In this document: positions 1-40,616 of the stretch, one piece after another
Layout: each line of letters begins with the position of its first letter
How positions within the stretch are numbered: the stretch's first letter is position 1
Assembly: GCA_964576935.1 (NCBI GenBank)
Contig: CAZNXD010000001.1
Location: 1 to 40,616, forward strand
DNA: 40,616 nt
Source: an uncultured Pirellulales bacterium
GTDB taxonomy: Bacteria; Planctomycetota; Phycisphaerae; Sedimentisphaerales; Anaerobacaceae
Reading direction: 5' to 3'
Notes under the pieces: generated by a model
Told to the model about the DNA's origin: nothing
Database searches by the model: none
What the model saw: the letters and a program-made list of their open reading frames with translations, nothing else
Translations under genes and position numbers: made by a program

Positions 1-792
1 TTCATAATGTACATATTCCTGGGGGACTAGGCCAACAGGATACTCGATACGCTCTAGCCGGATAAAGTCTGGCAGACTACTGATGTCAATATGAATAAGG
101 CTCTTGGTATATTTGATAGTATAAGCCGTACCCTCTACCATACTCCCTCCAGACTTGAGACATATTCTTCCCTTCGCATAGTCCATCTCATAGTCTGTGT
201 CTCTGGTGTAGCTCGTTATAGCCTCGGAGTCATATTCAATAGGATGGTTGGCTAGTTCCACCCAGACTCCTGTGGTTGCTCCTGTACCTATATCTAATAC
301 ATCGGCTGCGCCCTCACCTATTATAGAAGCTATCTCTACCTCCAACACCCGCTTAAAGTATCTGACCCCTGTTTGTACCAATCCTCCTGATAGGTAGAAG
401 CTCTCCTCTACGTAATTGTCCTCTTCATCGTTCCCTTTGACTATGATATGGAAGGCAGTGATGGAGGCGTTGGTATCAGTGACAGTCAATAGTACAGGCC
501 GGGGCATGTCTGGTTGGGAGCCGGTGAGTGTCATGGTGTCGCCATCAGTGGTACTGGATATATCAGCATTATCCACGAGTAGGTCTGGGTCTGATACAAC
601 TGGTGTAGTGACCGACTCCCCTGTAACATCATCTACTATAGTTACCTCATGCACCCGGTCTAGGGGTAGGAACCGGCTAAGGTCAGCTACAGCCTTCTTG
701 ACACAACTAGTCAATTCCGCATCTGACCATACTGTACCAGCATCACTAAGGTCTACCCTTAAATTCGTAAGCAATTCTGTTAAATTTTTCAT
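1..792 (-). CDS. Virion-module protein, N-terminal 264 aa only (gene runs off the left edge)
   Basis: Minus-strand frame is open from ATG at 792 (MKNLTELLTNLRVDLSDAGTVWSDAEL...) to position 1. It is missing from the ORF track because it is open-ended. The listed + ORF 416..799 is its Ser-rich antisense shadow. Confidence 0.6.
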   Translation of the reverse strand, partial: MKNLTELLTNLRVDLSDAGTVWSDAELTSCVKKAVADLSRFLPLDRVHEVTIVDDVTGESVTTPVVSDPDLLVDNADISSTTDGDTMTLTGSQPDMPRPVLLTVTDTNASITAFHIIVKGNDEEDNYVEESFYLSGGLVQTGVRYFKRVLEVEIASIIGEGAADVLDIGTGATTGVWVELANHPIEYDSEAITSYTRDTDYEMDYAKGRICLKSGGSMVEGTAYTIKYTKSLIHIDISSLPDFIRLERIEYPVGLVPQEYVHYE

Positions 793-795
793 GCC

Positions 796-972
796 CTAGC
801 CTCCATTAATGGTCTTCTCTTCGGACTCTACCATCTTGTGCATAGTTGTACCTATGAGACCAGCTACACCAAGAGCACCTTCATAATGTCCTACTATTAC
901 AAGACATATACCAATGGCTCCTAGGACAGCTTCCCCTAGTAGAATTGACAGTCTAACCTTTCGTACTTCCAT
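796..972 (-). CDS. Small membrane protein, 58 aa, holin candidate
   Basis: ATG at 972 is preceded by AAGGAGG. Sequence is MEVRKVRLSILLGEAVLGAIGICLVIVGHYEGALGVAGLIGTTMHKMVESEEKTINGG, with one or two hydrophobic helices. It is below the ORF-track size cutoff. Confidence 0.45.
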   Translation of the reverse strand: MEVRKVRLSILLGEAVLGAIGICLVIVGHYEGALGVAGLIGTTMHKMVESEEKTINGG

Positions 973-985
973 TATGACCTCCTTA

Positions 986-1501
986 TTATTTTATAGTAAA
1001 TATAAATACTGGGTTACTTATAGGGGCGCTAGTACTAACAGCTACATCCAGTGTTAGATTAGCACTCTCACCACTGGCTATACCAAGTTGGCTAGGAGAT
1101 AGAGTAACATCCAGCCACTCTGGGAAAGGCTCTGTTGACGACTCTTCCCCAGCGTTCTCAAACCACTGCAACTCGTTGTAGGATATAGTCGTGCTTAGGT
1201 CATTAGGCCCATAATTCAATATCTCAAGTTCTAGGGTATGGACTGTACCTCTGTATGTACTCCCCAGTTTAAGAAATTCCTTAACCTCCAGTCCGTTGAG
1301 CAATACTGTAATCTCATCCGGGTTAGGGACAATCTCTACCTCGACCATGAAGGTTCTTAAAGCAGAGGAACTGATGTAGGGCGCAGGAGCTACTGGTATC
1401 TCTGTAACAGCTGGCTCTGGCACTGGCTCGACTGCACCTACACAACTGCACAGGACGAGAACTAATGATACGATTAATAGTACAATAGCTAACTTCCTCA
1501 T
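986..1501 (-). CDS. Predicted secreted protein or lipoprotein, 171 aa
   Basis: N-terminus MRKLAIVLLIVSLVLVLCSCVGA has a basic residue, a hydrophobic core and a Cys-containing lipobox-like L-C-S-C. The remainder looks beta-rich. Confidence 0.65.
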   Translation of the reverse strand: MRKLAIVLLIVSLVLVLCSCVGAVEPVPEPAVTEIPVAPAPYISSSALRTFMVEVEIVPNPDEITVLLNGLEVKEFLKLGSTYRGTVHTLELEILNYGPNDLSTTISYNELQWFENAGEESSTEPFPEWLDVTLSPSQLGIASGESANLTLDVAVSTSAPISNPVFIFTIK

Positions 1502-1512
1502 AGTGTTGCCTC

Positions 1513-2034
1513 CTATATGAATACTGCTTGTGGCCAGTAATGCTCACTCTTCAAAGTGGGGGAGTCAGTAAAGACCGGCTTATGCCATACCCCGGCCCAG
1601 GGAAAGCCAGCGTTATTCTCTAATACCCAAGGCTGGAGCCTGGTGTCGAGGGTTAGAAGGAATCCGTGGTAGCCTCCTTCCATCCAGCCTGTACACATGC
1701 GAGCGGAGAACTTGAATTTCCTCCCTGCATCCAACTGCCCCTGTAGCGCATAGTCTTCGCAATCCCAAAGCTCTGCAATATACCAGGATGCTGGGTAGAC
1801 TAATTCTGGCCCTAGCCTATCCAATTCGGCTTTGCTTGTGAGGGTCAAAGTCGAATCCATAGGATTGGCTCCCTTATTGATAGTAGTGATGTTGTATTCT
1901 GTAAGCAGGTGGTCTACGAAGAACCGGCGAGTAACCTGCAGCAACTCAACAACTGGCTGCACAACAGTCTGGCTAAGATTAGACTCCTGCATCTGGTGAG
2001 CTTGGTTTATGTCTTTGACAAATCTAATACACAT
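1513..2034 (-). CDS. Hypothetical protein, possibly papain/transglutaminase-fold cysteine peptidase (lysin candidate)
   Basis: AGGAGG lies 8 nt upstream of ATG 2034. Motif WDCEDYA (C-x-x-[FY]-A) is followed by GGYHGF and TLD/VLEN, the Cys-His-Asp/Glu order of that fold. The function is inferred by eye only. Confidence 0.5.
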   Translation of the reverse strand: MCIRFVKDINQAHQMQESNLSQTVVQPVVELLQVTRRFFVDHLLTEYNITTINKGANPMDSTLTLTSKAELDRLGPELVYPASWYIAELWDCEDYALQGQLDAGRKFKFSARMCTGWMEGGYHGFLLTLDTRLQPWVLENNAGFPWAGVWHKPVFTDSPTLKSEHYWPQAVFI

Positions 2035-2046
2035 TATGCTAACCTC

Positions 2047-4830
2047 CTATATAGCCGCTATCGATACTGTGTTACCTAAACCATACTCAGTCACGTGGTG
2101 CGATGGAGCATTATGGCTATATAAATCCAATTTATAGTACCAATCTACGGGAACTATAAAACTACCAGAACCTACTAATCGGCCTGCTCCAGTGTCATTC
2201 ATTATCCGTACAGCCAATGTAGATGGAGTACTGTCACTATCACACAATGCCTGGATACCTTCGCCATCATCACAAGTAGCTATTAAGGTTACAAGTATAG
2301 GACAGTCCCCGGTATTGTGGTAGACTGTGCCAACTGTTCTAGTTACTCCGCTATCTCTATCTATCGTCAGGTTACTAATAGTCGTTACGCCATCGGGGGC
2401 TATGATAACATCATCGTCAGCATAAAGGGTAACATCATTCTCTGCGTAGAGGACTATGGAGTTGTCAGCACCGGCAGGGTCGGCAGTACCAGCACCCAAG
2501 TTAACCCTGTCTCCATGGACAGTAACAACATCAGAACCTGTTATCTGTATCTCATCTGTACTAGGCTCGAATCTAATATGGCTGACTATCCCCAGCAACT
2601 CTAACCTAGCACCAGTGGCAGCAGAAATATAGAAGGTTTTGGGTGTCCCTGTTTGGGCACCTATAGCACCTACTAATGTGGCACCGGAATATATTAGTGC
2701 GTTACCATCATCCTTAATCTGCAAACCGCCACTATCAAGAATAACAGTACCAGCTCCGGCATAGAGCTTCCCATCTGTGCCTATATAAATCTGCCTATTA
2801 GTATTATTGGTGTAGTCGGTCTTGGTGGGGAAAGCCTCAAATGCTATCTGACCTCCATATATCCCAATCCCCCTAGTGGCATCCAACACCACACCTGTCT
2901 GGTCGTACCACTCCCCATCCTTTACAGTATCCGCAGTCAGCTTCAATAGGCCAGCATATATCTGAGTAGACAATATAGCCTGTAGCTTAGCTCCACTGCC
3001 CAAGTCTACTTCCAGCAACCCGGCCATGTGGATAGCATCAGCAGTAATCAAAGGTTCCTTACCATAACTAGGCAGCACGGTGGCATTGATACCAGCAGCT
3101 GACCCCTTCTTAACTAAGCAGACTACACCTGTTCGTACTGACAAGTAGGTAGATATATAGTCATCAATAGTAGCCACCTTCAACACATTCGGTGAGGCAT
3201 CATCAAGGTCGAAGTATATATAGCGCAGTGTGGTGTTAGCTATGTTACCAGTAGTACCAGATGCAATAGCCTGTGTAGTTCCGTCATAGAAGGTAATAGT
3301 ACCAGAAGCCCAGGTTACTGTGTCCTGGTCTACAGAGGTAAAAGTGAGGTCATGGACATAGCCTTGAATAGCCTCAGGTAGCTGCCAGGCATAGAGTGGC
3401 TTTGCAGTAGCAGGAGGCTTCCCATCCAGATTATCTGTAAGGTCTTTCAAGTCGTTATCCGCACTGCCGCTCCCTGCATCCATAGCACCAGGCTCTGAGT
3501 ACAGCCCACCAAGATTTAGTCTAATCTCGTAAGTGTCTGAGGACGGCTCAAATACCCGCTCTACTCTTCCTACTCTACCCTTGGCAGTAACATTCAGGCG
3601 GGAATCTACGCACTGTACCATATCATATATTTCTAATCCACACTCCATCGGAGCGACAATCTGGCCCTGGTATGCCTCTGCTACCTTATGGGCAATCCAG
3701 GCATCGGCTCTATTGTCTACATCGGCTTGGGAGGCTGCATCTGGGTCTACCTGTATGGGTGCTACGACAGTGCCGAATTTGGCTACGGAATCAGCATCTA
3801 CACCATGACTAGCAGGGTCAGAAATCCAGGTAGGAGCGTTCTGAGCATCTACCGCTCCACTAACAACATAGACTGTATTAGGGAGTATATAAGCCCGCTC
3901 TCGTAGATTAAGATAGAAGGGGTGAGTAGAGGAGAACTCGTACTCGGCAGCATCTGATGTATCTAGGTACAAGGCATGGAAGTGGTCATCATTCTCATAC
4001 CGCAGCCCGCACTCAGTACGAAGAAGTATTCTGCGGATTACTTTACGATTACTAGTACCTACATCTACCTCCAGCTTGGGAGTATCAGCCATAGAGCCTA
4101 ATGTATCGTCCTCGTCTACATCCACAGTCTTGCCAGTCAAAGACTCTAGCCGGACTTCGGTAGAGGTGTCGCCAGCTGCATAGACCAGTATCCCATAATT
4201 GGCCGTAACTGTAACTGATGCGATTGTGGCGGAGGAGGTTCCTCCTGTACAAGTGTATGAGCCTGAGAATGGTGTCTCGGACTCTCTGGTGACAACTATA
4301 TAGTCCCCTGACACACATGCACAGCGACCAGTAGCTCCTGTAGTTGCTTGGGTCACTAATTCACCAATCTCAAAGACTCCAGCTATATCGCTAGTACTAC
4401 TGGCAGTAAGTTTCTTCCCTCCTTCAAACACATAGTCCATTTCTATCTTAGCCCAGATACTCACACAATACAACTCGGTGACTGACTCACCTTCGTAGGA
4501 AATATCCCGCTGCATCTTGACCCGCATATTTGCTGCGCTGGAATACCAGGTAGAATCTGGGGAACCGCCAAGGTCAAAGCCCCAGCCTATTGTAACCAGA
4601 TACCCTCGCAAATCCTTGGCTGAGAAGTGCTCGTCAAAGTTGCTGAGCCGGACTATGGTCACACCAGCATAGCCCTCCTCCCACTGCTCTACATAGACTA
4701 TCCTATTAGTCCCGTCCTGTGTAGTATAAGTATATGTAGTCCCGCCTTCATCGTCAAAGTGTATACGCATGTAGGGGATACGATAGTCTTCCTGCTGCTT
4801 TGTAGTTAGAGCTGCATCTAGGGTTCTCAT
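2047..4830 (-). CDS. Large tail protein (tail hub/fibre-like), 927 aa
   Basis: Long ORF in the structural arm. I place the start at ATG 4830, which forms an ATGA overlap with the stop of 4827..5450. The track start at 4884 lies inside the upstream gene. The C-terminal half is Gly/Thr/Val-rich and fibre-like. Confidence 0.7.
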   Translation of the reverse strand: MRTLDAALTTKQQEDYRIPYMRIHFDDEGGTTYTYTTQDGTNRIVYVEQWEEGYAGVTIVRLSNFDEHFSAKDLRGYLVTIGWGFDLGGSPDSTWYSSAANMRVKMQRDISYEGESVTELYCVSIWAKIEMDYVFEGGKKLTASSTSDIAGVFEIGELVTQATTGATGRCACVSGDYIVVTRESETPFSGSYTCTGGTSSATIASVTVTANYGILVYAAGDTSTEVRLESLTGKTVDVDEDDTLGSMADTPKLEVDVGTSNRKVIRRILLRTECGLRYENDDHFHALYLDTSDAAEYEFSSTHPFYLNLRERAYILPNTVYVVSGAVDAQNAPTWISDPASHGVDADSVAKFGTVVAPIQVDPDAASQADVDNRADAWIAHKVAEAYQGQIVAPMECGLEIYDMVQCVDSRLNVTAKGRVGRVERVFEPSSDTYEIRLNLGGLYSEPGAMDAGSGSADNDLKDLTDNLDGKPPATAKPLYAWQLPEAIQGYVHDLTFTSVDQDTVTWASGTITFYDGTTQAIASGTTGNIANTTLRYIYFDLDDASPNVLKVATIDDYISTYLSVRTGVVCLVKKGSAAGINATVLPSYGKEPLITADAIHMAGLLEVDLGSGAKLQAILSTQIYAGLLKLTADTVKDGEWYDQTGVVLDATRGIGIYGGQIAFEAFPTKTDYTNNTNRQIYIGTDGKLYAGAGTVILDSGGLQIKDDGNALIYSGATLVGAIGAQTGTPKTFYISAATGARLELLGIVSHIRFEPSTDEIQITGSDVVTVHGDRVNLGAGTADPAGADNSIVLYAENDVTLYADDDVIIAPDGVTTISNLTIDRDSGVTRTVGTVYHNTGDCPILVTLIATCDDGEGIQALCDSDSTPSTLAVRIMNDTGAGRLVGSGSFIVPVDWYYKLDLYSHNAPSHHVTEYGLGNTVSIAAI

Positions 4831-5450
4831 AACTGCATGCCACCTCTGAGGATTATGTCTCGGGCAGACTTGTGCCGAAGCCAACCTGTGCCAGGAATAG
4901 GAGTATTAGAACCTTTTATCACTTCCATCCTTACACCATTTGCATAGTTAGTAAGTGTCCCCCCATAGCTGGGTGTATGGTATACTATTACATATAGCTG
5001 AGTACAAAGACTTGTAGAAAGTGTAATCCCTGGGCGTCTTAGGGCTGTACCAACTTGAAGGGAGGTTATGTCAGATATTGTAAAGGCTTTTCCAGTATCT
5101 GGGTTTAACGACCACTCCTTAGAATATAGAGCAAACTGTTGGGTAAGTGTGTGTTCATTACTTTCTTCAACAGTAGAACCGCTTTTTATAGCCACCTTTA
5201 AACTAGTTTGAGTAGGAATAGATGGGGACAAGCAATAAGCGCATACTTCTATTTTGTCAATAGTTCCAAGCTTATAAGGAGCTTCTATATTATACAAGTC
5301 CCTTAGCCAGTCGGTTCCGTAGTTGTAGATGTACGTCACTGCATAGTCAGAAACTACATCGTCAACATTAAGGTAATTATCTACCTCTGGTGTTCTAAGT
5401 AGGTTTGTCTCATCTCCTGCTGCATTTGGTCTTAGTATTACAGTTGCCAT
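4827..5450 (-). CDS. Virion-module hypothetical protein, 207 aa
   Basis: Intact ORF that is translationally coupled (ATGA) to the downstream tail protein. Confidence 0.7.
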   Translation of the reverse strand: MATVILRPNAAGDETNLLRTPEVDNYLNVDDVVSDYAVTYIYNYGTDWLRDLYNIEAPYKLGTIDKIEVCAYCLSPSIPTQTSLKVAIKSGSTVEESNEHTLTQQFALYSKEWSLNPDTGKAFTISDITSLQVGTALRRPGITLSTSLCTQLYVIVYHTPSYGGTLTNYANGVRMEVIKGSNTPIPGTGWLRHKSARDIILRGGMQL

Positions 5451-5460
5451 AGTCTTTTCC

Positions 5461-5718
5461 TTACATTAATCGAAGAATAGTATTATCCAGAATTCCAAGG
5501 GCTATAAGAATAAGAATTAAGACTATCAGGGTGAAGCGGTTTAAGGTGCTTCTTACTTTATTCTCCCTCACACTATTCTTTATATGTCCTATGTCCTTGC
5601 CACACTTGTACCCTTGCCGGGCTACAAATTTCAGCAGTTCATTACTGCCCTCTTTCTCTTTGGTCTCCAGCATTCTCTCAAATTCTAAGTCATGCCTGAC
5701 ATCATCTCCGTTAGACAC
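5461..5718 (-). CDS. Small C-terminally anchored membrane protein, 85 aa
   Basis: GTG at 5718 is preceded by GGGAAGGAG with a 6-nt spacer. The C-terminus FTLIVLILILIALGIL is a TM helix. The longer track ORF to 5871 overlaps 5711..5902 out of frame and its N-terminus looks non-coding. Confidence 0.45.
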   Translation of the reverse strand: MSNGDDVRHDLEFERMLETKEKEGSNELLKFVARQGYKCGKDIGHIKNSVRENKVRSTLNRFTLIVLILILIALGILDNTILRLM

Positions 5719-5902
5719 GAGGTGCTCCTTCCCGCATAGGTGCTCTGCCCAGCTTCGCCTCGGCCATCTGGCTGCACATCGCAACAGCTTGGTCTTGGGG
5801 AGTACCTCTGCGGACTTCTGTGGCGATACAGTCGCTAATGGCTGCCTTGACCTGAGCTTCGTCACTACCACTGTGTAATTTATCTACTGCTGTCGGACTC
5901 AT
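5711..5902 (-). CDS. Small hypothetical protein, 63 aa
   Basis: ATG 5902 is preceded by GGAGGAATAGACC. The composition looks plausible for a real protein. Confidence 0.55.
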   Translation of the reverse strand: MSPTAVDKLHSGSDEAQVKAAISDCIATEVRRGTPQDQAVAMCSQMAEAKLGRAPMREGAPRV

Positions 5903-5905
5903 GGT

Positions 5906-6046
5906 CTATTCCTCCACTCCGGCTTCCTTGTCCCCATAGGCATCACTGACATCTTCCCCGGACATAGCTTCGATGGCTAGGAGAATCTGCTTATTCTCAA
6001 CAGGGGCAGGGTTCCCTATATTTATGTCCCTTCCATAATCTGTCAT
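5906..6046 (-). CDS. Small acidic hypothetical protein, 46 aa
   Basis: ATG 6046 is preceded by AAAGGAGACACAAA. Sequence is MTDYGRDINIGNPAPVENKQILLAIEAMSGEDVSDAYGDKEAGVEE. It is below the track cutoff. Confidence 0.45.
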   Translation of the reverse strand: MTDYGRDINIGNPAPVENKQILLAIEAMSGEDVSDAYGDKEAGVEE

Positions 6047-6071
6047 TTTGTGTCTCCTTTATATAATATTC

Positions 6072-6097
6072 GGGGAGGGAAGTACTCTCCCCTCCCC
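6072..6097 (-). terminator. GC-rich stem-loop in a 116-nt untranslated gap (possible attenuator or terminator)
   Basis: GGGGAGGG (6072..6079) pairs with CCCTCCCC (6090..6097) around a 10-nt loop. On the minus strand it is followed by an A/U-rich tract, not a clean U-tract. Confidence 0.35.
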
Positions 6098-6163
6098 TAT
6101 GTTGATTTCCACGCTCAGCACTAAAGGCGCAGTTTATTCACTTGTAACTTTCAGCTTTACCGC

Positions 6164-6790
6164 CTATTCCATCACCAATTCGCTCTGGGGAACCTCGAAC
6201 CACTTAAACCCTACATTGAAGTCCTCATCCACAGACGAGGCATAGATGTGCAGGGAAATACCGGCAGTCGGAGGAACCATAAGCGTACCGTTAACAGGAA
6301 CGAAGGCACCAGCGCCGCCGAGTACACCAGTAGGCTCGACATTGAGACTGTTCATAACTGGATACCACCCATCATCCACAACAGTAGCACCTATATCCAG
6401 CCGGGCATTACCTCCGTAACTGGCGATACCTCGTGTGCTGTTAATCTTGGTGATGTCAGCAGTGACTGCGCTCATGCCGACTGGGTGAACACAGGCAAAC
6501 ATAGTCCATCTGCTCTCAGCAGCGCCGGAGATGTCCTGGTTCGCCAGAAGCCCCTCGATAACGTAAACCTTACCTCCACCGGCCTCTCCGTTCCACAAGG
6601 TAAATAGGGCCGTAGTGGTAGGCTCGTCAGCAACAGCTGCTACGGCAGTTGTAGTCCTTGCTTGGTAGCCATAGCCCTTTGCAGTCCAGAGTATCCTCTG
6701 GTCAACAGTGACAAGAGCACCGCCTTCACTTGAGACAAGGTCAACTTCAGCTCCAGAATATGATTTGACTCCTTTTATTCTTGTTTGCAT
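6164..6790 (-). CDS. Virion structural protein, 208 aa, function unknown
   Basis: AAGGAGAG RBS, a beta-rich sequence and a position downstream of the capsid genes. Confidence 0.7.
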   Translation of the reverse strand: MQTRIKGVKSYSGAEVDLVSSEGGALVTVDQRILWTAKGYGYQARTTTAVAAVADEPTTTALFTLWNGEAGGGKVYVIEGLLANQDISGAAESRWTMFACVHPVGMSAVTADITKINSTRGIASYGGNARLDIGATVVDDGWYPVMNSLNVEPTGVLGGAGAFVPVNGTLMVPPTAGISLHIYASSVDEDFNVGFKWFEVPQSELVME

Positions 6791-6875
6791 TATTTTCTCT
6801 CCTTAGTAATTAATATTTGCCTCAGAACTAAATCCCAAACAAATTATCTTATAGGCAATTTCCTCCTTAATTATT

Positions 6876-7022
6876 CTACCCGCCATCATCAATCTCCTCC
6901 GCTCCAAGCTCATCAATAAGAGTCTCTAGCAAATAGGTAAGGTCAAAGCCGGAGAATAGCTCTTCCTCGACAAGCTCTCGTGCTACCAACTCCTTGAGGA
7001 TAACCATCACTACCTGAGCCAT
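6876..7022 (-). CDS. Small acidic hypothetical protein, 48 aa
   Basis: ATG 7022 lies downstream of AAGGAGG. Sequence is MAQVVMVILKELVARELVEEELFSGFDLTYLLETLIDELGAEEIDDGG. It is below the track cutoff. Confidence 0.4.
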   Translation of the reverse strand: MAQVVMVILKELVARELVEEELFSGFDLTYLLETLIDELGAEEIDDGG

Positions 7023-7040
7023 ATCATACCGGGCCTCCTT

Positions 7041-7490
7041 CTACAGTTTCTCGAACGGGTACGGGGTGAGGTAGCAATAACCAGTGCCCTGGTCATCGGA
7101 AGCGACATTGGTCATCTTTACTCTCATGTAGCGTTTGGTAGGAACGACTCTGCGAACGATTGTGCAGGGCTGTTCACTACCAGCAATCTCACCCGTCACA
7201 GCTGCGGCGAGGTCGAGCTTGCCCAGCTCATGGACATCACTGGCAAAGTCCACTTCATCGGACTCTTCAACGGTAGCGGTAAGGGCATCGTCTGAGGCAT
7301 TGGCAGAGTCAGCCAGTACCAATACAACAGCTAAGCCTCCCTTTGGGCCACCATTCACCAAGTCCAGGACTGCGTGGCCTCCGTCATTCCGGGTAGTGCT
7401 AGTGGGCTGGCCATGCGTAGCGGTAGTAACAAGCGCATAGGTCAGGTCAGCACTACCATCGTAAAATACTAAATTTGCGTCTAACGGCAT
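7041..7490 (-). CDS. Virion protein next to the capsid gene (decoration or head-completion candidate), 149 aa
   Basis: AAAGGAGG RBS, immediately downstream of the major capsid gene. Confidence 0.65.
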   Translation of the reverse strand: MPLDANLVFYDGSADLTYALVTTATHGQPTSTTRNDGGHAVLDLVNGGPKGGLAVVLVLADSANASDDALTATVEESDEVDFASDVHELGKLDLAAAVTGEIAGSEQPCTIVRRVVPTKRYMRVKMTNVASDDQGTGYCYLTPYPFEKL

Positions 7491-7523
7491 TTGGTTCCTC
7501 CTTTATATTACTTATTAATCGGG

Positions 7524-8498
7524 CTAGGAAGCGGTAGCGTCTGCCCGGATTCCGTATAGCCTACCTACGCTCCGGGGGTCAATGGTGGCTAGACCTAACG
7601 GCCAGTCAACCATAGTCCGGTATACAGGCTTGGACTCCAGAAGTCCCATGTCCTCGACTTCGAGCGGGTACTCCTGTATGCCCCAGGTCATGTCACCTAT
7701 GCCGAATTTAATGGCGTAGATGCTGGTCTCGTAGGAACCGCCTCCATCAGACTCGGTGTTGGTGATTATCTCCGTGGTCTGGTCGGCCTTGACTCCGATG
7801 TCAATTAGTCTCGCTCCCTGGTACACATCAATAGTCCTGTCGAACATGTCCTTAGTCTGGTCGAGCAGTTTCTCTCTGCGTAGGAGTGAGCGAAGGGCTA
7901 GGAGCATCTTCTTGTTCATGAGTAGATAATCTGGATTATGCCCCTTGATGGCGTAGATGAGCTGGTCGAGCTTGTCGAGGAAGGAGTGTCGAGCAGCTTC
8001 GGTGCGAAGAATACCATAGTCAGTAGTATCGGCCAAGTCAATCAGCTGGTCAGTAAACCCTGCATCGTAGACATCATCTACCCGCTTGTCCAGGCCTTTG
8101 AATTCCTCCGGGTCTGATGTAGGATTACCATTAATCATCTTGTCGTTGAACTTGTAGACCATAGCCTTCAGCATCATGTTCTGCTGAATAGCTCTGGCAT
8201 CGGCAACGGTGTTCTTGGCCCTGGCGATGGCTTTGTCAGTGTCGATGTAGCCACCGGCAAGGGAGATGTTCTCCACTGCGTGCTCGAAGGCTCCGGTGGA
8301 TTCGCTGTAGCCCTCGTTGATTTTGCGGAAGCCAACGCTAGGCAGGCTGGAAATCTTCACAATGGAGGTGGAGAGCGCACCGAGGGTTTCCCAGGGGATA
8401 ATCTCCATAAGGTTAGATTCCATTATGAAAGTATCAATGACTGACTTACGCAGCGGGTCAGTTTCGATTTTACTTAATTCTGCTAAGTTCCAGGCCAT
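7524..8498 (-). CDS. Major capsid protein (HK97-fold type inferred)
   Basis: 324 aa, strong RBS AAGGAGG, directly after a coiled-coil scaffold gene, with the size and position typical of capsid genes. The assignment rests on synteny and general sequence character. Confidence 0.7.
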   Translation of the reverse strand: MAWNLAELSKIETDPLRKSVIDTFIMESNLMEIIPWETLGALSTSIVKISSLPSVGFRKINEGYSESTGAFEHAVENISLAGGYIDTDKAIARAKNTVADARAIQQNMMLKAMVYKFNDKMINGNPTSDPEEFKGLDKRVDDVYDAGFTDQLIDLADTTDYGILRTEAARHSFLDKLDQLIYAIKGHNPDYLLMNKKMLLALRSLLRREKLLDQTKDMFDRTIDVYQGARLIDIGVKADQTTEIITNTESDGGGSYETSIYAIKFGIGDMTWGIQEYPLEVEDMGLLESKPVYRTMVDWPLGLATIDPRSVGRLYGIRADATAS

Positions 8499-8510
8499 TC
8501 CTGTTCCTCC

Positions 8511-9089
8511 TTATTTTTTATCGCTAGATTCATATGCTAGGGCAGCTAACTCCATCGGACTTTTTCCTTGTAAATTACCACCGCCACCTGCTCCGCCAGC
8601 CGCATAGTTTCCCAGCGGCTTCCCTGTTACAGAAGCTAACGCCTCTGCATATACCTCAAGCTTCTCTATGGTATCCTTAGAATCCACAGTAGCCCTCGGT
8701 ACTCCATAGGTATTCACAATAAGTGTCCGTTGAAGTTCCAGGAGCTTTGTACCAAGCCCCTCACCGCTAGTCTTGGCGGTCTGCAAGTCTGCTTTCAACT
8801 TCTCGGTCTCGGCTGCAGATGCCGTGCCTTTGGCTAGCTGTTCTTCCAGACTAGTAACCTTAGCCTCAGCTTGGAGTGTTGCTTGCTTCGCAGTCTCCAG
8901 TGCCTCCTTTGAATCGCCTCCACCCGAAGCTTGAAGGTCTTTCAACTGCTGCTCAACAGACTCCTTGCTCCCCTTCAGCGTAAGCAAATCAGCCTCTTTA
9001 ACGTATCGGACTTCTGCTTCCCCGTCCTTTACTATAAGAGCACCATCTTCGCCTATACTCCCGGTCAGATTGTTGTTGCCTTCTACCAT
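8511..9089 (-). CDS. Scaffolding protein
   Basis: 192 aa, rich in Ala/Glu/Lys/Leu/Gln, with heptad-like segments (LEEQLAKGTASAAETEKLKADLQTAK). It sits immediately upstream of the capsid gene. Confidence 0.7.
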   Translation of the reverse strand: MVEGNNNLTGSIGEDGALIVKDGEAEVRYVKEADLLTLKGSKESVEQQLKDLQASGGGDSKEALETAKQATLQAEAKVTSLEEQLAKGTASAAETEKLKADLQTAKTSGEGLGTKLLELQRTLIVNTYGVPRATVDSKDTIEKLEVYAEALASVTGKPLGNYAAGGAGGGGNLQGKSPMELAALAYESSDKK

Positions 9090-9115
9090 GATATTGCCTC
9101 CTTACTATTATCTTT

Positions 9116-9144
9116 ATTATATCATAAGGTAATAATCTAGTCAA
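9116..9144 (-). promoter_or_regulatory. Internal sigma70-type promoter driving the scaffold and capsid genes
   Basis: The minus strand reads TTGACT (9144..9139), a 17-nt spacer, then TATAAT (9121..9116) with TGa extended -10. It lies in the 126-nt AT-rich gap between the giant gene and the scaffold gene. Confidence 0.6.
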
Positions 9145-9215
9145 TGTATATAATGTAAAATGTAATATATATTATACTAATATACCCTATTTTGGTATAT
9201 ATTTATTCTACACCT

Positions 9216-12200
9216 CTAGTCAATAACTCGCCCTGTCTGGGAGCTTACTTGGCGGAATAGCTTCTCTGCCTGAGGGGTCTTCAAGGAGGTAACTCGGCCC
9301 CAGTAGAAGAGCCAAGCATCTAGGTGAGGGTTCTTGTACCGGAGTGCTTCCCGAGTCTGGGAGACGTCTGAGCGGAAGCTGGAGATTAGCTTATCCCCAG
9401 TCTTACCTGATGCTATCTCCTTTATAGCAGCTTGTCTGTCTAATTTCTGCTGTGAACTCTCGAGGAATAAGAACTCCTTAATTATTGCCTGCTCATCCTC
9501 TGGGTAGGACTGGAGTGTAGCATCCCAAATGTCGTAGTATTTGCGGAAGTAATTTCCGTAGACATCGTGCCAGACTTCCATCATGGGGGCTGTGTTGCGA
9601 GTTATGTAGTCGCTCCACTTGCCCTTATCCTCATCTGGTATAGCCGCCTCAATCATCTCACGGTTTGCCCAGAACTTATCCCAGTCATATACTCGCTCAC
9701 CAGAGCCTGGGTCAACAGTCTCCTCTAGCTCTATGGAGAAATACATGGACATAAGCTCGTTGTATGGGGACTGGACTGGCATAGTTGTACCATATTTCAT
9801 ATAGTACTCAGTTCTGTTCTCCAATAGCATGAGGGGATTGGCTTTCATCTTCTCATCAATATAAGTCCTCCGCTCAGAATATAGGGATTTGACTCTGGAC
9901 AGGAATGTGTCTGGGGTAAGTCTACCACGCTCAGACCCGGTCAAAAAGTCCTGTTGCAACTCTAGTATTGTTTCTTTCTGCTGCTCTGAGTAAACTCGAA
10001 CATCAGCCCAGTCTAATTCTATCTTATTGAGAATCTCTTGCTGTAAGGAGGGGAGGACAGGATTGATGCTGCCACTATACTTGAACAGCTCTAGTTCCTG
10101 TAGGGCTGCTGATTCCCACGGCTCTAGTCCACCAAGCATATCCCAGAGCTTATAATTGTGCTGGCGAGCATATTTCTGCTGCTCTGCCGAAATGCCCCAG
10201 GTGTCGGCTATGAATTGCTCGGAAGCCTTGTATATAGCGTAGGAGTCATCGGACTTCATACGCATCATACCAGTCTGTTCGAAGAGGGCACTGTGGACTG
10301 CTACGGAACGTCTAGCCTCTGTCCACATCTGCTCCTCCTCCAGGGTGAGTTCCTGACCAGCTCTCATCTTGGCGAAGATAAGGCTACCATCGCCGCCTAA
10401 GTCATCTACACGGCGAGCGGCTAAGTATAGGCGGAAGTTCTCAGGGAATATCTTCTCTGATATGAAGGATACTATCTCGTTATCGGGGTAGGCAGCTATA
10501 AGTGCGTTGAGTGGGGTAGAGGCTGCGGAGGGTAGAATACCTCCAAGTGTACCCTGGCCAGAACCCCCGAACTGGGCTAGGGCTGCTCCGTACACTACAT
10601 TGGGATAGAAGCCGTAGCGACTGATTAAGTCCATAAGTTCAACTACACCGCCGAAGCCCTCGAGCTGGTCATAGTATTCGGGGTAGTCCTTGCGCATTAG
10701 ACGAGTAGACCAAGTGCCGAAGACTGTACCTCGGAGCGGATTAATGTCTATACTAGTGCTGGGAATGTGGACATAGCCATAGTCGGTGTTGTCTTCCCAT
10801 CTGCCCCAGGCTGTGAGAGTACCAGGCCGGCGGAAGAATGTTCGAGGGAGCCAGAACCAACGCTGGGACTCATATGTCCAGAACGGGTAGATGGACTTCA
10901 TGGTAGCGTCTACGATACTGGCATTGGTGTAGTCTGCGTACTCCTTGTAATACCACTTGTGGGACTCGTCTAGGGACTGCTGGCGGATGGTGTCGTAGTC
11001 GGTAAAGCCAGTCTTAGCTACGGTAGGGCCTACCTTGACTGGGGCAGTCATAGGCTTGCGCATGTACCCAGCTAGGACACTGGACTTGATGATAAGTTCA
11101 GACTCACCGACTGCACCAATGGAAACTACATCATCGACTTTGATGAGGATGTTGTCTATATCTACCCTACCAGCACGCTCAGAAATTACTTTATCCATAG
11201 CAGCAGCCTCAGCCACATCTATATCAGCTTTTGAATATCCTCCTGTTAGCTTACTCAAAAAGTCTTCCTTGTATAAATCAAGATTCTTCAATTCAGTGTC
11301 TGAAAATTGTCCTTGCCAAGTGTCCTCAAAGTCCACAGCAGTTTTCCTACTAGAAGTTACATTAACAAATTCTCTATCCAACGACCTCTTCCCTGCTTGT
11401 CCTGTACCTCTATATATCCTAATATACCCAGACGGATACTTTTCCCTAAGTAAGGCTCTGACCTTGGCTAGATATTCTGGGGATTCTGAGGCTAACCTAC
11501 CTATCCCCTGTAAGGCTCTATTATCCGAAACTTGGAACCAAGTGTCTGTGAGTGTCTTCAATGTGAGGTCTTGCCCTGTTGCATCCTTGAAGAATGGAGC
11601 CTCGTTCAGCTTAATATCTATTATTATTTTCTCAGATAACTTAACATCCTCTGCTGCTGAGATAAGTTCCTTACGAATCTTTTCCAGATAGGCGGGGTCG
11701 TCTACCAGCATATCAGCTTTCTCTACTCCAACAAGTTCAGATATTTCCTTTTCCTTCCCTGTAGGTACACGCTGACCAAGGCCAACATCATAGTCAGGTA
11801 CTAGCTGAGTAACTTTCCTCTTCTCATACATTACAGAATCCGCTGCCTTCACTGTCTCGTCTATGTAATTGTCTACAGCAGTCTTCTGCTCTCTAGGGAA
11901 GAGCTTCGCATTGTACAGTTCATGAAAGTCCTTCGTCATGCTCTCAATCTGCATCTGGCGAGTTCGGAACCAGCTGGAGGACTTGGGGTCTACGAGGAGG
12001 CTATTGGTAATCTGGTCGTATACGGACTCTACAGCTTCTCTGGTGAAGCCAACATCCTGGCCTTCCCGAGCCATACCTATGACGTACTCTACGAAGAAAT
12101 CCTTATCCCCCTCTACCAGCAAATTATCCATCAGCAATTTGCTAACATCATCGCCCCTACCACCGATTAGTCTGGCTACGTCTGCAGGGGCCAAAGGGCG

Positions 12201-15200
12201 ATTGCGAACTACTATGGAAGGCCGGGGAGTGAGAGCCACACCAGCTGCTCGGTTGATATCGTCTACAGCCTGGACTAGGCGGGAGTTGAGTGTAGCTATT
12301 TTCTTGTTCATACCATTCCAAAAGTTTTCTTCATGCGCATAGAAGTCGTCCCAGAAGTGCGGATTGCGAAGGTCTTTCTGGGTGGCAGCGGCAAAGTGTG
12401 ACTGACGATATGCTATGTCGCGGGAGCGGGCTGCGCCCATCTCCTGGCGTATAGTTGTAGTGAGGTCAAGGTAACGCTGGGTAGCAGACTTGTATACAGC
12501 GGTTTGGCCGATTTCTGTAGCTGCTACTTTCTCCACCACTCTATCTATGTCTCCAGCTGCATCGTCTAGGAAAGTATGTATCCGGTCAAACTCAAGGTCG
12601 AAGTGTTCTATTCTTTGCTCTATCTTCAGCCCCCTACTCTTCGCCGTTGCTCTCCCCATAATCTGATTAGGGAGTGCTCCATATGTCTGAGTCATCTTGT
12701 GGAGGTTCACAATTACTTCCGCAAGGTCATCGGGACTGGTAACTTCTAGTTCTGTCAATATATCTGCCAACTGTCGGAACTGCGCTCTAGCCTTCTCCGG
12801 GCCTTTGAGGAAGTCATCTAATTCGGCTTGCATTACTGAACCCTTCATGAAACTATCAATATTCTCAGGACTGCGCAATAGCTCCCGGTAATTCTGGAAG
12901 ACCAGGCTGCGGGATGTAGGGGAGACTTCGGGGTAGCGCATTAGAATATCATCCACCTCTACTCGATTAATCCTGTTACGAGTGAATCGGCTCTTGAGAT
13001 GACTGATAAGCTCAGTATTGTCTAGATTCAACTGGCCTGTTAGCTTAGCATTACGAACATCATTAGCTAACGCTCGTCTTACCCACTTGGGAGCGTTGTC
13101 TAATTCTGCAGGTAGATGCTTAGGGCCAGCTTGCAGCAATGCCTTATATGTGTCGCCACCAGCAGCAGCCAAGAGCTGTCTGTACTTGCCGAGGACAAAG
13201 TTTCTGCGCACATCCTGGCCTACACCACCAAATAGCTCTACCATAGTAGTATATGCTGCTTTGCTAAAACGAACAGGTGTTACTTTACCCCTTGTTGCTA
13301 AATATGTAGGAACACTCAAAGGTGAGAGGGAGGCAGTGAGTATCCAGTTAGCCCGCTGTGGGTCGCCCGTTTCTCTCAGCGGGCCTATCATTTCACTCAT
13401 ACCTGCTCGGCGAAGTTCAGGGTCTCCTAGCAATCCCATAGTGCCTATGTCCCACTGTTCGAGGGAAGCTCTGCCTGGCTTAACACCACCAAGGAAACTA
13501 CGGAACATATCTTCGAAGGTATTCATAGGGCCATACAGACCAAAGGTGAGATATGACTCGGCTGCTGGTCTAATAAGCATCCGGTCTAACTGCTTGAACC
13601 AAGGTCGGACTAGGCGGGAGTCTACATGATATGCGAGGGACATGAATCTACCAGATTTGCTGGCATATGTAGCTAATGCGCTCTCCCCCAACTTTGTATA
13701 GACCTTAAGCATTTTCCTACCATATGCTCGCATTACAGCATTGGCGGAGTCTTGTACGGCGAACTCTGCTGCGTTTTCTATAATATTATTAGCCTTGTTG
13801 GAAAGGTACCTGCCTATCATGGCAGTAGCATCGCCAGTAGTCTCGCCTAAATAAGTAACACCGAGCTTGGCTAGTAACATGTCTGTAGCTTCCACTCCCG
13901 TTATCTCCCGCTGAAAGAACCGCTCGAAGATTGTGTCTATGTCGAAGAGGGTGTCTATATTAACGCTGGCTGGCTCTATAGTATGCGCCCCTAAAGCTCT
14001 GACACGAGTAATGAGACTATTGACTTCTCGCTCATCTATGGGAGCATGGGCCAGCATTTCAACTGCGGCCTTGGCTATGTCGTCCTCGGCTCTGGGGTTC
14101 TCTACCCAGTGGGCTACTGCCGACTGTGCAGCCTCATACATGTCCTTTGGCTTGAGGAAGGACAGAGGAACCTTGCCTCGCTTGGTGTGGTTCTCGAAGA
14201 ATCGGTCTAGGACAGCCTGGGACTCCCTAGTAAGCTTTGACGCTCGCTGCACTACGGTCTTCGGGATAACATGCCCAGTCAGGTACTTGAGAGCATCAAA
14301 CGGCAAGTCCATAACTTCAGAGGCACTAGCAAAAGCTCCAGCTGCGGAACCTAATGTTCTAGAAGCAAACGACCCAGCTCTAGCCGAACCGGCTCCCCAC
14401 CTAAGAGCCACACCTGCCAGAGGAATCCAGGTCATGGGGTCTACAATTCCCTCCATGACCAGGTATTTAAGGGTAAAGTCAAAGACAGGCGGGCCAGGTG
14501 CATCCCACTGTTCCCAGGCATACACGAGAACTTCTCTATCAGAAGCTTCTGGATTAGTTCGCTTGAATTCTTCCTTAGCTCTACGAATGTCTGGAATCAT
14601 CCCGTATACCCAGCCAGCTGCTGGCATACTAACATGCTCGAAATACATGCTCAATACTTCGAGGGTATGGAGGGCTGGTTGGAGAGCGATGGACTTCATT
14701 AATTCTGCTCTTGTCTGCTCTGGGAACTTAATCCCGTTTGCCCTTATCTCATCAAGAAGGCTCTTGTGATTCTTAGCCTCAGCAATTAACTGTTCTGTAG
14801 TAATGGCCAGCTGTTGGTCTACGTCCTCGTCACTCCAGCCCTTGTCCTTCAAATGTGCGTTCATCTCTTCCTCAGTAAGGGCAGAGGCTGGAATCTGTGG
14901 TGCTCTTAGTGCAGACAATATTTCCTGCCTAGACAGTTGACTAATGGTTACGGGCTTTGCAGTTGTCTGCTCTGGAGGGGCTTCTAATGGGGGATATTCT
15001 AGTCCAAAGACATTATCCTGTACCTCCCCATTCTCATCAATTTGAGGAGAAGTGAATTGCTTATCTCTTGCTGCTATGAGTGAGCCTATGTCCATACGAA
15101 GTTGCTGGAACTCCGCTTCGTCTAAGTCAGGTGGTATGCTAGTAAAAGCAAGTGCTTCGTCAGTACTATTGACTGAGCCAGAGGACACTAGGGCTGGTAT

Positions 15201-15542
15201 GTAACTGTACAGTTCATCGTAGAAAGCCAAGTGCAAGATACTCTCAAGTTCTACCTGAGCAATATCTTCGGTCTGCTGGATATATTCCTTAGTTCCAGCT
15301 TGGTATGCTTCTATAAGAGGAGCAGAGGAGGGATGGAAGGAAGTAGGAAGCCGCTCATACCATTTCTTCCTCTCCGGGAACTTAGGCTGTACTTGTGGCT
15401 GGGTCTGCATGTCCTTAGCATCAGGCCATTGGGGAGGTACAGGTGTAGTACGAAGACGAAGCTGGAAAGCAGCCTCTTCTCTCTTCTTTCCCCACTCTGT
15501 TAGTTGCTTCTGGAACCCTTGTCCAAATGCTATATCAGGCAT
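9216..15542 (-). CDS. Giant head-module protein (2108 aa) with an embedded ADP-ribosyltransferase-like segment; probable packaged or ejected protein
   Basis: Uninterrupted 6.3-kb ORF with GAAGGAG RBS, located between the portal and scaffold genes. Confidence 0.85.
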   Translation of the reverse strand: MPDIAFGQGFQKQLTEWGKKREEAAFQLRLRTTPVPPQWPDAKDMQTQPQVQPKFPERKKWYERLPTSFHPSSAPLIEAYQAGTKEYIQQTEDIAQVELESILHLAFYDELYSYIPALVSSGSVNSTDEALAFTSIPPDLDEAEFQQLRMDIGSLIAARDKQFTSPQIDENGEVQDNVFGLEYPPLEAPPEQTTAKPVTISQLSRQEILSALRAPQIPASALTEEEMNAHLKDKGWSDEDVDQQLAITTEQLIAEAKNHKSLLDEIRANGIKFPEQTRAELMKSIALQPALHTLEVLSMYFEHVSMPAAGWVYGMIPDIRRAKEEFKRTNPEASDREVLVYAWEQWDAPGPPVFDFTLKYLVMEGIVDPMTWIPLAGVALRWGAGSARAGSFASRTLGSAAGAFASASEVMDLPFDALKYLTGHVIPKTVVQRASKLTRESQAVLDRFFENHTKRGKVPLSFLKPKDMYEAAQSAVAHWVENPRAEDDIAKAAVEMLAHAPIDEREVNSLITRVRALGAHTIEPASVNIDTLFDIDTIFERFFQREITGVEATDMLLAKLGVTYLGETTGDATAMIGRYLSNKANNIIENAAEFAVQDSANAVMRAYGRKMLKVYTKLGESALATYASKSGRFMSLAYHVDSRLVRPWFKQLDRMLIRPAAESYLTFGLYGPMNTFEDMFRSFLGGVKPGRASLEQWDIGTMGLLGDPELRRAGMSEMIGPLRETGDPQRANWILTASLSPLSVPTYLATRGKVTPVRFSKAAYTTMVELFGGVGQDVRRNFVLGKYRQLLAAAGGDTYKALLQAGPKHLPAELDNAPKWVRRALANDVRNAKLTGQLNLDNTELISHLKSRFTRNRINRVEVDDILMRYPEVSPTSRSLVFQNYRELLRSPENIDSFMKGSVMQAELDDFLKGPEKARAQFRQLADILTELEVTSPDDLAEVIVNLHKMTQTYGALPNQIMGRATAKSRGLKIEQRIEHFDLEFDRIHTFLDDAAGDIDRVVEKVAATEIGQTAVYKSATQRYLDLTTTIRQEMGAARSRDIAYRQSHFAAATQKDLRNPHFWDDFYAHEENFWNGMNKKIATLNSRLVQAVDDINRAAGVALTPRPSIVVRNRPLAPADVARLIGGRGDDVSKLLMDNLLVEGDKDFFVEYVIGMAREGQDVGFTREAVESVYDQITNSLLVDPKSSSWFRTRQMQIESMTKDFHELYNAKLFPREQKTAVDNYIDETVKAADSVMYEKRKVTQLVPDYDVGLGQRVPTGKEKEISELVGVEKADMLVDDPAYLEKIRKELISAAEDVKLSEKIIIDIKLNEAPFFKDATGQDLTLKTLTDTWFQVSDNRALQGIGRLASESPEYLAKVRALLREKYPSGYIRIYRGTGQAGKRSLDREFVNVTSSRKTAVDFEDTWQGQFSDTELKNLDLYKEDFLSKLTGGYSKADIDVAEAAAMDKVISERAGRVDIDNILIKVDDVVSIGAVGESELIIKSSVLAGYMRKPMTAPVKVGPTVAKTGFTDYDTIRQQSLDESHKWYYKEYADYTNASIVDATMKSIYPFWTYESQRWFWLPRTFFRRPGTLTAWGRWEDNTDYGYVHIPSTSIDINPLRGTVFGTWSTRLMRKDYPEYYDQLEGFGGVVELMDLISRYGFYPNVVYGAALAQFGGSGQGTLGGILPSAASTPLNALIAAYPDNEIVSFISEKIFPENFRLYLAARRVDDLGGDGSLIFAKMRAGQELTLEEEQMWTEARRSVAVHSALFEQTGMMRMKSDDSYAIYKASEQFIADTWGISAEQQKYARQHNYKLWDMLGGLEPWESAALQELELFKYSGSINPVLPSLQQEILNKIELDWADVRVYSEQQKETILELQQDFLTGSERGRLTPDTFLSRVKSLYSERRTYIDEKMKANPLMLLENRTEYYMKYGTTMPVQSPYNELMSMYFSIELEETVDPGSGERVYDWDKFWANREMIEAAIPDEDKGKWSDYITRNTAPMMEVWHDVYGNYFRKYYDIWDATLQSYPEDEQAIIKEFLFLESSQQKLDRQAAIKEIASGKTGDKLISSFRSDVSQTREALRYKNPHLDAWLFYWGRVTSLKTPQAEKLFRQVSSQTGRVID
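11040..11480 (-). other. ADP-ribosyltransferase-like domain (approximate bounds, aa ~1355-1500 of the giant protein)
   Basis: YIRIYR(1378)G, then NVTS(1397)S(1398)RKTAVDF, then AVGE(1480)SE(1482)LIIKSS. This is the Arg / S-x-S / E-x-E order of the R-S-E ART class. Confidence 0.55.
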
Positions 15543-15566
15543 ATTGTACTCCTTCGCACTATTATG

Positions 15567-17240
15567 CTATTGGCCGGTTGTATTCATAGGAGGTGCAGCG
15601 CCTTGAGGAGGAACAGCCTCTGGTCTGTTACCGTAGGGAAGCTGAGAGCCGCCTTGCTGTGGCTGTTGCTGCCCCATAAGCTGCTGCTCCCTAGCGTTAG
15701 CAACCTTCTCATACAGCTCTGCAGCTTCTAAGTCCTTAGCCCTACGTAAGAGATTCGCTTCGTCTCTCAGAGCCTGTACAAGATTGATGGCAGCAAATAC
15801 AGGGTCACGTCTAGCTGTACCAGCATCACGTCTGGCAATCTCCTCGGCAGGATTGCGAATCTCCGGGAAGTCCCATTCCATAATCCGCTCTTCGCTAAGG
15901 GTGAAATCGGGATTAAGCATACGGGCGTTGGTCGCTCGCTGGGTAAGGTCACCAGGTATCCTTAATTCGTATTCGGCAGAAATCTCGAAGTCCTCGGGGA
16001 GGCCAGCTGGTAATGTCCTCCCATATGGTTTATAGCCAAATTCCTTCATCTGATATGCCCAGGAATTATCAATATCACTAATGCAATCTATGATGCCCCT
16101 GTGGAAAGGCTTGGCTGTGTTATTGGTAGAAGCTACTACCTGGCTCATTACATAGGCAGTCATGCCGCTGGAGACATTACCATACTGTGACCAAGTAGGG
16201 CCTCCACGCTGCATCATGGCTTCCATGTCCAACTGGGTACTGCGGATTTCTCCTGGCATAGGAGGAGGATTCAAATAGCCAAGTTCATCTTGCTGGCCCA
16301 GCTTAAAATGCGCTCCTCGTGCATCCCAGTCCTCAGGTTTGACTATTCTATTAGTACCTGCAGATTTCTCATATGTTCTTGGCTGGGCAGTGTCTCTGAG
16401 TATCTGGAGAACAAATGTCCACCACTTGTCGAAGGACTTGTAGATGTTCTCGTTAGTGGCTAGGGGAGGCTGGCCTATCTCTCCCTTCCAGCGGTCTGAC
16501 CTGCGAATGTTTATTTCCCCAGTGTCTGGCAAACCACCAATAGGAGAGACATAAATTGGGATGCGACTAAGCCGCAGTTCTGCAGTATCTGGCTTTACTA
16601 GTATGTTCCCTAGGACTACGGCGTTGTGAACTTTGCCTCCGTCATCAAGCCACCAGTAGTCATAACAAGTAGCTCTGTCCATGTTAGTAGAAAACTCCCA
16701 ATGGTTGCGAGTAGCTAACCGCTTGGCCTGGGAAGAGGACAGGCTCCAGATATGCGGGCACTCGGTAAGCGTATCATCCCAGATTGGGAAGACTGTAGCT
16801 GGATTCCAAGGCTCAGTAATACAAGTAGAACCATCTACGCTAATCAGAGAAAAGACAGAATACCAGCCAGTAGATATTAAGAAACCAATAAGGTCACGCA
16901 TGAAGTACCGGCCTCGCTGTCTATAGCCATTCTGTACCTTACTCCAAATATATTCGAAGTTGGCAGATAGCTCGGCTGCTGGTATTGTTTCCTCCATAGT
17001 CAAGTTCTCTGGCTTTATGCGGTGAGGAATCTTCTGGTCAAGGACACTTAGAATTAGGTTAAAGGCTGCCCTGGGGTCGTTACCTACAAAAGACTCCATG
17101 TTCTTCTGCGCCAGTCTATCAATCATCTGAATCTGCTCATACCAGTCTTTGAATCTCCGGTTCCGCTCACCCCAGTATTTCTTCAGTGTGTCGCAGCGGG
17201 CGACTACATTTGCACTAGTCATTGTATTACTAACTGTCAT
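15567..17240 (-). CDS. Portal protein
   Basis: 557 aa, immediately downstream of the large terminase, with a Gln/Pro-rich C-terminal tail. The assignment rests on size and synteny. Confidence 0.7.
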   Translation of the reverse strand: MTVSNTMTSANVVARCDTLKKYWGERNRRFKDWYEQIQMIDRLAQKNMESFVGNDPRAAFNLILSVLDQKIPHRIKPENLTMEETIPAAELSANFEYIWSKVQNGYRQRGRYFMRDLIGFLISTGWYSVFSLISVDGSTCITEPWNPATVFPIWDDTLTECPHIWSLSSSQAKRLATRNHWEFSTNMDRATCYDYWWLDDGGKVHNAVVLGNILVKPDTAELRLSRIPIYVSPIGGLPDTGEINIRRSDRWKGEIGQPPLATNENIYKSFDKWWTFVLQILRDTAQPRTYEKSAGTNRIVKPEDWDARGAHFKLGQQDELGYLNPPPMPGEIRSTQLDMEAMMQRGGPTWSQYGNVSSGMTAYVMSQVVASTNNTAKPFHRGIIDCISDIDNSWAYQMKEFGYKPYGRTLPAGLPEDFEISAEYELRIPGDLTQRATNARMLNPDFTLSEERIMEWDFPEIRNPAEEIARRDAGTARRDPVFAAINLVQALRDEANLLRRAKDLEAAELYEKVANAREQQLMGQQQPQQGGSQLPYGNRPEAVPPQGAAPPMNTTGQ

Positions 17241-17250
17241 TATCTACTCC

Positions 17251-18858
17251 TTATCCCCAGCCATCTTTCCATCCCTTTGCCCCTATAAGTCCTCGTTCTA
17301 CTGGTACGGAACTCCGGCAAACTATGGCTATACCAAGACTATCATGGTAGTCGTCTGCACCTATGGAAGTAGGAATGATGGTGCTACCGGATTTTATTTC
17401 CTTTATATTCCTACACTGCTCAATGATGCGAATATCGTGACATTCGATAACTGGTAGGAGCCGGGCCACTTCATTGCACATATACTTCTTCGTACTCCGG
17501 TTAGTCTGCCAGCCTACCTTCTTCCCAACCAGTCCAGTATCCGGGTCTGTTCTATAGTACAGGTCAGGGTAATCACTAATATAACCTACGAATCCTAATG
17601 CGTCCTCTGTAGCTATAGTTGCTCCATTATAGTATCTAGCCAAGTCCTTAGACTTCTGTGCCATATCTGGCTGGTCATATAGACCGGCAAGGGTGGCTAC
17701 ATGGCGCATAAGGACATCACCAGCGGCAACCCAGACAGTGGCTACAGACTTCGACTTCTTCCCCTCTCCGGGGTCTATGGCGACTAGGTACTTCTGACCT
17801 TCCTGCGGATGCTCCCATATGTCAGCGAAGTAGGCGTGGGAAGGAGCTTCATAACAGTCTCTGGCCATGTCGTTAATCCGCTCATGGTCATACCACATAT
17901 CTCCAGCAGCCTGGAAACAGGTTACATCGTCCTCTGGGTATTCCTGACCGAATAGAAGAACATGCTCGCTGCTGCGGCGGAGACTGGCGAATTCTACTCG
18001 CTTGTATCTACGCCAACGAAGCTTGTTGTGGCCATCCTGCATGGATACGCCCATAGCCTCGAAGCGGAGTAATAGGGCTATCTCGTCATCAGACAAATTG
18101 GGAAGTATAGGCTCCTCGTCTCCTGGTAAAGCGTAGGGGCTGTATGGAAGAAGGCTGTACTCTGGATGCTGATACCAGGCATAAAAGTGAGCTTTGAATA
18201 TAGACTGGCCAATGTCTTTGCCTTCTTTGGCTGCCATATACAGTTCAAAGAAATCATTATCCTCCCCATTAGGTGTGCTTAATGCCCGAACCTTAGTATT
18301 CGGAAGGAGAGGTACACGTTGGAGTGCAGCAGCAAAAGCATCGGCTGCAGTACCTAATGGCCAGAAGCCTAACTCGTCTAAGAGCAAATTATGAATCGGC
18401 TCACCACGAGGCATGGAGAAAGACTTAGCACTGGCTATATAGAAACTGCTCTCACCATGCTTCTTCCCCTTGCTATCCCTAAACTCATAGGTCTTTTCAA
18501 ACGTAGACTTATGCTTGAGTTCGGGAATAGTATTATTCTCCTTATACAGATTATCATATATAGCCTGGGCTTTGCGTAGAAGACGGCCAGTAATAAACTC
18601 GTCATAACTGATAATGACAGAAGTTGTGCCAGGGATAGTAATGCAATCTAGTAGATAATCGCACATGAAGAGGGTGGTTGCGCCTACTTGGGAAGGCTTC
18701 ACATAGACATCCCTGGATGTGGAAGTATCATACATATCATTCTGGATTGGGTTGAAGATAAAGGGCACAAGTTGTCTGTCCTTACCCTCAACTCGAATGA
18801 CAGATTCGATAAGTCTACGCCGGTCTATTACTGGTACAGTTCGTTCTTCGACTACCAT
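17251..18858 (-). CDS. terL: Terminase large subunit
   Basis: Walker A-like KPSQVGATT and Walker B LLLDELGF, followed by an RNaseH-like nuclease half beginning YLVAIDPGEG. 535 aa. Confidence 0.85.
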   Translation of the reverse strand: MVVEERTVPVIDRRRLIESVIRVEGKDRQLVPFIFNPIQNDMYDTSTSRDVYVKPSQVGATTLFMCDYLLDCITIPGTTSVIISYDEFITGRLLRKAQAIYDNLYKENNTIPELKHKSTFEKTYEFRDSKGKKHGESSFYIASAKSFSMPRGEPIHNLLLDELGFWPLGTAADAFAAALQRVPLLPNTKVRALSTPNGEDNDFFELYMAAKEGKDIGQSIFKAHFYAWYQHPEYSLLPYSPYALPGDEEPILPNLSDDEIALLLRFEAMGVSMQDGHNKLRWRRYKRVEFASLRRSSEHVLLFGQEYPEDDVTCFQAAGDMWYDHERINDMARDCYEAPSHAYFADIWEHPQEGQKYLVAIDPGEGKKSKSVATVWVAAGDVLMRHVATLAGLYDQPDMAQKSKDLARYYNGATIATEDALGFVGYISDYPDLYYRTDPDTGLVGKKVGWQTNRSTKKYMCNEVARLLPVIECHDIRIIEQCRNIKEIKSGSTIIPTSIGADDYHDSLGIAIVCRSSVPVERGLIGAKGWKDGWG

Positions 18859-19238
18859 TATGCTCCCGGGAAGGTGACAGACTTCTTATCAGTAGAGTGG
18901 ACTAGTTCTCCACTACCTTCTATCTCCTTGCCCCTAGGAAAGTGTATTCTCTTTATCTTGACCTTCTCTGTATCAGTAGAAACCATATCTGTATTAGCTT
19001 CTGGGAGTTCTATCTGGTCGGGGTCAGCATCCTCCCTTTCAGTGTTCGGGTAGAAGTATATGTAGAAGCGGTCTGGGAAAAGCTCGGCAATCTTCCGTTT
19101 CTTAACTAAGCCTATCTCCCCTTCATAACTGACTGTGACATAAGGTTCGGCAGCTATGGGAACAGATATACTATGCTTCCGTTCTCCAAAGATACCATGT
19201 ATCTCGTCTATTACTAGGTCTAGGCTAAATGCAGCCAT
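18858..19238 (-). CDS. Hypothetical protein, 126 aa, upstream of terL
   Basis: Intact ORF whose stop overlaps the terL start (TAATG). No recognisable motif. Confidence 0.6.
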   Translation of the reverse strand: MAAFSLDLVIDEIHGIFGERKHSISVPIAAEPYVTVSYEGEIGLVKKRKIAELFPDRFYIYFYPNTEREDADPDQIELPEANTDMVSTDTEKVKIKRIHFPRGKEIEGSGELVHSTDKKSVTFPGA

Positions 19239-19247
19239 ACTTACCTC

Positions 19248-20237
19248 CTATACTCCGTCTATCATAGCTACCACTACGCCATCATGTTTTGCTACTGATA
19301 CTCCATCGTTCTTGCCACCCCAACCTGCGGCAACCGCTTCCGTAGCATACCCAGTTAAGAAAAAATCCGTATCAGTACTGGCTATCTTACCTTCCACTAA
19401 ATAACTGTCGTCACATGATATAAAAACCCAGTGATGTTTGGCACTAGGCATCCATAAATCATATGTATCCCAAGCAGACCCTTCTGTTCTTAGCCCATAC
19501 CTATTACTGCTAACGCCAGGGATTTCATAAAACCCCATGACACTAGTATCAGGAAGTGCGGTAAGGTTAATCCATGAGCCGGTAGAGCCAAGGGAAACAT
19601 CAGTAGCATTAGTATTAAAGGTAGCCCCATCTGTAAAGTAGCCAACTAGAAAGAAACGATTATACTGGGAACTATGCGCTATTTCACATATTTGGGATTC
19701 GTCACAGCCAATGATAACACCAAAGGCATTTCGGTAGTAAGTATAATTAGTTCTGTCATCGGTGGAACCATTTTTCCTAACGCCCCATACTGAGTTGGAC
19801 GATGCAGCCTCACATTCAAATATCAATCCTGTTGCACTGGGGGCATTAGCAGAACAGTCTACGTCATCCCAGTTACTATCGGAGTTTGGAGTATAGTCTA
19901 CCCCGTTGGTCAGGAATGTTACTCCTGCCATAGTATAAGCTAATACCCATACCTCCATCTCAGAAGCATCTTCTAAGTAGGCTTCAAAAACACGATTAGC
20001 GTCAACACCTATCGCTGCCCCCAAGTGTACTCTATCCTTAAAAGCACTTGTACGGTTGTCGGTAGAGCCGTTCTTTCTGACCCCTACATCTTGGTTAGTA
20101 CCTTCGTTATTGACAAGGTAGAGAATCACGCCTGTAGAATCAGCGGGTATAGAAGCAGATACATCTATATCAGTCCACGTTCCATCTACAGCATGGGTTA
20201 CGTTTACTGGCGTTATCGGATAAACAGTCTGTGCCAT
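19248..20237 (-). CDS. Tail fibre cluster protein built from three tandem ~98-aa domain copies (receptor-binding candidate)
   Basis: 329 aa. The repeated core is VGVRKNGSTDNRT / WGVRKNGSTDDRT / YGLRTEGSAWDTY, and each copy is flanked by similar beta-strand patterns. Confidence 0.7.
   Translation of the reverse strand: MAQTVYPITPVNVTHAVDGTWTDIDVSASIPADSTGVILYLVNNEGTNQDVGVRKNGSTDNRTSAFKDRVHLGAAIGVDANRVFEAYLEDASEMEVWVLAYTMAGVTFLTNGVDYTPNSDSNWDDVDCSANAPSATGLIFECEAASSNSVWGVRKNGSTDDRTNYTYYRNAFGVIIGCDESQICEIAHSSQYNRFFLVGYFTDGATFNTNATDVSLGSTGSWINLTALPDTSVMGFYEIPGVSSNRYGLRTEGSAWDTYDLWMPSAKHHWVFISCDDSYLVEGKIASTDTDFFLTGYATEAVAAGWGGKNDGVSVAKHDGVVVAMIDGV
19338..20189 (-). repeat. Threefold internal tandem duplication (period about 290-295 nt) inside CDS 19248..20237
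   Basis: The core motifs fall at roughly 20065, 19771 and 19480. Protein-level similarity is clear, but the nucleotide copies have diverged. Confidence 0.65.
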
Positions 20238-20587
20238 TATCTTACCGTTACAACCTTAATGCCTAATTCAGTGCGAAGTTCGTTAACTCTGGTAGAAGCA
20301 GATTGGAGGTCAGTCTCCGCTTCCTCTAATTGCTTTTCCGCTGTCACTTCTTCATAGAGACCATAGGACTTTGCCCACTCATAGTAATCATTCCAAAGTG
20401 TTTTTGCTGCTTCTGTATGTGCCTCGGTTTCCACTTCTGTTACACCAACACTATGTTTCTTGGAATAATAAGGTGTGGATAATTCATGAACAGCCAGTTC
20501 GTATTCCTTATCCTTGGCAAGTTTAGCCAATACTTGTGCCTCGGTTAAGTATCTTGGTGGTTTTTGTTTGTATTCTGTTTTTATCAT
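20237..20587 (-). CDS. Hypothetical protein, 116 aa, between the fibre genes (assembly factor candidate)
   Basis: Stop/start overlaps (TAATG) on both sides. The C-terminus is coiled-coil-like. Confidence 0.6.
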   Translation of the reverse strand: MIKTEYKQKPPRYLTEAQVLAKLAKDKEYELAVHELSTPYYSKKHSVGVTEVETEAHTEAAKTLWNDYYEWAKSYGLYEEVTAEKQLEEAETDLQSASTRVNELRTELGIKVVTVR

Positions 20588-22704
20588 TAATCTACCTCAT
20601 TCCAATCAGGATTAGCTGTCACTACGACTACATTAGTTGTCTTAACCCACCCTACCGCTTTCTGGAACTGTCCTGTGGTTAGGTTAGTAGTGGTTAATTG
20701 ACCACTTGTAGCTGCACTTATAAAAGCTGCCGCCCCTACTGTCAATGCGGGGAAGGCTGCGTCAGCCCTGATTATACCCTGTAGCATTATGGTAACGGAG
20801 GCTTCTGCAGCCCCAGCGACAATAACAAGACCTGTCATGGGAGCAACGGTAGCAGCGGCATCTCCTTTAGCTAGCCACCATTTACTGTCCCCTGCCTTAA
20901 AGTAAACGGCCTCACCGAAATCTATTTGTTCCCCTGCTGTGCCAGTCATTGAGTCCGTTGCAAAGAATTTGCCATCGGCGCTTAAGGCTGCTGGATACTT
21001 AATAGCTAGTTGTTCGGGAACAGCAGCGGTATATAACAGGGCTAGTAATTCTGCATAGGTCTTGCCATCTAACCCATTAGCAGTCCATACAGTGACCTCG
21101 GCAGCATTTGGTGAGCCATCTACTGTTACCAAGTGGTTATCTGTAATAGCATGGGCAATAGCGTGAACATGGTCTGAACGAGCCAAGGTATCAGCCGTTC
21201 CTTCACTAGCAGCCACTACCACACTTATTTCAGCAGCAGCAGCACAATCAAGGGCATCGCCACCATCATTAGGAGAGTGGCTTGCCTGATGTGCTTTAGG
21301 GGCATTATCAGCAGTAACATCAGCCAGCGCGGTAATAGCATCAAGTTTGGTTATCTGGGCAGCCGTAGCATGACCTTGAACAGCAGCCGTAGCATTTCTG
21401 GCGTTATGGTCAAAGATATATTCGGAGGTAACTACCTTTGTAGCTAAATCCTCAGTAGGTGGATTCTCTAGGTCAGATATGGTTAGAACCTGGTCGCCTT
21501 TGGAAGCAGGGTCATAAGTGGCGGCTAACATATCGCCACCGCCAGCACCCTCAGTAGTTACCCATGCAGCACCGTTATAATAGACCATCTTATCAAGAGT
21601 ACCATCGTAAGTAAACATACCCTCAACAGGAGTAGCAGGAAGGGAAGCGGTAGCGATGGGTGAGAATCTTAAGGGTAAAGTGGCTTGGAAGTAAGGGTCG
21701 GCTGCACCCTGTATACGAGCTACTTCGGCTAAAGCTCCATCAGTTATAAGGGCTTTGAAATTAACGTAAGCATCATTTACAGACCGTGTACCAAAAGAGC
21801 CGCTACTACCGTGGTATGAAAAAACCGTACCTACTCGTAAGGTATCTGAGATGAGACTCTTATAGCTGCTATCATCAGCATTCCTGATGGCAATGGTATT
21901 AACATCTATTTCCTTAATTACTAGGTTGGTAGTTTTTAGTCTGGCTGCGCCAATACTTACATTCCCACTAGCATCAATTGTAGCTAGGGAAGCCTTGACC
22001 CCTTTAGCTCCATCGTCACCAATAACTATTGCTGTGGCAGTTAGATTGGCAGCAGCGGTTACATCACCATCTGCATATAGAGTATCATTATAGGTTTTAA
22101 GAGTGGCTTTAAGATTTGCCCAGGTTAGTTCCTTTAAGGCATTGGCAGCTACGGAGTCTATGAGTGCAAGAGTGTCGGCATCAGCAGGAGTAGTCTTACC
22201 AGCCACACCAACTATGGAAGAGGCTATGTTCACTGCATCAGTGACATCAGCGTTATCCTCTATCAAGTCTAACTTGGTTCCGTCTGTCGATACGTCTCTA
22301 CCATCAATGGTCATAGTATGGCCATCAGTAGAGTGAGCAGTATTCTCCACCAAGTTCAGGGAGAGGTCAGACTTAACCTCTGTATATGACCTACCCTCTA
22401 GAGTATCGGCATCGGTAAAGCGGGCGAAGTCATTAGCTACAGGAGTGCCAGATATATCTACAGTACCGCCACCAGTAACAGTGGCAAACTCTAATGCTGT
22501 ACCTAAGGTATTAACCCTCACATACTTGAGTTCGTCACCAGCATAACCACCTGGGGTATCGTCTAGTTCGGTGAAATTGCTGATACCAGCCGAAGCCTCC
22601 TGGACAAGACGGGATATAGCCTCGACTATGGCAGTAGCATCGTTACCAATAGCCTGGGATATTTTACGGGTGTAGAATTCCTTCAGCTCGGGTGTAACAA
22701 CCAT
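20587..22704 (-). CDS. Tail fibre protein, 705 aa
   Basis: N-terminal FTELDDTPGGYAGDELKYVRVN, long Ala/Thr/Gly/Val-rich stretches, and the ARSDHVHAIAH His-x-His motif seen in many phage fibres. Confidence 0.75.
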   Translation of the reverse strand: MVVTPELKEFYTRKISQAIGNDATAIVEAISRLVQEASAGISNFTELDDTPGGYAGDELKYVRVNTLGTALEFATVTGGGTVDISGTPVANDFARFTDADTLEGRSYTEVKSDLSLNLVENTAHSTDGHTMTIDGRDVSTDGTKLDLIEDNADVTDAVNIASSIVGVAGKTTPADADTLALIDSVAANALKELTWANLKATLKTYNDTLYADGDVTAAANLTATAIVIGDDGAKGVKASLATIDASGNVSIGAARLKTTNLVIKEIDVNTIAIRNADDSSYKSLISDTLRVGTVFSYHGSSGSFGTRSVNDAYVNFKALITDGALAEVARIQGAADPYFQATLPLRFSPIATASLPATPVEGMFTYDGTLDKMVYYNGAAWVTTEGAGGGDMLAATYDPASKGDQVLTISDLENPPTEDLATKVVTSEYIFDHNARNATAAVQGHATAAQITKLDAITALADVTADNAPKAHQASHSPNDGGDALDCAAAAEISVVVAASEGTADTLARSDHVHAIAHAITDNHLVTVDGSPNAAEVTVWTANGLDGKTYAELLALLYTAAVPEQLAIKYPAALSADGKFFATDSMTGTAGEQIDFGEAVYFKAGDSKWWLAKGDAAATVAPMTGLVIVAGAAEASVTIMLQGIIRADAAFPALTVGAAAFISAATSGQLTTTNLTTGQFQKAVGWVKTTNVVVVTANPDWNEVD

Positions 22705-22794
22705 TACCTACTCCTCATAGTTCTAGAAGGTCTTGTCCTCCCGACACTGCGGGTTTCACGAAGTCTTATTCGACTGGTCTGTGCCTTGGCTATG

Positions 22795-23058
22795 TTACGG
22801 CGTGCTGCCGCTTTGACTCGGCTTGTCGTTGTTAATCGCCTTGCCATCCTTCACAATCTCCTTCTTTGGTTCTGGTAACGGAATAAGGCTCCCGGTAGCA
22901 TGGTCGAATACTGCTCCATACTTTAATTCCAAGAGCGAGATATAGTTCAGTACTGCGGCCTGGTTCCGCTGGGACTCTGCCTGGGCATTGGCCAAAGAGC
23001 CTCTGAGAATATTAAGTGACCATAGTTCTTCCTGGCTAATCTTTACTGGTGTTGCCAT
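22795..23058 (-). CDS. Hypothetical protein, 87 aa
   Basis: GGAGGAG RBS. Second gene of the leftward operon. Confidence 0.6.
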   Translation of the reverse strand: MATPVKISQEELWSLNILRGSLANAQAESQRNQAAVLNYISLLELKYGAVFDHATGSLIPLPEPKKEIVKDGKAINNDKPSQSGSTP

Positions 23059-23062
23059 TTTC

Positions 23063-23662
23063 TTACTCCTCCGCTATTTTATTTAGTACTGGCTCGGTAC
23101 GCTGTCGTGTACCTATCTTTACTGTCTCAGTAGTGCGGCTGATATCGAGGAAGAAGTCTGTCCAGTGGGCATCAGGGGTATCTCCGTTGCCGCCGTTATT
23201 ACCTAGCAATTGCTCTAGGGTCTGGAGTTGCTGTGGCGTATAGTGCTGTCTCATACGGAGGAGATACTGGAAGTCCTGGGAGTCCATGCCCACGTTCACT
23301 TCCTTCTGCTCCCCATCTACTTCCACAATGCGAGTATGCTTCTCCAAACTAGCCTTTGCCACACGAAAGTCCTTCTCGAGAATAAGCCGGTAATTCCTAA
23401 GTGTCTCTAGGCCTACATACTCCAGGGCCAGGGTCTTCCTTAATTCAGGTAGGCTATTCTCACACTCTAGAAAGACCGAGTCTTTGCGCCAGTGGGATAG
23501 GGTGGACTTAGCATCACCGATAAGATTGAGGGCCTCACGAATAGTAAAGCCGCTGCAACGTAAGCCCAAATACCTAGACCTGTTATCGTCTCGATTGAAC
23601 GGGACAAAGGAGCGTGGGATAGATTCCTCGGCTGGCTCTAATTCTGGCAAATCCTCAGTCAT
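23063..23662 (-). CDS. HTH-containing DNA-binding protein (terminase small subunit or regulator candidate), 199 aa
   Basis: Start is placed at ATG 23662 (RBS GGAAGGT) because the track start 23707 lies upstream of the predicted promoter -10. The segment FTIREALNLIGDAKSTLSHWRKD looks like an HTH. Confidence 0.55.
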   Translation of the reverse strand: MTEDLPELEPAEESIPRSFVPFNRDDNRSRYLGLRCSGFTIREALNLIGDAKSTLSHWRKDSVFLECENSLPELRKTLALEYVGLETLRNYRLILEKDFRVAKASLEKHTRIVEVDGEQKEVNVGMDSQDFQYLLRMRQHYTPQQLQTLEQLLGNNGGNGDTPDAHWTDFFLDISRTTETVKIGTRQRTEPVLNKIAEE

Positions 23663-23697
23663 AGATGTTACCTTCCATACCATTAGTCTAATAAGTA

Positions 23698-23727
23698 ATT
23701 GTACCATGAAGCGGCTGCTCCTGTCAA
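23698..23727 (-). promoter_or_regulatory. Leftward sigma70-type promoter of the structural arm
   Basis: The minus strand reads TTGACA (23727..23722), an 18-nt spacer, then TACAAT (23703..23698) with TGg extended -10. Confidence 0.55.
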
Positions 23728-23747
23728 TATGTATAATGTAAATTGGG

Positions 23748-23768
23748 GTATATATTATAATAATATAT
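23748..23768. promoter_or_regulatory. AT-rich imperfect palindrome between the divergent promoters (operator or UP-element candidate)
   Basis: The core TATTATAATA (23753..23762) is a perfect 10-bp palindrome. The flanks GTATA/TATAT are partly symmetric. A related copy lies at 31256..31285. Confidence 0.4.
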
Positions 23769-23804
23769 GCTGTTTTGCTTTATATTTTACTGGTTGTTTC
23801 TGGG

Positions 23805-23833
23805 TTGACTTGGGGGTTTGCTTGTGATATAAT
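23805..23833 (+). promoter_or_regulatory. Rightward early sigma70-type promoter
   Basis: TTGACT (23805..23810), a 17-nt spacer, then TATAAT (23828..23833) with TGa extended -10. Confidence 0.7.
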
Positions 23834-23839
23834 GGGTAT

Positions 23840-24133
23840 ATGGAGAGTTATGCTACGTTAAGATGTCAGGCGCAGATAGAGGCTGGTATTACGGAGGCCA
23901 ACAGCAAGGAAGGTATAGATTTCTGTATACACCAGTGCCCGTATAAGGATGGCTGTATTCTATTTGACTCGGCCACGATTAAGGGGAATAGAGTAAAGGC
24001 TAGAAAGATTATGGCAGACTTTACTAATAGACTATATAAACACGGAGTCTCGGTAAAGGATATAGGTATGATTATAGGGAAAGATAAGAGAACAGTACAC
24101 AGGCTGATTAACTATGCACGTTTGGATAAGTAA
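23840..24133 (+). CDS. Early HTH DNA-binding protein, 97 aa, apparently leaderless
   Basis: The ATG begins 7 nt after the last base of the -10, and there is no SD. The C-terminal segment VKDIGMIIGKDKRTVHRLINY is HTH-like. Confidence 0.65.
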   Translation: MESYATLRCQAQIEAGITEANSKEGIDFCIHQCPYKDGCILFDSATIKGNRVKARKIMADFTNRLYKHGVSVKDIGMIIGKDKRTVHRLINYARLDK

Positions 24134-24515
24134 AGCGAGGAAGGAAGCTACCTGCGCTTATTGCGAGAAGCCGATACTGAACAACTCCTACTTCGTAATG
24201 TGTACTTGGTACATGAATACGAAGGGAGGAAAGAGCTGGTTGAAGGAAAAGCGGCTACACCCGGAGTGCTGGCTTGAACAAGGAATTGCGGAGGTGGAGA
24301 AGAGGTCAATTACGGAGACTAGAGGAGGAAGGAACAGGCTGGTGATTACGGATGGGGATAGGGAAATCAGGATGAAGATACTGAGGAAGAGAGCAGCACT
24401 AGCACAAAGGGCCAGAGTAACTACGGATATGACAAAGCTGCTAAGGCTGTTAGGTAAGATGGACAAGTGTAAGGAAGAGGTAATGCTGTACGGGGGAGTA
24501 CCAGCAAAATGGTAA
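24114..24515 (+). CDS. Early hypothetical protein with CxxC...HxxC metal-binding pattern, 133 aa
   Basis: Intact ORF overlapping the upstream gene by 20 nt. CAYC and HPEC motifs are present. Confidence 0.6.
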   Translation: MHVWISKARKEATCAYCEKPILNNSYFVMCTWYMNTKGGKSWLKEKRLHPECWLEQGIAEVEKRSITETRGGRNRLVITDGDREIRMKILRKRAALAQRARVTTDMTKLLRLLGKMDKCKEEVMLYGGVPAKW

Positions 24516-24748
24516 GGAATAAGAATAGTAAGAACTTCAATATAGCTGGCAAGGACAATTCTGTGCAAAGGTCGTCCTATAATGACTATGTGAAGGCAGG
24601 GGAATGGAGGTGCCCCGAATCCCCTACTGGTGCGCATTACTGGGTAGAGCTGGTGGGGGAGATATCGAAGAAGGGCATAGGGCTGTTCATGTGTAAGTAC
24701 TGCTCGGCTACTAAGGAAATGCCGACTAGTATAACGACATCGCTTTAA
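24509..24748 (+). CDS. Early small Cys-containing protein, 79 aa
   Basis: ATGGTAA overlap with the upstream stop. CPESPTGAHYW...CKYC pattern. Confidence 0.6.
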   Translation: MVRNKNSKNFNIAGKDNSVQRSSYNDYVKAGEWRCPESPTGAHYWVELVGEISKKGIGLFMCKYCSATKEMPTSITTSL

Positions 24749-25066
24749 TACTGCATCATTGTACAGGATGCTACATCTTATGCAACTAGCAACTTTGTGT
24801 GAGGCTGAAAATTACGCTAAGAGAAATAGGAACGTATATATAACACTGTAAAGAGGCGGTACCGTATGCCCCTAGCCGATGATATATATTCTATACAATA
24901 TACAAGCTGGCAGGTACAGAAACTGTATGGTTTATATGCTATATTGTACAGGGTGTTGCTGGTTTATATTATATACCTTCCCCCATGCAACAACCAGGCC
25001 CAGTCTCCTGGGTGGTAGGTGGCCTGGCCGGTTCAAAAATTCTTTTTAAAAATAATCCGTAACCCC

Positions 25067-25095
25067 TTGACAAATGGGGTAGGATGTGTTATGAT
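25067..25095 (+). promoter_or_regulatory. Sigma70-type promoter
   Basis: TTGACA (25067..25072), a 17-nt spacer, then TATGAT (25090..25095) with TGt extended -10. Confidence 0.65.
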
Positions 25096-25272
25096 ATAGG
25101 TAATTGAATATGACATGGTGATATGAAGGCAATGTATATGGCAACAGGTTACAGGCTATACGCCTGACACAACAGGGCAAGGCATCCATTGAGGAGCAGG
25201 TGAAACTGTATGATGGGGGAAACCTGTCCGGCTACAATTGAATAAGGTCTGGGCTGCTGGGAGGTGATAAGA

Positions 25273-25446
25273 ATGTATAATGTACTCCTAGATGTCCAAA
25301 AGCTGGAACTGGTTAATGAGATTGTCAATACGCCTGAGCCTGAGCGAACTGAACGCTTTGGCACCAAATGGCCTGATATTGTAAGCCTGATAATGGTTTA
25401 CATAATTGACCAGATACAGGAGATGGCAAAACTAGTGCAGGCTTAA
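25273..25446 (+). CDS. Small hypothetical protein, 57 aa
   Basis: ATG 25273 lies 6-7 nt after GGGAGGTG. The track start at 25264 is a GTG inside the RBS. Confidence 0.5.
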   Translation: MYNVLLDVQKLELVNEIVNTPEPERTERFGTKWPDIVSLIMVYIIDQIQEMAKLVQA

Positions 25447-25544
25447 TGCCTGCCAGCAGCTCAGACAATCGCTTACAAAGTGGCAACGTTGTGGGTTTAT
25501 ACTATATCTATAATATTAATAAATATAAAGGAAGGTGTAAACTT

Positions 25545-26114
25545 ATGACAGAGGAAATAACCGAGACGGAAGAGCAGATACAGGCCGCAATGAAGCAGGC
25601 TATGGAAGCCAATGACTGGAATCAGGTCAAACGACTGGCCGCTGACTTGGACAAAATGGCGAAAGCTGAACAGGCCAAGGCCAAGGCTGAACTCCAATCC
25701 AAGCTGGCCGGTATCACGGACAAGGCCAAGAAAGCCTTTGATGCACTGGCTCAGAAGCTGATGGACACTGGAGACTACGATGGAGCTGATGGCTTCTGGT
25801 ACGTGAAGGACTTTGGAGATGCCAGCACTGGGATGAGGCTAACCAAGACTGCCAAACGTGTGAGTACTGGGGATAGCGCTGGCAAGTCCAGCTATGTGGC
25901 CGGTTTCCCGCCAAACAAGGAGATGCTGGACTTGGTAGGAGACATGGTGATGTTCGAAGCTGACACTACAGTCACTATCGACAAGGCTGAGCATACCATA
26001 TCTGCAGGGACTACGTTCAAGGAAGCTCATGACTATAGCAATAACGGAGGCTGGAGAAATAGGGTAAGGATGAGTCTGGGGAAGGCTTACACGAAGGCAA
26101 CAGGCGATAACTAG
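25545..26114 (+). CDS. Hypothetical protein, 189 aa, with N-terminal coiled coil
   Basis: ATG 25545 is preceded by AAGGAAGGTG. The residues upstream of it in the track ORF look non-coding. The N-terminal third is Ala/Lys/Glu-rich. Confidence 0.65.
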   Translation: MTEEITETEEQIQAAMKQAMEANDWNQVKRLAADLDKMAKAEQAKAKAELQSKLAGITDKAKKAFDALAQKLMDTGDYDGADGFWYVKDFGDASTGMRLTKTAKRVSTGDSAGKSSYVAGFPPNKEMLDLVGDMVMFEADTTVTIDKAEHTISAGTTFKEAHDYSNNGGWRNRVRMSLGKAYTKATGDN

Positions 26115-26136
26115 GTATACCCAATAAGCGGAAGAG

Positions 26137-26185
26137 ATGGAGCAGGACTAGTTGCTATCCTGCTCCATTTCTTTCTGTTTCTTTC
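26137..26185 (+). terminator. Rho-independent terminator
   Basis: Perfect 11-bp stem ATGGAGCAGGA/TCCTGCTCCAT (26137..26147 and 26158..26168) with a 10-nt loop, followed by TTCTTTCTGTTTCTTTC. Confidence 0.8.
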
Positions 26186-26308
26186 TATTCAATACAGTTC
26201 AATAAGGGGATGGCTAGGGGTAGGCTGTGTGTGTAATCAATGGGCTGGTGGAATGGCTTGTTGATACCGTCAACTGGGGATATGGATGTTATACTTTGGG
26301 GGGATGGA

Positions 26309-26338
26309 TTGACTTGGGTCGGTGCTGTATGGTATAAT
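26309..26338 (+). promoter_or_regulatory. Sigma70-type promoter of the small-gene early operon
   Basis: TTGACT (26309..26314), an 18-nt spacer, then TATAAT (26333..26338) with TGg extended -10. Confidence 0.65.
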
Positions 26339-26378
26339 GGACTATGGGATTGAATATGGGTACTGGTAAGGAGGCAGC

Positions 26379-26555
26379 ATGGAGACTAAATACTGTCCTG
26401 AGTGTGGGGAGAAGTCACTGTGCTTCATTGAGCAATGTGATGCTAGTGAGGGAGAGACAAAGGCTAGCTGGACTTGCGATTGCTGTACAAATATAGTCTA
26501 TATCTATGAGTCTGTAGATGAGGATTTTGGGTATAAGAAAGTGGTGCTAAGATAA
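26379..26555 (+). CDS. Zinc-ribbon protein, 58 aa
   Basis: AAGGAGG RBS. CPEC...CDCC pattern. It is below the track cutoff. Confidence 0.6.
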   Translation: METKYCPECGEKSLCFIEQCDASEGETKASWTCDCCTNIVYIYESVDEDFGYKKVVLR

Positions 26556-26566
26556 GGAGGCAACAA

Positions 26567-26710
26567 ATGGAAGTTAGGATTGTTAAGAAACTTGACATGC
26601 TGGGCAAACCATACTATGTAGTACAAGAGATAGTAACACCTGATGGTAAGTACATAGAATGGAATGAGATATTTGCTACGCAAGAAGCTGCTATAAGAGC
26701 GGCTACATAA
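26567..26710 (+). CDS. Small hypothetical protein, 47 aa
   Basis: AAGGAGG RBS 6 nt upstream of the ATG. It is below the track cutoff. Confidence 0.55.
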   Translation: MEVRIVKKLDMLGKPYYVVQEIVTPDGKYIEWNEIFATQEAAIRAAT

Positions 26711-26734
26711 GGGGAATTTGCTTAGGAGATAAGG

Positions 26735-27034
26735 ATGAAGACTATAGACAAGGGCAAAGGGTATGTGTATTTGCTTCACTTTGATAAGCCCTATCGCCAT
26801 GCTCGGCACTACCTAGGCAGTACGAATGACCTTGATGGTAGACTGGCCAGGCATAGGGAAGGCAACGGAGCTAGGCTGATTCAAGTAGTGACCGAGGCAG
26901 GTATAGGCTTCAGTCTTGCTAAGCTCTGGGTCTTTGATACGGAAAAAGAAGCTAGGGTGTTTGAGAGAGGAATGAAGAAGAGAAAGAATACACCACAGTT
27001 CTGCCCGTTGTGTAATAGGGAGAAGCTAGTATGA
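26735..27034 (+). CDS. GIY-YIG family nuclease, 99 aa
   Basis: GYVYLL ... HYLGSTNDLDGRLARH ... E matches the GIY-x(10)-YIG, Arg and Glu layout. The C-terminus has CPLC. Confidence 0.8.
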   Translation: MKTIDKGKGYVYLLHFDKPYRHARHYLGSTNDLDGRLARHREGNGARLIQVVTEAGIGFSLAKLWVFDTEKEARVFERGMKKRKNTPQFCPLCNREKLV

Positions 27035-27138
27035 GAAAGTCTAGGGCTTGGTCAATAGCAATACTTCTACTAATATTCCTAAGTCTAGGCTTGGGGGTGT
27101 CAGTAGTGGTATTGCTGGGCATGGTTCCAGTAAATTAA
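27031..27138 (+). CDS. Tiny single-pass membrane peptide, 35 aa
   Basis: ATGA overlap with the GIY-YIG stop. Sequence is MRKSRAWSIAILLLIFLSLGLGVSVVVLLGMVPVN. Confidence 0.4.
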   Translation: MRKSRAWSIAILLLIFLSLGLGVSVVVLLGMVPVN

Positions 27139-27158
27139 GATACTGCTAGGGGGGCAAC

Positions 27159-27395
27159 ATGGAAGAGCATGAGGAAGAGATGAGCATGGAGGATGAGGTG
27201 AGCGATGGTAAGGTCATAGCCTACTTCTATCCGGTGGAAGGCGGGAGCCGACTTAGCTTAGAAGTAGAATGTACTGGGGAGCAGGTTATCAATCTCATAC
27301 TTGCCCTGATGGAGCAGGCTAGGCTGAGTATGGGGAAGCTGGCATTGTACCAGGAACTACAGAAGCTAAGCAAGGCTATGTCCAGGGACAACTAG
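27159..27395 (+). CDS. Small acidic hypothetical protein, 78 aa
   Basis: Intact ORF with a G-rich RBS. Confidence 0.6.
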   Translation: MEEHEEEMSMEDEVSDGKVIAYFYPVEGGSRLSLEVECTGEQVINLILALMEQARLSMGKLALYQELQKLSKAMSRDN

Positions 27396-27459
27396 AGCTG
27401 TGGAGTACGCAGAGTATTGGCCTGAACTTGACAATGTAGTTCAGCTGGAGGACAATACA

Positions 27460-27600
27460 ATGAGTCGCCAGCTGACTACACTCCCGCCCTATACAACTGT
27501 GCATCACTGGCGCTGTGTAGACTGTGGGTTAGAGTGGTATCACCCAGACCTGCATCCTTGCCAACTGTGTAGGGGAAGGATAGAGAAAGGAGTAGGATAA
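27460..27600 (+). CDS. Zinc-ribbon protein, 46 aa
   Basis: ATG 27460 lies 8 nt after GGAGGA. CVDC...CQLC pattern. The track GTG start at 27400 has a poor RBS. Confidence 0.5.
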   Translation: MSRQLTTLPPYTTVHHWRCVDCGLEWYHPDLHPCQLCRGRIEKGVG

Positions 27601-27749
27601 TGGACAAGGACTTTAGGGACTATGATGTGGCAATAGCGGAGATAGAGGAAGTAGCCCTCTGCGGCTGTGTAGTACTGGATGTACTTACCTGTGCTCTCTG
27701 TACTAGCAAGTCTTGCCCCGATGACTGTATCTATGATAGGATATTCTAA
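27600..27749 (+). CDS. Cys-rich small protein, 49 aa
   Basis: TAATG overlap with the upstream stop. Eight Cys residues (CGC...CALC...C...C). It is below the track cutoff. Confidence 0.5.
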   Translation: MDKDFRDYDVAIAEIEEVALCGCVVLDVLTCALCTSKSCPDDCIYDRIF

Positions 27750-27767
27750 TCTATAAGGGAGGATACA

Positions 27768-27953
27768 ATGAAACATCCTAGAATGTTCCGTAGCCAGAAC
27801 CTAATGAAGGCTCCTCGTACCAAGGCTGAGGAAGGGAACTACTCCAACATCAAGACCGACTTCATCACTTGCTGTGTCTGCGGTAAAGGCAAGGGTACAC
27901 TGGTCAAGGAATCAGATGGTCTATACAGGCATGTAGACTGTAGGAGGAAATAG
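27768..27953 (+). CDS. Small Cys/His protein, 61 aa
   Basis: GGGAGGA RBS. CCVC...HVDC pattern. Confidence 0.6.
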   Translation: MKHPRMFRSQNLMKAPRTKAEEGNYSNIKTDFITCCVCGKGKGTLVKESDGLYRHVDCRRK

Positions 27954-27955
27954 CC

Positions 27956-28291
27956 ATGAGCTACGAGAAACTACTCCACCGCTCCCAGTGTCCCTGTTGC
28001 TTCGCTGATATGGAGCAAGCTGACCTGATTGACGAGACTACATGGGAGAGTTTGACTGTACAGGGTAGAGCAAACCTATGTGAGCTGGCTGGTATCACTG
28101 GTAGACATGGGGCTAAATCCTACAACGACCTATGCAAACTGTCGGATGGGGAATTGCTATGCCTGTGTGACTACAAGTGTAATGGCTGTGATACCTATTG
28201 GCCAGTTGCAGACCTGCTAGCTGCCACAACTACACCACAGCAAACAGCTATATACAGGCGAGAGCATACGGGAGAGGGCAGTGACGATTAG
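27956..28291 (+). CDS. Cys-rich hypothetical protein, 111 aa
   Basis: GGAGGA RBS. CPCC and CxCxxxCxxC patterns. Confidence 0.65.
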   Translation: MSYEKLLHRSQCPCCFADMEQADLIDETTWESLTVQGRANLCELAGITGRHGAKSYNDLCKLSDGELLCLCDYKCNGCDTYWPVADLLAATTTPQQTAIYRREHTGEGSDD

Positions 28292-28394
28292 GGACTTTCC
28301 CATACGCCAGCCAGGTCAGTCATACCGCCAGCACGCTTTGAACAAAAGGGCATGGAGAGTAAAAGGAAAGAAATAGAAGAAAGGAGGAGGCACA

Positions 28395-28841
28395 GTGGAG
28401 AACAAGTTAGAGACAAAGGTTGAGGAAAAATTTGAGCAAGCAGAGCGAAGCTACCAGAGAGCTGTCATGGAGCATGAGGAGGAGCTAGCATTTGCTCAGT
28501 CAATCCCAGAATCACTACAAGAAATAGACTGGTGGATACTGCATAGGAATCATGCAGACAATGCTGACTGGTACATGGAGACTAACATTGTAGATAACGA
28601 GAAGGGAGCTGAGCTAAGAAGACAGTTGGGATTACTAGGTGCTGTTAACTTCAGGGAAGTATACAAAGGACATAGCGAAGCCTGGAAGTGCCACTGTTAT
28701 CTACGCATAGGGGAAGAGACAGTCCTAGTCTGCATTGATGGCGGAGCTACGCCCCCAGCTTGCAGAATTGAAGCCACTACAGAAATGCAAGAGATAATTA
28801 CCTACAAGGCTATATGCGAGAATACTGGCGAGGAAATATAG
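28395..28841 (+). CDS. Hypothetical protein, 148 aa
   Basis: The GTG start lies 5 nt after AAAGGAGGAGG. Confidence 0.6.
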   Translation: MENKLETKVEEKFEQAERSYQRAVMEHEEELAFAQSIPESLQEIDWWILHRNHADNADWYMETNIVDNEKGAELRRQLGLLGAVNFREVYKGHSEAWKCHCYLRIGEETVLVCIDGGATPPACRIEATTEMQEIITYKAICENTGEEI

Positions 28842-28880
28842 TCCAACACTATAGAAGTAAGTAAGAAAGGAGGTAGCAAC

Positions 28881-29048
28881 ATGGCAGTCATAGCTAAGAT
28901 AGAGTCCAACAAGCTCATCATCACTGCTGACCTGGACGGGAACACGGCCAGCAAGTCTGGCAAGTCCATCATCAAAGCCAGCACTGGCGGGTTTATAGCT
29001 GTGGGTAATAGCATAAGCTACAGCCTAAATGTAATAGCAAAGAAATAA
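28881..29048 (+). CDS. Small hypothetical protein, 55 aa
   Basis: AAAGGAGG RBS. Sequence is MAVIAKIESNKLIITADLDGNTASKSGKSIIKASTGGF... It is below the track cutoff. Confidence 0.55.
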   Translation: MAVIAKIESNKLIITADLDGNTASKSGKSIIKASTGGFIAVGNSISYSLNVIAKK

Positions 29049-29061
29049 AGAAGGAGGCAAC

Positions 29062-29337
29062 ATGGGATACTATATAGAGGTTCCGCAAAGCAAGGGTAAG
29101 GCGCAACAGCTAGTAGCCCTACACAACGCTAAGATTGCAGCTTGCCTAACGTCACTGGATGAAGTACCAGATGACCAGGCACTAATCTGTATTGTAGACA
29201 ACGGGCCTTTTGAAGCTGCCGGATACTGTTATTCACAGCAAGAACTGGATGACTTCAGCAGCTTTGATGGCCGCTTCAAACAGTGGGTACTTATGGACAA
29301 GGCACTTGCTGAGAAACTGTCTGGGTATAAAGAATAG
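29062..29337 (+). CDS. Hypothetical protein, 91 aa
   Basis: GAAGGAGG RBS and an intact ORF. Confidence 0.7.
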   Translation: MGYYIEVPQSKGKAQQLVALHNAKIAACLTSLDEVPDDQALICIVDNGPFEAAGYCYSQQELDDFSSFDGRFKQWVLMDKALAEKLSGYKE

Positions 29338-29451
29338 AAAGGAACTCCTACACCCTATGCAATACTACAAGTTCTGGCTACCATTCGTAGCTATATGGAG
29401 CGTAGCATCTATACTAGCAGTAGTGTTGGGAAATTAACTTAATACTACCGA

Positions 29452-29481
29452 TTGACTTCCCAATACCTGACATGTTACAAT
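29452..29481 (+). promoter_or_regulatory. Sigma70-type promoter
   Basis: TTGACT (29452..29457), an 18-nt spacer, then TACAAT (29476..29481) with TGt extended -10. Confidence 0.6.
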
Positions 29482-29496
29482 AGACTAGGACACAAT

Positions 29497-29802
29497 ATGA
29501 CAAGACCAGCGGATATACGCAGAAAGATACTGAAGAATAGAGGGGTGGAGCTTACCCGTATGACTCGCAAGCCGAGGACTATGGATGAGCTTCCCTCTCC
29601 GTTCCCTAAGACTCGAACCATGCGCTTTATAGAATTGAAGCATGGGAAGAGACTAGAGGATATTATTATGTCTGGGACTATCTATGAGACAGGAAAGAAA
29701 TTAGGCCTCAGTCCTAGTACAGTTAGCAAGTGGCGCAAGATTATTAATGAAGTGTTCTGGAAGAACTTTCCAGAGCAAGGAGGGGATAATGGCTCTCAAT
29801 AA
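29497..29802 (+). CDS. HTH DNA-binding protein, 101 aa
   Basis: ATG 29497 lies about 9 nt downstream of the predicted TSS. The track TTG start at 29452 is the -35 hexamer itself. The segment IYETGKKLGLSPSTVSKWRK is HTH-like. Confidence 0.65.
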   Translation: MTRPADIRRKILKNRGVELTRMTRKPRTMDELPSPFPKTRTMRFIELKHGKRLEDIIMSGTIYETGKKLGLSPSTVSKWRKIINEVFWKNFPEQGGDNGSQ

Positions 29803-30025
29803 TACTGATGCAATTGGTGGTAGCAATACATTAACTGGGATGCTGGAAGAATACTATGGTGCTCCAGAATGTAGTGCTGACCGAATAGCTACCGACATAG
29901 AGATTGGGAGGATTAAGGGAATCTTCAAAAAGTGGCTATTGGCGCAGTATGTAGACAATGAGCTTCCTGTGCATACAGTTACTGCCAGTGTTATAACTAC
30001 CCTTATTACTGATATAGACAAGTAA
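29789..30025 (+). CDS. Hypothetical protein, 78 aa
   Basis: ATG 29789 follows AAGGAGGGG. It overlaps the end of the upstream gene. Confidence 0.6.
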   Translation: MALNNTDAIGGSNTLTGMLEEYYGAPECSADRIATDIEIGRIKGIFKKWLLAQYVDNELPVHTVTASVITTLITDIDK

Positions 30026-30053
30026 ACGGTGACAGAAAGCGAGAACCAGCAAC

Positions 30054-30908
30054 ATGTCCATAGACAGCGCAAAACAACTGCTAGCATGGAAGCCGCCTTA
30101 CCTTGGCAACCCCTTCATAGCAGACGGAATACTCCTGCCAGAAACTAGGATGATTATATTCGGGGAAGCGGGTAGCTGGAAATCCAACTTAGCCCTCCAC
30201 ACTATGTTCTCCATCTCCCAGGGTAAGGAATGGATGGGATATAAGACCCAACCAGCAGTTGTTCTCAAAGTCCAAGCTGAACTACCCAAATACATTGATA
30301 GAGAGCGGCTAGTTGTATATGGGGCATCAGCAGGACTACTGCCTGACAATATCTTTTTCAAGACTGTGGGAGATACTATTGGAGGGGATGAGCGAGTAAA
30401 GCTAGACACTACATTCGGTATGCAAGCCCTGGCCAAGTATATTGAAGAAGTACAGGCTCGCAATCCTAGTGCCCAACTCGTAGTGCTCCTAGACCCGCTC
30501 AAGGACGTTATGGCGGGGAAGATTACTGACGAGTATGATGTGCGCAAGTTCCAAGACAACCTTAACTCACTAATATCAAAGTACCACTTCGCAGTAATTA
30601 TCTTCCACCATAGTAGAAAGAGACAAGCAGCTGGTAATGGGGAAGGTTATCTGGATGGTGGAGGAGAGGAATCACTAGGAAGTATCCACTGGAAGAACTG
30701 GTGCGACACTATGCTCCGGTCTGTAATTATCAACCCCTACTCAGGTTCAGACATCATTGAATACAGATGGGAGAAGCACCGTAACGCTAGGAAGTACCTA
30801 AAGTCTTTCAAGGCGCAGTGGAGCCGGGGAACTCTCCTTCCAACTATACTAGTTGAGGAAGCTGTGGATGTAGAGGACATAAGCATACACGGATTCCAAG
30901 GAGACTAA
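30054..30908 (+). CDS. RecA-fold ATPase (RepA/DnaB C-terminal-like) with a non-canonical P-loop
   Basis: The P-loop reads GEAGSWKSN and Walker B reads QLVVLLDPL, followed by FHHSRK. This layout resembles RecA-superfamily replication ATPases. Confidence 0.7.
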   Translation: MSIDSAKQLLAWKPPYLGNPFIADGILLPETRMIIFGEAGSWKSNLALHTMFSISQGKEWMGYKTQPAVVLKVQAELPKYIDRERLVVYGASAGLLPDNIFFKTVGDTIGGDERVKLDTTFGMQALAKYIEEVQARNPSAQLVVLLDPLKDVMAGKITDEYDVRKFQDNLNSLISKYHFAVIIFHHSRKRQAAGNGEGYLDGGGEESLGSIHWKNWCDTMLRSVIINPYSGSDIIEYRWEKHRNARKYLKSFKAQWSRGTLLPTILVEEAVDVEDISIHGFQGD

Positions 30909-30915
30909 TAAACTG

Positions 30916-31230
30916 ATGCGAAAGAGTCAGGAACGGAATACTTTCGAGAACTCGGAATTGGGCATAGCCTGTAAGGAACGGGACAACTATACCTGTCAAC
31001 GCTGTGGTGCTGTTACCTATGACAAGAGCAGAGCCTATACCGCTCACCATATCTGGTATCTAGAAGAGGGTGGGCCGAATGTACTAGAGAACTTAGTCAC
31101 GCTATGTCGCAGTTGCCATACTACAGTCCATGCCCACAAAGTCTCACCGCTAGAATATTTGCCTGATAATCTATTAAAGAACTTCCTCAAGATACAAGGA
31201 GCATATGAGTTTTGCGTAGGTCTAGTATAA
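30916..31230 (+). CDS. HNH endonuclease
   Basis: CQRCG ... AHHIWYLEEGGPNVLENLVTLCRSCHTTVH gives the CxxC, HH, N and CxxCH pattern. Confidence 0.85.
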   Translation: MRKSQERNTFENSELGIACKERDNYTCQRCGAVTYDKSRAYTAHHIWYLEEGGPNVLENLVTLCRSCHTTVHAHKVSPLEYLPDNLLKNFLKIQGAYEFCVGLV

Positions 31231-31255
31231 TTGAACTAGGAATATATAATGTATA

Positions 31256-31285
31256 AACGTATATATTATTATAATAATATACGTT
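31256..31285. repeat. 30-bp AT-rich near-perfect palindrome, related to the 23748..23768 element
   Basis: AACGTATAT + AT + TATTATAATA + ATATACGTT. The 9-bp arms are perfectly complementary and the core is the same 10-bp palindrome as at 23753..23762. It is followed by GTTTCGGTTTATATATTC. Confidence 0.6.
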
Positions 31286-31336
31286 GTTTCGGTTTATATA
31301 TTCTATCGTATCCTTCATATCTTTCCAATAACTGTA

Positions 31337-31365
31337 TTGACACTTGGCGGGACTTGTGGTATAAT
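31337..31365 (+). promoter_or_regulatory. Sigma70-type promoter
   Basis: TTGACA (31337..31342), a 17-nt spacer, then TATAAT (31360..31365) with TGg extended -10. Confidence 0.7.
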
Positions 31366-31488
31366 GAACTGTTCGTTTGAATTGGGGCGCTATTATCAGG
31401 AGGCAGGATAATGACTGATGGAGGTGAGCATGAAGTAAGTAGCAAGAGGTAGAAATAAATTTAAGTAAGTAAAGGAGAGAACAGAACA

Positions 31489-32172
31489 ATGGTAGAAGAT
31501 TTAGTAAGCATTAGAGGACTTGTCGAGGGAGGCGGAACTCCGCTGCGACACTTCAAAGCCAAGTTTGCAGGGTACGAGACTGAGCCGGCGACAGGGTATG
31601 AAGGGACAAGGGTGAATCTGAACTTTGCTGACCTGGAAGTAATCGCCAGCACGGAACCTTATAATCTCCCGACCACAGTTATTAATCTCGGCCTGTCTAA
31701 TAGGAAGAAGAGCAAGTGGGGGTACTTCGGTGACTCCCTTGCTGCCTTCCTTGCCCCGGAGGAGGATATAAAAAGCTGCACTCATAGAATCCTGGAGCTG
31801 GTGTACTCCGATGGACTGGATGGGAGACCTTCACCAGACACTACGAAGATATGGCAGCGGGATTCTGACCGAGAGCAATATCCTGATGGAATGGTTCCTA
31901 ATCCTACATGGACAGTTATCGGACTGGATGGGGCGCAGAAGGCTGAGTCTGGTTCTATTGAATCAGCCAATGATAAACTGCTTCGGGAACTCATCGGGAA
32001 GACCAGGGCCGACTTCAACAAGGCTGCCTTTACGCTGGAGTATGTAAGAGCGAATCCGGCACTGCAACGAGCGGTAACTGATAAATCCTTCATCACTGGC
32101 ATGGTGGCTAGTGGAGCTGCCCACGAAGATGCTAATGGTGTGTTCCAGGCAGGGCCGGAGCCAGCAGCCTAA
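31489..32172 (+). CDS. Hypothetical early protein, 227 aa (DNA-binding or SSB role is only a guess)
   Basis: Strong RBS AAAGGAGAG. It is the first gene after a consensus promoter. No motif is recognisable by eye. Confidence 0.65.
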   Translation: MVEDLVSIRGLVEGGGTPLRHFKAKFAGYETEPATGYEGTRVNLNFADLEVIASTEPYNLPTTVINLGLSNRKKSKWGYFGDSLAAFLAPEEDIKSCTHRILELVYSDGLDGRPSPDTTKIWQRDSDREQYPDGMVPNPTWTVIGLDGAQKAESGSIESANDKLLRELIGKTRADFNKAAFTLEYVRANPALQRAVTDKSFITGMVASGAAHEDANGVFQAGPEPAA

Positions 32173-32256
32173 TAAATGAGCGAGTGCTGGTGTCCAGTAT
32201 ATACTCTGGGCTTAAATGGTAGCGTATATCGCCAGCCAGTACAGGGGAAGGACAGC

Positions 32257-32400
32257 ATGGATGCTCTAACAATAATATTTGCAGCTATAATACTATCAGT
32301 AGGAGGACTATCCAGTTGTGTGGCTCTGGCCTTCGGCTGGGGACAGTTCAGCTATCTTATCTTTGCAGGAGTGTTCCTGCTGATATGTTTACTGCTGTAG
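32257..32400 (+). CDS. Small two-pass membrane protein, 47 aa
   Basis: ATG 32257 follows GGGGAAGGA. Sequence is MDALTIIFAAIILSVGGLSSCVALAFGWGQFSYLIFAGVFLLICLLL. The longer track ORF from 32176 has no RBS. Confidence 0.5.
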   Translation: MDALTIIFAAIILSVGGLSSCVALAFGWGQFSYLIFAGVFLLICLLL

Positions 32401-32450
32401 TATCGGGTTAACAGGCCTAGCATTAAGCTATAATGGCCTTAGGCCTCGGG

Positions 32451-32487
32451 CTGGGAAAGTGCAAGTTCAATGTTACAGCTTTCCCAG
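32451..32487 (+). other. 9-bp stem-loop in an intergenic gap (RNA structure or weak terminator)
   Basis: CTGGGAAAG (32451..32459) pairs with CTTTCCCAG (32479..32487) around a 19-nt loop. A second small hairpin GTCTC/GAGAC follows. There is no U-tract. Confidence 0.35.
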
Positions 32488-32525
32488 TCTCGGCGTGAGA
32501 CTATTATAAAGGAGAGGTAAAATAA

Positions 32526-32810
32526 ATGTATAGATACCGACAAAGGTATGGTAAACTATACCTATTGAAGTATGAGGTCATACGCACCACTCCAGCTGGT
32601 AAGTGGATAAAATCAGGAAATATGTATCCTGTCAAGGAAAAGTTTGTCAAGAATGTAGGTAGAAAGAGATTTGCCTATGAGACAAAAGAGGATGCACTAA
32701 CAAACTTTATCAAGAGAACAGAACGACATATAATGTTTATGGAATGTAACATCAGTTCTGCAAAAGAAGCATTAGCTAAAGCTGTTGTAATAAAAGGAGG
32801 GAACAATTGA
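32526..32810 (+). CDS. Hypothetical basic protein, 94 aa
   Basis: AAAGGAGAGG RBS and an intact ORF. Confidence 0.65.
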   Translation: MYRYRQRYGKLYLLKYEVIRTTPAGKWIKSGNMYPVKEKFVKNVGRKRFAYETKEDALTNFIKRTERHIMFMECNISSAKEALAKAVVIKGGNN

Positions 32811-33454
32811 GAAGAGAATATAACCCCGAACTAGACAATGTAATCTTGGAGCACCTGACTGAAAAGTACAAGTTGGCCTACCACAGGTCAGAAACAGACT
32901 GCCACTTGTCTACCTACAACGGCTGTTTGACAAAGGCGTTTTGGGAGGCAAGAGCACCTGTAGACCCTACGCCAAAGGAATGTATGTTCTTTGCTGTTGG
33001 GTTGGGGCTACAGGACTTGCTAACCCCAGACTCGGCGGAGACACCGCTATTTGAGAAGGACGGAATTACCTTCCGGCCAGACTATATGATGAAACTGTAC
33101 AAGGACGAGTACCACGAACTAAAGACTACTCGCCTGGGGGAGAAGAGAATAATGGAAGCTCTCCCGAAATCGTGGATAAAGTATATGGAGGGCGGATGCT
33201 GGATTAGAGGATTAAAACACTATCACCTGACAGCACTATTGCTGATACCAGCTAGGCTCTGGTCAGAGACAATCTACTTTGACGAGATTGAACTGGAGGA
33301 TAATTGGCAGGAAGTATTGGAGAGGAAAGCTATTGTTGATGCTGCCTTTACTGACAACATCCCGCCTGTTCCCTTTGACTATAATCTGGGGGAGTGGGAG
33401 TGTAAGGAATGTAGGTATAGAACACTGTGTGATGCAGTGGCCATGTCTAAATAA
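32807..33454 (+). CDS. PD-(D/E)XK nuclease, Cas4/RecB-like, with Fe-S type cysteines
   Basis: RPDYMM...YHELKTT gives the D...ExK motif. There is an N-terminal Cys, plus C-terminal CKECRYRTLC (C-x2-C-x5-C). The TTG start follows AAAGGAGGG and overlaps the upstream stop. Confidence 0.7.
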   Translation: MRREYNPELDNVILEHLTEKYKLAYHRSETDCHLSTYNGCLTKAFWEARAPVDPTPKECMFFAVGLGLQDLLTPDSAETPLFEKDGITFRPDYMMKLYKDEYHELKTTRLGEKRIMEALPKSWIKYMEGGCWIRGLKHYHLTALLLIPARLWSETIYFDEIELEDNWQEVLERKAIVDAAFTDNIPPVPFDYNLGEWECKECRYRTLCDAVAMSK

Positions 33455-33478
33455 GGGTGATTATAGTGTGGGGGTGTT

Positions 33479-33700
33479 ATGAATAAGTGTCCATTAGGAG
33501 AAGCAATGACTAAGGAAATTCACTGGCTTGAGTATTGTAAAAGTTGTGGGCGGAATCATCGGATGAAGATGAGAGGTTGCCCCACCTGTAATGTGTATGA
33601 AACGCCTCAACCTGCATCTGATAAAGTGGCTGATACTTGTTTGGCGCACTATGAATGTGATGGGTGTGAGGCTTATAAAGAACACACAAATCCTTATTAG
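33479..33700 (+). CDS. Cys-rich zinc-binding protein, 73 aa
   Basis: CKSC...CPTC...C...CDGC patterns. Confidence 0.6.
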   Translation: MNKCPLGEAMTKEIHWLEYCKSCGRNHRMKMRGCPTCNVYETPQPASDKVADTCLAHYECDGCEAYKEHTNPY

Positions 33701-33717
33701 GAGAAGCAGGAGGTAAT

Positions 33718-33891
33718 ATGGACTTAGAAGAACAGGTGGCGAAGGCTATGCGGGATTTTTCTAATGGTATATGCCCCAATGGAGAACCCCTTGAAAGTGG
33801 CGATATGAGATATGTCCCCATGATGATGCATATGAGAAACGAGAATGTGATGCATGCTGGGCAGACTTGGAAGGAGAAGGATAATGGATAG
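33718..33891 (+). CDS. Small hypothetical protein, 57 aa
   Basis: GCAGGAGG RBS. It is below the track cutoff. Confidence 0.5.
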   Translation: MDLEEQVAKAMRDFSNGICPNGEPLESGDMRYVPMMMHMRNENVMHAGQTWKEKDNG

Positions 33892-34099
33892 CCTATTCAA
33901 AGTGGGAGATAGGGTAAAACAGATATATCCCACCTATGAGACTGGTACAGTGGTTAGAGTTGATAAGCCTACTCTCAACCCTCACTGTATCCTCGTAAAA
34001 ATGGATGGTAGAATTTCAGGAGAAGATATCAAGGTGTTTCAGCCAAGCCATATAAAACTTATATCAAAGGAGAAGGATAATGGACATACTAACGGATGA
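33884..34099 (+). CDS. Small beta-rich protein, 71 aa
   Basis: ATG 33884 follows GGAAGGAGAAGG. Sequence begins MDSLFKVGDRVKQIYPTYETGTVVRV... Confidence 0.6.
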   Translation: MDSLFKVGDRVKQIYPTYETGTVVRVDKPTLNPHCILVKMDGRISGEDIKVFQPSHIKLISKEKDNGHTNG

Positions 34100-34310
34100 A
34101 GAACAAACCAGAGCATTTAAGGATATTCCATTCGCTGACTTAAGGGGTAAAGAAGCAAGGGACACACTGTGCAAAACCCAAGCCCTCAAGACTAAGGCAT
34201 GGATAAAGGGGGAGTTGGAGAAGCTACCTCACACAGAGCGAACCCTTAGAGGTAGGCCAGTTCTAAGTTTCTTCAAAGACCAGTGGGATAACTTCTGGAA
34301 GGAGGACTAA
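34080..34310 (+). CDS. Hypothetical protein, 76 aa
   Basis: AAAGGAGAAGG RBS and an intact ORF. Confidence 0.6.
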   Translation: MDILTDEEQTRAFKDIPFADLRGKEARDTLCKTQALKTKAWIKGELEKLPHTERTLRGRPVLSFFKDQWDNFWKED

Positions 34311-34607
34311 ATGAAACTAAGTGAACTGAGGCTTACACCAGAGGATATCAAGGAACTAGAAAAGACCGTTGCTTCGGCAAGGTTCGTTTTGGGGTCAGGG
34401 GGTTTATTACTACTCGAATCATCAAAAGAACATTACAGGTGTATAGTAAAATATCTAGAATATCTCCAAAAGCTAATAGACAGAGGGGATATATATGTGA
34501 AGACGGGTATAACTTATTACGCATCTTCTGAATATCCACCTGTTGATGAGTATATCCCCCTATCTGAATCGGGGAAAGAAATAATAAAGGAGGAGCACAA
34601 TGATTAA
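34311..34607 (+). CDS. Hypothetical protein, 98 aa
   Basis: GGAAGGAGG RBS. Confidence 0.65.
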   Translation: MKLSELRLTPEDIKELEKTVASARFVLGSGGLLLLESSKEHYRCIVKYLEYLQKLIDRGDIYVKTGITYYASSEYPPVDEYIPLSESGKEIIKEEHND

Positions 34608-34872
34608 GGTAATACTCAGGGACAAGGAAATAATAGGAGACTGGGACTCGTACTCTGTAAGGAAGGAGGTAATACCTTCTGGTGCGTGTATAGCCACATA
34701 CCTAGAACTCAAGGGGAGGGAGGGTACAGCCAACTTCAAGTGGGACGAGGTAGTAGCCTGGTTCCAAGCAGACTCATTTGACACTGTGCCTATGGTACCG
34801 GAATCCCCGGTAGTAGACAAGGCGACTACTGACATTGTTAAGGACATAGAAGTTAAAGGAAAGAAGGTATAG
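34600..34872 (+). CDS. Hypothetical protein, 90 aa
   Basis: AAGGAGGAG RBS. Confidence 0.65.
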   Translation: MIKVILRDKEIIGDWDSYSVRKEVIPSGACIATYLELKGREGTANFKWDEVVAWFQADSFDTVPMVPESPVVDKATTDIVKDIEVKGKKV

Positions 34873-34875
34873 AAT

Positions 34876-36480
34876 ATGATTAATCTTATATGGGGGAAGG
34901 AGGGCTCAGGGAAGTCTTCACTGGGGTTGACTTGGCCAAAGCCGCTGTTCCACATGGAACTTGACCTGGGAGGATTTGACAGGGCCTCGTGGAGGCTACC
35001 CAAAGATACAAGGATAAAGCGATGCGAGATTGGGGAGGACATTAAGGGTATCAATTGGGCAGACTGGGATATAGTTACCAAGCCGTATCCTATCCCTATG
35101 CAGCTGGAAAAGATGCTGGGCGCACAGACAGTCAAAGATGGGAACAAGGTGTCTATACGCTTTCCTAGGCGTGTTATTGGGTACAGGGAACTGTGGGAAG
35201 ATATTATCATGGACTATGTAACAGCCTGCCAGGTTTCTGGACTCAAGACTATAATGCCAGATTCCTTTACGCAACAGTGGAAAATCTGCCTGGCTCCAAG
35301 CACAAGGATACTCTACACAGACCTTACTTGGAGGGCGATAGGCGAGGCCAAAGTTGGGGACAAGCTCATAGGCTTTAGTGAATATATAGAGCCCACAGGA
35401 AGAAGACGTCTACGTGAATCTACCATAGAGGCAGTGAAGGAAAGGGTAAATTCGGCTTATAAAATACTGATGGACAATGGGGCATCTGTAATCGCTAGTA
35501 GAGAGCATCCTTGGCTTAAGGTAATGTCTGAGCGAATCTGGGACAGTCTGAGCCAAGCTTGGTTTCTCAAAGAGCAGTGGGTTATGACTGAATCTCTAAG
35601 AGTAGGAGATAGTCTTCGTTTTATGTGCAAACCTTGGGAGACAGATACATCATGGGAGGCAGGATACCTAGCAGGACTGTATGATGGGGAGGGCTGTGTA
35701 GATTCCCCGAAGGCACTAACACTATCCCAGAAATCAGACCCTGTAATTACATCACTAATTAGTGCTCTTGAGTCAAGAGGATTTGAGAGCAAAATGTACG
35801 ACAAGTCCAGCAAGGGTGGCTACACGATAAGAATACATAGTAAGGATGAGATACTTAGATTCCTAGGAAGTATAAGGCCATCAAGACTTTTACCAAGGGC
35901 TGCAGAAGTCTGGGGAGGTAGAACTGTCAATGGGGATAATCACCTTGCCACTATTGTTGGAATAGAGCCTGTTGAAACCACCGAACTTATAGACATTAAA
36001 ACAAGCACAGCTACATTCATAGCTGAGGGACTGTTCTCGCATAATTGTCATACGGCGCACCTGCAGGATAAGCAGGAGATTCAAATATCACAAGGTATGA
36101 AAGATACTGACAGTAAGTTCAGGGAGCGACTTACGCCTATGGAATTTCCTAATGATAAGATGAGGAGCTTTCTCTATACCTCAACAAGCTTCGGTAAGCA
36201 GCTGGTAATCACCCACTACCCTACGGATGTGTATGCTAATAAGGTTACGGATAAGGGGGTGGAGAGCTATGCTACAGGAGAGCTGACTCCAGAGGGCTTC
36301 AAACATACAAAGGAACTGGTGGATATAATTATCTGGACATACTCGGACAAGAACCAGCCAAGGGCAAAGATTGGGGATAAGTGCGGGCTTGCTGGTATGG
36401 GGATGTCTGCATGTGGACTGGAACTTCCCTATGCCTCCTATGAGGGGCTGATGGAACTGCAAGAAATATTGAGGGGGTAG
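34876..36480 (+). CDS. Sak4/AAA_24-like RecA-fold ATPase precursor interrupted by an intein (extein 281 aa)
   Basis: N-terminus LIWGKEGSGKSSLGLTWPKPLFHMELDLGG gives Walker A followed by the pkPlfid.E.G pattern. Walker B-like TIMPDS follows. The frame is continuous through the intein. Confidence 0.8.
   Translation: MINLIWGKEGSGKSSLGLTWPKPLFHMELDLGGFDRASWRLPKDTRIKRCEIGEDIKGINWADWDIVTKPYPIPMQLEKMLGAQTVKDGNKVSIRFPRRVIGYRELWEDIIMDYVTACQVSGLKTIMPDSFTQQWKICLAPSTRILYTDLTWRAIGEAKVGDKLIGFSEYIEPTGRRRLRESTIEAVKERVNSAYKILMDNGASVIASREHPWLKVMSERIWDSLSQAWFLKEQWVMTESLRVGDSLRFMCKPWETDTSWEAGYLAGLYDGEGCVDSPKALTLSQKSDPVITSLISALESRGFESKMYDKSSKGGYTIRIHSKDEILRFLGSIRPSRLLPRAAEVWGGRTVNGDNHLATIVGIEPVETTELIDIKTSTATFIAEGLFSHNCHTAHLQDKQEIQISQGMKDTDSKFRERLTPMEFPNDKMRSFLYTSTSFGKQLVITHYPTDVYANKVTDKGVESYATGELTPEGFKHTKELVDIIIWTYSDKNQPRAKIGDKCGLAGMGMSACGLELPYASYEGLMELQEILRG
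35287..36045 (+). mobile_element. Intein (253 aa) with a LAGLIDADG homing-endonuclease segment
   Basis: It begins CLAPSTRIL (Cys1). Block B-like ASREHPWL lies about 70 aa in. YLAGLYDGEGCV is the LAGLIDADG motif. It ends TFIAEGLFSHN, followed by the +1 Cys (codon 36046..36048). Confidence 0.85.
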
Positions 36481-36481
36481 G

Positions 36482-37042
36482 ATGATGGAAGCTAAAGACA
36501 CAGTGATAGAAGGTACTGATATAAGAATGTGGGTAGTGGGGACATTGATGAGTAGACGATATGGCACTGTGGAGAAACTTTCCACGGATGTTAGCGAGAA
36601 GTTGCGGGAACAAGCCGAGATATCCTTTAAGGCCGGTACAGAAGAAGCCTTTACTCGGTACAAAGAATCACCTGAATATAAACTGGATTTGATGAAAGCT
36701 AAGTCGGCGGGTATCAAGGAAGTGGTGGAGAGTCTGCGGGACTTGTGGACTGATGGGGCGATTACATTCTTAGATAGTGGCCCATTCAGAGGCAAGAAAC
36801 TGTGGGCTGTTCCTTATGAGTTATTTCAATCCAAATTAAAGGAGTGGGGAGTGAAGATGGAAAGTAGATACAGCGACAGCACCCCGGTACAATGTACTGC
36901 CTGTGGCTGGGAGGGGCAAGTCATGGACTGTATTCATACCTTCGAGCTAGTCTCTTATGGCGAGGATGTACATGCTATGGACTTATGCCCGGCCTGTAGA
37001 TGTGACAGTCTGAAGGAAATAGAGGAAGAAGAATGCTCTTAG
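36482..37042 (+). CDS. Hypothetical protein, 186 aa, with C-terminal zinc ribbon
   Basis: CTAC...CPACRC near the C-terminus. GAGGGGG RBS. Confidence 0.65.
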   Translation: MMEAKDTVIEGTDIRMWVVGTLMSRRYGTVEKLSTDVSEKLREQAEISFKAGTEEAFTRYKESPEYKLDLMKAKSAGIKEVVESLRDLWTDGAITFLDSGPFRGKKLWAVPYELFQSKLKEWGVKMESRYSDSTPVQCTACGWEGQVMDCIHTFELVSYGEDVHAMDLCPACRCDSLKEIEEEECS

Positions 37043-37854
37043 TAGATACGGCAGAACCAGAGGAGATAATCAATATGCTTCGTACCGTCACTACAGTAGA
37101 AGTCCTACCGCTCAACAATACGCAGCGGGCAGACTACTACTTTGGTGGGGAGGACGGAAGGACACGGCAATTTTGCAGGGTGCAGGCAGGAGAACTATTG
37201 GGCGGTATAGACAGCCAAGAGGACGAGCTGCGCCGCTACTATGAGTCTGCAGACGAGAATAACTTAATTATAGAGGGGCTGATAAGTGATGTTCCTCTAA
37301 CTCGCAAGGACAAGGGCATGGAGGCAGTAAGTGTGAGAATGGGGACTAGGCCAGCTACACTGTTTGCCTATAGGGTAGCACCGACTGGATTTATCTTTGG
37401 TGAACATGCGTTTAATGTAAGCTCTAGTCTGTACTATGCTTGGCTGTATCGACTGTACGATGCAGGGGTTCAAATATTCTGTACTGCGAACTACGTGGGG
37501 ACAGCGAAATGTCTGGCTGCAGTCTACCGAAATAGTCAACGCCCAGAAGAGGAGCACAATACGCTGAATCGCTACTTCATTCCTAGAATCAGTATGAGCG
37601 AGAAAGATGAGAATACGAGAAAGAGAGTATCAATACGGGAGCAAAACCCCTTCATTAGAAGCCTGATGGCACTTAGCCTAATTCACCATCTGGATATAGG
37701 GGAGAAGAAGGCTACAGTGCTGTACGAGGCTGGGTATAAGTCGCTGCTGGATATTGTCTACGCAAGTGAGAAGGAACTATGTGCAGTACCGGGGATAGGA
37801 AAGACTATTGCACAAGGGCTGCATAAGGCAATAGGGCTGGAAGGAGATATATAA
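37033..37854 (+). CDS. Helix-hairpin-helix DNA-binding protein with a possible ERCC4/XPF-like nuclease-fold N-domain
   Basis: The C-terminal LCAVPGIGKTIAQGL is a clear HhH (GIG) motif. The N-terminal LLVDTAEPEE...ADYYF...NLIIEGL resembles the ERCC4 layout, but the canonical ERK triad is not evident. Confidence 0.5.
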   Translation: MLLVDTAEPEEIINMLRTVTTVEVLPLNNTQRADYYFGGEDGRTRQFCRVQAGELLGGIDSQEDELRRYYESADENNLIIEGLISDVPLTRKDKGMEAVSVRMGTRPATLFAYRVAPTGFIFGEHAFNVSSSLYYAWLYRLYDAGVQIFCTANYVGTAKCLAAVYRNSQRPEEEHNTLNRYFIPRISMSEKDENTRKRVSIREQNPFIRSLMALSLIHHLDIGEKKATVLYEAGYKSLLDIVYASEKELCAVPGIGKTIAQGLHKAIGLEGDI

Positions 37855-38021
37855 TGGAGGAGGAAGAGAAAGAACATATGATAGCGCTGTATCTGGTGAG
37901 AGAACATACTGGGCAAGGTAATATGCTAGAAGACATGGTGCAAAGAATGGCCAGGACTAGACCACTCTCTGAGATGGCGCATGATATACTAGAATTAGTA
38001 AGAAGACTAGATAATATATAA
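37854..38021 (+). CDS. Small hypothetical protein, 55 aa
   Basis: TAATG overlap with the upstream stop. GGAAGGAGA lies upstream. It is below the track cutoff. Confidence 0.5.
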   Translation: MEEEEKEHMIALYLVREHTGQGNMLEDMVQRMARTRPLSEMAHDILELVRRLDNI

Positions 38022-38032
38022 GGAGGAAGATA

Positions 38033-38305
38033 ATGCCTATAGTACCTGGAATCGAAACTATTGTGAATCTGGTAGGAGAACCTCCGCCACTGTTAGAGTT
38101 GGAAAGAAAGGAAGTAGTTAAGCAACAGTACTTGCAGGAGTACTGGAATGGTAGATTTATAGCTATGATTCCGTACTGCTATTCCTGCAAAGTACCACTA
38201 GACTGGCATACTGCTCCCAGGGATAACTCTACTATGTTCAGTTGCCCAAATTGCAAGAGGATGTGGATAATGCTACCTGAAAAGAAGGAGAAGAAGAATG
38301 GGTGA
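38033..38305 (+). CDS. Zinc-ribbon protein, 90 aa
   Basis: TAAGGAGGA RBS. CYSC...CPNC pattern. Confidence 0.6.
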   Translation: MPIVPGIETIVNLVGEPPPLLELERKEVVKQQYLQEYWNGRFIAMIPYCYSCKVPLDWHTAPRDNSTMFSCPNCKRMWIMLPEKKEKKNG

Positions 38306-38498
38306 GAGCAAGCAGCCTCAGATTGGGATAGCTATATGTAGACGATGTGGAAGGGAAATGAGAGAAGTGAAGGACTGGGGATGCTATATAGTTGCTGGAG
38401 GCTATGCACTGTGTGAGAATTGCGCACCGGCTTACGTCTCTATAGTAAATAATAGGGCGAAGGAGGCTGACTATTATGTTAATCACAATGGCAAGTAA
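38298..38498 (+). CDS. Zinc-ribbon protein, 66 aa
   Basis: CRRC...CENC pattern. Confidence 0.6.
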   Translation: MGESKQPQIGIAICRRCGREMREVKDWGCYIVAGGYALCENCAPAYVSIVNNRAKEADYYVNHNGK

Positions 38499-38673
38499 GT
38501 TTCTCCTATGTGCAGGGACATGGCTATTGTCTGATGGTATCTATAGTTGGATACTATATCATAAGGCAATAAGCTATAATGGGGAGCACCAGAATTTCTG
38601 GAGAGACCACTGGATTAGATTAGTGAGGATAGTACTGGCCTGTGGAATAATAGGAGTAGGAGTAACTATATGA
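38476..38673 (+). CDS. Small membrane protein, 65 aa
   Basis: GAAGGAGG RBS and two hydrophobic segments. Confidence 0.55.
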   Translation: MLITMASKFLLCAGTWLLSDGIYSWILYHKAISYNGEHQNFWRDHWIRLVRIVLACGIIGVGVTI

Positions 38674-39473
38674 AAGAGTTTGCACCAGACTATAATCGAG
38701 ATGAGCAGGGGAGAGTATTGTTCCCTTCTGATACTAACTATCGTGCTAGTCTATTCCCAGCCCTAGACCCGACCACTCACGTAGCTAAGGCTAACCTGTG
38801 GATGGTGGAGGCACTAGTCAACTATGTGTCCGAACCGGGGGAGTCTATCCTCGACCCGTTTGCAGGGACAGGGACTATACTCTGCGGTATTCCGCTGGGG
38901 AGGGATGTTATCTGTATGGAACTGGAGGAGCCGTACCAGCGTATCATTGAGTCAAACATCCAGATGATGAAGATGGACTACCCGGATATAGACGACCATG
39001 CGCAGCTTATTCCGTGTGATAGTTTCAAGCTGCTGCCAATACCAGACTATTGCGACCATGCAGTATTCTCACCTCCTTATCCTATGGGCTTGAAGAAGAA
39101 GGGAACTATGGATAAGACTTCCCAAGACCTCGGCTATGCTAGTGCTACTGACTATAGTGCTAATCCTGACAACTTCACCAATCTCAATACGTTCCTGTAC
39201 CATCAGCGGATAGAGCTGTTCTATAAGAAGTGTTTGCAAACTATTCGACCTGGGGGGACTATGACTATTATCATTAAGGATAGGGTGGAGAAGGGGGAGC
39301 GAATGAACCAGCCGGACAGGACGGAAAGAGACTGTTTGAGATTGGGGTATGAACTAGTGGGGAGGAACAAGTGGTATGCTAGAGGGGGAGGATATACAGC
39401 AGTGAATAAGTTGAAGGGGCTAGAGACTGTGGATGAGGAAGACCTTATAACTTTACGGAGGCCAACACAATGA
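38670..39473 (+). CDS. DNA methyltransferase (N6-adenine or N4-cytosine class)
   Basis: The AdoMet motif I is ILDPFAGTGT, and the catalytic motif IV is VFSPPYP ([DNS]PP[YF]). Confidence 0.85.
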   Translation: MKEFAPDYNRDEQGRVLFPSDTNYRASLFPALDPTTHVAKANLWMVEALVNYVSEPGESILDPFAGTGTILCGIPLGRDVICMELEEPYQRIIESNIQMMKMDYPDIDDHAQLIPCDSFKLLPIPDYCDHAVFSPPYPMGLKKKGTMDKTSQDLGYASATDYSANPDNFTNLNTFLYHQRIELFYKKCLQTIRPGGTMTIIIKDRVEKGERMNQPDRTERDCLRLGYELVGRNKWYARGGGYTAVNKLKGLETVDEEDLITLRRPTQ

Positions 39474-40616
39474 CTGTCCGATACTATGGCCCTAATATAG
39501 CTACCAAGGAACTATTCAATAAGCAACTGGTGGAGTCTCCACCACCATTTGTAGCTATTGATGCGGAGACCATTAGCCTGAAGGAGAAACTACCAATAGG
39601 CTTTGCGGTAGCCACTGCACCTGACGAAGCCTGGTACTTCCAAACATACCCAGAGCTAGACCCGGAGATAGAGCTTATCAGGCCGCTGCTAGCTAATGGT
39701 AAGGTCAAGACGGTCTACCAGAACGCTATGTTCGATGTAAAGGCCTTACCTGCTGCCCTAACCGACTTCACCATAGATGATTCTAATATTGCCGATACGC
39801 TGGTCATGGCTCGGCTTTGTGGGGTAGCGAATGTGAAGCTAGGGGAACAGGCATCTGAGCAACTGGGAATTACACTGGAGAATGCTAGTAACCTAATGGC
39901 AAAGCATGGGGCAAAGGATATGTTAGGAGTTCCTACAGAGGAGGTAGCGAAGATGTGCGCTTCTCATGCTACTGCCACACTTCGGCTGTTCTTCCATTAC
40001 CTTCCCAATATGGATACTGAGTACTTCAAAGTAGAAATGGCAGCTATTCCTATCCTAGTAGACATGAGCCAGCGGGGATTAAAGATAGACCAGGAGTCGC
40101 TGCTTAGAGAAAGTGTGAGGCTAGAGGAATTGGTGGAGTACTACAGGAATATATGTAAGGAGCATGACTTCAATCCGGGCAGTCCCCAGCAAGTCGGCTA
40201 TATTATTGCTAAGCGAGGAACCTTCCTGCCTATGAATAAGAGTAAGAAGGGATATAGGACGGATGAGAAGGTACTGCAATTTGTAGATGACCCATTGGCT
40301 GCTGTAGTGCTGAACTATCGGGAGGCTAATACTCTTCTAACAAGATATGTTAGACCACTAATAGGTTTAGAAAGAGTATATACAGACTACTCCCTAGATA
40401 CGGTCATTGGGCGAACTACATCTTCCAAGGGAGGAGAAAAGGAGAAGACTAATCTGCAGAACTGGCCCCCGGAAATGCGCTATATATTCATGCCGGACAG
40501 TGGCACCTTTGTACACGGCGATTTTTCGCAAGAACATCTACGCATACTCATGCTGTTTTCGGGGGATAGAAAGATGCAGGAGATATATGCCCAGCCAATG
40601 TATCTGCCGGATGGAA
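39471..40616 (+). CDS. Family A DNA polymerase with 3'-5' exonuclease domain, N-terminal 382 aa (runs off the right edge)
   Basis: ATG 39471 follows GGAGG and overlaps the MTase stop. Exo I is VAIDAET and Exo II is YQNAMFDVKAL. Pol A motifs are FNPGSPQQVG, GRTTSS...NLQNWP and motif A GDFSQEHLRIL. The frame is open to position 40616. Confidence 0.9.

What the first reader, a model, noticed from the sequence alone, without database searches (positions are those of the whole stretch)
9216..15542. Giant 2108-aa portal-adjacent protein with an embedded ADP-ribosyltransferase-like R/S/ExE signature
A single 6.3-kb ORF fills the slot between portal and scaffold. In many tailed phages that slot holds a much smaller SPP1 gp7 / Mu gpF-type minor head protein, so this protein is probably packaged in the capsid and ejected.

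About two thirds of the way in I read three motifs in order. They are GYIRIYR(1378)GTG, then FVNVTS(1397)S(1398)RKTAVDF, then VSIGAVGE(1480)SE(1482)LIIKSS. This is the Arg, S-x-S and E-x-E order of the R-S-E ADP-ribosyltransferases (C3, VIP2 and T4 Alt type). The hydrophobic run after ExE also fits that class.

The domain is internal. It is not C-terminal as in MuF-linked polymorphic toxins. Roughly 1350 aa upstream and 600 aa downstream show nothing I can recognise.

There is a caveat. The R-to-S spacing (19 aa) and S-to-ExE spacing (82 aa) differ from the roughly 40+40 spacing of classical toxins, so the call remains a hypothesis.
Basis: partly seen in the sequence, partly recalled or inferred. 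Interest (0 to 1): 0.8.

Follow-up and report, generated by a model that had tools for sequence, protein, structure and literature searches.

The report
Giant phage protein carrying mini-ADP-ribosyltransferase cassette
A 2108-residue protein of an uncultured phage, encoded next to the head genes, has a large conserved backbone with swappable enzyme modules inserted in it, and here the module is a very small, previously unannotated domain that looks like a toxin-type ADP-ribosyltransferase.

Summary

The bare R/S/ExE triad is not beyond chance: it occurs in 90% of shuffles. However, the motifs lie in a discrete domain of about 130-170 aa. That domain recurs in 87 protein clusters, with R, T/S and above all E1482 conserved.

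Pfam, PHROGs and NCBIfam do not recognise the domain. Three results point to an R-S-E ADP-ribosyltransferase:
- A 55-sequence profile has a PF03496-family ADP-ribosyltransferase (Lmo0066) as its best PDB match (E=1.7e-4).
- An AlphaFold model puts R, T/S and ExE in strands 1, 2 and 5.
- The model of an insert-free homologue (pLDDT 92) finds almost only ADP-ribosyltransferases in the PDB. The best is ExoS (E=0.009), so these matches are individually weak.

The domain is a cassette. Homologues share an N block (aa 1-1240) and a C block (aa 1515-2108). Between and within these they carry nothing, this domain, or cassettes with other signatures: a D12 methyltransferase, HExxH motifs, and weak GNAT and PARP-like matches. 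These sit at two fixed sites.

This is a new variant of the known polyvalent, head-packaged effector theme. Packaging, ejection and enzyme activity are inferred, not shown.

The parts
9216..15542 (-). Giant ORF, 2108 aa (protein P0001)
   Evidence: There are 16 giant homologues and 40 IMG/VR loci.
11823..15542 (-). Conserved N block, aa 1-1240. No recognisable domain and no strong hydrophobic (transmembrane-like) segment.
   Evidence: BLAST blocks; alignment A1; no Pfam or PDB match; hydropathy.
12492..12527 (-). Insertion site A (aa 1006-1017). It is empty in this protein. Homologues carry cassettes of about 110-360 aa here.
11001..11822 (-). Insertion site B cassette (aa 1241-1514): a linker plus the mini-ART domain. 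Homologues have 11-616 aa at this site.
   Evidence: This is the lowest-GC stretch of the gene (GC 0.43, GC3 0.39, against 0.48 and 0.58 in the flanks).
11058..11561 (-). Mini R-S-E ART-like domain (aa 1328-1495). Order of elements: three helices, strand 1, strand 2, helix, insert, strands 3-5, helix.
   Evidence: AlphaFold model pLDDT 85. 87 related proteins. PDB profile hit Lmo0066 at E=1.7e-4. ART-fold hits for the insert-free homologue model.
11409..11411 (-). R1378 in Y-R-G at the end of strand 1. Predicted NAD-binding Arg.
   Evidence: R in 78 of 88 domains.
11349..11357 (-). T1396-S1397-S1398, the equivalent of the STS motif, at the end of strand 2. It is followed by a helix carrying A1402 and F1405.
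   Evidence: (aligned to YISTTTDKEIAKKF of 2kxi).
11160..11318 (-). Lineage-specific helical insert (aa 1409-1461) between the post-STS helix and strand 3.
   Evidence: Much shorter in P0006 and absent in P0011 and P0015. pLDDT about 70. GC3 is 0.29 over the overlapping stretch aa 1406-1460.
11097..11105 (-). E1480-S-E1482 at the start of strand 5. E1482 is the predicted catalytic Glu.
   Evidence: E1482 present in 83 of 84 domains.
9216..11000 (-). Conserved C block, aa 1515-2108. This is the most conserved part of the protein (up to 74% identity).
   Evidence: No match in phage records.
15567..17240 (-). 557-aa upstream neighbour. Portal by position only.
   Evidence: Conserved synteny. No portal-family hit even with an 18-sequence profile.
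17251..18858 (-). Large terminase subunit.
   Evidence: phrog_2 at 2.7e-14. GpA_ATPase match, weak.
8511..9089 (-). 192-aa downstream neighbour. Scaffold by position only.
   Evidence: No family hit. A gene of 194-200 aa occupies the same place in L001 and L002.
7524..8498 (-). Major capsid protein.
   Evidence: phrog_212 at 5e-63; PF20911 at 7.5e-17. At most 36% identity to capsid proteins of cultured phages.

Best explanation
The gene encodes a large virion-associated carrier protein of an uncultured phage with a genome of about 40 kb.

The conserved N block (aa 1-1240) and C block (aa 1515-2108) form the carrier. The carrier is probably incorporated into the head next to the portal and expelled with the DNA. 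Two fixed internal sites accept interchangeable effector cassettes.

In this phage, site B holds a miniature ADP-ribosyltransferase of the R-S-E type, about 115 aa of core plus a 50-aa lineage-specific insert. R1378 and T1396/S1397 are predicted to bind NAD+. E1482 is predicted to catalyse transfer of ADP-ribose. Because the motif is ExE, the likely acceptor is an arginine of a host protein, and the likely timing is at the very start of infection, as with T4 Alt.

Shown here: the ORF, the domain family and its conservation, the cassette architecture, the gene order, and fold-level similarity to ADP-ribosyltransferases (ARTs).

Inferred, not shown: catalytic activity, the target, and packaging and ejection.
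For: Cassette architecture.
- N and C blocks are conserved in 16 homologues, with variable content between them.
- Among 54 family proteins there are 55 cassettes of at least 60 aa in 17 BLAST clusters. Seven proteins have both sites empty.
- The same domain sits at site B in P0001, P0006 and P0011, at site A in P0015 and P0026, and at both sites in P0020.

Other cassettes look like enzymes.
- D12 N6-adenine methyltransferase, PF02086 at 1.6e-13.
- GNAT-like, E=0.0016, below the Pfam cut-off.
- PARP-like H-Y type, E=0.0053, below the cut-off.
- HExxH motifs, by eye and regular expression only.

ART nature of the query cassette.
- 87 relatives with R, T/S, A..F and ExE conserved.
- The 55-sequence profile's top PDB hit is Lmo0066 at E=1.7e-4, aligned through the N-terminal helices, YRG and the STS region.
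- The two relatives retrieved with an Lmo0066 fragment both carry PF03496. Phage Acj61 Alt matches Lmo0066 at 2.7e-7.
- AlphaFold models have pLDDT 85 and 92, with the triad in strands 1, 2 and 5.
- Foldseek with the insert-free model returns, in its top 50, almost only ART-fold structures. These include ExoS (E=9e-3, probability 0.95), Tre1, Vis, cholera and pertussis toxins, PARP10/12/14/15 and CNFy.
- hhalign against 12 Alt domains aligns all three motifs in order, P=0.025.

Polyvalent-protein context.
- Elsewhere the domain shares polypeptides with LPD38, DUF7178, ART-PolyVal and the D12 methyltransferase, at separate positions.

Virion context.
- The gene lies between the terminase/portal-position genes and the scaffold-position/capsid genes, and this order is conserved.
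- Iyer et al. 2017 and 2022 describe head-packaged ARTs and polyvalent proteins.
Against: - No Pfam, PHROG or NCBIfam ART model matches the domain, even at E up to 5.
- The query's own model found no ART in the PDB.
- No Foldseek hit reaches E<1e-3, and TM-scores are about 0.35-0.43.
- The hhalign probability is only 1.9%, and an Alt HMM does not find the family.
- The models show five strands followed by a helix. Strand 6 of the canonical fold is not seen.
- The loop before ExE is only 2-3 residues long.
- R is replaced by K or H in about 10% of members.
- No MuF domain, no portal-family hit for the neighbour, and no virion data exist.
- The backbone has no recognisable membrane or portal-binding feature.
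Confidence: 0.5

Rival explanations
1. The domain has the ART fold but is not a protein ADP-ribosyltransferase. It could hydrolyse NAD+ (depleting or countering NAD-based defence signalling), or modify nucleic acid or a small molecule.
For: Fold hits span the whole ART superfamily, including PARPs, not only arginine-specific toxins. The target-recognition loop before ExE is nearly absent. Iyer et al. 2022 list NADase and nucleic-acid-modifying ART families in phages.
Against: An ExE motif with both Glu conserved (76 of 84 and 83 of 84), together with YRG and an STS-like motif, is the signature of protein-arginine-modifying R-S-E enzymes. This rests on established knowledge of C3/VIP2/Alt and cholera-toxin-type enzymes. 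The best sequence match is to PF03496.
Confidence: 0.2
2. The domain is a non-catalytic structural or binding module of a head or internal-core protein. The resemblance to ARTs is then either convergent or a relic.
For: No curated ART model matches. All structural matches are weak. The domain is smaller than any characterised ART. R varies to K or H in some members.
Against: Near-invariance of E1482, and conservation of exactly the residues that bind NAD in ARTs, is hard to explain without catalysis. The domain is dispensable for the backbone: seven cassette-less homologues exist. It is also interchangeable with cassettes that carry enzyme signatures.
Confidence: 0.12
3. The giant protein is made late but is not ejected. 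It might be an assembly or scaffolding factor, or an enzyme that acts in the producing cell. Alternatively it is a MuF-like polymorphic toxin used against competing bacteria rather than against the infected host.
For: Packaging is inferred from gene order only. There is no MuF domain. The portal-position neighbour has no detectable portal homology.
Against: The gene order (terminase, portal-position gene, giant gene, scaffold-position gene, capsid gene) is conserved in every long contig examined. The same mini-domain occurs in proteins with the hallmark domains LPD38 and ART-PolyVal of polyvalent proteins. The domain is internal and no immunity-type gene follows it; the next gene is the scaffold-position gene. 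No relative was found in 185,579 reference genomes, so no prophage copies were seen.
Confidence: 0.15

Closest known systems
Polyvalent proteins of phages and conjugative elements (Iyer, Burroughs, Anand, de Souza, Aravind 2017, PMC5512222)
   Same: A very large protein encoded among virion genes. The repertoire of modules matches that paper's hub domains: ART, N6-adenine methylase, HExxH peptidase-like and GNAT. The mini-ART co-occurs with LPD38, DUF7178 and ART-PolyVal in other proteins. The predicted delivery route, with the DNA, is also the same.
   Different: The query has only one recognisable enzymatic module and no Pfam LPD domain. Modules are inserted at two fixed internal sites of a conserved backbone of about 1800 aa, rather than strung in variable order. 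[quoted passage not shown]
T4 Alt and MuF-ART fusions (Alt/VIP2 family, Pfam PF03496)
   Same: An R-S-E triad with aromatic-R-G, an STS-like motif followed by A..F, and ExE followed by hydrophobic residues. Head-gene context. Alt is packaged and injected. Many Alt/VIP2 ARTs are fused to MuF.
   Different: There is no significant sequence match to Alt and no PF03496 or MuF match. The domain is about half the size. R-to-STS spacing is 13-20 aa, against about 25-45 in Alt and the classical toxins. It is internal, not terminal.
Phage P1 DarB (own knowledge; named as an exemplar in PMC5512222)
   Same: A head-packaged protein of more than 2000 aa carrying an enzymatic module. The homologue P0012 carries a DNA methyltransferase cassette at the same site as the query's ART.
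   Different: No sequence similarity was detected. DarB has methyltransferase and helicase domains, not an ART.
MuF-linked polymorphic toxins of temperate phages (Jamet et al. 2017; own knowledge)
   Same: The gene sits in the slot after the portal, and the toxin-type domains are variable.
   Different: No MuF domain. The variable domain is internal. No adjacent immunity gene, and no prophage copies were found.

Membership tests
R-S-E clade ADP-ribosyltransferases (C3/VIP2/Alt, PF03496) | Arg (aromatic-R-G) in strand 1 | tested here: met
   Y1377-R1378-G1379 closes predicted strand 1. R is present in 78 of 88 family domains.
R-S-E clade ADP-ribosyltransferases (C3/VIP2/Alt, PF03496) | S-T-S-type motif at the end of strand 2, followed by a helix | tested here: met
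   T1396-S-S, then helix with A1402 and F1405. Aligned to the STT and STTT motifs of Lmo0066 and 2kxi.
R-S-E clade ADP-ribosyltransferases (C3/VIP2/Alt, PF03496) | ExE/QxE at the start of strand 5, with the second Glu invariant | tested here: met
   E1480-S-E1482 opens strand 5. E1482 is present in 83 of 84 domains and E1480 in 76 of 84.
R-S-E clade ADP-ribosyltransferases (C3/VIP2/Alt, PF03496) | Match to a curated ART family model | tested here: not met
   No ART family in Pfam (whole protein at E up to 1, cassette at E up to 5), PHROGs or NCBIfam.
R-S-E clade ADP-ribosyltransferases (C3/VIP2/Alt, PF03496) | Sequence-profile similarity to a solved ART | tested here: met
   Profile A3 gives Lmo0066 (8za7_B) as the top hit of 177,635 sequences, at E=1.7e-4. 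Relatives of an Lmo0066 fragment carry PF03496. For calibration, genuine Alt scores only 0.18-0.9 against other solved ARTs.
R-S-E clade ADP-ribosyltransferases (C3/VIP2/Alt, PF03496) | ART fold by structure comparison | tested here: inconclusive
   The insert-free homologue model (pLDDT 92) has a top-50 that is almost all ART-fold, but the best E is 9e-3 and TM-scores are about 0.4. The query's own model (pLDDT 85) gave no ART hit. Only five strands are predicted.
R-S-E clade ADP-ribosyltransferases (C3/VIP2/Alt, PF03496) | NAD+-dependent ADP-ribose transfer | not testable with these tools
   Needs biochemistry.
Polyvalent proteins (Iyer et al. 2017) | Two or more domains of disparate biochemical activity in one polypeptide | tested here: inconclusive
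   The query has one recognisable enzymatic module. Among relatives, P0006 has an HExxH cassette plus the mini-ART, and P0041 has a D12 methyltransferase plus the mini-ART.
Polyvalent proteins (Iyer et al. 2017) | Encoded with virion or packaging genes | tested here: met
   The terminase and major capsid genes flank the locus, and the order is conserved.
Polyvalent proteins (Iyer et al. 2017) | Hallmark LPD or MPTase-PolyVal / ART-PolyVal domains | tested here: not met
   None in the query or in its 16 homologues. They are present in other carriers of the mini-ART.
Polyvalent proteins (Iyer et al. 2017) | Packaged in the virion and injected | not testable with these tools
   No cultured relative.
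MuF / SPP1 gp7 minor head proteins (PF04233) | Phage_Mu_F domain | tested here: not met
   No hit in the query (E up to 1) or in any of the 17 family members.
MuF / SPP1 gp7 minor head proteins (PF04233) | Gene directly after the portal gene and before the scaffold gene | tested here: inconclusive
   The position fits, but the portal and scaffold identities are positional only.
ART-PolyVal (PF18760, H-Y-D) | H, Y and D in strands 1, 2 and 5, and a match to PF18760 | tested here: not met
   The residues are R, T/S and E. There is no PF18760 hit. In P0065 the two domains are separate: ART-PolyVal at 572-653 and the mini-ART at 770-880.

The most novel reading that the evidence does not exclude
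The N and C blocks form a dedicated injection chassis with two defined sites for effector cassettes. At these sites an uncultured phage lineage exchanges effector cassettes; those carrying recognisable signatures are the mini-ART, a Dam-type methylase, and GNAT-like, PARP-like and HExxH-bearing modules. The mini-ART is the smallest functional R-S-E ADP-ribosyltransferase known. It would be a new ART family whose host target differs from those of Alt.
Probability: 0.4. Interest if true: 0.7.

Novelty: new variant of a known kind. Interest (0 to 1): 0.58.

Why it matters
If the domain is active, it defines an ADP-ribosyltransferase family that current databases miss. It occurs in at least 87 protein clusters at 50% identity. 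At about 115 residues it would be a minimal model of the R-S-E catalytic core.

The backbone-plus-cassette layout gives a natural comparison series: the same carrier with an empty site, the mini-ART, a methylase, or cassettes with GNAT-like, PARP-like or HExxH signatures. That series could show which first-minute host manipulations phages select for, and how large proteins are packaged and expelled through the portal.

It also extends the polyvalent-protein concept to R-S-E ARTs, which the defining paper reported as absent from such proteins.

Tried and rejected
- Whole protein against Pfam, PHROGs, PDB sequences and 50,697 phage genomes: nothing.
- C block alone against phage genomes: nothing.
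- Family profile A1 against PDB sequences: only noise.
- Cassettes against Pfam at E up to 5, and against NCBIfam: no ART family for the query type.
- Foldseek with the query's own model against the PDB: no ART. Against BFVD: only uncharacterised phage proteins.
- The search for homologous proteins with the domain alignment returned only 3 proteins, so it was of no use.
- hhalign against a single Alt sequence: probability 0.4%.
- An Alt HMM against the family: nothing.
- The search for related loci with Alt found only Alt itself.
- Two literature searches, for 'Lmo0066' and '2KXI', were uninformative.
- Portal test with an 18-sequence profile against the PDB and Pfam: nothing.
- GTDB genomes: no relative, so no host could be named.
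- No transmembrane-like segment in the giant protein. No terminal repeat in the window.

Readings considered and rejected:
- MuF membership: no PF04233 match.
- Tape-measure protein: wrong position in the gene order.
- PD-(D/E)xK or GIY-YIG nuclease readings of the motifs: the conserved residues do not fit.

Full report
OBSERVATION

The ORF is real. It runs 9216-15542 on the minus strand, starts with ATG, has a GAAGGAG ribosome-binding site 7 nt upstream, and encodes 2108 aa. The three peptides and the residue numbers R1378, S1397/S1398 and E1480/E1482 are exact.

The triad alone means little. A loose R..SxS..ExE pattern appears in 90% of shuffles of this protein. A stricter [YF]R..[ST]3..ExE[LIVM]2 pattern appears in 1.3% of shuffles, and once in the real protein.

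The whole protein has no match in Pfam, PHROGs, PDB sequences or 50,697 phage genomes.

SURROUNDINGS

On the same strand, in order:
- the large terminase subunit, 17251-18858 (phrog_2, 2.7e-14);
- a 557-aa gene, 15567-17240;
- the giant gene;
- a 192-aa gene, 8511-9089;
- the major capsid protein, 7524-8498 (phrog_212, 5e-63; PF20911).

'Portal' and 'scaffold' are positional labels. The 557-aa protein matches no portal family, even as an 18-sequence profile. The same gene order is kept in related contigs.

The plus strand from 24 to 40 kb carries early-type genes: a primase/helicase-like gene, a gene with an HNH motif, and a DNA methyltransferase.

ARCHITECTURE OF THE FAMILY

Sixteen homologues of 1461-2443 aa exist, all from metagenomes. 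A further 40 loci are in IMG/VR, on contigs of up to about 47 kb. None was found in GTDB reference genomes.

All share an N block (query aa 1-1240) and a C block (aa 1515-2108; up to 74% identity). They differ at two fixed sites. Site A corresponds to query aa 1006-1017 and is empty here. Site B corresponds to aa 1241-1514.

Among 54 proteins with both anchors there are 55 cassettes of at least 60 aa, in 17 BLAST clusters. Seven proteins have both sites empty, so the backbone of about 1800 aa stands on its own.

Cassette types seen:
- D12 N6-adenine DNA methyltransferase (P0012; PF02086, 1.6e-13);
- GNAT-like (P0007, E=0.0016, below the Pfam cut-off);
- an H-Y, PARP-like module (P0014; PF00644, E=0.0053, below the cut-off);
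- HExxH-bearing modules (about 11, by motif only);
- a ParB-like module (P0013 site A, by eye only);

It occurs at site A in P0015 and P0026, and at both sites in P0020. So it is a mobile module, which explains why it is internal.

In the query, the cassette is the lowest-GC stretch of the gene. GC3 is 0.39, against 0.48 in the N block and 0.58 in the C block.

IS THE DOMAIN AN ADP-RIBOSYLTRANSFERASE?

Evidence for:

1. An exhaustive profile search found 87 representative proteins at E<1e-3, and 40 at E<1e-10. About half are members of this giant family. The rest are small proteins of 120-440 aa or unrelated large proteins.
   - Conservation over 88 domains: R in 78; T/S at T1396 in 82; A1402 in 79; F1405 in 70; E1480 in 76 of 84; E1482 in 83 of 84.
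   - An invariant second Glu with a more variable first position is the known behaviour of ExE/QxE in R-S-E ARTs (established knowledge).
   - The context also resembles the signatures seen in Alt, iota toxin and Vis: Y-R-G, V-T-[ST]-x4-A-x2-F, and G-x3-E-S-E-L-I-I-P.

2. A 55-sequence profile searched against 177,635 PDB sequences puts Lmo0066 (8za7_B) first, at E=1.7e-4. The alignment runs through the N-terminal helices, YRG and the STS region. C3larvin (E=0.92) and 2kxi (E=0.79) also appear. I believe 2kxi is NarE; that is my own knowledge.
   - The two relatives retrieved with an Lmo0066 fragment both carry PF03496.
   - Phage Acj61 Alt hits Lmo0066 at 2.7e-7, but hits other genuine ARTs only at 0.18-0.9. 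So weak scores are normal within this clade.

3. The AlphaFold model of the query domain has pLDDT 85. It shows three helices, strand 1 ending in YRG, strand 2 ending in VT, a helix, two insert helices, strands 3 and 4, and strand 5 starting at ExE. Iyer et al. describe this strand 1/2/5 placement for ART active sites.

4. The model of an insert-free family member (P0015 cassette; pLDDT 92, pTM 0.84) was searched against the PDB. Its top 50 consists almost entirely of ART-fold structures:
   - ExoS (E=9e-3, probability 0.95);
   - CNFy fragments, whose domain 4 is ART-like (own knowledge);
   - the Tre1 toxin;
   - Vis, cholera toxin and pertussis toxin;
   - PARP10, 12, 14 and 15.

5. hhalign against 12 Alt ART domains aligns all three motifs colinearly (P=0.025).

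Evidence against:
- No curated ART model matches.
- The query's own model, with its insert, finds no ART.
- No Foldseek hit is below E=1e-3.
- The hhalign probability is 1.9%.
- Only five strands are predicted.
- The loop before ExE is 2-3 residues long.
- R is K or H in about 10% of members.

My reading is a genuine but extremely reduced R-S-E ART domain. I put the fold at about 0.8 and catalytic activity at about 0.6.

The 82-aa gap contains a helical insert of about 50 aa (aa 1409-1461). This stretch is much shorter in P0006 and absent in the minimal members.

CONTEXT IN OTHER PROTEINS

The mini-domain shares polypeptides with hallmark domains of polyvalent proteins, at separate positions:
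- P0080: mini-ART at 1430-1555, DUF7178 at 1688-1781, LPD38 at 2752-2930.
- P0065: ART-PolyVal at 572-653, mini-ART at 770-880.
- P0041: D12 methyltransferase at 1274-1505, mini-ART at 1634-1812.

MECHANISM

The most likely mechanism has three steps. All three are inferred from gene order and from the Alt, MuF-ART and polyvalent-protein precedents.
1. The backbone is built into the head near the portal.
2. The protein leaves with the DNA.
3. The cassette ADP-ribosylates a host protein early in infection. The ExE motif suggests an arginine acceptor.

COMPARISON WITH KNOWN SYSTEMS

The protein works like a polyvalent or head-packaged effector. It is not a MuF protein (no PF04233 match). It is not ART-PolyVal (R-S-E rather than H-Y-D residues, and no PF18760 match).

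Iyer et al. [quoted passage not shown] This family would be an exception. Its layout, with two fixed insertion sites in a conserved backbone, is also distinctive.

VERDICT

The finding is a new variant of a known kind. It is of moderate to good interest, and biochemistry and virion data are still needed.

Noticed in passing
P0012 aa 1204-1524 (locus L001); P0041 aa 1274-1505: Homologues carry a D12-class N6-adenine DNA methyltransferase at the same site B where the query has the mini-ART. This is reminiscent of the methyltransferase in head-packaged P1 DarB.
   Followed up: partly
P0014 aa 1206-1387 (locus L002): The site B cassette has LYHGT...GVYFY, an H-Y-type ART signature. It gives weak PARP (E=0.0053) and RNA 2'-phosphotransferase (E=0.056) hits. 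So a second, unrelated ART clade may use the same slot.
   Followed up: partly
Site A of P0002, P0006, P0007, P0008, P0009, P0028, L020, L022, L036, L047: Cassettes of about 145-360 aa carry HExxH; in P0002, P0006, P0008 and P0009 a downstream conserved (D/H)E.F..(E/D)F..W was also seen by eye. They look like zincin peptidases, but no Pfam model matched the one tested (P0002).
   Followed up: partly
L027, L029, L030, L032, L033, L043, L049: Seven family members have both insertion sites essentially empty (32 aa or fewer), giving a bare backbone of about 1800 aa. P0020 has the mini-ART at both sites.
   Followed up: yes
window 15567-17240 (-): The portal-position protein (557 aa) is well conserved among relatives (mean column identity 52%). 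Yet it matches no portal family in Pfam, PHROGs, the PDB or phage genomes, even as a profile.
   Followed up: yes
window 11001-11822 (-): The cassette is the lowest-GC part of the gene (GC3 0.39; 0.29 in the insert). The adjacent C block has GC3 0.58. This is compatible with recent acquisition.
   Followed up: partly
P0047 (5994 aa): This giant protein has 22 partial matches to positions 67-116 of the domain profile (the strand region). It may be a repeat protein or a multi-copy array.
   Followed up: no
window ~23.8 kb; 24000-40616 (+): The strand switch between the structural (minus) and early (plus) modules coincides with a change of sign in GC skew. The early module holds a primase/helicase-like gene (30054-30908), a 534-aa ORF with a weak HNH match (34876-36480) and a separate DNA methyltransferase (38670-39473). 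There are no tRNAs and no terminal repeat.
   Followed up: partly
BFVD hits A0A0F6R7E8 (Sinorhizobium phage phiM9) and A0A5S9HX97 (Tenacibaculum phage PTm1): Small uncharacterised proteins of cultured phages resemble the mini-ART model (E=6e-3 to 1e-2, TM-score about 0.45). They could serve as experimentally tractable stand-alone versions.
   Followed up: no

What the first reader, a model, noticed from the sequence alone, without database searches (positions are those of the whole stretch)
35287..36045. Intein with only one visible LAGLIDADG motif splitting a Sak4-like recombination ATPase
CDS 34876..36480 starts like an AAA_24/Sak4 ATPase, with GKEGSGKSS followed by PKPLFHMELDLGG. After ...FTQQWKI, a 253-aa element begins with Cys (CLAPSTRIL). 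It carries a block B-like SREHPWL and one LAGLIDADG motif (YLAGLYDGEGCV). It ends ...TFIAEGLFSHN, directly before a Cys. Those are the hallmarks of a class 1 intein.

The insertion sits just after the Walker B-like TIMPDS, which is a conserved catalytic neighbourhood. The endonuclease part is short (about 90-100 aa), and I see only one LAGLIDADG motif. Intein endonucleases usually have two. It may therefore be a homodimeric or decaying nuclease.

Both the host gene class and the single-motif architecture deserve a closer look.
Basis: seen in the sequence. Interest (0 to 1): 0.65.

Follow-up and report, generated by a model that had tools for sequence, protein, structure and literature searches.

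The report
Half-nuclease intein in a phage ATPase
A phage recombination-type ATPase gene is interrupted by a genuine self-splicing protein element (intein) from a very large family that carries only half of the usual LAGLIDADG DNA-cutting domain, so it probably has to pair up to cut DNA.

Summary
CDS 34876..36480 (534 aa) contains a 253-aa insert (35287..36045) that starts with Cys and ends His-Asn before a Cys. It sits eight residues after the Walker B Asp. About 100 intein-less homologues (255-330 aa, AAA_24 / Sak4-like) align across the site with one clean 253-residue gap, and the +1 Cys is native and conserved.

An AlphaFold model (pLDDT 94.8) shows a Hint splicing fold holding exactly one alpha-beta-beta-alpha-beta-beta-alpha LAGLIDADG half-domain. 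The single motif is therefore real, not a hidden second copy.

It is not a decaying one-off. A profile of this intein finds over 2,000 cluster representatives (E<=1e-30) with the same ~250-aa architecture in phage polymerases, terminases, helicases and RecA. The catalytic Glu, a Gln and an Arg are as invariant as the splicing residues.

Known members include the cluster C1 mycobacteriophage terminase-like intein, which has been shown to splice. A second diverged Sak4-like gene carries the same intein at the same site.

Best reading: a functional, mobile class 1 intein whose nuclease works as a homodimer. Dimerisation is inferred only. The target site shows no palindromy, and no family member's nuclease has been tested. 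It is a new member of a known kind; the family-wide half-nuclease architecture seems undescribed.

The parts
34876..36480 (+). Precursor CDS (534 aa + stop): N-extein, intein, C-extein in one frame
   Evidence: The ATG lies 4 nt after the stop of the upstream ORF, and the next ORF starts at 36482, so this is a tightly packed operon.
34876..35286 (+). N-extein (aa 1-137) of an AAA_24 / Sak4-like P-loop ATPase. Walker A GKEGSGKS at 34894..34917; Walker B TIMPDS at 35248..35265 (D129 invariant).
   Evidence: Alignments A1 and A3. Pfam AAA_24 in 28/37 homologues, PHROG 124 in 16/37. Coordinates checked.
35287..36045 (+). Class 1 intein, 253 aa (Cys1 ... His252-Asn253)
   Evidence: It appears as a clean 253-residue gap in 17 aligned intein-less homologues. 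Homologous inserts with C1/HN/+1 S, T or C occur in other proteins. AF2 pLDDT 94.8. Foldseek hits are all inteins.
35287..35622 (+). N-terminal Hint (splicing) subdomain, intein aa 1-112. Block A is CLAPSTRIL; block B SREHPWL lies at 35497..35517 (H74 invariant).
   Evidence: Beta-strands in the AF2 model. A PDB profile matches gp41-1, DnaB and PI-SceI splicing blocks. Conservation.
35647..35931 (+). Single LAGLIDADG half-domain (intein aa 121-215), alpha-beta-beta-alpha-beta-beta-alpha. Motif YLAGLYDGEGCV at 35665..35700. Putative active-site residues: E135 (35689..35691), Q148 (35728..35730), R200 (35884..35886).
   Evidence: Pfam LAGLIDADG_3 E 3.6e-10. DSSP elements H123-135, E136-139, E143-148, H151-163, E168-171, E179-183, H186-196. 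A profile matches PI-PfuI, I-AniI and I-MsoI half-domains. Invariance.
35932..36045 (+). C-terminal Hint subdomain (intein aa 216-253): block F ELIDIKTSTATFIAEG, block G LFSHN
   Evidence: AF2 strands 220-252. Matches to gp41-1 and Mxe GyrA C-terminal blocks. H252 168/168 and N253 167/168.
36046..36480 (+). C-extein (144 aa + stop), beginning with the +1 nucleophile Cys (36046..36048) in the conserved block CHTxxLQ(D/E)KQEIQ
   Evidence: C391 and H392 are >=90% conserved in the intein-less homologues of the first alignment; H stays >=90% in the larger one, where C falls below 90%. L396, Q397, Q400, E401 and Q403 are invariant.

Best explanation
The 253-aa insert is a functional class 1 intein in the replication/recombination module of a ~40-kb uncultured salt-marsh phage. 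Each step below is marked as shown here or inferred.

Splicing (chemistry inferred; residues shown). The gene is translated as a 534-aa precursor. The intein then excises itself in four steps. Cys1 makes the N-S acyl shift. The native Cys+1 performs the trans-thioesterification. Asn253, helped by His252 and the block B His74, cyclises. An S-N shift then joins the 137-aa and 144-aa exteins into a 281-aa AAA_24/Sak4-like ATPase. While present, the intein sits eight residues after the Walker B Asp, in the most conserved block of the protein. The precursor should therefore be inactive (inferred).

The nuclease module. The intein belongs to a very large family of ~250-aa inteins. Their mobility module is one LAGLIDADG half-domain rather than the usual two (shown). 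In this family the helix-packing glycine face is conserved (G126, G130, G134), and so are the catalytic-type residues (E135, Q148, R200). I therefore infer that two intein molecules pair through their LAGLIDADG helices, as I-CreI subunits do. The pair would form a two-active-site endonuclease that cuts intein-less alleles at ...TGGAAAATC|TGTCAT... and triggers homing by recombinational repair.

Sub-confidences:
- genuine intein of this family: ~0.97
- splicing-competent: ~0.85
- half-domain is an active nuclease: ~0.6
- it acts as a homodimer: ~0.5
For: Anatomy and boundaries:
- They match.
- The insertion is precise relative to 17 aligned intein-less homologues. There are 97 intein-less homologues in total, plus 58 IMG/VR loci, all without the insert.
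- The +1 Cys is native and conserved.

Fold:
- AF2 with a 37-sequence alignment gives pLDDT 94.8 and pTM 0.91.
- The model shows Hint strands at 1-112 and 220-252 and one alpha-beta-beta-alpha-beta-beta-alpha unit at 121-215.
- The top Foldseek PDB hits are all inteins (7qsu, 7qst, 1dq3, 1dfa, 1am2) with TMq <= 0.51. No solved intein therefore has this one-half-domain build.
- In the viral library, three proteins share the whole architecture (TMq 0.74-0.89), including a 1007-aa mycobacteriophage protein.

Family:
- A profile search over 1.84 billion representatives gives 4,922 hits, 2,063 of them at E <= 1e-30.
- The listed proteins hold 167 full-length copies. All start with Cys and 166 end HN. 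The +1 residue is S in 86, C in 68 and T in 13. Length is 237-296 aa, median 252.
- Invariance across 168 copies: C1 168, H74 168, E135 167 (plus one D), Q148 167, R200 167, H252 168, N253 167. G126, G130 and G134 are 90-97% conserved.

Mobility signature:
- P0118 is a Sak4-like homologue on a syntenic 40-kb phage contig. It carries the same intein at the same site.
- The two inteins are 65% identical, against 57% for the exteins.
- Each extein has closer intein-less relatives (77% and 68% identity).
- The family occupies many hosts: DNA pol A, TerL, UDG, UvrD, RecA, Mu gp36 and DUF7236.

Experimental support:
- The cluster C1 mycobacteriophage terminase-like intein Pham3880-g splices in a reporter (PMC5050341).
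- I infer it is a family member from Alice gp239, a C1 phage 'terminase' whose 269-aa insert has the same architecture.

Presence in nature: the intein-containing allele occurs at >=99% identity in contigs from four salt-marsh runs.
Against:
- The fused extein junction shows no pseudo-palindromic symmetry above chance. This holds for the window, for P0118, for an intein-less allele and for two other family members (best 4-6 of 9 symmetric pairs; pooled P ~0.33). The test has low power, and natural I-CreI-type sites are only partly symmetric.
- No family member's nuclease has been assayed. Kelley et al. tested cleavage only for two-motif TerL inteins.
- The conservation figures come from the 150 best profile hits and so lean towards well-conserved copies.
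- No intein-less allele of this phage was seen in reads. Depth was only 2-5x and only contigs were available, so recent homing is not shown.
Confidence: 0.6

Rival explanations
1. The intein splices, but the half-domain works as a monomer. It could be a site-specific nickase, since one active site gives one strand cut and nick-induced repair could still drive homing. Or it could be a DNA-binding module with no cleavage, so the element spreads only by ordinary phage recombination.
For: There is only one catalytic acidic residue per chain. Five homing sites show no palindromic symmetry. The Hint domain of this allele carries an extra beta-hairpin (intein aa ~78-97) that could add asymmetric DNA contacts.
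Against: An isolated LAGLIDADG half-domain normally needs a partner helix to complete its core; this is established knowledge from I-CreI, I-DmoI and PI-SceI structures. The small-residue face G126/G130/G134 is 90-97% conserved, as expected for helix-helix packing. A pure binding module would not need an invariant Glu, Gln and Arg.
Confidence: 0.25
2. The nuclease half-domain is a decaying remnant of a two-motif endonuclease. The intein would then be a fixed, immobile passenger that only needs to splice.
For: Inteins commonly lose nuclease function after fixation (the homing cycle; established knowledge). The window's motif is solitary, and Pfam detects it only once. No intein-less allele of this phage was seen in four runs.
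Against: The same half-domain is present in 167 of 167 full-length copies among the best hits, with length tightly centred on 252 aa. The motif residues are as invariant as the splicing residues. Per-site variability of the half-domain (mean entropy 2.43 bits) is close to that of the N-terminal Hint subdomain (2.33 bits). The family sits at many different insertion sites and often twice in one protein, which points to ongoing invasion.
Confidence: 0.1
3. The 253-aa segment is not an intein. It would be a normal lineage-specific domain, or a non-splicing Hint/BIL-type insert, of this ATPase.
For: Generic intein profiles are weak on it. Pfam Intein_splicing gives no hit, and TIGR01445 scores 17.7 bits against a cut-off of 24.5.
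Against: About 100 homologues lack it precisely. C1, the block B His, HN and the +1 Cys are all present. The same element occurs in unrelated proteins, always bounded by C...HN followed by S, T or C. The fold matches solved inteins. A family member splices experimentally (PMC5050341).
Confidence: 0.02

Closest known systems
Pham3880-g intein of cluster C1 mycobacteriophages (terminase-like protein; e.g. ScottMcG gp245, Alice gp239), Kelley et al. 2016, PMC5050341
   Same: Same intein family. Alice gp239 carries a 269-aa insert, CLAPDTRVL...GYLAGFMDGEGH...LRFLGTIRPVRLL...AEGLLTHN|S. It is 37% identical to the window's intein over its full length, and the matching BFVD model has TMq 0.89. It is a class 1 intein with a single LAGLIDADG motif, and it was shown to splice in a reporter.
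   Different: The host protein differs (terminase-like rather than AAA_24/Sak4-like), as do the insertion site and the +1 residue (Ser rather than Cys). The paper does not comment on the single half-domain and did not test this intein's nuclease. That ScottMcG gp245 and Alice gp239 are the same phamily is inferred from the annotation and cluster, not tested here.
Canonical intein-encoded LAGLIDADG endonucleases (PI-SceI, PI-PfuI, TliVMA/PhoVMA inteins)
   Same: A Hint splicing domain with a LAGLIDADG nuclease nested between blocks B and F. These are the best structural matches (Foldseek E 1e-9 to 5e-7). The motif aligns to the PI-PfuI and PI-SceI dodecapeptide blocks.
   Different: Those enzymes have two LAGLIDADG half-domains in one chain, act as monomers on asymmetric sites and are 360-540 aa long. 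This intein has one half-domain in 253 aa, and TMq is only ~0.5.
Homodimeric single-motif LAGLIDADG enzymes (I-CreI, I-MsoI, I-CeuI)
   Same: One LAGLIDADG helix with one alpha-beta-beta-alpha-beta-beta-alpha unit per chain and one catalytic acidic residue. A profile of the family hits I-MsoI.
   Different: Those enzymes are free-standing, intron-encoded proteins with pseudo-palindromic targets. Here the unit is nested in a Hint domain, and no target symmetry was found.
Artificial bifunctional intein: I-CreI grafted into the Mxe GyrA mini-intein (Fitzsimons Hall et al. 2002, J Mol Biol 323:173; listed as ref. B106 in PMC3943268)
   Same: A single-motif LAGLIDADG unit nested in a mini-intein. 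From my own knowledge of that paper (not read here), the chimera both spliced and cut DNA. That would show the architecture proposed here to be physically workable.
   Different: It was engineered, not natural, and is unrelated in sequence.
Intein of Rv2578c-family radical SAM proteins (NCBIfam NF038136)
   Same: Positions 76-334 of the model match the whole window intein (E 1.3e-16). The family is therefore also curated as an intein in bacterial chromosomes.
   Different: The host is a cellular radical SAM enzyme rather than a phage ATPase. The match covers the intein part only (66 bits against a whole-protein cut-off of 700).
Sak4 / AAA_24 (PF13479; PHROG 124) phage single-strand annealing ATPases
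   Same: The extein has Walker A and Walker B motifs in a RecA-like core of ~280 aa. It lies in a phage replication module next to an AAA_25 helicase-like gene, an HhH protein and a methylase. Among homologues, 28/37 hit AAA_24 and 16/37 hit PHROG 124.
   Different: The window's own extein is below the Pfam gathering score (21.7 vs 27 bits). It has no PDB relative by sequence profile. No biochemical activity is known for this subfamily.

Membership tests
Class 1 intein | N-terminal nucleophile (Cys/Ser) at position 1 | tested here: met
   Cys1 at 35287..35289; Cys in 168/168 family copies.
Class 1 intein | Block B (T/S)xxH motif | tested here: met
   S71-R-E-H74 (SREHPWL, 35497..35517). H74 is present in 168/168 copies; position 71 is S or T in 163/168.
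Class 1 intein | C-terminal His-Asn followed by Cys/Ser/Thr at +1 | tested here: met
   ...LFSHN|C at 36031..36048. HN in 166/167 copies; +1 is S in 86, C in 68 and T in 13.
Class 1 intein | Hint fold | tested here: met
   AF2 pLDDT 94.8. Foldseek probability is 1.00 to PI-SceI, PI-PfuI, Mxe GyrA, DnaB, RecA and gp41-1 inteins and to hedgehog Hint.
Class 1 intein | Precise in-frame insertion relative to intein-less homologues, at a conserved site | tested here: met
   A single 253-column gap between W-x-I and C-H-T in 17 aligned homologues. All 97 protein hits and all 58 IMG/VR loci lack it.
Class 1 intein | Not class 2 or 3 (which lack the Cys1/Ser1 nucleophile; class 3 has the WCT triplet) | tested here: met
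   Cys1 is present, and the sequence has no internal block F Cys in a W-C-T arrangement.
Class 1 intein | Protein splicing demonstrated | not testable with these tools
   Evidence exists only by relation: the family member Pham3880-g splices in the MIG reporter (PMC5050341).
LAGLIDADG homing endonuclease | LAGLIDADG helix with an acidic residue at motif position 8 | tested here: met
   L128-A-G-L-Y-D-G-E135-G136. E135 is E in 167/168 copies and D in one. Pfam LAGLIDADG_3 scores 40.4 bits against a cut-off of 22.5.
LAGLIDADG homing endonuclease | Alpha-beta-beta-alpha-beta-beta-alpha core fold | tested here: met
   DSSP of the AF2 model: H123-135, E136-139, E143-148, H151-163, E168-171, E179-183, H186-196.
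LAGLIDADG homing endonuclease | Two half-domains forming the active enzyme (two motifs in one chain, or a homodimer) | tested here: inconclusive
   Only one half-domain per chain: 253 aa in total, and family copies of 237-296 aa leave no room for a second. Homodimerisation could not be modelled. The conserved glycine face is consistent with it.
LAGLIDADG homing endonuclease | Site-specific cleavage of the element-less allele; pseudo-palindromic target if homodimeric | tested here: inconclusive
   Cleavage is not testable here. The palindromy test on five junctions was not above chance (P ~0.33), and its power is low.
AAA_24 / Sak4-like ATPase (host protein) | P-loop Walker A and Walker B motifs | tested here: met
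   GKEGSGKS (K13 is invariant in the 18-sequence alignment and >=90% in the 37-sequence one) and TIMPDS (D129 invariant).
AAA_24 / Sak4-like ATPase (host protein) | Match to Pfam PF13479 above the gathering score | tested here: not met
   The spliced extein scores 21.7 bits against a cut-off of 27. Membership is supported transitively: 28/37 close homologues match at E <= 1e-3 (best 1.4e-13), and 16/37 match PHROG 124.
AAA_24 / Sak4-like ATPase (host protein) | ssDNA annealing / recombination mediator activity | not testable with these tools
   Only the family annotation and the gene neighbourhood (AAA_25, HhH protein, methylase) bear on this.

The most novel reading that the evidence does not exclude
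This intein and its thousands of relatives would be natural homodimeric intein endonucleases. Each chain carries one Hint domain and one LAGLIDADG half-domain, and DNA cutting requires two excised inteins (or precursors) to pair. I could not find this quaternary arrangement described for any natural intein. It would place single-motif LAGLIDADG enzymes inside inteins. It would also bear on the order of events in LAGLIDADG evolution, from homodimer to fused monomer, and on how nucleases first colonised mini-inteins.
Probability: 0.3. Interest if true: 0.65.

Novelty: new member of a known kind. Interest (0 to 1): 0.45.

Why it matters
For this window the result is mostly good annotation. The '534-aa protein' is really a 281-aa Sak4-like ATPase plus a 253-aa intein. 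AAA_24/Sak4-like proteins can be added to the list of intein hosts; I found only two carriers among roughly 150 homologues.

The wider point concerns the family. This is a very abundant group of phage and actinobacterial inteins. It is poorly detected by the generic Pfam and TIGRFAM intein models, and it keeps only half of a LAGLIDADG nuclease under strong constraint.

If these half-nucleases cut as dimers, two things follow. They are a natural counterpart of the engineered I-CreI-in-intein chimera. They also offer compact (~250 aa) splicing-plus-cutting modules for protein engineering, and a test case for how homing endonucleases and inteins first came together.

Tried and rejected
- DNA search of the region against 50,697 phage records found no match.
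- Sequence-profile search of the extein family against the PDB found no hit, so the insertion site could not be mapped on a solved ATPase.
- A first AF2 run with a 3-sequence alignment gave an unusable model (pLDDT 57). It was replaced by the 37-sequence run.
- The word-indexed protein search with the intein found only two relatives and missed P0118. The exhaustive HMM search was needed.
- The palindromy tests of the homing site were negative.
- An IMG/VR scan with the full precursor alignment used intein-only patterns and returned one distant locus. It was repeated with the extein alignment.
- I looked for a second copy of this intein family in the window in all six frames and found none.
- I looked for an adjacent free-standing nuclease gene that could serve the intein ('collaborative homing'). 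None of the neighbouring ORFs that were scanned was recognised as one.
- I looked for an intein-less allele of this phage in four salt-marsh runs. No joint skipped 35287..36045, but depth was 2-5x and only contigs were available.
- Seven literature searches and targeted reading found no description of a natural single-LAGLIDADG intein or of an intein in Sak4. Subscription journals are not covered.
- A non-intein domain and a class 3 intein were both considered and rejected; see the rival explanations and the membership test.
Full report
**1. The observation**

ORF 34876..36480 (+) encodes 534 aa.
- Walker A GKEGSGKS at 34894..34917;
- PKPLFHMELDLGG following it;
- the Walker B-like TIMPDS at 35248..35265;
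- the N-extein ending ...FTQQWKI at 35286;
- a 253-aa insert at 35287..36045 that starts CLAPSTRIL;
- SREHPWL (35497..35517) and a single YLAGLYDGEGCV (35665..35700) within it;
- the insert ending ...TFIAEGLFSHN, directly before Cys (36046..36048).

G+C content is 45.1% in the insert, 47.8% in the exteins and 46.8% in the window. Composition therefore gives no sign of a recent foreign origin.

**2. It is an insertion**

The conceptually spliced 281-aa protein finds 97 homologues of 208-330 aa (39-68% identity, mostly full coverage). None carries an insert. Seventeen of them align to the precursor with a single clean gap of exactly 253 residues, between the conserved W-x-I and the conserved C-H-T.

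The +1 Cys is >=90% conserved in those 17 intein-less homologues, so the intein uses a native residue. The site lies eight residues after the invariant Walker B Asp (D129), inside the most conserved block of the family: DSxTQxWxI | CHTxxLQ(D/E)KQEIQ. A scan of IMG/VR found 58 further relatives on ~38-44-kb viral contigs, all without the insert.

**3. The host protein**

The window's own extein is below the Pfam AAA_24 threshold (21.7 vs 27 bits), and its PHROG 124 ('Sak4-like ssDNA annealing protein') match is only a Walker A hit. Its homologues give stronger support: 28 of 37 hit AAA_24 (best E 1.4e-13) and 16 of 37 hit PHROG 124 (best E 2.5e-11). No solved structure is detectable by sequence profile.

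The neighbourhood is a phage replication module:
- an AAA_25 helicase-like gene (30054..30908);
- an HhH-domain protein (37033..37854);
- an N6/N4 methylase (38670..39473).

A structural arm lies on the other strand, with a major head protein at 7524..8498 and a large terminase at 17251..18858. 'Sak4-like AAA_24 ATPase' is thus a reasonable but transitive label. Its biochemical role is inferred.

**4. The insert is an intein with one LAGLIDADG half-domain**

Domain searches gave these results:
- Pfam finds one LAGLIDADG_3 domain (intein aa 123-196, E 3.6e-10) and nothing else.
- NCBIfam's generic intein N-terminal model is sub-threshold.
- The intein part of NF038136 (intein-containing Rv2578c-family radical SAM protein) matches the whole insert at E 1.3e-16.

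With a 37-sequence alignment, AlphaFold gives a confident model (pLDDT 94.8, pTM 0.91):
- beta-strands of a Hint domain at residues 1-112 and 220-252;
- between them, exactly one alpha-beta-beta-alpha-beta-beta-alpha unit (H123-135, two hairpins, H151-163, H186-196).

Foldseek against the PDB returns only inteins and Hint domains: TliVMA, PhoVMA, PI-PfuI, PI-SceI, Mxe GyrA, DnaB, RecA, gp41-1 and hedgehog. The best query-normalised TM-score is ~0.5. No solved intein therefore has this build.

A sequence profile of the family matches two kinds of PDB chain. It matches the splicing blocks of gp41-1, DnaB, Mxe GyrA and PI-SceI. It also matches single half-domains of PI-PfuI, I-AniI, I-MsoI and PI-SceI. 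So the single motif is real. There is no hidden or degenerate second half-domain, and there is no room for one.

**5. The architecture is a family trait, not decay**

Two relatives turned up first: one in a Mu gp36-like protein and one in a DUF7236 protein on a 115-kb contig. Both are bounded by C...HN|S or T.

A profile of the three inteins was then searched exhaustively against 1.84 billion cluster representatives. It gives 4,922 hits, with 3,182 at E <= 1e-10 and 2,063 at E <= 1e-30. The 150 listed proteins, together with the two first relatives, hold 167 full-length copies:
- all start with Cys;
- 166 end HN;
- +1 is Ser in 86, Cys in 68 and Thr in 13;
- length is 237-296 aa, median 252.

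Counting the window's copy gives 168. The nuclease-type residues are as invariant as the splicing residues:

| Residue | Copies (of 168) |
|---|---|
| C1 | 168 |
| H74 | 168 |
| E135 | 167 (plus 1 Asp) |
| Q148 | 167 |
| R200 | 167 |
| D133 | 162 |
| H252 | 168 |
| N253 | 167 |

One face of the LAGLIDADG helix is glycine-rich: G126, G130 and G134 are 90-97% conserved. Mean per-site entropy is 2.43 bits in the half-domain against 2.33 bits in the N-terminal Hint part.

One caveat applies. These are the best-scoring hits, so the conservation figures are somewhat inflated.

Hosts among 64 of these proteins were DNA polymerase A (21), large terminase (9), UDG (4), UvrD-type helicases (4), RecA (3) and single cases including AAA_24. 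Only 11 of 64 reach LAGLIDADG_3 and 4 of 64 reach Intein_splicing at E <= 1e-5. Standard annotation therefore under-detects the family.

**6. Known members**

A tblastn search of phage genomes finds the family in 180 records: 144 Mycobacterium, 17 Gordonia, 15 Ralstonia and a few others. The hits are mostly annotated simply 'terminase'.

Alice gp239 is a 1007-aa cluster C1 'terminase'. It contains a 269-aa copy with the same layout, and its BFVD counterpart superposes with TMq 0.89.

Kelley et al. 2016 (PMC5050341) catalogued 33 inteins in the C1 terminase-like Pham3880 protein and showed that the ScottMcG gp245 copy splices in a reporter. They tested nuclease activity only for two-motif TerL inteins.

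Family members are thus already on record as inteins. I found no paper that remarks on the single half-domain or describes a natural single-motif LAGLIDADG intein. I also found none reporting an intein in Sak4. The searchable library omits most subscription journals, so this is absence of evidence only. The engineered I-CreI-in-Mxe GyrA chimera (ref. B106 in PMC3943268) is the nearest published analogue of the architecture.

**7. Signs of mobility**

P0118 (516 aa) lies on a 40.3-kb contig with the same gene order: AAA_25, then the ATPase, an HhH protein, a methylase and DNA polymerase A. It is a diverged Sak4-like homologue with the same intein at the same site.

The two inteins are 65% identical while the exteins are 57% identical. 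Each extein has closer intein-less relatives (77% for P0118, 68% for the window). This sporadic, same-site distribution across diverged hosts is the classical signature of homing, or of repeated loss.

The window's phage occurs at >=99% identity in contigs from four salt-marsh metagenome runs, and one contig spans the N-junction with the intein present. No contig joins 35286 to 36046. At 2-5x depth with contigs only, this says little.

**8. Mechanism**

- Shown: the anatomy, the fold, the boundaries, the conservation and the family distribution.
- Inferred from established intein chemistry: the four-step class 1 splicing pathway, using C1, C+1, N253, H252 and H74.
- Inferred from position: the precursor ATPase is inactive until it is spliced.
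- Inferred from LAGLIDADG structural biology: a single half-domain cannot form the two-helix core or the paired active sites alone. The simplest working model is therefore a homodimer of two inteins.

Two things count against this model or leave it neutral. The fused junctions of five family members show no pseudo-palindromy above chance (pooled P ~0.33). I also could not model a dimer. A monomeric nickase or a binding-only module remains possible. A decaying remnant is unlikely given the invariance.

**9. Verdict**

This is a real, well-bounded class 1 intein at a new host site, in an AAA_24/Sak4-like ATPase with two carriers known. It belongs to a large family that is already partly catalogued. 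What remains interesting lies at the family level: a conserved half LAGLIDADG nuclease nested in an intein, whose mode of action is untested.

Noticed in passing
window 9216..15542 (-): A 2,108-aa ORF in the structural arm, between the major-head region and the portal/terminase region, has no Pfam hit at E <= 1e-3. It could be a giant virion or tail-associated protein of unknown type. It was not scanned against PHROGs.
   Followed up: partly
window 36482..37042 (+) and 33479..33700 (+): Two small ORFs flanking the ATPase region carry paired CxxC motifs (zinc-ribbon-like...CTACGW...CPACRC... and ...CKSCGRN...CPTCN...). The first has no PHROG or Pfam match; the second was not scanned. In run X4 a contig replaces 98 bases (36513..36610) inside the first ORF with 77 other letters, which indicates a population variant.
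   Followed up: no
window 35518..35580 (intein aa ~78-98): The window's intein and its P0118 allele carry a longer beta-hairpin (KVMSERIWDSLSQAWFLKEQ) where most family members have a gap. It extends the Hint domain and could be a DNA-contact element like the DNA-recognition region of PI-SceI. That idea is speculative.
   Followed up: no
proteins P0100, P0104, P0106, P0109, P0111, P0113-P0116, P0121, P0240: Many host proteins carry two full-length copies of this intein family at different sites, and some show 4-7 matched stretches. This points to a very invasive family. It also raises the question of whether different half-nuclease inteins in one protein could heterodimerise.
   Followed up: no
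L001 1408..4086 (contig of P0099, 115 kb): DNA polymerase III alpha is called as five or so short consecutive ORFs (192, 132, 158, 83 and 292 aa with DNA_pol3_alpha, finger and HHH_6 hits). The gene is either fragmented by frameshifts or assembly errors, or interrupted by intervening elements.
   Followed up: no
window 34876..36480; Pfam/NCBIfam results: Generic intein models barely see this family. Pfam Intein_splicing is absent on the window protein, and TIGR01445 scores 17.7 bits against a cut-off of 24.5. In GenBank phage records the carriers are annotated simply as 'terminase' or 'hypothetical protein'. Inteins of this family are probably widely un-annotated.
   Followed up: partly
window 37033..37854 (+) and L003 11974..12705: A conserved ~245-273-aa protein with a C-terminal helix-hairpin-helix domain (HHH_5 E 3.7e-9) lies a short way downstream of the Sak4-like gene in both intein-carrying phages: one ORF downstream in the window, two small ORFs downstream in L003. 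It may be a partner nuclease or DNA-binding factor of the recombination module.
   Followed up: no
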